Assembly: GCF_001194135.2 (NCBI RefSeq)
Contig: NC_068986.1
Span: forward strand, 2,644,744 to 2,693,830
Direction: 5' to 3'
DNA: 49,087 bases
Origin: Octopus bimaculoides
Taxonomy: Eukaryota
A program made the position numbers and the translations under genes. Positions 1-49,087 of this stretch are shown piece by piece. The number at the start of each line of letters is the position of its first letter. Position 1 is the stretch's first letter. A model generated the notes under the pieces. That model saw only the letters and a list, made by a program, of their open reading frames with translations. It was not told where the DNA came from and did no database searches.

Positions 1-157
1 AGAATTTTTTTAGGGTGTGTAAAGAGGGAAAGAACCCTCATGTGCAATTTTGATGAAATTCGAATCATATGTATTCCAGTTCCTTACAGAAAATATAACA
101 GCAAAGTCTCATTTTTCAATTGCATGTAACACGGGCAACGCCGGGTATCTCTGCTAG
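1..157 (+). mobile_element. Possible Helitron-type 3' end (GC-rich segment followed by CTAG|T)
   Basis: ACGGGCAACGCCGGGTATCTCTGCTAGT: GC-rich subterminal segment, then CTAG (154-157) and T, followed by (TA)n. Family assignment is from pattern only. Confidence 0.35.
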
Positions 158-188
<31 letters not shown>

Positions 189-197
189 GATGCGTGT

Positions 198-229
<32 letters not shown>

Positions 230-233
230 TTGA

Positions 234-300
234 CCAGTCCTCAGTCAAATCGTCCAACCCATGCTAGCATGGAAAGCGGACGTTAAACGATGATGATGAT
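234..300 (-). repeat. Dispersed repeat headed by (CAT)n: CATCATCGTTTAACGTCCGCTTTCCATGCTAGCATGGGTTGGACG
   Basis: Near-identical copies at 31112-31170 (+) and 39976-40026 (-); partial copies near 15086 and 41980. Confidence 0.8.
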
Positions 301-662
301 GATATATGTATATATATATAGATGTGTGTGTGTCTGTCTGTCTGTATGCATGTATATTTATGTGTGTGTGTATGTGATAGTTGTAAATGACTACCACAGT
401 CATACAAGCAATGGTATTCACTTCCAATATTCTATGAGCACATGTGTGGCTATGAGGAAATATTGCCTTGCTTCGAAACAGTTGAGAGTTGGTGACAAGA
501 AGAGCATCTTATTATGCAGAATCTTCCTCAATAAACTCTGTCCAACCTATGCAAGCTTAAAAAAGTAGATGTTAAACAGACGATGAGGACATGTCTATCT
601 GTATTATTTCAATGTTGGCATTCAGTTAATTTTTACTTAATTCATTTCTATTTATGTTGCAG

Positions 663-3600
663 GAAAACACATCCCGAGAAACATCCTGGCATTGTTCTAA
701 CTACCGAGGAATGTGTGTGTCAAGTATGTGGAGATACAGCTTCTACCATCCATTATGGAGTACTCACTTGCCCAGACTGTGTGCTTTTCTATCGACTGAG
801 CATACAAGACAGCTTTGCTGATGGGTACCACTGCAAGCATAAAGGGCATGAAATTACAAAGAGAAACCGAGGAAAGTGTGAGTACTGTTGGTACCAGAAA
901 TGTTGCAGAGCTGGAATGACGAGTGATAAACCAGAAATTGGTGAAACTGTTACTGTGATAAAAGTAGAGAACAAACAACAGCAAATGAAAAGTGAAAAAG
1001 CAGCCAACTCATTATTGAAGATGCCATCACTACATAAACACATAAATAAAGAGACACGCAAGGCCCCAACCCCACAACAAACTACAGAGTCTCAGAAAGT
1101 TCCACCACCGAAAAAAGATCTCAACTTATGTAAAGTCTGTGGAGATCGTGCTTTCAAGAAACATTATGGCATTTTGGCCTGTCCAGAATGTGAAGTTTTC
1201 TTTAAAATGAGTATTCTTGACGATTTTTACAAGGGCTATTTTTGCAAGTTTAAAAAATGCAAGATTAATCGTTTTCGGCGAAGTAGCTGTGAGTATTGTT
1301 GGTATGAGAAATGTCTGCTTAGTGGTATGCAGAAAGAGAAAGATGGTAGTCAACTGGAAGATGATGACAGCTGCAGGGTTGTTTCATCAACACAAAAAAT
1401 GGTAAAACCCGTTTGTGGCATTAAAGTAAAAGATGAGCAAAAAGAAAGCGAAGGATCTGTAACAGCAAACAATAACAAAAAGTGTATGAAGGTCATCAGT
1501 AGCAACAAGAACAACAACAACAATATTAGTAGCAAACTTCTAAGCAATAGCAACAACAATATTGGTAGTAAATCTCTAAACAATAGCAACAACAGTAGCA
1601 GCAGTAGATGTGTCTCTTCAACAGCGTCGAAAAGTCCTGTGAAAAAAAGGAAACTTGAAAGTATGGATCCAAACCTAGCCAAACCTTCTGAACATCAGAG
1701 CGACATTAACAGCATCCCTCACAAACGCTTCAAAGGGGTTAGTCATTCAGCAAGTAGCACACAGAATACTGGTAACTCTTCAAATACACAACTTCACTCA
1801 TCTTCAAAAAGGTGTACCAGTAATACTTCTGTCTCATCATCAACTGCTTCATTCCAGTCTCTTTCTGTTTCATTTTCTTGTTCGTCATCATCATCACAGT
1901 CATCATCATTAACCTCACCATCATTGTCATCATCATCATCTGTTTTATCCTCCTCCTCATCACCATCATCAATTCTATCATCATCATCATCATCGACTTT
2001 ATCATCATTGCCATCATCATCATCATCATCGTCGTCGTCATCATCAACCTTTGTATCACAGAAACCGACCAATGCTGTGACATTGCCATCAGTTTTAAAG
2101 AGGACTGCAGCATCAACAACAGTCACATTTTCAGCCCCCACTACTATGACAGCAAAAGTTCAGCAGAAAACAGTGGCAAAGAAAATCGTGGTGCTACCGA
2201 AAAAGAAAGTCACAGACAGTAACAAAGATGGTATCAAGATTGCTTCTGGTGCTGAATCACATCACAAAACGTGTAAATTACCAATTCACGAAAGAGTTGT
2301 AGCACCGAAGGAAGAATTTGTGAGAAATACCAATGTCAGTATTCCCAGCAGAAATGATAACAGTAGCGTTAGTAGTAGTAGTAGTAGTAATACTGGTTTA
2401 AACAGTAACAGCAGCAGACTGAAGAAATCTACTATTTCAACAGCTGTCGGCTCCTGCAATAAAGCGCCTGATGTAAATGCAGTGAATAGTAGCAAATTGA
2501 CTGATTCCGGTGCCACATCTGACAAATGTAAGCATGAAGACTTGTTGAAATCTACTGAGAGTGGTACGTGTAGAACTACTACTACTACTAACAACAACAC
2601 CACCAAGACTTTCATTGATCCTTCTCATTTTACACAAAATCTGAACATTTGCGCTGTGTGTGGTGATCAGGCTTCTGTTGTTAATTACGGAGTGCTTACT
2701 TGTCCAGATTGCCGCATCTTTTTCCAGATGTGCATACAAGATGGTTTTGCTGCTGGTTTCAGCTGTTCAAAACGACGAAATTGCTCAGTTACAAAAACAA
2801 ACCGGGAAAACTGTGAATTTTGTTGGTACAAGAAATGCCTTGCGGTTGGAATGCAGGCTGACCAAATATCAAAAATGACACCGACTTGTGATCGTTTTAC
2901 TTTTGCCTTGACGCCAACCTGTGATCGTTTTACATTTTCCTTACCTCTAACACCAATATCATCTGCACAGTTAACAACTGCCATTAGTAATACCACGAGC
3001 ACAAATACAACATCTGTACACATGGTCAGCTCTTTGGATCAAGTTAAAAATCCTGGAAATACACTATATTCTTCAGTGATAACTCCACTCATTCAAAATG
3101 AAGAATTGTGCATTGTCTGTAGTGCACCTTTTGCTGAGATCTATTGTGGTGCTAAAGTTTGTACTGATTGTAAGGCCTTCTGCAAAGAAAATGTTGATTC
3201 AAAGATATGCTCTAAGTATGTCTGTGAGCAGACTCAAAGCTGTTCTATTATCAATAGTGATTTGCTGCCAAAAAATCGGTGCAGCTATTGTTGGTATGAG
3301 AAGTGTGTAGAATGTGGTTTGCTCAGTAAAGAAACAATTGTTTTGAGAAATTCGTCCAGTTTGGAGACCCAGGCATCAAAAAATCAAATCCCTGATCCTG
3401 TTTTGGATAATCTAGTTTTCAGAGAATCAGTGGACATATACAGCGCTGTTTTGGACAATATACTTCAAGATAAAACAAGTCCATCTCATGTGGACAGTGA
3501 AATTCTTGAACCATACTTTGGGGACAATACTTCAGACAACCAGATTTGTGAACTACCAAGTTTGATGGAAAGTATGTTTGAATCTCTAACTAAATCATCT

Positions 3601-6600
3601 GAAGAAATAGAATTGATCCAGAAGAAATTTGAACGTCTAAAAATGGAAAAAGAACGTGTTAGTGCTTTAAAGAAACAAAACCAGCAACAGCAGCAGTCTG
3701 TGATGTCACCTGATACAATGAAAGAGTGTCCGTCAAAAGCTACCAGGCGTGTACTCCTTAACAGTAACGATAATCAGACAAAGGAAAGTGGTTTGTTACT
3801 AAAAGACAGTCATCTTAAGCAGACCAATGAAACCAGTAATTTTCCACCCTCCTCTTTGACTTCCAAAAATACCAGAATTGATTCCAACTCCGAGCACTCA
3901 AATCAAAATCGGGATCCATCGCTTTTTAGTTTGGATTGGGAAACAAAGTCTAATGAAAAACGTAACAACCCTGTGAAAGACAGTTTTACTTCAATTGCAA
4001 TGAATGATCGTTTGATGGTAAAAGTAACTAACGAAGTTCCACAGAACATTTTTGACAGCTCAGATGATATGACACCAGTTTCTGAATCTCTGCCATTTGT
4101 GTCATCAGCAGCTGGAGAAAAACAGGTGAAGAAAGTGGTTTTCAAATCAATCGTAGATCGAAGTGAAGACCAGGATGTGTCAGAAAAAGTCTCTGATATG
4201 GACAGATGTAATTTTGAGCATGGGGAGCGGGAAACTGCTCAGCAAAAATTAAATGAGCTTCAAATGAAGAAAGATAATGTGGAAGAGAAGCTTCTAATGC
4301 TCCAGAGAAGCATTGAGAAAGAACGGAAAAAACTTCTTAGTCTTCAGAAAGAAAGGAAGCGAGGAGTCAAAATTTGTGATAAGTCTCTGGAATCTTCAAA
4401 TGCATTGTCTTTAGATGCCAAAATGCCACAACTAGAACCTGAACCACAGCTTATATTGGAATCTTCAAATATTGATTTTGTTAAACAGAAACAGTCTGAA
4501 ACAAATGATTTTGCTATGATTGAGGATGGTGGCTCAGTTGTAACTGCTACTCATTCTGAAGAAACAGATTCTGAGAAGTTATGTAGAGTCTGTGGAGATA
4601 GAGCTCCAGGAGTCCTCTATGGAGTGTGGACATGTCTGAAATGTAGTGTCTTCTTCCGCCAGAGTCTAGACAAGCAAATTTCCAGTCAGTATGTGTGCCG
4701 AGATGGCAACTGTTATGTTGACAAAATAAATAGAGGTGTTTGTAGATATTGCTGGTACCAAAAATGTTTGGCTGTTGGAATGTCAAAACAAGAGAAACGA
4801 ATCGTTCCAGTTCAACCACCAACACCTACTCCCAAAGCTGGTCAACAGGATCCAAACAGAAATGAAAAGTCCCATGACAATAGTGATCACCATCAGATTA
4901 ATGAAAATGAAATGGGAATTATGCAGAATGTATTCCCTAATGATAAAAGTCCTTTAAATAAAGACCTTTCTGAGGAAATGAGTGAAGAAATACATGAAGA
5001 GATTGGTAATGTGGAGGTTTGTGATGTTCCTGATTTCAAGTCAGTGTCCAAAAGTAATAAAAACTGTTCAAGAACATTTTTGGATTTGAAAATTTCGCAG
5101 CCATCTTCAGGTGAACCAACAACCACAACATCTTCTTTGGCCCCAGAATCTTCAAATACAGAATTTGTAGATAATAACAATCAAATTAGTGATTCTGGAT
5201 GCTCTGTTGATATGAGTGAGTCGTTTCCTTCTCAAAAACCTAGCTGTGATTCCAATAATTCATCGATGTCCACTGCCATGGATACTAGTTTATGTAACGA
5301 AGATGTTACTGTAACAACGGAGAGAAAAGATCAAAGTGACGGTTCTCTTCTGTATGTCAGCAACGTGGATAAAAGCACTGCTTTGAATTCAAATTCTGAA
5401 AGCATTCCTCTAGTTGCATCAAATGATATCACAACTGAAATTCCAGTTGCAAATGCAAAAACTTCTTTGCCAGAGTCTGACCAGGGTTTGGGATTACGAG
5501 AAGCACCAACGTTCCGGAGAATCTTACCTGAAAGCCTTAGTACATCAGTGGATCCCTCCGTAGTTACTGAAGTCATTCCTGAACCTTTATGGAATTCTGT
5601 AGACACTGAGATTGTTCAAAAGAAGTCTGGGGATTCTGTTGATGATGGTGAAAGCAGTGCTGATAGAGTGACACCCGTAGAAATTATTGATTCAACTGGA
5701 GCAATACAGTCTGAGGAAAATGTGGATCATACTATTCTTGAGACATTGCGAAATTTTACCGATAAATCTGTTATTACAGAAATTATTCCAAGTTCTTCAA
5801 GAAATTCTGTAAATTCTTCAGTTTTGGTTGATATGATCCAAAACTCCAACTGTTGTTCACCTGAGGCTCCTGTTGGCAAAGAAATCATTCCTGGAGCACT
5901 GTCTCATTTCATTGATAAACAGTCTCTTAATCCTATAGCAGTGCCAGACCCTTCAGAGACCAGTTCTGAATTTGCTGGAAATTCTGATAATGAAGATTCT
6001 GTTTCAGATAGTAACCATCCTAAAGAAACTGGAACTGACTACTCCAGGATGACAACCAACCCAAATATTTCTTACAGGTCACGAGCTCCAACAGAGAAAG
6101 CATCTTTCACTTTGCTGAAAAGAACAGCTCATATGTCAAGGCAGAAGACAAGCAGAGCTGTTGGTGTACCATCTCTGTCTTTACGTTATATGATTAAATG
6201 TTGTTCTCCAAAACATATTGCAAATCAAATGCACAGTCGAATCAAAAAGTCAGTTCAAATGATTGGAAAGGCTAAGAAAAAATCTTCACTTTCAAAAAAT
6301 GCACTTCCTAGCTCATCGCATCAAGCTGCACTGAAAGAATATGAGTTTGTTGATGATAATCTTAATGATGATAATGATGATAATGATGATAATGATGACG
6401 GTCATTTGCAACATTCTTTGCCTAAATCACAGAAAACATACAGTACTGTGAAATTGTCTAAAAAAATGGCCAAGCAAAAAGTAAATTCAAAGACTTCCTT
6501 GAAAAAGAATTTGACATCACCTTCTATGCAGAAACAAAATCGTCATCCCCAAAACAATACTTCAAAGTCTATTTCTACTGTTGCCAAATCTACTTTCAAA

Positions 6601-9455
6601 ATCCCCCTAAGAAATAAAGATGTAGATTTGGAAACAACGCCAGCCAAGCCACTGCGTAAACGAGGCCGTCCACGAAAGATAAAATCAACACTACTCAGCA
6701 CTGAAGTAGCACCAACCTGCAAACAAGATTCTCTCTGTAAAGAAAACAGTAAACAGCCATCTTCTGTGTCAGAGAACGCCACTGGAATTTCGTCTGTCCC
6801 TTCTGTTGCTATAGTTGCAGAATTCAGTGAGAGAAATAAAGTCCGAAATAGAGAAGATAGTAGCATGGCTGAAAGCAGAGTTGGAAACAAAACTGATACT
6901 ATTTTCATTGGGACTAGCTTGTGTAGTGTTTGTGGAGATGTGTCTCATGGATTTCATTACGGTATTATTTCATGTTCAAGCTGCCGTAGTTTCTTTGCAC
7001 AGAGCACTGATTCCAAAATTGGCTGTAAATATGAAGTATGCAATAAATCATGCATAATCAACAGTGTAACACGCCGATTCTGTCGATATTGTTGGCTACA
7101 GAAGTGTCTACAGGCAGGAATGATGAAAGGCACCACTAAACGAGGACGGCCACCAAAACTTAGACCCCAAACTAACGAAGCTGAAACTGTTAGCAAACAG
7201 AAGGATTTGACTAGTGAAAAGGAAGTTTCTATTCCTGAGGCTCAGATTGGGACAAATTCAGAAACAGCACTTCGTAAAGAATCAATTCAAAATAATGAAA
7301 GCACTGTGGACAATAGTGATCCAGTCATTACTGACAATGACACCAACGCCGAAGACGATCAAGTTGATGGTATTGGTATATCATCTGATGTTATTAAAGA
7401 AGGGAACAACGGTGATGAGGAAGTAAATCTGAAAGCAAAGCCTTCCAGTTCAACACAAACTGGAATATCAGTTGATGAAGACTCTAATGAAATGAACTTA
7501 GAACAAGTCTCTAATAGATCTTCAGTTTCTCAAGAGAAGATGCTATGTGAGACGAGTTCAGAGAAGATAGTCAGTGAGCAATCCTCTATTGTTTGCATTG
7601 ATTTGGATAGTAATTTAAACAGCACTGGCACAGCTAATCTCACTGAAACCGAACCAATGGCTGTTGATAATGATTCTGATTCACCTTTAATTATTGAAAG
7701 TGTTCCACACCAGAGTGACAACAACAAAAGCGATGTCGGTAATTCCCAGAATCCAAACTCCACCAGCAGTCAAGAATGTTTCTGTAAGGTATGCGGTGAC
7801 TTGGCATCAGGAATACACTTTGGCATAGAAACCTGCTGGTCATGTACTATTTTCTTTAAGCAGAGTACTGACTCACGAACAACCAAAAAATATAAGTGCC
7901 ATAACAAAAACTGTTGTGTCACACCTGATAACTACGAACGTTGTTCTTATTGTTGGTTCCAAAAGTGCTTGCTTGTTGGCATGTCAAAAATGCTAATTCC
8001 TACAAATCAAAGCCAAAATGGAACTGGTCAATTCTTGGAGAGCTATACTTCAAATACTGACCAACCCATCTCTTCAGGAATCCACCAGGTAAAGAGTGGT
8101 AAGCTGTTACCTACAATTGCAGATTCTTCAAATACTGAAAGAAGTAAAGTAGGAGGCACGTCCCTTGCATCTGTAGCAACTTCCATCAGTAGCACAAACA
8201 GCATAGTTTCTGGTGCAACTTGTACAGCTACAGATGTTGTTGCTTGCAGTGTTCCTCCTGTTGAAAGAGAAATCAGCACAGTTAGTACATTTAATCCTAG
8301 AAGTCAAACTGTATCAGTAATTACCACAACACCATTACAGACCAACGCAAACACTAATACTACCAGCACACCTAATACAGTTTCTTTGCAGCCACAGTTA
8401 TCAAATAATAAACAACCTACAAACACTGTAGATGCTGTTCAAAGTAGACTTCACACTTCACCTGTAAAATCTGTGTTAGTTGCTCCTAAGCCTGCCACCT
8501 TACAACCAGCACAGACACCAACTCATTCTGATCTGATATGCAGTGTTTGTGATGATACTGCAATTGGTGTCCGGTATGGAGTACAGACATGTCGTAATTG
8601 TTTGTGTTTCTTTCGAACTATACTAAATGGGAGAATACCTACTGAAAAGGATCATGCAGATGGCAACTGTTTTATTAATAAAGCTACTACCAACCGGTGT
8701 CGATTCTGCTGGTACCAAAAATGTCTTTCTGTTGGGATGAGTGATACTCTACAAATGAAAAAGCAGCAAACATTAATGGCTACAAACAGACTCTCAGCAC
8801 CTGAACAGGATTGCAATGCCAACAGTTCCAATGTTTGTGACAAAACTAATCCTATATCAACTCCTAGTAATAATTCAGAGATTATTAACAAGCTTTCAGG
8901 ATTATCTATGACCACATCTTCAGAAGTACAAATGCTGCCTGTTACATCAAGCAAATCGGGTTCCACTTGTCCTACAGTATCTCAGTCCAAAGACCTAAGT
9001 TCCAACATGAGGAACACGACAAATGAATCGCCATCCGTGACTACTAATCTAAGCAAAGATGTTGCTAAGTTATGTAAAGTTTGTGGAGATGTCTCGTTTG
9101 TTTCTCATTATGGCATTGCATCTTGTTTGAACTGCAGTGTCTTTTTCCGACGCAGTTTGGACAAAAGACTACATCGTGCATATAAATGCCTCAACAAGGA
9201 CTGTTTAATCAGTCGTACCAGTCGTAGTCGCTGTTATTACTGCTGGTTCCAGAAGTGCGTGGGTGTTGGTATGTCCTACAAGGTTAAGCGTAAATTACGT
9301 CATCAGAAAGAAAAGTCAAGTGATCAAGCAGAAGTTCCACAGTCCCTGTTATCAACTCCTAATCAAGATGCTGTTAGTCAAAATTCTAAGAACAGCAGCA
9401 GTGGAAACAATACCCAACCAATTTCAAGTCAGAATAAAAGTCTAGTGTCTGATGG
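663..9455 (+). CDS. Giant exon (8793 bp, phase 2-2) of the multi-DBD gene, containing DBD1-DBD9
   Basis: Acceptor tttatgttgcag|G at 662/663 and donor GG|gtaagt at 9455/9456. Stop-free for about 2930 codons. DBDs at 718-918, 1129-1329, 2650-2853, 3109-3321, 4582-4782, 6922-7122, 7783-7983, 8539-8739 and 9073-9273. Confidence 0.92.
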
Positions 9456-10063
9456 GTAAGTAATAGTTTTCTAACATCTTAAATATTTTCATACCTGTTT
9501 GGGATGACTCTTGTCTTTTGGTCAAAACTTATAATTTCTAAGGCATTCAGACTGGGAGTATAAGGCTTCTCATTGAATGGGATGCCAGACTAAGTCTAGA
9601 GTAGCTTGAATGGGAAGCGATGCTCCACCCACCATATTCGTTGGATATTGCCCCACCAGATTATCATTTATTCCGCAGTCTTCAAAATCATTTGGACGCA
9701 AAACATGAATTCTGTAGACGAGGTTAGAAGAGGTGTGGTGTTATAAAAAGAATGAAGGGAGGCAACTCTAGTTTATTGAGGTCTAAATTATAAAAAATAC
9801 ATAATATATTCAAAAATTTAGGTCCATTATATCATCAATCAATCAACTTATCAATTAGCCAACTAAATAACCAATTAATCAATCAATCAATTTATTGGTT
9901 TTGTAATGGAGTTGCATATCACTGTCTACATCCCTATATATACACATGCACATACAACACAAATATATATATATATATAAGAACCGAAACATGTTAAATA
10001 TCTCTGAGAAAATTATAAATTAAAATTCATTTTTTATATATTGGCGTTTTCAAACTTCTTTTT

Positions 10064-10101
<38 letters not shown>

Positions 10102-10648
10102 NNNNNNNNNNNNNNNNNNNNNNNNNNNNNNNNNNNNNNNNNNNNNNNNNNNNNNNNNNNNNNNNNNNNNNNNNNNNNNNNNNNNNNNNNNNNNNNNNNN
10201 NNNNNNNNNNNNNNNNNNNNNNNNNNNNNNNNNNNNNNNNNNNNNNNNNNNNNNNNNNNNNNNNNNNNNNNNNNNNNNNNNNNNNNNNNNNNNNNNNNNN
10301 NNNNNNNNNNNNNNNNNNNNNNNNNNNGGAGAATATCGTTTATATTGTGTATCACTCACTAAAAAGATGAAATTTAAAATATGTTATCTCTCTCTCTCTC
10401 TCTCTCTTTGCACCGTCGCTAGAAGGGGACTTAACTCATGTTTGCAAATGCTGGTGTATTTCTCCGACTTGAAAATTGTTAGAAGTTATGGTTTAAAATT
10501 ATTTTTAATGCAAAAATTCACCTCTTAGGAAGCAAAAAAAAAAAAATTAATAAATGGCTGATTCCGGGCATTTTCAAACATGAGGAATCCATTCGTGCGA
10601 CTCCCAGATTGCTATCTTGTAAGGTGTGGATTTCTATAGATGCAACAA

Positions 10649-10681
<33 letters not shown>

Positions 10682-13600
10682 CACACAAACTCAGCTTTAC
10701 AATATGTACTGATTACTCAGTGGGAGTGGGTAATTGTGAGGGCTTGAGGAAATTATAGGAATTAGATGGATAAAAAATTCCGTAAAAAAATATTCTTTGA
10801 TTTTTTTTCAAATTTGATTTAAATGAACAATTATATTTAATATTATACAAAATCTAGTTTTGTTGCTGTAATTATTTCTAATCATTATGCTGCTACTACT
10901 TTCACCAGCAATCATGTAGAGTATACTAGTACTTTGAGTGGACTCTGAATAGTTCATATTATGGTAATTAGGATAGTTCTGGTTAGATCCCCTGTTGTGA
11001 ATAGGAAAATAATCTGAATAATCGTAATATTGGGGAAGAATATTTAATTGGAGATCCACAGATAGTTGCTAATCATCTAAATAATTTAATTATAGTAGCA
11101 GCTGTGGAGTATGCTCATGTATCTACATCTATACCAATTGTAAATATTACTGTAATTTGAAAATGTTGGTGTATTTACAACTGGCGTAAAATGATAAGGC
11201 ACCTTTATAGCATCAGATTTCTGTATATTCTTTTTCTACATGTTATATATTGTAGTTGAGTAATAGAAATCATTAATACTTATACCTGTGTATTTTGATT
11301 GAAGAACTTTATGTAATAGACCTAACAACAGCTATGAAGCAATAAGTCCAGTTGAAGTGATAGTTGTGTTATGTAGATTTAAAAACAAATTAAATATAAG
11401 CAACTGAATATCAATTGCTGTAAAAGAGAGAGAGAGAGAGAGAGAAAATAAATGGTACAAACAGCTTAAATATATGCTGGAAGTTAGGGGTAGTTAGATA
11501 CAGTCTAAAATAACAAAATGGAGAAAATGATGAAAACTAATTATAAAAAACAGATAACTATACAGCTGTGAGCCAACATGAAGATGTTAATAAAAATGCA
11601 ATGCTTTTAATTATAATGCTTAATTTTGATTGTTGTTGAAAAAATTTTTATATTACTGTGTTAATATACTTGAATATTTTTTTATATATTTTTAGTGACC
11701 TGGACAACCTGTCTCTTGGATTCACTCGGCATAGTGGCAACATACTCTGTAAAGTGTGTGGTGATGAGGCCTCTACTGTACATGCAGGTGTACTCACATG
11801 TTTTCCTTGTCGATCTTTCTTTAAACGAAGTCTAAAGAACAGTATCAACCGGAAATATTCTTGTGATAACAAAAACTGTTCAATTACCAAGAACAACAAA
11901 AAGAGCTGTGATTATTGCCGGTATCGAAAATGTCTTGCTCTTGGAATGGCCAAAAATACTGTAAAGCATAATGTGCAGCCTTTAAAAGATAAGACTGATA
12001 GCCAAAAGATGGTTGAGTCTGCTAGCAATGTACAGATTGAATCCATTACGAGGGTAATGTATATTTTCTTTTTATTTGCGTATATTTGGACATAAAGGTA
12101 CATGGTCCAGTTGTTAGAATGTTAGGCTCGTGGTCTTTAGGGTGTGGGTTTGGTTCTTGGATTGGGCTGTGCACCGTATCCTTGAGCAAGGGTCTTCATT
12201 TCATATTGCTCCAGAGCACTCAACTGAGCATGAGTACCAGTGGCACCTGAGAATTAACCCTGCGACTGACAGATGTCCAGTTCAGAGGGGTGCAATCTTA
12301 TACACTCAGTCTAAACACCTTGGAAATCTAGATAAGCTTTATCTTCAAGAGCCGCTAAGCCTGAGGCAGATTATCTATTGTAGCCATTATATATTTGTGC
12401 TGTGTATTGGAATTAGAGGTAAAAAATTCAACCTTTTCATTGCAATTTCTGTTATTCATATAATTCAGTTTATAACATTTCCAGGTAGGAACACCTGAGA
12501 TTGTTCATTGTAACATTAGTAAGAATTGTATTAAGTGCTATAACTACACCCTTGCCTGGGTACTTTGGTGATATTGAATGGAACTAAGTTTCAGTTGTAA
12601 GTAACCACTTAATAAACTAAGAAATTGTAATTTTTTTAACAATATTATATTTTTGGCATTGCTCACTTTTTACAGAACCATTGCAAAGTCTGTGGATATG
12701 AAGCATCTGGAATTCATTATGGTGTTTTGACCTGTCACAATTGCCGAGTTTTCTTCTACAAGAGCTGTGAGCAACAAAGTTTTAAAAACTATCAATGTGC
12801 CCTGAAAAATTGTAATGTATACGGTAGTGCGCAAGTGAATTGTTCCTATTGTCGCTACCAAAAGTGTTTGAGGGTTGGCATGTCAAAGGAATTGAGCAAA
12901 CGAGGAAGACGGCGCAAACTAGATGAGAATTTGTCTAAAGAAATGCCAGAGATGAAGAAGCAGCGAACAAAGGCTAATAGCACCAATAAATCTAAAACCA
13001 AGTAAGTTTTTTGTTTGTCCATTCCATTGATCATTCAAAATTTCTATGCCACTTTTATCATCATCCCAATTGCTTTAACATCCACTTGGCTTGCAAGAGC
13101 CCTGTGCCAGTGCTTCACAAAAACCACTTGTGCTGGCGTCACGTAAAAGTACTCATACCAGTGCCACATTAAAAGCATCCAGCACACACTGTAAGGTGAT
13201 TGGCGTTTGAAAAGACATCTAGCCATAGAAACCAAGCTAAATCAGACTGGAACCAAATGCAGCCCTCTTGTTTGCCAGCTCTGGCTGAATGGCTCAGACA
13301 GTGGAAAAAATAGGCATTAAAGCAGTGTTTCCCAAACTTTTTGCATCAAATTGCAATATCGCCCACTTATTGGCCAAAAATTGCTCCATTGCCCACCTGT
13401 GTAAAAAAAACCTCTGATACGACCATACCCCTAACACTAAATCCCCTAGGAGACCCCCCCCTGTATCATTTGACACACACTATAATGGCAGACGAAGTAC
13501 CACTAAGTATTTCACCCAGCGTGCAAACGTTTCTGCCAGATCACCGCCTTGTTAATATATATAGATATGTATGTATGTGTGTGTGTGTGTGTGTGTGTGT

Positions 13601-14577
13601 TTGTGTGTGTGTATGTATGTATATATATTTATATAGGAGAATTTGTTGTTGAAAATGCACTGAATTTGAAAAACATATAGTTGTTTTTAAATAGATTTAT
13701 TCACATACATACCAAATGTGAACATTTGATCATTTAAACATGCTTGTTTGATTTCTACTTTCTAATTTTAAACTGTGTTAAAATCCCATTGTTTTATATA
13801 CATTTCTACCATTGATGGACAAAAAAATTGTTGACACTAGTTTGGTATGTATGTGAATGAGTCTCTTCAAAAATAACTACATGTTTTTCAAATTCAGGTG
13901 CATGTTTAAAAACAAATTCTCCTTCTTTCCATATATTTATATATATATATGTATGTATACATACATACACACAGTGGACTTCTTTCAGTTTCTGTCTACC
14001 AAATTCACTCAAGGCTTTGGTCTGCCCATGCTATAGTAGAAGGCACTTACCCAAAGTGTGTGTGTGCATACGAATTGTATAAGTTATTTCTCATTTAACT
14101 TACACCACTGGGCTTAAAAGAACAGAGATGGAGAAAAACATATTTAATATCTTTCACATTAATGTTATGTTCTGTTTATACAATTTTATCCTTTCTTTGT
14201 TATAGCAACTCAGATGAAAACCCACAGAATATGGTGAAGGAAAATCCAAAAGTTCCTTGCATTGTTTGTTCGGATGTGTCCAGTGAGATTTATTGTGGGC
14301 TATGGGTTTGCCGAAGCTGCTGCACTTTCTTCCAGTTCAGTATTACTAACAACCGCAGCGAGAGTTACAAGTGCAAGTACAACAACCACTGCATTGTGAA
14401 CAAAACCAGCCGAGTATTGTGTCATCACTGCCGTTTCAAGAAATGTCTGATTGTTGGAATGATTAAAGAAGAGAAGTAAGCTGCTTTAATGTCTTTAAAC
14501 TATGCAATTCTGCAGAAAATATCTATAGAGTTTAGCATCTCTCTCTCTCTCTCTCTTTTCTCTCTCTCTCTCTCTCT

Positions 14578-14617
<40 letters not shown>

Positions 14618-14672
14618 CTNNNNNNNNNNTCTCTTTCTCTCTCTCTCCCTCTCTCTTTTTCTCTCTCTCTCT

Positions 14673-14703
<31 letters not shown>

Positions 14704-15905
14704 CCTCTCTCGCTTTCTCTATCTCTCTCTGGCTGGGTAACCATGCACCTCCTCTACAGCAAGACATTTGTTTCTTTCTCTCTGTCACTTTCTGACCTTT
14801 CATCATCTGATACAAGATCACTTCCTCCAATGCCCCACTCCCCTCTCAAAGATTCCTTGTCTTGCAAGTCACTTGGTAACCCTGCCAGTGCTGGTGCGAC
14901 TTAAAAAGCATCCAGTTCACGCTGTTAGTCACATTGGTGCTACCATCTTCATTTTTGCTACTCTTATGATCAAATTGCCGCAAACATACTTTATGGCTCT
15001 ACTTACTGTATGTACCCTTGTTTTTAAGATAGGTACACCATGTTCTGAGTGTTGGCAACATGAAGACAACGTCAGAAAGACTGTCTAACCCATGCTAGCA
15101 TGGGAAAACTGACATAAAATTGTGTGGGTATATTTACACACACATGTATGTGTGTGTGTATGTGGATGTTCCTGAATGTTGATATTTCAATTTTTATTGT
15201 TTGAATGAAACAGTGTTGATGTCTTGTTGACATTGTGACTGATGGCTCGACACTTTCAAATATCTGTGAAATATAAAAATCCCATTCTCCTGAAAAACAG
15301 GCGAGGGTTTGTGACAGGAAGAGCATCCAGTTATTAAATCCTGCTCCCAAATCCATTTCTGTCAAAGTCATAGCATGGAAAAAAAAAACATATTATAACA
15401 AATAAACTATATATATGATTATGTGTATCAACAATTTTATTATTTTCTTCTTTTTTTCTTTTAGCACTACAAATAACTATGAAAAAAAGAAGCTTTTGTG
15501 TAACCCACGTCACTTTCCGTGTAAAGTTTGTGGAGATCTTGCATCTGGTATACATTATGGCCATTTCATTTGTGAAGGCTGTAAAGGATTTTTCCGTCGT
15601 AGCATACGCAAGAAAATGGTTTATTTGTGCATAAGCAAAAACTGCATAATCAATAAGTTCACAAGGACTCGTTGTGCCTACTGTAGGCTACAAAAATGTT
15701 TGACTCTTGGCATGTCCAAAGAAGCCAGTCGAAAGGGCCGGCGAACAAAGGAAAACCAAATGAAACTAATGAGCCAACCCCGTGAAGAATGCAAAATGTA
15801 TGAGGAGTACACAAACCTAAACTCTGCACCTAGACCATGGCCCAGTAACGCAATACCACAGAGGGAACCAGTGGAGTATATTGAAGATGCTGATCAACCT
15901 AAAAT
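663..15905 (+). CDS. Multi-DBD nuclear-receptor-like protein (13 C4 zinc-finger DBDs, no LBD seen). Visible CDS is join(663..9455,11696..12053,12676..13001,14206..14475,15465..15905), 10188 nt, 3396 aa; 5' exon(s) outside the window
   Basis: All junctions are GT-AG and frame-compatible (phases 2/2/0/2/2). Thirteen copies of C-x2-C-x13-C-x2-C...C-x2-C-x4-C-x3-G[ML], with the usual [DY]x5[YF]G and FF motifs largely retained. Confidence 0.88.
6655..6678 (+). other. AT-hook motif RKRGRPRK
   Basis: Matches the R-G-R-P AT-hook core with basic flanks. A second copy, KRGRPPK, is at 7138-7158 directly after DBD6. Confidence 0.7.
11696..12053 (+). CDS. Multi-DBD gene exon with DBD10 (11748-11948; P-box CFPCRS)
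   Basis: tttttag|T acceptor (phase 2) and AGG|gtaatg donor (phase 0). [21 protein letters not shown]...[14 protein letters not shown]. Confidence 0.9.
12125..12370 (+). mobile_element. Degenerate tRNA-derived SINE in an intron of the multi-DBD gene
   Basis: Shares the TCCTTGAGCAAG...CTTCATTTCA...TGCTCCAG core with copies at 19725, 26789 and 31927. Confidence 0.6.
12676..13001 (+). CDS. Multi-DBD gene exon with DBD11 (12682-12882; P-box CHNCRV)
   Basis: ttttacag|AAC acceptor (phase 0) and AA|gtaagt donor (phase 2). [21 protein letters not shown]...[26 protein letters not shown]. Confidence 0.9.
14206..14475 (+). CDS. Multi-DBD gene exon with DBD12 (14258-14461; P-box CRSCCT)
   Basis: ttgttatag|C acceptor and AA|gtaagc donor; 270 bp, phase 2-2. 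Confidence 0.88.
15465..15905 (+). CDS. Multi-DBD gene exon with the canonical DBD13 (15520-15714; P-box CEGCKG)
   Basis: cttttag|C acceptor (phase 2). [37 protein letters not shown]...[24 protein letters not shown]. Ends either at donor AT|gtaagt (15905) or at TAA 15907-15909. Confidence 0.9.
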
Positions 15906-16529
15906 GTAAGTTGTTTTCTAATCTACACTGACATCTCATAAGTAAATAGACAGCATCGTTTTTTGTAAAATTTATTCCTCCTTTCTTCTTTGGATATTTG
16001 CCGGTCAAAGAAGAGGTTTTCCTTCCAGCTGTTCTGCCATAGTAGCCAAGTTGGTGAAGATACTTCACAGAAGTATTCTTGCTCATTTAGAGTTGCTCTG
16101 TGACATCAGCTACCTTGCAACTGGGATTATTTTCAGCAATCCTTTCAAGTTATTTTTCAGTTTCAATATTTTGGCTTCATTTTGTAGGTGGTCTGTGTGC
16201 TGTTTCATGTTATTTGTGTGATATTATTTAAAGTAATCACCCAGATTAGCAGAGGAGACAAGAAATAACTTTAGATTCTCGATCAGGCCAAACAAAGCCT
16301 TATGAGTGGATTTAGTCAACGGAAACTGAAAGAAACCTGTTGTATATATGTATGTGAGCACGACCTTATGATTGTGAGCCACGTACCCTAACCATTAAAT
16401 CTTGCACCTTTACAAGAGATGCCTGCATTCACTATAAGGCAATCTTAAATAGTAACTAGATTTTAGAGCCTTCACAAAAGATGGTACAATACCTTTATCA
16501 ATCCTATAGCACATAGAGTTAATGATATA

Positions 16530-16750
16530 GGAGTGTATTAAGTTTTGGCACAAGGGCAGCAGTATCAGGAGAGGGATAAGTCGATAATATCGACCCCAGT
16601 CCTCAACAGGTACTTATTTTATCAACTTCGAAAGGATGAAAGCAAAGTCAGCCATGGCGGAATTTGAACTTGGAGTTTGAAGATAGACAAAATGCTGCTA
16701 AACATTTCCCCTGGCGTGCTAATGATTCTGCCAACTCGCCGCCTTACAAT
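16530..16750 (-). mobile_element. SINE of the family with core GGTACTTATTTTATC...GAAAGGATGAAAG...GGCGGAATTTGAACT
   Basis: Reverse complement of the TSD-flanked copy at 28847-29068; a further partial copy near 34320-34450. Confidence 0.7.
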
Positions 16751-17052
16751 AGAAGAATATTATATATATCAACAGTTTTGTTCCATTGTTAAGATTGTTT
16801 ACTTATAGACATAACATTTCAAATAAATAAGATTGGTCGATTTTTGGTTTTAGGTACATATTTCTGCTGGTTTGATAATGAAACCAAAACGGCATGCCTT
16901 TGTTCATTATGGCGGGATTTCAAGTCCCTTCCCATGAACTGTGAATTCTAAACACACACTCGGACACATCTCGTACATGTTTTAAAATACTTATCGGTCA
17001 ATTTTCTTACGATTAATCTAAATGTTGCTGTGATTGTTTAAAACATTGCATA

Positions 17053-18377
17053 TGTAAGGGAACCGACGTCGGGGTCACCAATTGTAAGGGTCGACCGTGC
17101 GAACTCAAAAAGGAGATATGGTGACGAATGGAAAAACAGAGGACTCCTTTTATTTAAACGTGTCACACGGTCGAACATACAAATATATATCAAAGATGAT
17201 ATATAGATGATATGTTATACGACGATAACATAGATGACCAGTAATGAAAGACCACAACCGTATTAGATGAATAACAGAGATATTTATTGTAGCGTTAAAG
17301 ATGTATGTCTGTGTGAGAGTGTGAATGCGACATATAAGAACATAATCAAAGACAGGCCGTCATACAAAGAAAAGTGTGTATGTGAGTGATACATGTGTGA
17401 GTTATTACAGCAGATAGAAAGAGTCAGTAAATGACNNNNNNNNNNNNNNNNNNNNNNNNNNNNNNNNNNNNNNNNNNNNNNNNNNNNNNNNNNNNNNNNN
17501 NNNNNNNNNNNNNNNNNNNNNNNNNNNNNNNNNNNNNNNNNNNNNNNNNNNNNNNNNNNNNNNNNNNNNNNNNNNNNNNNNNNNNNNNNNNNNNNNNNNN
17601 NNNNNNNNNNNNNNNNNNNNNNNNNNNNNNNNNNNNNNNNNNNNNNNNNNNNNNNNNNNNNNNNNNNNNNNNNNNNNNNNNNNNNNNNNNNNNNNNNNNN
17701 NNNNNNNNNNNNNNNNNNNNNNNNNNNNNNNNNNNNNNNNNNNNNNNNNNNNNNNNNNNNNNNNNNNNNNNNNNNNNNNNNNNNNNNNNNNNNNNNNNNN
17801 NNNNNNNNNNNNNNNNNNNNNNNNNNNNNNNNNNNNNNNNNNNNNNNNNNNNNNNNNNNNNNNNNNNNNNNNNNNNNNNNNNNNNNNNNNNNNNNNNNNN
17901 NNNNNNNNNNNNNNNNNNNNNNNNNNNNNNNNNNNNNNNNNNNNNNNNNNNNNNNNNNNNNNNNNNNNNNNNNNNNNNNNNNNNNNNNNNNNNNNNNNNN
18001 NNNNNNNNNNNNNNNNNNNNNNNNNNNNNNNNNNNNNNNNNNNNNNNNNNNNNNNNNNNNNNNNNNNNNNNNNNNNNNNNNNNNNNAAACTGGACCGAGA
18101 CAAATTTGGCCGCCGAGTTAAAGCTATTTATAACAAATTATTGGCTCACCAGATGGTAGAAATATACTCTATCACGTGACCTTATTAGGGGTCGTGATTG
18201 GTCAGTTTGCGTTCTGGCGGGAACGGTTCGAAGAAGTTGCCGATTCGAATAATGATCAGTCACGTGATGACAAGGTTAATGTTTTCCCCTACGTTCGCGT
18301 TTGTTTATATTTAAAGGAAGATTGTATGTAATGGCGATAGTAGTTTGTATCTAATGGCGCTAGGTAGTTTCACTACA
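17053..18377 (-). mobile_element. LTR retrotransposon remnant with tRNA-Trp primer-binding site (Ty3/Gypsy-like)
   Basis: Minus strand begins TGTAGTG (18377) and ends CCCTTACA (17053). 4-bp TSD CATA at 17049-17052 and 18378-18381. PBS TGGTGACCCCGACGT at 17080-17066. TATAAATA near 18130 and AATAAAA near 17152 on the minus strand. Interrupted by a 651-N gap. Confidence 0.8.
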
Positions 18378-18885
18378 CATACATCGACCAAATTCAAATG
18401 TACGTGTGAATGTAATTGTCAATCAATCTGGTTATATATCTCCTACATCTTCCTACCACCTACTCTAGCTCGTTCTTGCAACTCTGGTTGGATAAAAAGA
18501 ACTTTATTTTAATATGAACAAGACAATGAATACACTATGAATAGCAAATCTATTCAATTTGACAACCAGATTTTTTTAATTAATTTTTTTCTTTCAACAC
18601 TTTGAAACTTTGGATACTGGTAGAATGTGTCACCATAGCCTCTGAAATGCAGTTAAGGCGATCAGTGAGTGCTATTTCCTCTTTCTGTTTGGTCCCCCCC
18701 CCTCCATGACCCTTCGCGTGAAATACTTTAGGTGACTTAGTATACTCTATGAGGGTGATTAATGTGAGAAAATGACGTTTTCATTTTCCTTGTCCTTTTC
18801 CATAGTGCTACTTGCCTCCGTCTACAACAAACAATTCCCACCATAGTAGTTTTCAGGGTCATGTGATCAGAATCAGTTGATATAG

Positions 18886-18921
<36 letters not shown>

Positions 18922-18929
18922 GACAATGT

Positions 18930-19500
18930 TGATGATCTAGAAGCTAAACACTATGGAGAGCATCCAGCAAACAGCTAATTCCATCCACCAGAGTATTAAA
19001 GTAACAATAACCTGCCCTGACAAGCACCCGGACTATAGATTACCTGTTCTAGACATGGCACTCTGGCTAGAAACGAAGAACGGTGAGGTCCAGTGCCTTC
19101 ACTCCCATTATGCCAAACCCATGGCCTCTAAGAACCCTGTTCACAAGAACACAGCTATTGCGGACAACTCCAAGTTCCACATTCTTATAGCTGACTTGGT
19201 GAGAGTGATGAGGAATGCGTCTCGCATGTGTGACCTTATGGAATTGGAAAGACACATACAACACTTCATCCGCCCGCATGCAGTTCTCTGGCTACAATCA
19301 AAGGAGCAGGATTAGAGTGTGCACAGGAGCCAGGACTAAGTACAAAGTCAACATAGAAAGTGTTGCTAAGGAGATCTGCCTGCTGTACAGGAGTCAATCC
19401 TGGAACAGCACAGAAAGGAGCAGAAATAAGATAGAAAAGAAGTTCAGCGGGGAATATTCATCTAGAGTTGTGCTCTTTGAAAAAAAATCAGTATCTTTAC
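18930..19500 (+). pseudogene. Degenerate Penelope-like retroelement RT C-terminal fragment
   Basis: ITCPDKHPDYRLPVLDMALWLE...HSHYAKPMAS...K..IL..DL.R..RN.S resembles the thumb region of Penelope-like RTs as I recall it; frameshift near 19270. Confidence 0.6.
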
Positions 19501-19724
19501 AGTATAAGGCATGGATCTCAAACAAAAACTCACATCACTCAGATCTCTAGACATCTCGGAAAACTACATGGGTGAAAAATTTCTTGGTGGGCCACAAAAG
19601 ACCCAAGAATTGGGACAGGCTGCTAACTCTCACAACTTGAGAGCATTGTATAACAATCGGAAAGGTGTGTTTGATCCCCAAAGGAGTGGTACTGGACCTA
19701 TTCTTTCTAACAGATGTTTTTATG

Positions 19725-19840
19725 CATAGCCTAGTGTTTAAGCTGCTACACTCCCGATCACTAGATTGTGGGTTCGATTTCCTGACAGGGCAACGCGTTG
19801 TGTTCTTCAGCAAAACACTTCATTTCACTTCGCTCCAGTC
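19725..19840 (+). mobile_element. tRNA-derived SINE 5' part
   Basis: A-box-like TAGCCTAGTG, B-box GGTTCGATT, then GCGTTGTGTTCTTCAGCAAAACACTTCATTTCAC shared with other copies. Confidence 0.7.
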
Positions 19841-20073
19841 CCCTTTTGATCAGCGGGGTGGTGTCATTTGAAGGCTAAAACAATGCAAAAGCGCATTGTG
19901 ACCAGCGATGTGCAACAACATCTGATAGCCTTGTTGATCACATGATAATCGTAATATACATAATCTGAAAGGTATTTGTAAAAAATTTCATTTCGAAATA
20001 CCCATTTTTCTGAAAGTTACGAGGAAAGAGATCCGACTTGTGTAAAACTTCTTAAACCACTCTTTCTTCTTCT

Positions 20074-20104
<31 letters not shown>

Positions 20105-20434
20105 TTCCACAATGAATTCCGATATAATTGGTCTGTACCCAATTCTTGAGCGTATTTATAGAAAATTTCGTTTAAACAAATATCAATTTTTCCGAAAGAT
20201 ATGACGAAATAAAGTTAGCGGGGCGGGGTGGGGGACACACGTATGTGTGTGTCTGCTTAAGTTTGTGCATTTATTTTGTTTCACTTTGTGAATCAATAGT
20301 ATGTGACAATTTAGCTGTGTTTCCTTCTATTGTTATGTGTACATAAATCAACATTGTAGCAGGAGGTCGAGCAAAATGCATGCATGTATGTATGTATGTA
20401 TGTATGTATTGTCTTAGCTATTCTAACAGCTAAG

Positions 20435-20719
20435 GCATACCTCAATTTACGTCGGTAATATGCGACGAAGTTCAAAAAACGACGTAATACGAAAAAGCAA
20501 TGATAATATTTTACATATTATCTGATTTTCCACTTCCTTATTGGTTTTTAACTCTTTTTAAATTTGAATTCTTATGCTTTTAAATATGTTTGCTGAGACC
20601 GACGTAAAGTCGGATAAAACGATTTCAGTTGAGGTTTTATTTTTTTACCTATAAATTTCTTACAAATAAAACGGATGTCGAAAAAGACGTAACTCGAAAC
20701 GACGTACATTGAAGTATGC
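20435..20719. mobile_element. MITE-like element with about 20-bp terminal inverted repeats
   Basis: GCATACCTCAATTTACGTCG ... CGACGTACATTGAAGTATGC (2 mismatches). No clear TSD. Confidence 0.6.
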
Positions 20720-21321
20720 ATGTATATCGTATACGTTTGCACTCATTCACACACACAAGTCATGAAAGAAGCTTAACAGCTTTTCCCCCACCCCACGCTA
20801 ACCTTCATACACCAGCACACACAGCACGACGTCCTTGTTCTCTGTGTCTATTTAAATAAATGCTGAGACATTTCGTCATCACTTGCTGCAGTCTTGCTCT
20901 CTCTCTCACTCAGCGCACATTCTACTCGATCTGGTTTAACTGCCTCTCCTCTTCAACCGGGGACCTTGCAAACTACATGACCTTTACCTCTCTTACTTTT
21001 AGTCTTTTTTTCCCCTAAAAATTCCAGATCCTCACTTTTTTCTCAACATCTAACAATTGATTTTTTTTAAATTCCAAAATTTCTTTGTCTTTTCCTACTA
21101 TATATCGTAATCGTTATCTATTCGGTAATCAAGTTCATCTAATTTTATCTATCTATCTATCCTCTCTCTCTCTCTCTCTCTCTCTCTCCACACACACACA
21201 CACATACAAACATATATATATCCATCCATCTATCCGTAACGCTCTCTCTACATACCCATACATAAACACATCTATATTCTCTTGTTGGCCTAATCTAATC
21301 GATTTTGAATCACTCTTGGCC

Positions 21322-21398
21322 ATGGGATCGGTATTAAACATCGCAGCTTTCGATCCGGATTCCAGGGATGTTGACGATATCATTCAGGATGGAAAGAT
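21322..21398 (+). CDS. SCLY: SCLY exon 1 ([25 protein letters not shown])
   Basis: GCCATGG start context; AT|gtaagt phase-2 donor matches the phase-2 acceptor at 31718. No homology in this part, so it is assigned by position and phase. Confidence 0.75.
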
Positions 21399-22185
21399 GT
21401 AAGTTGGATTCTAAAAACATTATCAGCATCTTTGAGTTCTTTTAGAATTTATTGTTGTTGTCATTGTAAAATGAGCGGGTTTCGATCCTGGTTTCATTTG
21501 GGTGGAATGCCACAAACCCCATTTACACCCGCATATAAATATTAAGGCCTTGTACTTATTAATCAGAATTGTACGACGAATGCCGAAGATTAATTTTTTC
21601 CATTACGGAGATGTACTTGCATAGCAAGTGACCTGATCTGAGATCGTGTGCTGGAACGCAATTTTTACCTTTTTTTTTTTTTCTACCTGTAATTTTTTAC
21701 CTTTTTGAAACTAATTCGTCTCGCTTGAACCAGCGATGGAACCTCCTAGGTCAGGCATGGGCAACCTTTCGTTCTCGAGAACCGGACCGCGTGAAACATG
21801 GCTCAGCATCAGGTGGGCCGCACTACTAAAAAAAGAAAATTCAAGGCAATTTTTCGTTAGACGCACCATTCAGAACGTCCGACGGGCCGCGGGTTGCCCG
21901 TGACTGTTCTTATGTGGTTGGTTGCTAAAATACGTGCTAAAGTCGCAGCTGAATATCCTTAAGAACATATTCTGTTAAAAAAAAATAGGAAGGCATGGTC
22001 ACAGCTGGAACGCCTTTGATCGTATATCTGCTCACTACTCAGGCCTGATCAGAACTAAACTACAAAAAAACGTCATCTCCTTCATATCACCAGTGGCCCT
22101 TCGAAAGGCATCAACATCACCTTTTTTGCATTTCATTTCTCAAAAATATTTCAGGTTTCCCGAAATATGTATGTCTGTATGTGTG

Positions 22186-22217
<32 letters not shown>

Positions 22218-22895
22218 TGTATGTATGTATGTATGTATGTATGTATGCATGTGTGTGTGTCTGTGTGTATTGTATGAATCAGCTAAACAGCAATCTTCTA
22301 TGTGGCTATTTGGCCTGCTAAAATAGCATACTCTATTTTCTGATGTAATCTCTAATATACAAACATGACGAGATGGTCACCACTCAATTGGGTTTCCCAC
22401 CCCCATAGGTCTCCTCGATCGGGGTATCCTAGAGATAAGTAACAACCAATTATTGTTCTAATTTGGTTTTAAGTTGCCTTCAAGCATTTTCCTGGTGTAT
22501 AAGTATTTTCAGCGGTGTTTATTCGCTTCACGAAATAATTACGTTTCAAATGATTTTACGCGAATGTTACAGTAACATTTCAATTATGCTTATGTGATAA
22601 TTGCTGAAATAGAATAAATACTGTGAAATGGTGATATTCTTTCCATTTTTGATTACAGATTAAAGTGTAAATATTGTCACTATTCGGCTGTGTCCAAGCG
22701 GATGTTTCCAATAGGCACCCCAACATGTCTTTTCAAAATTTCTTCGGATTACTATGTTTTCAAGGCATGCCTACACAAGTGTGCACCCCGACTTTGTTTC
22801 TTCATAGCTTCCAGAAAAATGGACACACATCACAAAATGAAACGTATAATTTCGAAAAGAATTCTGATGTGTCTGTATATATGTGCGAGCCCACC

Positions 22896-22950
<55 letters not shown>

Positions 22951-25574
22951 CAATATAATCGTAACCTACACCCCATTTTCCTGAAAGTTATGTGAAAACA
23001 CAACTTTTGTGAATTTTCAGAAACGCTCCTTCCCACCCTCGGAAAAAATTTTACACTACATATTCCAATATAATCAGAATCTGCACAGCCTGAAGCATAT
23101 CTATAAGAAAAATGCATTAAAAAATGTCCATTTTTCTGGAAGTTATGAGGAAACAAAGTCGGTGGCGGGTAACACTTTTGTATGTATGCCGTTTTCAACA
23201 ATGGAGATGGAAATTACGACTGCAAAACAAGAACAAATCAGCTTTATAAATTTCTAATTTTCACCTCATTCACACCAAAATTCTTTGATTTTAACTTTTT
23301 TATTTTTCCTTCTTTAATTTATCAATCTTCACTCCCGATTCCAGGTTTAAAAATATGGAGATTACAATTCTGAAAAGAAAGTGCTTTTGAACATGTCAAT
23401 ATTTTTTTCCAAAATTTCAATTGCATTTATTTATGATAATATTCCACTTTTTAATTTGTGATCAGAAGGGAAACATGTTTAAACCCAGGTCAGCCTTAAC
23501 CTTGATAGAAAACGTTCCAAACATGACCATCATTCTCTTCTTTTTATGTCTAGAACTGCATTGTCATGTGTGTCCTTGTACTGCCAAGACAGTAGTGTGA
23601 AGTGGGAGAGAGATTTGGCTGTTATTTCTAGTAGAAGTTCATTTGTTGGCTGAGGTATTATATCGTTCATTATTACACATCCATGAATGTGTGAATGGAT
23701 GTATGAAGAAGATGTGGATTTTGCTGAGGCAGATTTTATATTGCAGTAGAGATTCGCTGCTATATAATATTATGGTATTATAAATCCACCGACAAATATC
23801 GTAGAACAGTCCATGGCCCATCTGAAAAGCCTTCTTTTTATTCTATATAAAAGCCTAGATGGTCCTAACCAGAATGTTTTTCAAGTGGATCTTGGGCTAA
23901 ACAATAAAATAACGAATTTATATTTATATCACTAATAATTCAAATAAGAAACGGTTCAAGGCTCAACTCGGAAATCGCGTCTGTTCTGACGTTTTTGTTT
24001 TCTTTTCACCAGTTAGTCTTTTTCTTGGGGAAAGTCGTTAATAGGAAGTAGTGACATTCATTCATTTCTCAAAGAGATTAATGATGTAAGTTAAATCATA
24101 TTGCTTGAAAAACGTATTGAAATTGTGTGGCAGTTATTCTGTCAATTAGGCTAACGCAAATCACAGCATTGTGGTTTTAAAATATATATAAATTAATGAA
24201 TTTCCCCCAAATACACTTGACAGCGTCCCTAAATAGAAAATTTTCGGGTGGTTAATACAAATCAACCACTATATGGCTATTCGACGTACTAGAAATAGCA
24301 GCCAAATTACTATCAAATCACACGCTTTCTTCAGAAAAGGATACATTTGATAAGGTAGTTTGAAAAAAAAAGATGTTTATAATTGAAATGCCTTTGGTCA
24401 TAGAATCGGCTCCATTGAGGCTGACTTTTTTTTTCTTTTTGCTGCCATCTGATAAGGCCATCCAGTGCCTTCTTCGGTTCTTTCATTTTCTCAACTGTTA
24501 CTGAAGTGCTCGAAGCTGTTTCTCATATGGAAGTCCAATGAACTTAACCATTTTATTCCCACATTCTTAAGTTTTCTGGTGATTTCTTCTCGTCTGAGGA
24601 CTTTTTATTACACTATCTGTATATGATCTCTTTAGTATTCTGAAGATGCTATATGTTATTGGAACCATTAAATGACTCTTTTATTGACATGAGTTTCACG
24701 TGTAATTGATTATTAGAATCCATATATTCCGTCCAGAATGCATTTGACGATAGTTATGCTTGATCAGAGGACAAACTATGAAAGCAATATTTGATAAATG
24801 TTTTTAACAGAGTCACAAGGCCCGAAATTTGTGGGCAGGGGAATTGTCGATTATATTGACTGCAGTACTTTGTGTTTGAAAATCCAATTTGATACTGGGA
24901 CTGCTGAAGTTGATGTTGTTGAAGGCCTGGGTGTAGGACCTACTGGTTAATACTGGATTCTGGTGATGGTGGAGGTAATATGGGTTGTTGGTGGGAGTGG
25001 CAAAAACCAGCCAGTTCCGAGGGTTAGGTCTGCTTCCACTCAATGCCCATATTGTCTTCCCCACCTTTATGAGTAGCTGTGACATTAGGGACCCTAGTAA
25101 CAGCATTACAACTTGATATACGTGTTTGTGTGAATGAATGTTTATACCAGTGGTTTCCAACTCTTTTATTTAAATGAGTTTTCCCACGGACCCTTTTGGT
25201 ATGCTTATCCTGATATTGATATATATATATATATAACTTTGAATTTAGCTCACGGACCCAAAGTACTACCTTGGCGAACCCCAGGTTGGAAACCACTGGT
25301 TTATACGTACACATCACAAACTCGAAGTAGTCGAGAAATTACATCTTTATTTTCGTGTATGTGTTAAAATGGAGATGTAATATAGTGAATAAACCTAGAT
25401 ATAATATTTAGATAATTGTTTATTTTCCTTACGCTAATTGCTACGAAAAAAGGAAACGAAAATAAAAAGAAATACATTCATTTTTGCTTGGTACGAATGA
25501 TCCGTTTCCCTGAGCGCAAAATACTCAGATAATGAAAGGCAAAACAGATTTAATTATCTGTTTAAATGAAAGTG

Positions 25575-25631
<57 letters not shown>

Positions 25632-27357
25632 TCATCATCATCATCAACATCATCATTTTGAGCTTCTTTCCACGCTACCATGGATTGGGTTAGGTTGGTT
25701 ATTTCATTTTGGCAGTTATTGCCCTCGTAGACTGGTACCCGTGCTCGTCATTTTGGCTTACCTTCTCTGGCTGGATCCCCTGCTTATTACCAACCATTTT
25801 ACAGTGTGCTGGGTGCGTTTTATCTTGGCACCAGCACAAAAGGAGTAAAACAAAACTGAAATGGTCTCACAGTCTTATGCTTTCTCTGTCCATTTGCTGT
25901 ATAGAGAAGCCACACGAATATCAACAATGAACAGTAACTTCTTGAAATGAACGTTATGTAATAAATTTTCAATGTAGACATTTTTCAGTTTTAAAACACT
26001 GTATCTTGATTGGTTTATGTGAGGTGGCCGAAAACTTTTGCATGGGCATTTTTGGGGTCGTTTCATATCTTCCCCTCTCGTTCAGAACCCCTACTACAAA
26101 ATATAATGATTAGGTATGGAAATGACTCCAACAAGGCCAAGAAACTTATAATAGTTTAAAGTGGCCAAAGACTTTTGCACAATAGTGTATATATANNNNN
26201 NNNNNNNNNNNNNNNNNNNNNNNNNNNNNNNNNNNNNNNNNNNNNNNNNNNNNNNNNNNNNNNNNNNNNNNNNNNNNNNNNNNNNNNNNNNNNNNNNNNN
26301 NNNNNNNNNNNNNNNNNNNNNNNNNNNNNNNNNNNNNNNNNNNNNNNNNNNNNNNNNNNNNNNNNNNNNNNNNNNNNNNNNNNNNNNNNNNNNNNNNNNN
26401 NNNNNNNNNNNNNNNNNNNNNNNNNNNNNNNNNNNNNNNNNNNNNNNNNNNNNNNNNNNNNNNNNNNNNNNNNNNNNNNNNNNNNNNNNNNNNNNNNNNN
26501 NNNNNNNNNNNNNNNNNNNNNNNNNNNNNNNNNNNNNNNNNNNNNNNNNNNNNNNNNNNNNNNNNNNNNNNNNNNNNNNNNNNNNNNNNNNNNNNNNNNN
26601 NNNNNNNNNNNNNNNNNNNNNNNNNNNNNNNNNNNNNNNNNNNNNNNNNNNNNNNNNNNNNNNNNNNNNNNNNNNNNNNNNNNNNNNNNNNNNNNNNNNN
26701 NNNNNNNNNNNNNNNNNNNNNNNNNNNNNNNNNNNNATATATATATATATATATAATTAGTATTTTATTTATGTAATGATGGGAATGTGGAGGCACATGA
26801 CTTAGTGGTTAGAGTGTTGGACTCATGATGATAAGATTCTTATTTCCATTCCTGGAATAGACATGTATTCTTGAGCAAAACACTCCATTTGATGTTGCTC
26901 TTGTCCACTCTGCTGGTAAAAACGAGTGATCTGGCATCCCACCCAAAGAGAAATATATACACCAGAGAGACCAGGAAACCAGCCCTATGGCTCTTACAGA
27001 GTAATGTGGACTAACCCAGTGATGTAGGGCAGGTCTGTATTACCCAATTAGAAAGTATTGTAAATAGCTTTACATCCTTGATTAATGACCCAAATAATTT
27101 GAATTTTCTTGATCTTTTAAAAAAAGGTTTTTTGCTCCTTGACTGATTTTAAGCATGGTTTGTCAATAGTAACAGTTTTGTAACACAGAAACACAGCTGT
27201 CATCTAATACTTAAAACATCCGATTTAGTATCTCTCAGTTAATCTAATGAAAGTAATTGTAACCTGCCCTCTAGTGACGTGTATTTAGTTCAGTTGTGCA
27301 TATGAAAGAAAGAACAAAAACGTCTAACACATTGTAGTCTATAAAAAAGAAAAAAGA

Positions 27358-27411
<54 letters not shown>

Positions 27412-30400
27412 TAATGTTGTAAGGCAGCTGTTAATTGGTCATGGTTTATTTTCAACTTGAGTGCTAAAAGGAAATGACCTTTAAGGGAGAATCTCTTTAG
27501 TATCATTGGCTAAATCATTAAGTGTGTAAGAAAAACTGGTTAGGTGACTTCTGTGTGGGAAACGACAAGGAATTTTTCATTTTACAAATTCATAGGTAAC
27601 TTGTATTAAATTACTGTTTCAGCCTTGGAGATTTAAATAACATTTTTTTGTAAATGAGTGAAGGTAGTGTAAGGGTCAAGAGGATTCTTTAGTCTTGCCA
27701 AGGAAATGACAACTTCTCTAGTGCTGACACCATGATGAAATGTGCCCAGGACACTGTGTACTGGGTCCATTTGTATAAGTACCATTTATGGCACTTATAC
27801 ACTAAATTGGTTTGTATTAGGGCATCCACCTGTAGAATCCAAGCCAAAAATGAAATATAAGCAAGGACTTCTCATCTGTCTTGGAAGGGAATAACTTCAA
27901 ATAAGAACTGGCTTGGATGATAATCCAACCAATGTCAGCTTGGAAAGCAGGTGTAAAATGATGCTGGTGATGATGATTATGATGACAGCAACAAGAGCAA
28001 AGATACAAAAACCTCATGCTTTAAATGCTAATCCTCTATATAAGCTTTTCTCTTCACATGACTATTGTCTGAAACATTCAAACATGTTACTTCCTTGAGA
28101 TTGTTGTTGGAGAAAACCTATTGACTTGAGACTACTCTAAAATAAATTTTGAGAATTAAACTTACATGGAAATTAGCCAGATTCTTTCCTCTTTTTTTTC
28201 TTTTTCCCCAAATATTAGGAAGTAGTTAATTATTACTTCAGACACTTAGAAAAGTTCTTGTTAATGAAAACATTTTGTTAATTATGTATGACATTTTATA
28301 CGACACATAATTCAATTATGTGTCTTATATTCTATGACACAATTCAATTATGTGTCATATATTCTATGACACACATTTCAATTTTTATAACTGGGCCCCT
28401 GCTTAATGGTATGGTTGTAAAACTATGCTCAACATTTTATTGGCTGTTACTGCTAAAATATGTAGTAAGTCCCATCTCACCGTTTATCAATGCTTTTGTC
28501 TGTCCTAGTTAGATTTGGGTCAGTGATTCTCAGAGTCCCCAATCACATTCTCCCCCCCCCCTTGTGATTTCTCACATCCTCTCCCATTTTGATATGTCAT
28601 TTAGTAATTTTTTCACCATTATCCTTTTTACAGTAGCAATTATTGAAGTAGTTTATGACTTTGTTAATGGCAATCAAAATAGCAATCTTATTTCAGTGGA
28701 TCATAAAAGTTCCATTTGCTTTATTGCTAAATATCTCGTTAGGAAGGCCAAAAGTATTGTAAGTGCCATCATAATAAAGATTGAAATAAAAGAATACAAT
28801 GAAATCTTTGCAGCACAAAATTTCAATTTAATTTAATGTCTACTTTATGGCAGCAAACTGGAAGAAGTGTTTGCATGCCAGGCAAAATACTCGGCGGCAT
28901 TTTGTCTCTCTTTACATTCCAAGTTCAAATTCTGCTGAGATCAACTTTGCCTTTCATCCTTTCAGGGTTAATAAAATAATTGCTATTTGTACACTGGGAT
29001 CAATGTAACCAACTTACTCCCCCCNNNNNNNNNNCTCCTGAAATTGCCCTCGTGTCAAAATTTGAAACTAATTTAATGTCTACTTTGGTTTGCATGCAAA
29101 CTAGAATACTAACGAAAAAATCCAGATAACTTTGCTTGAAGACCACCAGAGTCACAGGTGTTGAGATGTTCTTGATTTTTACTTAATATATCTCCACAAC
29201 AATACTAAAGGTACATACGACCTACTATGTTGTTACAAAGGACAAATGCACTTGCTGAGCCTAACTACCATATTACTATGAGCACATTTTTCAAACATCA
29301 ATAATCAAAGAGTCTCAAATGGGATTCAGTTTGAAGAGACAGTTCTTTTTTTTTTTGCTCTGAACTGTTAATTTGTGGTCAGTTGTATAGTTATGTATAT
29401 TGATATTTCATTTGAGATATAAAGTACACAAAATATATTCTTTCCCAGTTTGAAGTGCCTTCTTTGACTGGAATTCATTTCCCCTGGGAACAAAGTGCTT
29501 CTTGTTTGACAAATACTGATCTAGTTAAAAAAATTTTTGCTCTAATTATGAGTTTGGAAATTTTGGTCTCAAGTTATTTTATTATACAATATCACAACCA
29601 AAAATTAATTTTTTCAGATGCTAAAGTAACCTTCCTTTCTGCAATCATCTTTTTTTTTTTTTTGTTTTTTTCTAACTGGATCTCTATGTTGAAAACCATG
29701 GTCTTTAGTTAAGGCGCAAGGCCTGCAATTTCAAAGTTCTCAAGTTGTATTGTGTGTGTGTAATTTTTATTTTTTATTTGTTAAATTTCTTCCATAACAA
29801 AAACAGCCAATTTAGATGTTTTTATTATCCTACTTACTGGTTAAATTAAAGAACCACCATTAAGTGATGTGTTATTTTTGTTCTCTACTTAAGAACTGTA
29901 GCTTTTCAAGGTTTCTGTTTAAACCTATATTCGACTAATTGTATTCTTACAGGTGAAGATGTTAACTTGTAAAGAGGATATAGTAACTTGAGATTCAAAA
30001 ACTAAATTGTGTATGTGTGCATACATATCAATGTACATTTGAATTAGAAATTCTTTTGATTAGAGACCATCATTATTGATAAGTAGAGTAAAGCAGAGTA
30101 GATAGAACAGACTCATTACCATTCTGGTTCTTGTTCTGTCTACTTTGGAGGGATGACCTGATGACAGGACCTCCATGTGTCTGCTTGCTTGCTAGAAGTA
30201 GCTGCTAAATTATGCATGAGTATCTTTTTTATTTTTTCTTGCTGGTTCTGGAGAAAGGAGCAGTGTTTATGGCCTTCTCAAGCCCTCTTAGACCAGCAAG
30301 AGTGATGCCATTAATGTAAATCAATACCCTGGGAAAGACAAAAGTAGGAAAGGAATTTCCAAAGATGTTCTGGAAGGGAAAGACTAGGGACATTGGTTGG

Positions 30401-33400
30401 TGTGGGGCTTTGCAGGAGTGAGAATTAGACACAAGTGATTATTAAGGGAGAGATGAGTAGAACAGGAATACTCGTATGTAGGTGGCATGAGCCCAGTCAG
30501 CTGTGAGGAGCAGAGGCCATAGCAGTAGAAAAAGAACACCATATTTGGTAATGTGACTGTAGAAAAAATGGAAAAAGACAGTATGGTCATGGATGGAATG
30601 TCTTTCATTGTGGACCTGCTAGATCATGGTTGTCCTGGAGCTAAACAATAACTCCTGTGGTGGGGAAAAGCATGACCAGCTACAATTAATTTGGTGCCAA
30701 ATTATGTGTTCCAAAGATTTTAGTCAGACATTTGGCAAACCAGCCATTCTTTGTCAAAATCAGTGCATTGCAATTGTGCATTCTTCTAAACTGATTGCTT
30801 GGGGTTGGTGGTACAAATTCTTTTTTATTTTTTTCTATCCCTCTCTCCCTATGTCTGTGTGTGAGATTCATTAATCTATCTCTCTGTTTCTTACATTTGC
30901 ATATTTTGTGCTTTGCGGAATTCTATTTTCCATTTCAATAAAAATGTTTTGCAACTTTAGGCAGAATAGCTTAATAGCTTAGCAAATAAAAGATTTATAT
31001 GAATTTGAGGAGTAGATTATTTTCTGTCCTACCAGTCACAGTGCTGTGTACCATCAGTTATAAACAACTGAGACAAATGGTGTAAAGCCTGAGGGTACAG
31101 TATTAGCAATTCATCATCATCATCATTTAACGTCCGTTTTCCATGCTGGCATGGGTTGGACGGTTTGACAGGAGCTGGCCAGCCACAGTGTTGTCCAGAG
31201 TCCATTTGTCTGTTTTGGCATGGTTTCTACAGTTGGATGCCCTTCCTAACACCAGCCACTTTACAGAGGGTGCAGGGTGCTTCATATGTGCCACTGGCAA
31301 GACAAAGACCTGTATGTATGGATGGCCATGATTTTACTTTGCTTGGTATGTCTCCTCAAGTACAGCAAATTGCCACAAATCCCGGTCCCTTGTCATTTCT
31401 TCAGTGAGGCCCAGCATCTGATGATCCTTTTTCACCACTTTGTCCCACGTCTTCCTAAGTAATTTAAATGGTTTATTAATAATTATACTTCTAATTTAAT
31501 AACTTATTTCTCTTATTGTCTCCAGAGATAACACTTCCACTGAACTTCATTTCATAGAACTGGAAAATAGGCACCTGGTTTCACCTGCAATAAACTAGCA
31601 TCATTGCTAAAAGTAATTTGATTTGCAGCAGGAATATCTTACACTTGTATATCTGCTACTTTTTCTTACTTGTAATTATGTAAATGTTTATTTATTTCTA
31701 CCTTCCTTCCTGTACAGAATTTACTTGGATTACAATGCTTCAACACCACATGCTCCCCAGGTAATTGATGTTATATCACACACTCTAAAGAAGAAATGGT
31801 TTAATCCAAGTAGTATCTACTTCTCAGACAATAAAGAAATCGGTAAGTTCTTTGAGTTTGTTCGTTGAGAAAATGAAATTTGTGTTTTTGAGTCATAAAA
31901 TCCATGCTTAGTATTGATGTAGTGTGAAAGCACATGACCTAGTGGTCAGTGTGTTGCACTTTAAGATTGTGAGATTGTGGTTTCAATTCTTAGATTGGGT
32001 GGTGGCATTATGTCCTTGAGCAAAAAATTTTATTTCATGTTGCTCTGTGATCACTTCAACATCTGACATGAGGCACATCATGCACCTGTACAGGCAATAT
32101 CGCTAAACTACTTTTTTATGGACTTCATCTATCTCTTGCTTCCTGGGTTAGAGGCTTCCTTTCATACCACACCATTGTGGTATGTGCTGACAGAATTCAC
32201 TCTGACCCACATTATATCAACTTCATTTTGCCCACATTTTCTCCTCCTGTTCATCAATAGCCTATTTGCCCTCACATCCAATAGCAGCATTGTGTTTGTG
32301 TGCCTATGTACCCCTGTAGTCATACAAAGTTACTCATGTACAAATGCTCGGCTTCCCTGTCTGAGGTTCTCTCTTGGTGTTCCTTTCAGCGTAACAGTGA
32401 CTACTACATCACAAAGACTGACCTTCTTCAGAGCCAAGAAACATTTGCCAACAATTACTAACCCTAACCCTAACCCTAACCCTTTACAAAGGCCAGGTGA
32501 GCCCCTCAATGTAATAGTGCTCCACACTTGGGGTAGTGCTGCTGCATCATATACAGACAGCCTAGATTAACCACATACCCCCCAAAAAGAAAAAAAAAAC
32601 TGTCTCCTGACCTACTGGCTTGAAGTTGTTCACCAACACACTCCTATCCTGGACTCTCAAACTTAGTTGATCTCAAGTAACTTTGGCCTGCCCAGTTCAT
32701 TTATCTTTCCTCTTTTCAGCAGCCATATTGTGTCCATCTTCCAAGTTATGCTCTACTTTCCCAGTCTTTGCTGCTCAAAATGTCAACCGTTAAGAATTTC
32801 TTCCTTGGCCATGTTTTCATTACAGCTATCATGAACATCAACCACATCAATCTCTCCAGTTTGGAGAATGTGTGAACAACACTGACACAGTTCCAAACCA
32901 TTGAAAATATAAAGAAAAAAAAAATCATTCTTTGATGCTAATTCAAAATTTGATTTGATACGGTTACTGAAATTTGAAGGAAAGTCCTGTACATATGCAA
33001 TATAATTATAAGAACATTTTTTTCTATCTCCTGTTTCTAGTTAACACTTCTCATGAGGTCATTGAAGATGCAAGAGAACAGGTTGCTGATATGATCGGTT
33101 CTTCTCCTAAAGGTAAGTGTCTCTGACATTTCAACAGTCTTCTGCCTCTGAAATTTTACTCAATTATGCAAAGAGTTGCTCAGTCTCTGGGTAGCTTTCC
33201 CACTCACTGAGGATTTCAGGATCTGGTGGATATAGTAATTTTTTGAACAGTAATACTTGTGTAATTAATTGGATCGTGTGAAGGAGCCCTCTGCCTTCAG
33301 GTAGACATTTCTGTAAACTTTCTTTTCTGATGCCACCCACTCAATCTTCCCATCCAGTCCACAATCTTAGATCAGTCACAGTCAATATAGATCCAATGAA

Positions 33401-35140
33401 TGGTAAGGCTTGGGAGAATGGAGATATGTAGATATGTGCTGTGTGCAAGAAGTAAGATGGAGTGGAGCCTCAGTCAGACCTCACACAGGCAAGGAACAAT
33501 GATATAAATTCTTCTCAGTAGGCAGTAGTGATGGTGTGGGAGATGTCAGATGAATTTTGACAGAGAATGTGTAGATCAAATGATTGAGATGGAGTGTGCA
33601 AATACAATTATTAAGCTTAGATTAGTCTTGGGAAACATAACATTTATCTCTGTTCCTTAATCGGAATTAACAAGTTAACCAAAAAACCACACCAACTCGG
33701 GAGATGAATGTTTAATAATAATGATATATATCATCAATGTCATATAAAGCGATGTAGTATCTTGGGTGGGTCATTATGCCAATAAAATGATGTACTCTTG
33801 CAGGGATCATCACATTCTTCCTTGCAGAAACATAGTTTGCTTATAACATCAACCTGATCATTGTATAAAGGCTAAATACCATTCTCATACCAATTTTAGT
33901 AAGTAAGAAAACCATTGAATTTCTTGATTCAGGTTCTGGTACAAAAGCTTACCCTATGAAAGAAACAGGTGACTTTTACCATTGCAAATGCGAGCTAAGA
34001 ACTAATATCTACTAGGGTCTCTTTCAAGCATAGCTGGCCATGGGTTTTCTGCATTTAGGGAAAGTGTCTCTTACAAAGTGCAGGCATAGGCGAGATGCAA
34101 GGCTGTTGTGGATGACAAGCAGTTGCCTGTCCATGCATGTCAGCCTTGTCCATGCCACCAGTAATGTTTAAAGGAAAGGCATGGTTGCTACAGCTTGGCG
34201 TCAGTGTCATCATAAGTTATTGCTGTCAGAGCACAAAGATCCAGAAAAGATGCTACAGGGCATCCTTTCTCTAACACCCTTAACAGTTCCACTAATCCAC
34301 TGCCCTGCTTCCCTATATTTTTATCAACCCTGAAAGGATGAAAGGCAAAGTTGGTCTCAGCAGGATTTGAACTTCAAGTGCAGAGAGTTGGAACAAATAC
34401 TGCTTGACATTTCATTTGATGCTCCAAGTGATTGCCAATTCACCATTTAAGGAACTAATATTACTTGGGCAAATGTCTTCTACTATCGCCCCAGGCTGAC
34501 CAATGCTTTGCAAATGAATTTGGAAGATGGAAACTGTGGAAGCCCCTCATACATATATGTATGTGTGTATGTTTGTGTTTGTCCTCTGCACTACTTGACA
34601 ATTGGTGTTGGTTTGTTTATGCCCTGCCTCCCATAAATTAGCGGTTCAGAATAAGTGCTAGATTTTAAAAGCAAAAAAAAAAAAAAAAAAAAAANNNNNN
34701 NNNNNNNNNNNNNNNNNNNNNNNNNNNNNNNNNNNNNNNNNNNNNNNNNNNNNNNNNNNNNNNNNNNNNNNNNNNNNNNNNNNNNNNNNNNNNNNNNNNN
34801 NNNNNNNNNNNNNNNNNNNNNNNNNNNNNNNNNNNNNNNNNNNNNNNNNNNNNNNNNNNNNNNNNNNNNNNNNNNNNNNNNNNNNNNNNNNNNNNNNNNN
34901 NNNNNNNNNNNNNNNNNNNNNNNNNNNNNNNNNNNNNNNNNNNNNNNNNNNNNNNNNNNNNNNNNNNNNNNNNNNNNNNNNNNNNNNNNNNNNNNNNNNN
35001 NNNNNNNNNNNNNNNNNNNNNNNNNNNNNNNNNNNNNNNNNNNNNNNNNNNNNNNNNNNNNNNNNNNNNNNNNNNNNNNNNNNNNNNNTGTTTTTAATCA
35101 CTGATTACACTCTTTTCCTACAATATTTTCAGTAATGATT

Positions 35141-35206
<66 letters not shown>

Positions 35207-38200
35207 ACAATTTGTTAAATATTTCACTTTTCTTTCTTATTTTGCAGATATTGTCTTCACTTCAGGAGGAACTGAGGTAATTCGGCAATTCTTTGATTAA
35301 TTCATTTTTTCACATAAACTAATATTTATTATTTAATTACCATATTTGCTGGCATAAAAGATGCATCCCAGTTTGAAGATTATGTCTTTTAAGAAAAAAC
35401 AATGTTTTTAGTGCATTAAAGCTTATGGGAGACTCAAACTGAGGTGACATTTTGAGACATTTTTTTTGGTGTGTTGTGTGTGTGTGTGAGGGGGAGTACC
35501 TCTTACATGCAATTAAATACAGTAAGTTTTTAATAGGTTCTTATTGTAGAAACATTCTATGTATTGTTTTTTTTTTATCAAAGTTAATGAATGGTGATGC
35601 CATTGGTTACAGTTTGTAACAGACAAATGACTGATTTTATTGCGTTTCTGATAGTGACAGTGACAAGAGATTGTTTGTGTTACTCTGGCAACACAAATGT
35701 CACACACAGCATTTTATTTGAAATCACTGGTTTATTTACTAATAATATAGGAATACATACAAAGACACACACACACACACACACTAGATATGTGGGGGCT
35801 GTGAATAATTGACTGACAATGACTTTTGTTAAATTTACAACAGGCAAACTGAATAGCATTGTTGTTCTTCTCTTGTTTCTGAATCATGTGATATGTCGTC
35901 TGCTCTTTACACCATGTGTCCTGTCCTTCCTCTGAGAGACAGGGAAGGGATGGATATTGCCATGGAGAGGGATGGAAGAAAAAAGAGACAGATACTGCTA
36001 CCTGTATCAGAGGCGAGGCCAAGTCATCAGCATCACTCAGGCTCATCACAGAAGTTCATGTTTCTAGCCCCAAGTGGTTTATTTCTTATATCTAGCACTT
36101 TGTTTTTCTCTATTCCTAAGTTAGGGATCAAAATAAAGCAACCCTGCAAAACACAGCTGGTCTTATACTGATCATATACACATTTAACTTTTTTCAGTTT
36201 CTGCCTTTGCTAAAATCAAAGTCTAGTCTCTTTTCTGATCAGCTTAATATCTGATACAGTCCCTTGTTGGGGGCCATCAATATTAAACTGATCTGTAGAA
36301 GTAGGCAAAGAGTTAGGGGGCTTGCTCCATCTGCGTTACAGGTTGGCCTGGTATTGCAGCACCTCCAGGACACAACCCATGGTTGTATAGAATGTGGGCA
36401 TTAAGTAATGATGATGATTAGGATGATAACAATGATGACATATACTTATATTTAAAATTTTTTTTTTCCCCCCAGGCAAACAACATGATTTTGCAGACTG
36501 CTGTCAAATACTTCAATGAGCATTGCTTTCCTGATATGTCTGAGATCTATAATGATAAACCAATCCTACCACACTTCATCACCTCCAACCTGGAACATGA
36601 TTCAGTGAAAGAAGTCCTTGAACATTTTGTGAAAACCAACACTGCAGGTTAGCTGTCCTTCTCAATATCTTTGGTCTTTTTTTTAACTCTATTAACTTCT
36701 TTTCTTTCACTAGCGCCCTCTCAATCTTTCCTTCCCATTTTGTCCCTCTCTCTCTCCTCTTTCATTGTATTTATCTAAGCCTACATTATTTGCACAAACA
36801 CTATACATCCAAACATGCATAAACACGCATGTACATATACAAACAGATGCCGAGCTAAAAGCAGCAACCAAATCTCCTTCAAATCATATCCTACTGCATT
36901 AAGAAAGAGAAGGACATATTAGACAGTGTAATCTACCTTATGGTTATGAGTCCAACACCCTGACCACTAGGCCACACACTGTCACGTGCATACACTTAAA
37001 TAAATAAACATATATAAACACGTGTTCATACACATTTTCCTTTCCTTTCCAGTGATTTTTAGAGGCCTTGTTTAAAAATGTCTTTTCTAATTTGCTATTA
37101 TTCTTCTGAGCCTTTTGGTCATTTTTCAGAATGTCTTTATAATCCTTCCATTTCATTTTATTGGCCACTGTTCAAATAATAGAGTACTGTTCTGTATTTC
37201 TTGCAGAAGTTACCTTCGTTGGTGCCTCACGTCAAACTGGCTGCATCCAACCGGAGGATATAATCAAGAAAATACGCCCTAACACTATCATGGTTTCTGT
37301 TATGGCTGCCAATAACATTACAGGCATTATACAGGTTAGTGTGGACAACGTCAAATTACTTCTTAAAAAACTTTACACCTTCTTCAAATACTTTTTAATG
37401 GTATTAAATCACCTCTCAAAAACTTTGTTTGTTATAGCCTATCGCAAAGATATGTGAATCTGTTCGAGCTGTTGAAAGGGAGCATGGTGAAACTCAACGA
37501 ATTCTGGTTCATACAGATGCTGCTCAGATTTTGGGGAAAGTTGAAACCAGTGTTAAGGAAATGGATGTTGACTACATGACTATTGTTGGGCACAAGGTAA
37601 ACATTTTTTTTCCCTTCAGATATATTTCTATATGTATGTGATGGATGAGCAAAAATAAGAAAACAGTACAAGAGGGGTAATTTTTTACAAAAGTATTATT
37701 TGTATAATACTTGAAGGGAAAAGGTCATTAACGTTTTGGATGGAAATCCTTCATCAGAAAAAAAGGGAAAAGTGGTAGAAAGAAGGGAAGATAAAAACAA
37801 AGGAAGAAAGAAAAAGTTCAGGAGTCAAATGGGAATGCAGTTCTATGAGGAGGTTAAATATAGATAGGGTGAGGGATGGCAGTGTGGTTCAGAAGTTCTC
37901 TTTACAACCATGTGAGCTTAGGTTCGAGGCTACTCAGTGGCATCTTGGGCAAGTGTCTTCTGCTGTTGTCTCATGTCAACTAATGTCTTGTGAATGAAAT
38001 TGGAAAGTGTATGGAAGTCCATAAAATGTGTGTGTGTGAGTGAAAGTTGTCATTTCTACTTCTCACATGAGGTTGTCTGAGAATCATGTTTACATGCCTG
38101 GTGAATATATTAACATCCAGTAGCTCTGTACCATCAAAACAGTGGAATAAAAAGGTTTGTGGCAGTAAAAATACTGCCTCAAATAAGTACCCACCTGACC

Positions 38201-41200
38201 CATGCTGGCTTAGAAAAACATGTAACAAACAAATGAACATTTATTTAATTTTCTTTCTGTATAAGCCATCTTTATACAATGTGTACACAATGTAAACTCC
38301 CTGTTGGTTTTCACAATAAGCATTCCAGTTCTCAGATCAACAGAACTGCTTTCTCAATGGATTATAATGTAAGTGGCTGAGTATTCCACAGATATTTGTA
38401 TATCCTTAACATAATCCGCTGGCAGAATCTGCATGACACTTTTTTAAACACAAGTACAGTCTCTTTGACAGTTTCCTTCTACCAGGCTAGGTATGGATCA
38501 CCCTGATATGGATCACCCTGACAGTAAAAGACACTTAGCATATATTTGGATTGAATTGGGACCAAGTGAACTTGATTATGGCCATTCAACCTGATCAGAA
38601 TTAAATGGTTGTTGTCTGTTTTCCTCTTTCACTATTTATGTTTTTGTTATCACCTTTTCTTTTGTGTGTTTCTTTGCAAACCTTAGTTTTATGGACCCCG
38701 AATTGGTGCTGTATTCGCTCGTGATTTAGGAACTCAAGCACACCTTTACTCACTTCTGAAAGGCGGATGCCAAGAGCATGGTTATAGACCTGGGTAAGTA
38801 GCTGTTATCAAGATTCTTGGGATTTTATTTTACTAGTTTTTAATCTTTGGGATCCAAAGAGTATTCTGCTGTATTTCAGCTTCTTAATATTTATTTGACG
38901 ATACAATATTACAATAATGGTGTCAACAATGATGATGATTGGTGGTTGTATCATGGTTTTTGGTGATGGCAATAGTGATTGGTGACAGTGTAATAATTGC
39001 AATTAGTTAATTGTCTCTATTACGTTTAACATTTGAAATTTTTGCAAGCAGATACAGCAGGGAATTGTTTGTGCCCCGAGCTACTTGCCTAATTAGTTTA
39101 TGTTCATCATTTTAAGTTATTAACCTAATGTTTTCCCAAATTGGTCATCCTGTCTTTTTTTTATTTTAACCTCTGGGTCATATTGGTTTGGCTTAGAAGA
39201 GGAATCGAGATGCATGTAATTGTCAGAGAAAAGGAATTTACATGAGGTAGACATAAACTTAGAAAAGCATATTAAAAAGTGGCTAGAAAAGTTACAGCAT
39301 ACAAATACCCAATTAGACACACACATAGCCAAATATACACATATACTCAAAAACACGTACACACTAACACACACACACACACACACANNNNNNNNNNNNN
39401 NNNNNNNNNNNNNNNNNNNNNNNNNNNNNNNNNNNNNNNNNNNNNNNNNNNNNNNNNNNNNNNNNNNNNNNNNNNNNNNNNNNNNNNNNNNNNNNNNNNN
39501 NNNNNNNNNNNNNNNNNNNNNNNNNNNNNNNNNNNNNNNNNNNNNATATATGCACATAGCCAAACCCGTACACACTGAAATCCGTACACATACTCAAATC
39601 CATACACTCAAATATGCACACTCACACATTCATTCACAAATATCCTTCGATTATTTCTCAATTTCATATTTCTTTGATTATAGAACTGAAAATACTGCCA
39701 TGATTGTTGGTTTAGGAATGGTAAGTTATTTTTTCTTCTTCTTAAAAATGAACTTCTTTTTTTTACTTCAGCTTAGGTTCATTGTAGATGTATTCGTGTG
39801 TTTACATGTTAAATATAGAAACACATTTTACTGTCTTCTTTAGAACTTGAGAAGTAGTGGGTTTCATTGAATAAATCTGAAGAGTATCTTCATTGTTCAT
39901 GTCTTTAAATTGAAATAAATCTTGTGCTGTTCCTATGTGTAATGTAATCAATTATCTTTGAGTAGATATGTTATTCGTCCAACCCATGCTAGCATGGAAA
40001 GCGGACATTAAACGATGATGATGATGAGACATGATAGTTCGTGATAATTTTCTTGAAAGATAATAGCAGTTTTTCACTTCATGTTTTCTTGTACTATATA
40101 TTTATATATAGATGTATATTTATATACATCTATATATAGATAGATATGTATATTGTCCGTTGTGGTGTGGTTTGTAGATTTCTTTTGATATTTTTACTAA
40201 CGAATCTAAATCTTCATAATTACTTTTGTGTTTGTTACAGGCCTGCACCCTCGTGAAACACAATATTGCTGAGTATGAACATTATATGGAAGAAATACGA
40301 AATTATCTGGAAGAGAAACTTGAGGTGCTGAAGCTTTTCCTAATTCCCTTTTTTTCATGTCTATATTAGATGTTGTTGGTGGGTAGGTGGGTGGGGTTAT
40401 TTCAAAGAAAGTGTTCTGAAAGCATAATTGCCAGAATAAGAGAAGGCAAGGAAAAGTCCAGGAAGCTGTTACCTCAGCTAGCAACAACAAGATTTCCACT
40501 TAATCCTAATCTTTTAGCATTTATACCAGCTATATCAGGCTGAGGTATTTTATGTGTTTTATGTTTGAACTGGCCAAATCCAGTTTTTCACATGCATCAT
40601 CAAAATTTTGAAACTTTGGGATAATGCATAATTAATTTGAAATAATGAGAATGAAGAAGTATTACACTCAACTCTTATTCAATGATTAACAATTAATCAA
40701 CACTTATAGTCAATACTTGTATTTAGTATGTCATTGTTCCACGACAGTGTGAGAATGAATTTAAGCATTGATTAAGTGTCAGATGTGTGGTAGTTTAGCT
40801 AGTGAATGCAAGTTGAGTAATCCCTGGGTCAGCCAATCCGTATATACTCTGGTTGAAACAAATAAACTTAGTGGTATCTTGAGAAGTAAATTAAGTAAGG
40901 AGAATCTCTCTGGGATGAACAATTAAATGAGAACAGTCATAAAAGAACAGAAATAAGAGTTTCATTTCCAAATGTCAAGAACATTACTTAGTAAGACAAA
41001 GTACCTGAAGATGACCATAGAATACAATGACTGGAAACATTGTGGATCCAGTAGCCTAGAGGAGGAATTTGTTCTCTTCTCAGAAATTTGATAAAATTTT
41101 GGAACTCACACATTTCTACTTCATGTTTTCTTGTACTATAGTGAACTCTGTAAAGTTTAGGTTAGTTTCTGGTAAACCATTTTTCTGTTCTTTAAGTTTG

Positions 41201-44200
41201 CTTGCATTGATAAGGCTCTTGGGAAAAGCATGAACCTCACAGATCCCCATTGCTTTCCTCCAATACATTAGAAACCTGTGCCATTTTTATCCATCCATCC
41301 ATCCGTCTTCTCCACCCACTATTCTTAAGAGGGCTGTTGGGATAGAGCCCTTAGGGACCTACCAGAAGCAACTGTCATTAGACTTTCTGGTTGGACTCTC
41401 AAGCTCGACCAACTGAGACCATGGATATTATCCATCCATCTTGTTCTTGGTCTACTTGTAGATCTCCTGTTGGTTGGCTTAGCTTGAAGAATTTGTTTTG
41501 CAATTCTTTCCTGCAACATTCTAACCACATATCTTTAGTACCAGATCTATGATCTCCCAATGTTGCGTTGGATTTGGGTGGCAGGAATGCATAGTGTCGT
41601 CTCTCCTTTTCATAATTTTTATGAGCTGGGTTGACATGCATCCTATTGTGGATGTGATATCACAATCAGTGAGTATAGGATTGGTCAGCCAATTTTAAGA
41701 AATCTTAAATTTTTTTGTTTTTCATCCAGGAAGCTTTTGGTGCAGATAATGTAAAGTTTAATGGTCGAATACCTGGTGTTCCCAGACTGCCAAACACATG
41801 TAATGTTTCCATATTAGATGGACATTTGGAAGGTAAGTTTTCTTATGTGATTTGTTATATTTTAATCCTGGATTTGTTTTGACTTGTTTTTAAATTCTGG
41901 TAGCAGACGTAGTTAGAATGTTAAATTTATTAGTCAAATATAAATAATGTAAATAATGTACCATTATTATTATTAGTTAACAGCCATTTTCCATGTTGCA
42001 TGAGTTAGATGGATCAACAAGATCCAGTAAGCCACAGGACTACTTCGTATTCCAGGCATGTGATTAAACATTCTGAATGCTCCAAGTTGGTGGAACCTGT
42101 AGAAAAGAGTGACCAAAGAAGACATTGGTCAATGTGGTAGAGACTGATGTGAGGGGAGCGAACCTCACGAGGGACATGACCAGTGACTATGGCTTGTAGT
42201 GGAAGCAATGTTAGACTGGACATACTTAACCCATTCAGTCATAGAAAAACAAGTTTAAAGATGATGATGTTGGTCATGGTGGTGATGGAGATTGGCTTGT
42301 GTATTATTTACATTTGGGTCCATACCATTAATTCCTGCTAGTTTCCAGATGTTTAGATGTAGCAACCTTTACATAATTAACAGAAATAAAACCAAGATGG
42401 GAGTGCATCATCGTATGATTTCTTATTATAATAAGAGATACCAAAATTTATATTTTACTGCACTGTTCATCCATTGATTATTCGCATAACAATGTCACAT
42501 TATCAAAAAGATGTATAAATCACTATTCCTTCAGTTCTATATTTAAGAGATGAGGAATTATTTACATTATTTACATTATTTACATTTGACGGATATTTGT
42601 CCTCATCTTGTTTGTTGTCAACACAACGTTTCGGCTGATATACCCTCCAGCCTTCGTCAGGTGTCTTGGGGAAATTTCGAACCTGGGTTCTCATTCCTAA
42701 CGATGTTACTATTATTATATTATTATTATTATTACTATTATTAATCAGGTCGCTGCCATGAATCGAACTCGGAACCTTGGGGTTAGTAGCCCGCGCTCTT
42801 AACCACTACGCCATTCTAACTAATAGTAATAATAATAATAGTAACATCGTTAGGAATGAGAACCCAGGTTCGAAATTTCCCCGAGACACCTGACGAAGGC
42901 TGGAGGGTATATCAGCCGAAACGTTGTGTTGACAACAAACAAGACGAGGACAAATATCCGTCAAATGTAAATAATGTAAATAATGTCACTATTCCTTGTT
43001 GCTTTTTTATTTATATTTTTGTATATAAGAGCTGAAATTTATGTGAATAGGACCATTGTCTTTTGTAAGGATTAATATTATACATTTGTACTTGTAGATT
43101 TATACTTCTGTATTTATTTGTTTCCAGGTAGAAAAATATTGTCCCATGTAAAGTTAATTAAGGCCAGTGTTGGAGCTGCATGTCATTCGAGTGATAAAAA
43201 CAGGTGAGACTAATTATCAAAGTTTGTGGTTCAATACATGAAAGAACATATTTAATGCGGTTTGTAAAATGTTCAGGCTTATACTGTTTCATTGAATTCC
43301 TTGTGGCTAAGTAAGTCATGGAACTTGAGCTCAATCATTAAATGTTTAACTCTTTAGTATTTAAACTGATAATATCTGGACCCATGTATTTTTTTTTTTT
43401 CCTTCTTTGTTCAGACTGGCCAGATCCAGCCTCTTGCGTTTACCCTACATTGTCATTCTAAAAATTAACAATCATAACCTCGAAATCCTGATGCTACAAG
43501 ATAATACATGTTTAATTCAATGTGAATAAATAAGCATTACATTTCACAGGGTCATTAAAATGCTAATTGGTTAAGCAAGTTTCTTCATCGTTTACTTTAG
43601 TTCTGTCCTGGTAGAAATCATCCTTAGTGCCAAGGAAGTGGATTAGCTGTAAAACCTGTTCCTAGAACACAAGTTTATCTAACAATACTAACATAAAAAA
43701 ACAAATGTTAAAAACAGTATTAATAACTAGTTAGTGATTGAAGTTAACATGTACTGTTGACATCGTGGAAATAAGATTCAAAGCTTAGCAAGCACTGTTT
43801 AATATTTCAGGATAAGCAATATTTTGGCAGTTTCAGTTCTGTTGTTAGAATCAGGTACCCTTTCTGCTTCATAGTTGAGGGGATTAACAAAATATATCCA
43901 ACTCCAAAACCAGCTGTTCCAATTAACAAATTTTGCAAAACCAAAAGATTAGATTTTGAAAACTTTTCTTCGTTTTAACAGCATAATAAAAGAAGACAGT
44001 TACTAAAAATCAGTTTTATTTACAGAAGTATTTCACTCGTATGATACTGACAAATGTGGTTCAATATTTTTAAATGATATTGACAAATGTTGTTTGATAT
44101 TTGTCACATTGTAATTGTTCTGGGTGACACTGTGGGAAAATGATGCAACTTTTATTTGGAAAACTGATATCATGTTAACGCAGGCAGCTGGGTCAACAGG

Positions 44201-44983
44201 ATATCAAGATATCATTGGGTCCACAATGTTCATCCCTTGATATTTCACTATTTAACCCTTTAGCATTCAGATTACTCTGTCAAATGTAATGCTTATTTAT
44301 TTACATAATTTTGAACTAGTCATGCATTATCTCGTAGCTTTAGTGTTTTGATGATGTGATTGTTTATTTTTAGAACGACATTGTAGTGTAAATACAAGAG
44401 GCCAGAGCTGACATAAAATAGATAGAATATTTGGGCCAGATATGGTCGGTTTATGTACTAAAGAGATAAGTCTTGCTTGCTCAGGTCTATTTGTAAATAA
44501 GAACCATGAAATTGATGCTGCTCATTGCTGTAGACATGGGAAACCACTCTGTAATTGCTAAGCATTTTGTTATCTATCTGTACAGATTTTGAGTAACAGG
44601 AATCCATTCCAGTGTATTATTGCACGAAAATCCTGCAAATGTTTTATCAACAAGGTCACCAAGCACCATTTATAATTTGATGCAGTTGCTTTATTATATT
44701 CATGTACACTTATAGGGTTGTAAACTACGGATGATATGGGCATAAGTCTAAATCTTACTGAAGCTTTTGTGACTCTGAGCAGAGCATACGCATATAACTT
44801 TGCTTGCTGCAGATTTCTCGATGGCCAAGAAACAGTTTTCACTCTTCCATCACAGTTAAGAAAATTCTTTTACTAGTAAGATAGAGAATTCAGCTGTAAA
44901 ACTGAAATGTTTGTACACACTCGTGTGTATGCATATATGTGTGTGCATGTTGTATAAACAGCTGTAGAAACTCNNNNNNNNNN

Positions 44984-45019
<36 letters not shown>

Positions 45020-45237
45020 GTATATCATATATGCATACATTCTCTTTTTCATTTCTTTTTTCCAGTGTTAATAGTGTCCTATTAGCCTCAGGTATTCCAG
45101 AAGATGTGGCTAAAAGTTCCATCCGCTTATCGGTCGGGCGTGAGACCTCCTTAAATGACATTGCCATTGCTGTAGAAGATCTGAAACAAGCCGTGTCTCT
45201 GGCGAAATCCAAGGATGCTGCTGCTGATACTGATTGA
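21322..45237 (+). CDS. SCLY: Selenocysteine lyase, 13 exons, 446 aa: join(21322..21398,31718..31842,33041..33112,35248..35276,36476..36647,37207..37334,37438..37596,38687..38793,39684..39720,40241..40324,41730..41832,43128..43203,45066..45237)
   Basis: All GT-AG, frame-consistent, 1341 nt including stop. Class-V PLP motifs [22 protein letters not shown] and TIVGHK (PLP lysine at 37594-37596); catalytic SVGAACHS (Cys at 43181-43183). EHDS carries the Asp typical of SCLY, whereas NFS1 has EHK and SSGSACTS. Confidence 0.95.
21752..21906. mobile_element. hAT-like MITE, degenerate
   Basis: TIRs CAGGCATGGGCAAC / GTTGCCCGTGACTG; TSD not preserved. Confidence 0.55.
22762..23193. repeat. Foldback/MITE-like inverted repeat enclosing (TA)n
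   Basis: Arms 22789-22825 and 23125-23161 are 37-bp reverse complements with 2 mismatches; weaker similarity extends outward. Related sequence at 19960-20230. Confidence 0.7.
25148..25298. mobile_element. hAT-superfamily MITE
   Basis: Perfect 14-bp TIR CAGTGGTTTCCAAC / GTTGGAAACCACTG and perfect 8-bp TSD GTTTATAC (25140-25147, 25299-25306). Confidence 0.9.
26789..26935 (+). mobile_element. tRNA-derived SINE
   Basis: GGCACATGACTTAGTGGTTAGAGTGTTGGACTCA head; same family as 19725 and 31927. Confidence 0.7.
28847..29068 (+). mobile_element. SINE with 18-bp TSD
   Basis: TAATTTAATGTCTACTTT at 28829-28846 and 29069-29086 flanks a full copy of the family seen reversed at 16530-16750. Confidence 0.85.
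30250..30800 (-). mobile_element. Degenerate CR1/L2-group LINE 3' fragment
   Basis: Minus-strand translation [18 protein letters not shown]...STHLS...FPTFVFP resembles the C-terminus of CR1-group ORF2; frameshifted. Confidence 0.5.
31112..31420 (+). repeat. Longest local copy of the (CAT)n-headed dispersed repeat
   Basis: CATCATCATTTAACGTCCGTTTTCCATGCTGGCATGGGTTGGACGGTTTGAC; matches the copies at 234-300 and 39976-40026. Confidence 0.75.
31718..31842 (+). CDS. SCLY: SCLY exon 2
   Basis: [10 protein letters not shown]...WFNPSS; tgtacag| acceptor and G|gtaagt donor. Confidence 0.93.
31927..32095 (+). mobile_element. tRNA-derived SINE, degenerate
   Basis: GCACATGACCTAGTGGTCAGTGTGTTGCAC head and TCCTTGAGCAA core. 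Confidence 0.65.
33041..33112 (+). CDS. SCLY: SCLY exon 3
   Basis: [18 protein letters not shown]; phase 1-1. Confidence 0.92.
35138..35205 (+). repeat. (GAT)n microsatellite just upstream of SCLY exon 4
   Basis: About 21 GAT units. Confidence 0.95.
35248..35276 (+). CDS. SCLY: SCLY exon 4 (29 bp)
   Basis: [10 protein letters not shown]. Confidence 0.93.
36195..36379 (+). pseudogene. U2 snRNA pseudogene in SCLY intron 4
   Basis: Colinear with U2 from GCCTTTGCTAAAATCAAAGTCTAGTC...ATCAGCTTAATATCTGATAC to GCTTGCTCC...CCTGGTATTGCAGCACCTCCAGG. Branch-point pairing region (GTGTAGTA to GTCTAGTC) and Sm site are mutated. Confidence 0.88.
36476..36647 (+). CDS. SCLY: SCLY exon 5
   Basis: ANNMIL...[13 protein letters not shown]. 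Confidence 0.95.
37207..37334 (+). CDS. SCLY: SCLY exon 6
   Basis: EVTFV...[21 protein letters not shown]. Confidence 0.93.
37438..37596 (+). CDS. SCLY: SCLY exon 7
   Basis: [13 protein letters not shown]...DYMTIVGHK. Confidence 0.95.
37875..38040 (+). mobile_element. SINE of a second tRNA-headed family (TTGGGCAAGTGTCTTCT core)
   Basis: Related copies at about 34465-34615 and 47362-47512. Confidence 0.6.
38687..38793 (+). CDS. SCLY: SCLY exon 8
   Basis: [10 protein letters not shown]...[11 protein letters not shown]. Confidence 0.95.
39684..39720 (+). CDS. SCLY: SCLY exon 9
   Basis: [12 protein letters not shown]. Confidence 0.93.
40241..40324 (+). CDS. SCLY: SCLY exon 10
   Basis: [28 protein letters not shown]. 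Confidence 0.92.
41328..41640 (-). mobile_element. RTE-like LINE RT C-terminal fragment
   Basis: [34 protein letters not shown] resembles the RTE-type motif GHV.RM...R..K......G.R..GRPR.RW.D. Confidence 0.6.
41730..41832 (+). CDS. SCLY: SCLY exon 11
   Basis: EAFG...[10 protein letters not shown]. Confidence 0.94.
42620..42665 (-). ncRNA. Minimal type-I hammerhead ribozyme motif (inverted copy)
   Basis: Exact reverse complement of 42885-42930. Confidence 0.75.
42885..42930 (+). ncRNA. Minimal type-I hammerhead ribozyme motif
   Basis: GACAC-CUGACGA-A-GGCUG(loop)CAGCC-GAAA-C-GUU-GUGUU: stem I GACAC/GUGUU, stem II GGCUG/CAGCC, palindromic ACGU stem III. Confidence 0.75.
43128..43203 (+). CDS. 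SCLY: SCLY exon 12 (catalytic Cys)
   Basis: ASVGAACHS. Confidence 0.95.
45066..45237 (+). CDS. SCLY: SCLY exon 13 (terminal)
   Basis: [24 protein letters not shown]...DLKQAV, stop TGA. Confidence 0.95.
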
Positions 45238-45597
45238 AGAGATGAAAACAATCTAAAGCTAACAAAACGTCTTTTCATGCTTGGTTCGGTGCTTTTTTTC
45301 TCTAATTATGTGATCTTTCTTGGAAGAATCATAATTGTAATAAAAAGAGAAATGTACACGTTTGTACCTTTTTTTTGGTCAAAGAAGAAGGGTTTTATAG
45401 ACACATGTTTACAAAATTTATGTAACTCTGTCTTGGAGTAGTGCAGAATAAATCCGTTTTCTAACACACAGTAATGGAGAAACAGATGATAAAAGGAATG
45501 GTTTTTCAGCAATAGCTTGTTAGTTTTATTACCCCTTATTTTCCTCCTGTAGGTTTTTAATATTTTTTTTATTTAAAAATTGTTTTTTTTTAAATAA

Positions 45598-45632
<35 letters not shown>

Positions 45633-46063
45633 TATAGTAATAGTAGTTGTAGTAGTAGCAGTAGTTTAAAAACATTCATTTCGTGGGTGGTTACTAAAAA
45701 TTTTTTATCTGTGATAACTTTGATTTAATTTATCCTGAAATTTTTATTATGCCTCTTTTAAGGTGAAATGGATGAAGAATGACATCGTATCTTAAGAGCT
45801 GTAACATTTTCGCTTTAGCCATTGCTTTGATTTTCACAGATTACGGGACATAAATGATAGCATTTATTGAATGTTTTAGATATTTTCCTTTAAAAACTTA
45901 AGTTGCTGACAGTAATTGTATTTTGCTGTAACCATAGGAACTAAGCAGAAGCTGAAATGAATGTGATGAAGCGGCAAGCTCCTGGAAGGGTAGTTGCAAG
46001 CGTACATCACTTGATCGGTGGTAGCTGAGATCATAAGGTGCGTTCACAGGCCTTTCACATAGT

Positions 46064-46890
46064 CTGAAGTGTTCTGCGTTGCTGATATCCGCAGCCCCCT
46101 TCACACATCTGAAGTGTTCTGGTGTTGCTAGCATTTGTCTGATAGCTGGAGTGTTCTGGTGTATTCAGATATTCTGCTGTGGGAACTTGCTGACAGTGTG
46201 TGCTGTTCTGACCATAGAACATTCAGTGGAAGCTGAAACAATTGTGGTGAAGCTGCAACTCCTGGATGGGTTCTTGCATGGTTGCATCTCTTGATTGGCA
46301 GCTAATGTAGTATGGTATAGTCTCAGGACCTGTCATACATATATATGTCTGCCTCACAGCTGGAAATTTTTGGTGTAGTCAACTGCTATATTACTTGACT
46401 CAGCTGAAATATTCTGGTATCACCCGCCTAACAGCCTCGTGTATTCTGGTGTAGTCACGTTGTGTCAAGATGCTAAGTGTTCTGATGTAATCAGAATATG
46501 TGATGCACAGCCTGAAGTATTCTGGTGTAGTGAATGCATGTTGCACTGCTTGAGGTATTCCAGTGTAGTTAATGCATGTCAAACAGACTGTAATGGTCAG
46601 GTGTGCCCATAACAAGGGACATGGTTTGAAGTTGTTTTGGTCTAGTCACAGTTACCTGGTATCTGCATCAAGTCACTGTACTTGATGCAGCTTGATGTGT
46701 TTCCAATGTAAAATGCTAAAGTGTTTTTTATGTCCTGGCAGCATCTTGTATGCTGTCTCTATTTTGACAATATAGTTGCAGTTCGTAATGCATAAAGCTT
46801 AAAGCGTTCCAACACAGAGATTTGCTTAAACACTTCAGATGTTGTCACAAAGCATCCGACGCAATAAATGAAGTATTCTGAAGTAATAAT
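46064..46890. repeat. Degenerate minisatellite-like array with core TGAAGTRTTCTGGTGT
   Basis: Core at about 46065, 46110, 46147, 46405, 46437, 46473, 46513 and 46551; spacing 32-45 bp within each cluster. Confidence 0.6.
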
Positions 46891-49087
46891 CATCACAAGG
46901 GTTATTAAAATAGGTACCAGTGATATTCAGAGAATTGGTTCACTTGACTTTGTCCCTTCTCCTGAAAGAGTCAATTCACTTAGTCAAATTATATCAATGC
47001 CTATGTATTTCCTGCCTATATTCTAAGGTCAGTCTACTTCCATTTGTTGTGGTAACAAACTAATGACTTTATTACCATAGCAACTGTATCTTTTTAATGT
47101 TTTGTTTAACTGTTTTGATAACTGTTTTCTATCACCTTAAGTAATAACATCATCATCATCTTAGAACCAACCAACGCTGCCTTGTAGAGTTTATTTCTTT
47201 ACTTTGTACTTATTTGATAATGTCTAATGACTCAACCATTTCTTTTATGATCATGTTTGTAATTTTTGCATCAGTTTTATATTTTTTTACCATCATTTTC
47301 TCTCTCCCCCCACACACTAAATCAGTCAGCTACATCACTTTTCTGCTAGTCATAAATAATATGGCTGTATGGGTTAGAAGATCACTTTGCATCTATGTGG
47401 TTTCATGTTCAATCTTACATTGAAACACATTGGGCAAGTGTCTCTCGCCATAGCCATGAGTCAACCAAAGTGCTGTGAGTAGAATTTGGTAGACAGAAAC
47501 TGAGTGGAAACCCATTTGAGGGACTGTGCTGTTCTTGGGTTGAGCCTTAATCTATCTGTTGGTTTAACACTACCACCTGGCCCATAGATGCTTTTAGCAA
47601 AGTCCACTCTGTCATAAGCATTCAGTCCAGATGTTAGTCTGAGGGTAACATCTTCCCCGTCAGTCTTGAAGGCCCTGAAAAACGTCATGGGAGCTGCCCT
47701 TCCTCCGTTGACTAAATCATAAAAAATATATGTTTATTTGGATCTGAATCCTACCAATAAACTATGTGGTGGCTACACTTACAGAAACATGTATGTGGGT
47801 TTCTTCATACGCTCACACATATGCTACCATATGAAAGCACATGCTAACAGATCCATGTGTGGGTTTATTCCACACTCGTTTCACACAATGTGAAGACATT
47901 TATTTCATGTAGAGGTGATACATACATTCACATATTACATATGTGAATATGTGTTACATACATACATACATACATACATAATACACAACATTATTCAGCT
48001 ACATATACATATTGTTCATTCACACACACAAACATGCAGGCACAATATATAACAGTGTACACACACACACACCATGCATGCATGCATTCACACATCAAAT
48101 GCAACATATGCTGATTATATAAAAAAAAGAAAATGTTGCTCCAACTTGGCTACATCCATAATTTAAACAAACTAAAAAAAAAAAATGCAAAGAACTAAAG
48201 AACCTTACCTTCTTCTTTGGTAATAATCAATGGTACTTTCTCTCTTCAACTATTACAAACTATTGTAACAGCAACGGCTGTCTCAGAAATACACTTAGTG
48301 ACATTTGTTGCTCTTGGTGTTTTCCTCGTAGCTCTTCTAAGCTCCTGACTTGGACATTGAGTACTTTCAAGCTTCCTGGTTTATCTGGTTGAAGTTTTTT
48401 TTTTTTTTTTCTTTCATTCAAATTGACCTCTATTATTATTATGATTATTACAGACAGCAATTGAATGGCACAAGCTGTAGAGCTCCAGACAAAATACCTG
48501 TGGTATTTAGCTCAGTTCTGAGTTAAAATTTTGTCTTTCGTCCCTCTAGACATGGGGCAAGGCAATAGGGAACGCTCCAGTTATATGCAGAAAGTCAGTT
48601 CAATTGACAGTGTACCGATCCCCATAAATGTTCGACTTCGTGCCACTGTAAGAAATCATTGCTGAAGATCGAGTCTTTGAATTCTATTGAACCACATTTC
48701 CAGCACTAATATATATATATTCATTCCCTGTCAAGCCTTCTTTTAACAACAGTTGGCTTCATTGAAGAAAGAACAGGGTATTTTTTTTTAAATAATACAT
48801 GCACACACACACACACACACACACACATGCATATTAATGCTGGAAAATGAAGACAGCAAGTGTAAGGTATGAGCCCACCTCAGCCTTCTGTTCTTCAGAT
48901 ATTACTTTGTAAAACCAATAATGAATTTTTTTTAATATGACAAAACAAGATATTCACCAAAATTTATTAATAAAACAAAAGAATCTATAATTGACAAATG
49001 AATGCAGGGGAAAACATTTTTTGAAAGTTATTTTTAAGATTATTTTTAAAGAATCACCTCTCCCCCTCTGTTCTTGTTTTGGAAATA

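Follow-up and report, generated by a model that had tools for sequence, protein, structure and literature searches.

Nuclear receptors (NRs) with more than one DNA-binding domain (DBD) are represented by the 2DBD-NRs, which have two DBDs and no more, spaced by 17-22 residues, then a hinge plus the ligand-binding domain (LBD), and whose P-box pairs are fixed as EACKK-EGCKG, LPCKS-EGCKK or EACKS-EGCKG (Wu & LoVerde 2023, PMC10497141). The 2023 survey of these receptors covers bivalves and gastropods and includes no cephalopods (PMC10497141). Here, we analysed a 49,087-nucleotide stretch of the Octopus bimaculoides genome (contig NC_068986.1, positions 2,644,744 to 2,693,830; hereafter the window), which holds most of one gene, NCBI LOC106875287. 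The product shares with 2DBD-NRs the presence of more than one zf-C4 DBD per polypeptide, an NR1-type P-box (EGCKG-FFRR) in its last DBD, and occurrence in molluscs among the spiralians. Unlike 2DBD-NRs, the octopus-type array comprises 13-15 DBDs separated by low-complexity linkers of 25-714 residues, and is followed in the predicted long isoform by an enzyme, selenocysteine lyase (SCLY), with no LBD. It contains twelve different non-canonical P-boxes and none of the fixed pairs, EGCKG being found in DBD13 only; the P-box of DBD10 (FPCRS) loosely recalls the LPCKS of 2DBD-NRs, but DBD10 is not adjacent to DBD13.

The array resembles the NR0A (knirps) group in having NR DBDs without an LBD, whereas NR0A proteins have a single DBD and no specific similarity to them was seen. 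The best matches of every DBD were NR1-type, RAR, HR3 or second DBDs of 2DBD-NRs, not NR0, which is a bin rather than a clade. We consider it rather probable that the locus is one gene encoding 13 NR-type DBDs, a degenerate upstream DBD, no LBD and a C-terminal SCLY, and that the product is a nuclear multivalent DNA-binding factor.

Gene model and conservation of the reading frame

The five in-frame exons proposed by the first-pass annotation were recovered (Table 1). Each is preceded by AG and followed by a GTAAGT, GTAATG or GTAAGC donor, and their phases are compatible, so that they join into 3395 stop-free codons, which fits the earlier figure of at least 3396 aa. The borders of exon 1, read from the sequence, are the acceptor ttgcAG/G at 661-662 and the donor GG/GTAAGT at 9456, and this exon occupies most of a stop-free plus-strand frame of 2974 codons (535-9456), for which a chance probability of ~1e-89 was estimated from base composition. 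The same five exons with identical splice sites are present in the O. sinensis locus (L001), which contains no N and in which exon 1 corresponds to 20901-29738 with 94.6% nucleotide identity. Exon 4 was also found in Argonauta (P0009) and in an RNA-derived contig (see below). The octopus exon junctions are predicted from gene models, phase compatibility and conservation.

Table 1. Features of the O. bimaculoides locus (positions in the window). Each DBD row starts at the first Cys of its C-x2-C-x13-C-x2-C motif; the end of DBD1 was set at the first Cys + ~66 residues.
Feature	Position	Strand	Remarks
Exon 1 (giant)	663-9455	+	8793 nt; phase 2/2; DBD1-DBD9 and long low-complexity linkers
DBD1	718-915	+	P-box region CPDCVL; Cys6 to His; CWYQKC
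DBD2	1129-1326	+	CPECEV; CWYEKC; 71% identity to cuttlefish orthologue
DBD3	2650-2847	+	CPDCRI; CWYKKC
DBD4	3109-3315	+	CTDCKA; CWYEKC; finger 2 with 3-residue insertion; most divergent DBD
DBD5	4582-4779	+	CLKCSV; CWYQKC; P-box identical in cuttlefish
AT-hook-like KRGRPRK	6658-6678	+	upstream of DBD6; RGRP core also kept at the corresponding position of Sepia, L003
DBD6	6922-7119	+	CSSCRS; shifted Cys5; CWLQKC
AT-hook-like KRGRPPK	7138-7158	+	directly after DBD6; conserved in Sepia, L003
DBD7	7783-7980	+	CWSCTI; CWFQKC; 88% identity to cuttlefish orthologue
DBD8	8539-8736	+	CRNCLC; Cys5 to His, same His in decapodiform orthologues; CWYQKC
DBD9	9073-9270	+	CWFQKC; 86% identity to cuttlefish orthologue
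Assembly gap	10102-10327	.	within intron 1 (9456-11695); coding sequence untouched
Exon 2	11696-12053	+	phase 2/0; DBD10; 98% nt identity to O. sinensis
DBD10	11748-11945	+	exon 2; CRYRKC
Exon 3	12676-13001	+	phase 0/2; DBD11 and basic tail KRGRRRK
DBD11	12682-12879	+	exon 3; CHNCRV; CRYQKC; second half present in the RNA-derived contig
Exon 4	14206-14475	+	270 nt; phase 2/2; DBD12
DBD12	14258-14458	+	exon 4; CRSCCT; CRFKKC
Assembly gap (10 N)	14620-14629	.	within intron 4 (14476-15464), inside a (TC)n-type simple repeat; coding sequence untouched
Exon 5	15465-15905	+	441 nt; phase 2/2; DBD13, followed by a conserved 14-residue motif; 3' end is a donor, no stop
DBD13	15520-15711	+	exon 5; the only canonical DBD; P-box EGCKG; RAR-type C-terminal extension
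SCLY alternative first coding exon	21322-21396	+	25 residues; donor phase 2; gives short enzyme-only isoform
SCLY exons 2 to last	31718-45237	+	tblastn of P0005 and P0007, with AG/GT inspection
SCLY approximate exons, first half	31718-31842, 33041-33112, 35248-35276, 36476-36647, 37207-37334, 37438-37596	+	
SCLY approximate exons, second half	~39685-39723, 40241-40324, 41730-41834, 43128-43203, 45066-45237	+	last exon includes the stop

The gene extends beyond 663-15905 at both ends. The array protein comprises exons 1-5 as proposed, but it does not stop at 15905, where SCLY exons follow in frame. At the other end, ~350 residues including a degenerate 14th DBD come from an upstream exon that lies beyond the window. 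In O. bimaculoides XP_014778860.1, whose sequence is identical to that of the window, the upstream exon is joined to exon 1. The predicted product is ~4000 residues long, and the O. sinensis orthologue (LOC115213281) has 4182 aa.

Eight N runs interrupt the draft sequence of the window, and its introns contain transposon-like fragments, as might be expected if the locus were a decaying pseudogene, the product of a repeat or transposon, or an artefact created by assembly gaps. Such a non-functional origin is hardly credible, however, and was rejected: besides the 2974-codon open frame, the two gaps near the array exons fall in introns 1 and 4, for which the O. sinensis gene model has no exon and which are continuous in that species, the exon structure is identical in that gap-free, chromosome-level assembly, and both the selection estimates and the intact cuttlefish and Argonauta orthologues (below) speak against decay. 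In comparison with O. sinensis, dN/dS was 0.052 in the DBDs and 0.264 in the linkers (dS ~0.11). Purifying selection on the DBDs is strong, and the earlier argument that the long open frame is selected was borne out. Orthologues are free of decay in O. sinensis, O. vulgaris, Argonauta and Sepia. The orthologous cuttlefish exon (9.7 kb) has an intact frame of 3223 codons with 10 DBDs; octopus and cuttlefish are 67.7% identical in DBD columns and 30.4% identical in linkers, and for the most part orthologous DBDs (42-88% identity) resemble each other more than paralogous ones do (26-56%). The array design, with SCLY at its end in the predicted long isoform, is common to squid/cuttlefish and octopuses.

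The thirteen DBDs and their linkers

Six-frame translation of the whole 49-kb window yielded 13 occurrences of the C-x2-C-x13-C-x2-C motif, all on the plus strand and all within the proposed exons. All 13 DBD segments individually matched Pfam zf-C4 (PF00105), exon 1 alone generated nine zf-C4 stretches (E=6e-143), and the full O. sinensis protein generated 13 zf-C4 stretches and Aminotran_5, in agreement with the previous count of 13 complete DBDs. The LBD family PF00104 was absent from the 4182-aa O. sinensis orthologue in Pfam, and neither the window nor the gap-free O. sinensis locus yielded an LBD remnant in tblastn with 16 NR proteins including RAR and 2DBD-NR, the best match outside the DBD exons having an E value not better than ~0.1. 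Finger 1 is exact in 13/13 DBDs and finger 2 (C-x5-C-x9-C-x2-C) in 10/13, the exceptions being DBD1 and DBD8, with His for one Cys, and DBD6, with a shifted Cys. The AF2 model of DBD1, the one DBD modelled, had a pLDDT of 91.7 and in Foldseek against PDB aligned with the DBDs of EcR/USP, TR, GR, RXR and ERR (TM 0.85-0.94, rmsd 0.8-1.4 A). The linkers, previously described as rich in Ser, Thr, Asp and Glu, are indeed so, with Asn and Lys also abundant (S 16.4%, T 8.5%, N 8.1%). The AT-hook-like cores flanking DBD6 are conserved across three species.

DBD13 is the only canonical DBD of the 13 (P-box EGCKG, FFRR), with all the canonical contact residues in place. Its identity to the DBDs of RAR (NR1B) is 71-75%, a likeness limited to DBD13 and its C-terminal extension; its top five PDB matches were RAR gamma, alpha and beta (E=4e-31), with the alignment extending through GMSKEA-R. 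In a neighbour-joining tree of ~69 residues without support values, DBD13 grouped with RARs, DBD1-11 grouped together, and none grouped with the first DBDs of 2DBD-NRs; identities to 2DBD second DBDs were 43-61%. From ~70% identity over ~70 residues and this unsupported tree, the last DBD looks RAR-derived. Unlike in RAR, no RAR LBD was found anywhere in the locus and twelve DBDs precede DBD13. In canonical NR genes the coding sequences of the two fingers are separated by an intron, whereas that of DBD13 has none between them. DBD1-9, all with Trp where the CRxxKC motif has Arg, may have arisen by an old internal duplication.

In the other 12 DBDs, most of the residues that make the canonical base contacts (P-box Glu and Lys, and the FF-K/R-R pair) are missing, and the Arg replaced by Trp in DBD1-9 contacts the DNA backbone in canonical DBDs; some modules may thus not bind DNA. 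With His replacing some zinc ligands as well, and given that NR DBDs also bind RNA and proteins, the array could be real and fused to SCLY and yet consist of zinc modules that are not sequence-specific DNA readers, with protein-, RNA- or metal-binding modules serving to localise, scaffold or regulate the enzyme. We regard this as unlikely, if worth weighing, because the fold is retained with high confidence in the DBD1 model and Foldseek comparison, DBD6 is flanked by the conserved AT-hook cores, and DBD13 combines its canonical contacts with the RAR-type extension. Moreover, octopus and decapodiforms have the same P-boxes in DBD2, DBD5, DBD9 and DBD13, yet these P-boxes differ from one DBD to another, which is the look expected of conserved, distinct specificities.

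The selenocysteine lyase domain and its junction with the array

The C-terminal domain matched PF00266 (E=3e-44) and was much closer to the rat and human SCLY structures 3A9X and 3GZC (E=4e-122 and 9e-120) than to cysteine desulfurases (~1e-52). Its VGHKF, GAACHS and EHDS motifs aligned with the PLP lysine, the catalytic Cys and the EHDS Asp of the solved SCLY structures. By these alignments, the C-terminal 420 residues are orthologous to SCLY, and the domain is complete and looks catalytically intact. One SCLY exon was not found in the window by tblastn and AG/GT inspection and probably lies in the gap at 39388-39545.

Exon 5 joins in frame to SCLY exon 2, 16 kb downstream, and the acceptor at 31718 is in phase 2 with both exon 5 (long isoform) and the exon at 21322 (short isoform). 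As SCLY has a first exon of its own, the locus is predicted to make two isoforms, a short one with the enzyme alone and a long one with array and enzyme. The fusion is present in the O. sinensis XP_029638073.2 and O. vulgaris CAI9724068.1 gene models; Argonauta hians GAB1611135.1 consists of DBD10-13 and SCLY, and a 2152-aa model of Sepia pharaonis contains PF00105 and PF00266. The RNA-derived, intronless Logan contig SRR27666080_82463 (2578 nt) encodes part of DBD11, DBD12, DBD13 and SCLY in one frame, followed by the 3′ UTR. RNA evidence for the joining of exons, the check suggested at first, covers the last junctions only (3-4, 4-5 and 5-SCLY), in one contig that is non-octopus and decapodiform-like by its SCLY sequence. 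Among the best 120 SCLY matches, zf-C4 occurred alongside SCLY in cephalopod proteins only, whereas the non-cephalopod SCLYs were all stand-alone proteins without zf-C4, mostly of 405-500 residues.

These data also bear on whether the window contains two neighbouring genes, with the array ending at or before exon 5, SCLY working only in its short form, and the fused transcripts being inconsequential read-through or conjoined products. The ATG and donor of the SCLY first exon are conserved in O. sinensis (L001, ~54728-54804), and decapodiform equivalents of the short isoform start exist (P0267, P0268); the long isoform might therefore be a minor one. Stand-alone SCLY models of 422 and 446 aa are listed for O. 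bimaculoides in UniProt, the O. vulgaris model CAI9724069.1 (3526 aa) stops after exon 3 and lacks SCLY, and a phase-2 GTAAGT donor left unspliced gives an immediate stop in every case. We nevertheless hold two separate genes to be improbable: the exon 5-SCLY junction keeps the frame in Octopus, Argonauta, Sepia and the decapodiform-like species, it is contained in gene models of O. sinensis (and also O. vulgaris), Argonauta and Sepia and in an assembled RNA contig, the 14-residue tail of exon 5 is conserved right up to the junction, and no array-only terminal exon was found in a non-systematic look at 15906-31717.

Relation to other multi-domain proteins and proposed function

The architecture had been suspected to lie beyond those described, and nothing above two DBDs appeared in the literature searched, which describes only 2DBD-NRs; no paper found describes a multi-DBD array with SCLY. 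NCBI and UniProt already list the protein itself as a prediction, either uncharacterised or 'selenocysteine lyase-like'; what is new is therefore its interpretation and not its sequence. The expectation that no common family of this size exists stood in that none of the other proteins found comes near 13 DBDs, but not entirely, as predicted proteins with 3-6 zf-C4 domains, at most 6, do occur in public collections, some from transcript-sized contigs. No description of them was found in the literature searched. Unlike the octopus array, most of them combine short linkers with an LBD-like C-terminus, and their DBDs cluster apart from those of octopus. They look independent in origin, and some models (Caenorhabditis brenneri, mites) may be merged tandem genes.

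Coleoids are a lineage with C2H2 zinc-finger expansion (PMC12513265). The parallel with polydactyl C2H2 proteins drawn by the first-pass annotation applies in that many small zinc-based DNA-binding modules are carried per protein, largely in one large exon. It does not extend to fold, linkers or copy number: the octopus modules are treble-clef C4 pairs of ~66 residues joined by long disordered linkers, as opposed to 7-residue TGEKP-type links, and the array is a single-copy gene, not a gene family. The likeness is one of analogy only.

We infer DNA binding by the array from its fold; the role proposed below for the enzyme domain is a putative one. If one gene encodes the DBD array and SCLY, as we favour, the protein would be a nuclear factor that contacts DNA multivalently. 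DBD13, with its RAR-like EGCKG, should read AGGTCA-type half-sites, while the twelve different non-canonical recognition helices of the other DBDs would read other target sequences or bind more loosely, and the AT-hooks could contribute minor-groove contacts. The SCLY domain sits at the usual place of the LBD and belongs to an obligate-dimer fold family; it would thus probably supply dimerisation, so that a dimer could carry up to 28 DBDs, and would possibly give metabolic input. Through its long flexible linkers, one molecule could reach many dispersed sites.

The array-coding exons and their DNA-binding domains

The window contained a stop-free frame of 2974 codons, the chance of which was estimated from base composition (GC about 0.38) at approximately 1e-89. 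This frame covers exon 1 of LOC106875287, the gene encoding the array of nuclear receptor (NR)-type DNA-binding domains (DBDs). Inspection of the DNA identified a pyrimidine tract and AG before each of the five array exons, and GTAAGT, GTAATG or GTAAGC after them. When spliced together, the five exons gave 3395 codons without a stop, in line with the at least 3396 aa over five in-frame exons reported by the first-pass annotation. The runs of N in introns 1 and 4 are both intronic, so that no reading frame crosses them, and the chromosome-level O. sinensis locus (L001), which has zero N, carries the same five exons and splice sites at 94.6-98% nucleotide identity; the O. sinensis gene model places no extra exons in introns 1 and 4. 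Simple repeats, (TC)n, (CA)n and (TA)n, flank most assembly gaps (14480-14900 and many other sites), and the draft assembly breaks at these gaps probably because of the bordering repeats. Exons 1 (8793 nt), 4 (270 nt) and 5 (441 nt) are each divisible by three with phase 2/2, and exons 2 and 3 together (358 + 326 = 684 nt) also form an in-frame cassette. As read from these lengths, each DBD-bearing cassette could be skipped in frame, giving isoforms with fewer DBDs.

Coordinates of the features of the array-SCLY gene and its surroundings
Feature	Sequence	Position	Strand	Remark
Stop-free frame	window	535-9456	+	
Exon 1	window	663-9455	+	phase in/out 2/2
Exon 2	window	11696-12053	+	phase 2/0
Exon 3	window	12676-13001	+	phase 0/2
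Exon 4	window	14206-14475	+	phase 2/2
Exon 5	window	15465-15905	+	phase 2/2
Finger-1 motif starts	window	718, 1129, 2650, 3109, 4582, 6922, 7783, 8539, 9073, 11748, 12682, 14258, 15520	+	
Short tandem protein duplication	window	3000-3070	+	after DBD3
AT-hook-like core KRGRPRK	window	6658-6678	+	one flank of DBD6
AT-hook-like core KRGRPPK	window	7138-7158	+	other flank of DBD6
Translated piece	window	9608-9727	+	intron 1
N run	window	10102-10327		intron 1
N run	window	14620-14629		intron 4
Two overlapping ORFs	window	18941-19547	+	long intron
SCLY own first coding exon	window	21322-21396	+	gccATGG..., phase-2 donor; conserved in O. sinensis
SCLY exon 2 to stop	window	31718-45237	+	stop at 45235-45237
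Assembly gap	window	39388-39545		
Counterpart of missing SCLY exon (...GYRPG)	O. sinensis L001	77880-77987		
DBD 2b	Sepia pharaonis L004	23371-23570		
DBD 2b	L003	11156-11350		

In a six-frame scan of the 49-kb window, the motif C-x2-C-x13-C-x2-C was matched 13 times, all on the plus strand, with a second finger and then a KC...GM motif behind each of these first fingers. The big frame matched Pfam zf-C4 (PF00105) with E=6e-143 over nine stretches, and all 13 segments matched PF00105 when scanned separately, in line with the 13 two-finger C4 DBDs claimed earlier. An AlphaFold2 model of DBD1, built from the alignment of the 13 sequences, reached a mean pLDDT of 91.7 and superposed on the DBD crystal structures of EcR/USP, TR, GR, RXR and ERR with TM 0.85-0.94 and rmsd 0.8-1.4 A. 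DBD1-9 and the degenerate upstream copy DBD0 carry C-W-[YFL]-[QEK]-K-C in place of the C-R-x-x-K-C of canonical receptors; DBD10-13, encoded by one small exon each, retain the Arg. No two P-box regions were alike among DBD1-7 (PDCVL, PECEV, PDCRI, TDCKA, LKCSV, SSCRS and WSCTI) and DBD8-13 (RNCLC, LNCSV, FPCRS, HNCRV, RSCCT and EGCKG). The canonical EGCKG-FFRR, which in NR1-type receptors specifies AGGTCA-type half-sites, was present in DBD13 only. The linkers, of 25-714 residues, are rich in S, T, N, K, E and D, which agrees with the long Ser/Thr/Asp/Glu-rich linkers described before. O. sinensis and O. vulgaris show the short tandem protein duplication after DBD3 in identical form.

Two further pieces of coding appearance were noted in the introns. 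The 39-residue piece in intron 1 had no Pfam match; its translation, which we take to be the C-terminal motif of mariner/Tc1 transposases, probably marks a transposon remnant. The two overlapping ORFs in the long intron (112-124 residues) had no significant Pfam match and are possibly a decayed mobile element, and Pfam scans of stray ORFs in the window gave nothing usable.

Selection and age of the array

Nei-Gojobori estimates over 3381 codons aligned between the window and O. sinensis gave a dS of 0.111 and a dN/dS of 0.21 for all codons. The ratio was 0.052 in the 13 DBDs (11 non-synonymous and 49 synonymous changes), of which six had zero replacements, and 0.264 in the linkers. Each DBD is under purifying selection, and the selection on the long frame that had been claimed earlier is borne out by the lower ratio in the DBDs. 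The Sepia pharaonis orthologue of exon 1 runs for 3223 codons in a single frame without a stop and encodes 10 DBDs; thus, the orthologues riddled with stops that had been considered earlier were not what the cuttlefish showed. A second decapodiform-like contig (L003, ERZ21867824) contained the same ten DBDs and one frame change, which may be an assembly error. The reading of the locus as an artefact or pseudogene was excluded by dN/dS, the orthologues and the gap-free O. sinensis locus, and is left with virtually no probability.

Between octopus and Sepia, identity was 67.7% over the columns of the DBDs, compared with 30.4% over the linkers. With the exception of DBD3, orthologous DBD pairs (42-88% identical) were closer than paralogous pairs within octopus (26-56%), and therefore the DBD duplications are largely older than the split between octopods and decapodiforms, which diverged more than 200 million years ago. 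The array design is common to both lineages. The P-boxes of DBD2, DBD5, DBD9 and DBD13 are identical between octopus and decapodiforms, the His that replaces a zinc-binding Cys in DBD1 and DBD8 is also conserved, and the AT-hook-like cores around DBD6 are kept in Sepia and L003. Decapodiforms have an extra DBD, termed 2b, between DBD2 and DBD3. It is rather degenerate (CKVCGG[KR]AVAKHFGIYAC...) and is absent from the 441-residue serine-rich linker of Octopus.

The full gene and the array-SCLY fusion

O. bimaculoides XP_014778860.1 (LOC106875287) and the UniProt selenocysteine lyase (SCLY) entries A0A0L8GQN2 and A0A0L8GRY4 matched the window essentially exactly. O. sinensis has the orthologue XP_029638073.2 (4182 aa, 'uncharacterized protein LOC115213281') and O. 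vulgaris the counterpart CAI9724068.1, labelled 'selenocysteine lyase-like isoform X1'; both models are longer than the five exons at both ends. Upstream, an exon located about 10 kb away in O. sinensis, outside the window, adds approximately 350 residues that hold DBD0, a degenerate DBD with long loop insertions whose second finger gave a partial Pfam hit of 20.9 bits; Sepia DBD0 retains CWYQKC...GM. With DBD0 counted, Octopus has a total of 14 DBDs and cuttlefish a total of 15. Downstream, the phase-2 donor of exon 5 joins SCLY exon 2, and the remainder of SCLY follows to its stop. PF00104 (LBD) is absent from the 4182-aa O. sinensis protein, and tblastn with 16 receptors (RAR, HR3, Rev-erb, 2DBD-NR and multi-DBD) against the window and L001 found no LBD remnant outside the DBD exons. 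The earlier reading as a multi-DBD array is supported, and the gene is larger than first described: it encodes 14 DBDs, the last of which is RAR-like, lacks an LBD and runs on in frame into SCLY.

The SCLY domain matched rat and human SCLY with E=4e-122 and 9e-120, respectively, whereas cysteine desulfurases matched at about 1e-52. It retains the PLP lysine (VGHKF), the catalytic cysteine (GAACHS) and the EHDS Asp, and the fold is complete in the long isoform because the fusion point lies just ahead of the first conserved strand. The complete SCLY gene lies beyond the extent reported earlier and belongs to the same transcription unit as the array. One SCLY exon, encoding residues 256-290 of the 446-aa enzyme directly after the PLP lysine, had no match anywhere in the window, and it is probably hidden in the assembly gap at 39388-39545.

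O. bimaculoides, O. sinensis and O. vulgaris all keep the reading frame across the array-SCLY junction (QPK/IIYLDYN, the slash marking the junction), as does Argonauta hians GAB1611135.1, which comprises DBD10-13 and SCLY (QPK/KIYLDYN). A 2152-aa Sepia pharaonis model contains both PF00105 and PF00266 and adjoins a DBD0-DBD1 model, on a 4.1-Mb scaffold that also has an annotated SCLY. The strongest evidence for the fusion is a Logan contig from SRR27666080 (L002, SRR27666080_82463), 2578 nt, intronless and open from base 1, which contains in order the second half of DBD11, DBD12, DBD13, the whole SCLY and a 3' UTR, spanning the junctions equivalent to exons 3-4, 4-5 and 5-SCLY. As the same parts span about 32 kb in octopus, L002 derives from spliced RNA, and its source is probably a decapodiform, since its SCLY part is, by eye, close to the Sepia enzyme. 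Among the best 120 hits of the SCLY search, PF00266 and PF00105 occurred together in cephalopod proteins only, and the other mollusc and animal SCLYs were stand-alone, mostly of 405-500 residues. The fusion could instead be a minor read-through product: the first exon at 21322-21396 yields a 446-aa stand-alone SCLY, SCLY-only transcripts and models with their own first exon occur in both lineages (P0007, and the decapodiform P0267 and P0268), and one O. vulgaris model terminates after exon 3. Given the spliced contig and the conserved in-frame junctions, we regard such a product as quite improbable. A second stand-alone model (P0006, A0A0L8GRY4, 422 aa) starts with MIIYLDYN and requires a first exon ending in ...ATGAT, which may represent a third start site.

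Relation to known receptors and proposed working

In the textbook view a nuclear receptor has a single DBD and a single LBD, and receptors with two DBDs stood out enough to be given a subfamily to themselves. The described multi-DBD receptors, the 2DBD-NRs, have two DBDs 17-22 residues apart, an LBD and fixed P-box pairs, and were surveyed in bivalves and gastropods, without cephalopods (PMC10497141, PMC11589774); the octopus array gene is missing from the nuclear-receptor survey PMC10497141. Its membership in the 2DBD-NRs was ruled out by spacing, P-boxes and the missing LBD. The octopus protein resembles NR0 only in lacking an LBD, and RAR only in DBD13, which with its extension is 71-75% identical to RAR DBDs, as against 57-62% to 2DBD second DBDs and HR3, and whose five best PDB matches were RAR gamma, alpha and beta. 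In a recent review inventory, RAR is listed for bivalves, gastropods and chitons but not for cephalopods (PMC12965858); the array gene might be the sole RAR descendant in cephalopods.

Low-complexity words swamped the search with the full 3395-aa query, so that it retrieved nothing beyond the Octopus cluster and two schistosome NRs; shorter queries worked. A profile built from the 13 DBDs gave 11517 matches in a library of 1.84 billion representative proteins (one per 50% cluster), headed by cephalopod fragments and scattered predicted proteins with 3-6 DBDs, from sources including Caenorhabditis brenneri, mites, a stick insect and Logan, ENA and MetaClust sequences. No non-cephalopod protein with more than six DBDs was among the top-listed matches, where many-copy proteins are favored, in a library that holds the 4182-aa octopus protein as fragments only and could hide other long arrays likewise. 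An entry in which 11 partial stretches were matched is apparently a translated tandem repeat. Several of the 3-6-DBD proteins have an LBD-like tail, and in a rough NJ tree they clustered apart from the octopus DBDs. P0010, P0011, P0014, P0016, P0020, P0021 and P0022, several of them on transcript-sized contigs and with a shared LBD-like tail (FFAPQMDLEIRQI...), have 4-6 NR DBDs; they look like a separate, likewise undescribed group of multi-DBD receptors. The literature searched contained no description of receptors with more than two DBDs, of the octopus array gene or of a DBD-SCLY fusion. The array sequence is thus already public as an unnamed prediction and its architecture is undescribed in that literature, which goes no further than 2DBD-NRs, consistent with the first-pass claim of an architecture beyond described receptors.

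The array-SCLY protein would be a nuclear, multivalent DNA-binding protein, in which DBD13 would read a classical half-site and the remaining DBDs different or looser targets. The AT-hooks would supply extra minor-groove contacts, and the long linkers would make many sites reachable by one molecule. The SCLY domain may dimerise the array, as its class-V aminotransferase fold family works as homodimers and it occupies the position of the LBD, the usual dimerisation surface of nuclear receptors; it may perhaps also link the array to selenium or PLP status. That the DBD modules are not DNA readers is rather unlikely. Only tentatively, and at low confidence, do we propose that a coleoid RAR-type receptor gave rise to a new regulator class, its LBD replaced by a predicted-working SCLY and its DBD expanded into 14-15 modules whose recognition helices are distinct and conserved: a dimeric, enzyme-tethered 'polydactyl nuclear receptor' that would read long composite or dispersed DNA addresses. 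Such a protein may couple selenium/PLP status or local selenide supply to chromatin.

For annotation, the finding concerns a gene labelled 'selenocysteine lyase-like' or 'uncharacterized' and represented by several split models in O. bimaculoides and Sepia. Its product, which carries 13-15 NR DBDs, lacks an LBD and has a metabolic enzyme in that position, changes the known uses of the NR DBD fold. It offers a natural case for testing if NR DBDs are able to serve as array modules in the manner of C2H2 fingers, with twelve naturally diversified recognition helices whose specificities are measurable. The array gene is a predicted lineage-specific regulator, and it occurs in the group whose nervous system is the most elaborate among invertebrates.

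Follow-up and report, generated by a model that had tools for sequence, protein, structure and literature searches.

A giant coleoid cephalopod gene with thirteen nuclear receptor DNA-binding modules, mostly of non-canonical P-box, spliced in frame to selenocysteine lyase exons

Nuclear receptors (NRs), to our knowledge, have been described with one DNA-binding domain (DBD), or with two in the 2DBD-NR group, and the P-box is among their most conserved features. Why, then, does one strand of Octopus bimaculoides DNA encode 13 DBDs with 13 different P-boxes? A sequence-only reading of the 49,087-nt stretch analyzed here (the window; GCF_001194135.2 NC_068986.1:2644744-2693830) had listed these P-boxes on a conserved scaffold and offered two interpretations: diversifying selection on DNA recognition, possibly in a programmable array targeting repeats or transposons, or loss of base readout with reuse of the modules for protein or RNA binding. 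The gene context, namely the giant exon, the absence of a ligand-binding domain (LBD), and the splicing to selenocysteine lyase (SCLY), was absent from that reading.

The six frames of the window were scanned with the pattern C-x2-C-x12-14-C-x2-C, and the 13 zf-C4 DBDs found on the plus strand between 718 and 15714 were assigned to one giant gene (Table 1). Pfam zf-C4 (PF00105) matched 13/13, the nine DBDs of the large frame jointly with E=6e-143 and the others with E=4e-23, 4e-19, 2e-17, and 8e-28; each has the two C4 zinc modules in about 66 to 67 amino acids, with a recognition helix following Cys3, that define the DBD of the NR superfamily. The locus was compared in four cephalopods, Octopus, Argonauta hians (L001), Acanthosepion pharaonis (L005; hereafter Sepia), and the ENA contig L002 (hereafter X), with orthologues found by an exhaustive profile search and a search for the encoding contigs. 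The open frame around DBD1-9 runs from 535 to 9456, i.e., 2974 codons without a stop in DNA of 37% GC, and the start of the giant exon was set by the identical O. bimaculoides RefSeq model XP_014778860.1 (P0009). Orthologous giant frames without stops were present in Argonauta (more than 3288 codons) and Sepia (3223 codons). DBD10-13 are spread over four exons with phase-compatible GT-AG junctions, all conserved in Argonauta. Both flagged assembly gaps are intronic and the phases of the exons on either side agree; in Argonauta, whose locus is free of gaps, exon content and order are identical, and no additional DBD exon was found in the corresponding introns. A further module, DBD0, is degenerate; its exon precedes the window, and it brings the total to 13-14 DBDs. 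The region is the principal part of a single, very large, NR-derived gene of coleoid cephalopods.

Table 1. Features of the array gene in the window. DBD starts are the first Cys of each plus-strand match in the six-frame scan; a slash marks the splice site.
Feature	Position	Strand	Remarks
Giant coding exon, DBD1-9	663-9455 (8793 nt)	+	Acceptor TTGCAG/G at 661-662; donor GG/GTAAGT at 9456
DBD1	718-918	+	P-box CPDCVL; Cys6 to His; Trp after Cys8
DBD2	1129-1329	+	P-box CPECEV, same in Sepia and X
DBD3	2650-2853	+	P-box CPDCRI
DBD4	3109-3321	+	P-box CTDCKA
DBD5	4582-4782	+	P-box CLKCSV, same in Sepia and X; CVKCSV in Argonauta
AT-hook-like motif, linker ahead of DBD6	6655-6684	+	Conserved in Argonauta and X
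DBD6	6922-7122	+	P-box CSSCRS
Conserved extension after DBD6, AT-hook/GRIP-box-like	7123-7164	+	
DBD7	7783-7983	+	P-box CWSCTI
DBD8	8539-8739	+	P-box CRNCLC; Cys5 to His in 4/4 species
DBD9	9073-9273	+	P-box CLNCSV; FFRR kept; net charge +9
Intron, phase 2	9456-11695	+	Holds assembly gap 10102-10327; donor GTAAGT, acceptor TTTTTAG/; position and phase kept in Argonauta
Exon with DBD10	11696-12053	+	Pfam zf-C4, splice junctions
DBD10	11748-11948	+	P-box CFPCRS; Arg after Cys8; net charge +10
Exon with DBD11	12676-13001	+	Pfam zf-C4, splice junctions
DBD11	12682-12882	+	P-box CHNCRV
Exon with DBD12	14206-14475	+	Pfam zf-C4, splice junctions
DBD12	14258-14461	+	P-box CRSCCT
Intron, phase 2	14476-15464	+	Holds 10-N gap 14620-14629 in a (CT)n microsatellite
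Exon with DBD13 and conserved tail	15465-15905	+	Donor AT/GTAAGT at 15906
DBD13	15520-15714	+	P-box CEGCKG, FFRR; canonical; net charge +11
SCLY (Aminotran_5) exons	31718-45234	+	tblastn of Argonauta model P0002, junctions, spliced transcript L003, Pfam
Further SCLY exons	near 33043, 35238, 36473, 37203, 37438, 38687, 40241, 41724, 43127, 45067	+	

The 13 P-box strings are exactly those of the sequence-only reading, and its conserved scaffold was borne out as well, with zinc-ligand exceptions confined to DBD1, DBD6, and DBD8. The residues common to all 13 DBDs are Cys1-4, Cys7 and Cys8, the Lys-Cys that follows finger 2, one Gly, and one Phe. The Cys6-to-His change of DBD1 recurs in the Sepia and X orthologues, and a one-residue shift of Cys5 in DBD6 is peculiar to the two octopods. 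Module net charges span 0 to +11, with the most degenerate module, DBD4, at 0; it also has a 3-residue insert in finger 2 and has lost the GM end. Sequence matches in the PDB were the DBDs of RAR, ROR, and Rev-Erb. DBD1, the sole module modelled with AF2, reached a pLDDT of 88.8, and its top Foldseek matches were NR DBD crystal structures (TM 0.8-0.86, rmsd about 0.9 Å), so the NR fold is predicted to be kept there by a method that tends to return the family fold and a model that is silent on zinc binding.

The canonical DNA contacts have mostly gone. Compared with 275 control DBDs, Lys after Cys4 was found in 2/13 array DBDs versus 204/275 (74%), the Arg of FF[KR]R in 3/13 versus 228/275 (83%), Arg after Cys8 in 4/13 versus 269/275 (98%), and E or G at the first P-box position in 1/13 versus 167/275 (controls counted for E only). 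The near-invariant Arg after Cys8 is replaced by Trp in DBD1-9 (9/13). The three base-contact positions are occupied by E, K, and R in DBD13 alone, which is also the only module with the full set of canonical contact residues that characterizes the NR superfamily. Judged by residues, a lost canonical base readout with reuse of the modules would fit most of the array; DBD13 is an exception to this, and DBD9 and DBD10 probably are too.

Each DBD has a 1:1 orthologue in Argonauta, Sepia, and/or X (NJ bootstrap 73-100), and the module order is identical in all three. The sole copy-number difference among the four cephalopods is DBD2b, of which no relic was found between DBD2 and DBD3 in Octopus. 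Across orthologues the DBDs are 70/65/57% identical and gap-free, compared to 50/33/29% with thousands of gap columns for the linkers, in which AT-hooks and motif islands are conserved. The P-boxes CPECEV, CLKCSV, CLNCSV, and CEGCKG are unchanged from octopus to cuttlefish, a split commonly put at a few hundred million years. Paralogous DBDs are only 28-49% identical, so that recent duplications are absent and a recent tandem duplication was rejected.

No LBD was detected. In the frame of 2974 aa and the remaining long open stretches, Pfam showed only zf-C4 and no LBD (PF00104), and a home-made HMM built from 70 LBD tails of 2DBD-NRs gave nothing better than E=0.7 in six-frame pieces (open stretches of at least 20 aa, the Octopus intron having gaps) of the window, L001, and L002; in the spliced transcript, DBD13 is followed directly by SCLY, with no C-terminal LBD. 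The C-terminal exons are instead orthologous to animal SCLY (47-62% identical; top named matches annotated as SCLY), with 56-82% identity to SCLY for the window's exons in tblastn of the Argonauta model P0002. Both the PLP-lysine motif TIVGHK and the catalytic-cysteine motif GAACHS are encoded by window exons, and with the Aminotran_5 fold these place the product, at sequence level, among the SCLY/class-V aminotransferases. In the intron-less Logan contig L003 (2578 bp), a spliced transcript of another cephalopod, not Octopus, which spans DBD11-13 and SCLY only, DBD11-DBD12-DBD13-SCLY are read in a single frame, and PF00266 matched its product P0156 with E=4.5e-51. The Argonauta model GAB1611135.1 joins DBD10-13 with Aminotran_5, and in the Sepia record a 2152-aa product starting within the giant exon is annotated as carrying zf-C4 and Aminotran_5. 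The last DBD exon is spliced in frame to the SCLY exons.

The explanation that we favor, and hold to be probable though far from secure, is an LBD-less, NR-derived giant protein with DBD13 as DNA anchor, DBD1-8 as repurposed surfaces, the whole as a chromatin scaffold, and SCLY as its end. With its canonical reading residues, basic C-terminal extension, and net charge of +11, DBD13 probably anchors the protein on AGGTCA-type half-sites, with DBD9, DBD10, and the conserved AT-hooks as probable contributors of further DNA affinity, general or in the minor groove. In the Trp-type DBD1-8, most canonical contacts and, in several cases, the positive charge are lost; classic half-site reading has most likely disappeared, and each of these modules probably offers a fixed surface of its own, to which non-canonical DNA, RNA, or a protein partner would bind. 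Through the conserved motifs of its otherwise disordered linkers, some coiled-coil-like and some short and linear, the protein as a whole would act as a chromatin scaffold, and the SCLY domain may replace the LBD as a dimerization or small-molecule-binding end.

The deep conservation of single atypical P-boxes is equally compatible with each of them still recognizing a DNA sequence of its own, specific and non-canonical. All or most modules would then be sequence-specific, with fixed specificities set by their P-boxes, and long composite elements would be recognized by the modules acting together, as in a poly-zinc-finger protein that shows no turnover. We regard such a static reader as unlikely overall, with an appreciable chance of being right. 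It agrees with the module-specific P-boxes kept from octopus to cuttlefish, to which CPDC[VM]L can be added, with indel-free domains under purifying selection, with the net basic charge of most modules (+3 to +10), with the AT-hooks, and with the predicted fold of DBD1. Against it speak the loss of most canonical contacts, the zero or negative net charge of DBD4 and Argonauta DBD8, a charge that is not conserved between orthologues, and P-box columns that are conserved no better than other surface columns.

The junction itself could be incidental. The array would stop at the TAA after the DBD13 exon, SCLY would be a separate adjacent gene, and the fusions would be artefacts of gene prediction or conjoined products of minor abundance. 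Phase-2 donors (xxG/TAAG..) read as an in-frame TAA when unspliced, as at the DBD13 donor in both species, which makes a product ending after DBD13 possible, and possibly this is the major one. In a cuttlefish-like species, at the least, SCLY is also transcribed from an alternative first exon into a stand-alone mRNA (L004) that carries an ATG of its own and a stop upstream, and among the matches listed SCLY is a separate protein of 405-500 aa in nearly all other animals. Neither tblastn nor blastn nor regex located the alternative first exon (MGGITSKYWYED...) in the DBD13-to-SCLY intron of Octopus or Argonauta. The absence counts against incidental read-through, and against the favored explanation as well. 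The single conserved block, 31115-31254, was rejected as a candidate for it, having several Argonauta matches and looking like a repeat. The first conserved SCLY exon of Octopus begins at an acceptor in an open stretch without ATG, and this acceptor is conserved in exactly the phase of the DBD13 donor in both octopods. Further, conservation of the GTAAG donor extends past the bases that a stop codon would need, the intron-less contig links DBD11-13 to a complete SCLY ORF, and the fusion occurs in two independent annotations from other genera. A search of homologous proteins returned no match for the junction peptide or the DBD6-7 region, although orthologues are in the same collection. Taken with both sides of this evidence, two genes with incidental read-through are a doubtful account of the locus.

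A programmable, fast-evolving array under diversifying selection, comparable to KRAB zinc-finger proteins and directed for example against repeats or transposons, would explain 13 different P-boxes in one protein and P-box columns that match, between paralogues, the variability of the most variable loop columns. The difference in paralogue identity, 0.10 in the P-box versus 0.20 elsewhere, was not significant (Mann-Whitney p=0.12). Between orthologues, P-box identity was 0.60 compared to 0.57 in the other variable columns (p=0.7), and 0.57 compared to 0.51 in octopod-versus-decapod pairs. In Octopus versus Argonauta, dN was 0.28 in the P-box and 0.22 in the other non-invariant codons, and dN/dS was about 0.2 (about 0.18 versus about 0.15), values that are rough because dS is saturated (about 1.5) and that are restricted to this pair, since a pS of 0.8-0.9 in wider pairs makes the ratio unusable. 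The P-box thus evolves no faster than other variable DBD positions, and ongoing diversifying selection is unsupported; with every module strictly 1:1 across the four cephalopods, DBD2b excepted, and paralogues this divergent, such an array is highly improbable. The lineage-specific gain and loss of modules and the positive selection at contact residues of KRAB-type proteins were not seen. The sequence-only reading had itself named, as an outcome that would speak against it, P-box positions varying no more than other surface positions, and this was the outcome; its factual core stands, a set of 13 distinct, mostly non-canonical P-boxes on a conserved zf-C4 scaffold. The modules are old paralogues, each with its own P-box under purifying selection about equal to that on the rest of the domain surface, and the P-box diversity is ancient and frozen.

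Pseudogenized DBD copies or mis-assembly across gaps, suggested by a draft assembly with 8 gaps, some replaced zinc ligands, and the degenerate DBD4, were rejected as next to impossible on the 2974 stop-free codons, the recurrence of the open frame and the module order in three further assemblies (two free of Ns), the conservation of the DBDs far above that of the linkers, and the conservation of the Cys-to-His changes themselves.

Among known systems, DBD-only NRs of the NR0A group (knirps/knrl/eagle type) have no LBD, and their action rests on the DBD plus short motifs of a disordered tail; they are small proteins with one canonical DBD, compared to a mostly non-canonical DBD array with an enzyme domain in the octopus gene. 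Poly-zinc-finger proteins (C2H2/KRAB-ZFP) carry many tandem zinc modules mainly in one big exon, with differing recognition helices, and to this extent the likeness would be one of functional analogy only. The array differs from them in its treble-clef C4 pairs of about 67 aa each, in its disordered linkers of 70 to 700 aa versus 7 aa, and in having no signal of turnover or positive selection. SCLY stands alone elsewhere (about 405-500 aa in nearly all other animals among the matches listed), whereas here its first conserved exon is internal, downstream of the DBD array. The 2DBD-NRs, nuclear receptors with two DBDs and the proposed subfamily NR7 (Wu & LoVerde, PMC1810520, PMC10497141), share more than one zf-C4 DBD per polypeptide, unusual P-boxes in the upstream DBDs, and presence in molluscs; the 2023 survey of the family does not mention cephalopods. 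CEGCKG followed by FFRR occurs in the second DBD of 2DBD-NRA and in the last DBD here, and CFPCRS of Octopus DBD10 and CLACQS of Argonauta resemble the molluscan first-DBD P-box CLPCKS of 2DBD-NRB. Set against the P-P module of the 2DBD-NRs (EACKK-EGCKG or LPCKS-EGCKK), DBD13 has EGCKG with FFRR and DBD10, with FPCRS/LACQS, is similar to LPCKS. The best BLAST identity to 2DBD-NRs was about 45-54%, alike for first and second DBDs, and deep NJ nodes were unsupported, which leaves the array with no supported phylogenetic link to this group. The 2DBD-NRs have exactly two DBDs and one LBD; the array gene has 13-14 DBDs, no LBD found, a C-terminal selenocysteine lyase, and Trp for Arg after Cys8 in nine modules.

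Neither an NR with three or more DBDs nor a fusion of an NR with SCLY was described in the literature searched. Proteins of NR type with 3-6 DBDs were also met in nematodes, a mite, an insect, and other eukaryotic contigs in the library search, so that "poly-DBD" NRs may be an overlooked class. The gene breaks the rules of NRs in having 13-14 DBDs (a single exon encodes nine), no LBD, and an in-frame splice into a metabolic enzyme, and in that almost all P-boxes are non-canonical and each is conserved across the octopus-cuttlefish split. Its modules form a natural set of NR DBD variants with which to ask what this fold can bind after losing the canonical contacts, and the gene adds a cephalopod-specific giant zinc-finger regulator beside the known C2H2 expansions of that clade. 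It also raises the idea of an enzyme able to stand in for the LBD. At its boldest, and rather improbably, the gene would represent a new class of coleoid chromatin protein, in which the dimeric PLP enzyme SCLY sits in the LBD's place behind 14 NR modules as a metabolite-sensing or dimerizing domain that couples selenium/PLP status to gene regulation, and the divergent modules would form a second, independent poly-finger code on the NR fold.

A six-frame scan of the window for the first zinc module of nuclear receptors (NRs) returned 13 matches, all on the plus strand, which correspond to DNA-binding domains DBD1 to DBD13, numbered 5' to 3'. The C-x-x-C-x-x strings of the recognition helices (P-boxes) agreed exactly with the 13 distinct strings listed in the sequence-only reading. 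The conserved scaffold described there was also recovered, with Pfam zf-C4 (PF00105) matching 13/13 modules well over the cut-off and with Cys1-4, Cys7, Cys8, the Lys-Cys past finger 2, one Gly and one Phe invariant in the 13-module alignment (mean column identity 50%). Zinc ligands were replaced by His in DBD1 and DBD8, both changes being conserved in the orthologues; DBD6 also has an altered ligand, its Cys5 being displaced by one residue in the two octopods. The window, part of a eukaryotic draft assembly, has 37% GC and eight N-gaps.

The architecture of the array gene is solid. DBD1 to DBD9 were all found in frame 0 of one stop-free stretch of 2974 codons (535-9456), and the uncharacterized Octopus bimaculoides protein LOC106875287 (RefSeq XP_014778860.1, match P0009) is identical to the window sequence from 664 on, which places the start of the giant exon at 663. 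The giant frame ends at a GG/GTAAGT donor, and DBD10 to DBD13 occupy open stretches between pyrimidine-rich AG acceptors and GTAAG or GTAAT donors. The same exon junctions recur in the same phases in the gap-free locus of Argonauta hians; both flagged gaps of the array are therefore intronic, and the counterpart introns of Argonauta contained no extra DBD. Residues 1-346 of the RefSeq protein derive from an N-terminal exon upstream of the window with a degenerate module, DBD0, carrying a long insertion in finger 1, and the same N-terminus and DBD0 were present in Acanthosepion pharaonis (CAE1274829.1, match P0126). Together, one conserved gene of 13+1 modules is shown. This old RefSeq model departs from the giant open frame at ~1740 (...KGV/YQ), so that the gene is truncated in it. 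A long Ser/Asn/Thr-rich low-complexity tract was observed between DBD2 and DBD3 (1435-2500).

Features of the DBD array in the window and module content of related cephalopod loci
Feature	Position	Strand	Remark
First Cys of DBD1-7	718, 1129, 2650, 3109, 4582, 6922, 7783	+	six-frame scan
First Cys of DBD8-13	8539, 9073, 11748, 12682, 14258, 15520	+	six-frame scan
Array exons	663-9455, 11696-12053, 12676-13001, 14206-14475, 15465-15905	+	sole consensus-site combination, phase-compatible throughout
Assembly gap	10102-10327		within intron 9456-11695, from exon junctions
Assembly gap	14620-14629		within (CT)n run of intron 14476-15464, from exon junctions
Conserved linker islands	3535-3640, 4290-4400, 5580-5960, 6180-6240	+	approximate, read off translation
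Two AT-hook-like KRGRP[RP]K motifs	6655-6684, 7123-7164	+	second immediately past DBD6
Selenocysteine lyase (Aminotran_5) exons, complete set	31718-45234	+	downstream of DBD array, same strand
Gaps interrupting lyase exon region	34695-35088, 39388-39545, 44974-44983		window assembly
DBD2b	L005:23371, L002:11156		between DBD2 and DBD3; CEVCNE / CNACYN; both decapodiform-like assemblies
L001 (Argonauta hians)			DBD4-9 in frame over >3288 codons, then DBD10-13 exons
L002 (ENA ERZ21867824)			DBD1, 2, additional 2b, 3, 4-9
L005 (Acanthosepion pharaonis)			ten DBDs (1, 2, 2b, 3-9), single frame of 3223 codons
L003 (Logan contig)			DBD11 partial, DBD12, DBD13, from a further species

When the 13 modules were used in an exhaustive profile search, cephalopod pieces and many nuclear receptors with two DBDs (2DBD-NRs) were retrieved; three loci were recovered. 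In the neighbor-joining tree, each module clustered with its positional counterparts from other species (bootstrap 73-100) and DBD1-3 formed a clade (bootstrap 97). This grouping by position places all duplications before the octopod-decapodiform split. The sole copy-number difference among the sampled loci was DBD2b, which ends in ...KW.QVG in place of KC..GM and of which no relic was traced in the Octopus DBD2-DBD3 interval (1330-2649). Between DBD3 and DBD4 of the ENA contig, the giant exon is broken into two overlapping frames (L002:11736-11845); since the A. pharaonis frame is continuous there, this split is probably an assembly indel.

Pairwise identity of the four variable P-box columns among the 13 Octopus paralogues was 0.06-0.12, level with the most variable loop columns and not significantly lower than in the 39 remaining variable columns (mean 0.20; p = 0.12 by Mann-Whitney). 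When orthologues were compared, P-box columns were 0.55-0.62 identical versus 0.57 in other variable columns (p = 0.7), and in octopod-versus-decapodiform pairs the values were 0.57 and 0.51. Nei-Gojobori dN between Octopus and Argonauta was 0.28 for P-box and 0.22 for other non-invariant codons, with dN/dS of ~0.18 and ~0.15, respectively, and dS saturated at ~1.5. The P-boxes were thus not significantly more variable than other variable positions, which speaks against the diversifying selection on DNA recognition previously suggested; neither orthologue identity nor Octopus-Argonauta dN/dS gave any sign of an arms-race-like process at P-boxes. CPECEV, CLNCSV and CEGCKG were identical in all sampled species, as was CLKCSV except for CVKCSV in Argonauta. 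This identity between species and the orthologue statistics indicate that the module diversity is ancient and maintained, and the codon and residue comparisons show each module to be under purifying selection. Among 275 control DBDs from non-cephalopod database matches, 156 share four P-boxes (EGCKG, EACKK, EGCKK, and LPCKS). It is in contrast with the wider NR family that the array is unusual.

DNA-reading residues were depleted relative to the controls: Arg after Cys8 was present in 4/13 Octopus modules versus 269/275 control DBDs, Lys after Cys4 in 2/13 versus 204/275, and the Arg of FFxR in 3/13 versus 228/275, while the first P-box position was Glu in 1/13 versus 167/275. All nine of DBD1-9 carry Trp after Cys8, conserved in orthologues. 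FF[RK]R is retained in DBD9 and DBD10, and DBD13, whose nearest solved relatives are the RAR-alpha and ROR-gamma DBDs, is the only module with the full canonical reading residues and a basic extension. Net charge was +11 in DBD13, +10 in DBD10, +9 in DBD9, +3 in DBD1 and DBD3, and 0 in DBD4, compared to averages of +5 to +9 in control DBDs, and differed between orthologues for DBD4, 7 and 8. By sequence, most modules are without the canonical half-site-reading equipment. The AF2 model of DBD1, with Pro at P-box position 1 and Cys6 changed to His, was confident (pLDDT 88.8) and superposed on NR DBD crystal structures with TM 0.8-0.86 and rmsd ~0.9 A; from this superposition and the conserved ligand changes, the modules look folded and under selection. 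The main rival explanation, that each atypical module reads its own new DNA sequence, fits their deep conservation equally well; for some modules, the lost contact residues and charge speak against it.

DBD identity between species pairs was 70/65/57% with zero gaps, and linker identity was 50/33/29% at aligned positions with thousands of gap columns. The conserved linker islands include two coiled-coil-like stretches, a block of three E[VI]IP motifs (including ...VITEIIPSS... and ...GKEIIPGAL...) and one further 14-residue motif. Around the islands, the linkers are fast-evolving and indel-rich.

The array gene has no detectable ligand-binding domain (LBD): Pfam gave none in the window's long open stretches, and an HMM built from 70 tails of 2DBD-NRs gave none when run on six-frame pieces of L001, L002 and the window. 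The first conserved exon of the downstream selenocysteine lyase (SCLY) begins at a conserved acceptor, its Octopus open stretch is without ATG, and its phase is exactly that left by the DBD13 exon donor, giving the junction codon AT/A (Ile) in Octopus and AA/G (Lys) in Argonauta. Three independent lines link the array and SCLY, namely, Argonauta model GAB1611135.1 with DBD10-13 and Aminotran_5, an annotated A. pharaonis product of 2152 aa that starts inside the giant exon and has both zf-C4 and Aminotran_5, and the 2578-bp Logan contig SRR27666080_82463 (L003). The latter reads DBD11-DBD12-DBD13-...ELPE/IVYLDYNATTP...-stop plus 3' UTR in one frame, and because this frame runs without introns from DBD11 through the SCLY stop, it can only be spliced mRNA. 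It is the strongest evidence for the fusion, and for at least one species the splice into SCLY is shown. In a cuttlefish-like species, SCLY also occurs as a stand-alone transcript that begins with a separate first exon (MGGITSKYWYEDNDRD/IVYLDYN...); this first exon was not found in the octopod introns (Octopus and Argonauta). Each phase-2 donor, if left unspliced, reads an in-frame TAA, so an alternative product ending after DBD13 is possible. A LINE encoding endonuclease and reverse-transcriptase domains lies within the DBD13-to-SCLY intron of Argonauta (L001:26994-30473, plus strand), and the Octopus counterpart of this intron, 15.8 kb long and interrupted by assembly gaps, contains open stretches of 112-124 aa without Pfam match (18941-19547, plus strand), which may be transposon remains. 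In Argonauta, SCLY is followed downstream by a gene with a B9-C2 domain (L001:60901-61322, minus strand).

The nearest described group is that of the 2DBD-NRs (PMC1810520, PMC10497141), which share with the array an EGCKG-FFRR last DBD (DBD13) and an LPCKS-like P-box (DBD10), with no supported phylogenetic link; they are defined by two DBDs and an LBD, unlike the octopus array. Neither an NR with more than two DBDs nor an NR-SCLY fusion was found in the literature searched. Database proteins with three to six NR DBDs (matches P0003-P0015, P0019, and P0057, with ENA/Logan contigs among the sources) were observed in Caenorhabditis brenneri, the mite Dinothrombium tinctorium and the stick insect Bacillus rossius. 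Their P-boxes are non-canonical and differ from module to module, several have LBD-like C-termini, and some could be fused gene models.

DBD13 would probably anchor the protein on AGGTCA-type sites, with DBD9, DBD10 and the AT-hooks probably contributing DNA affinity. DBD1-8 have probably given up classical half-site reading and would act as fixed, module-specific surfaces, and the linkers would bear short interaction motifs. In the LBD's stead, SCLY may provide dimerisation or small-molecule binding.
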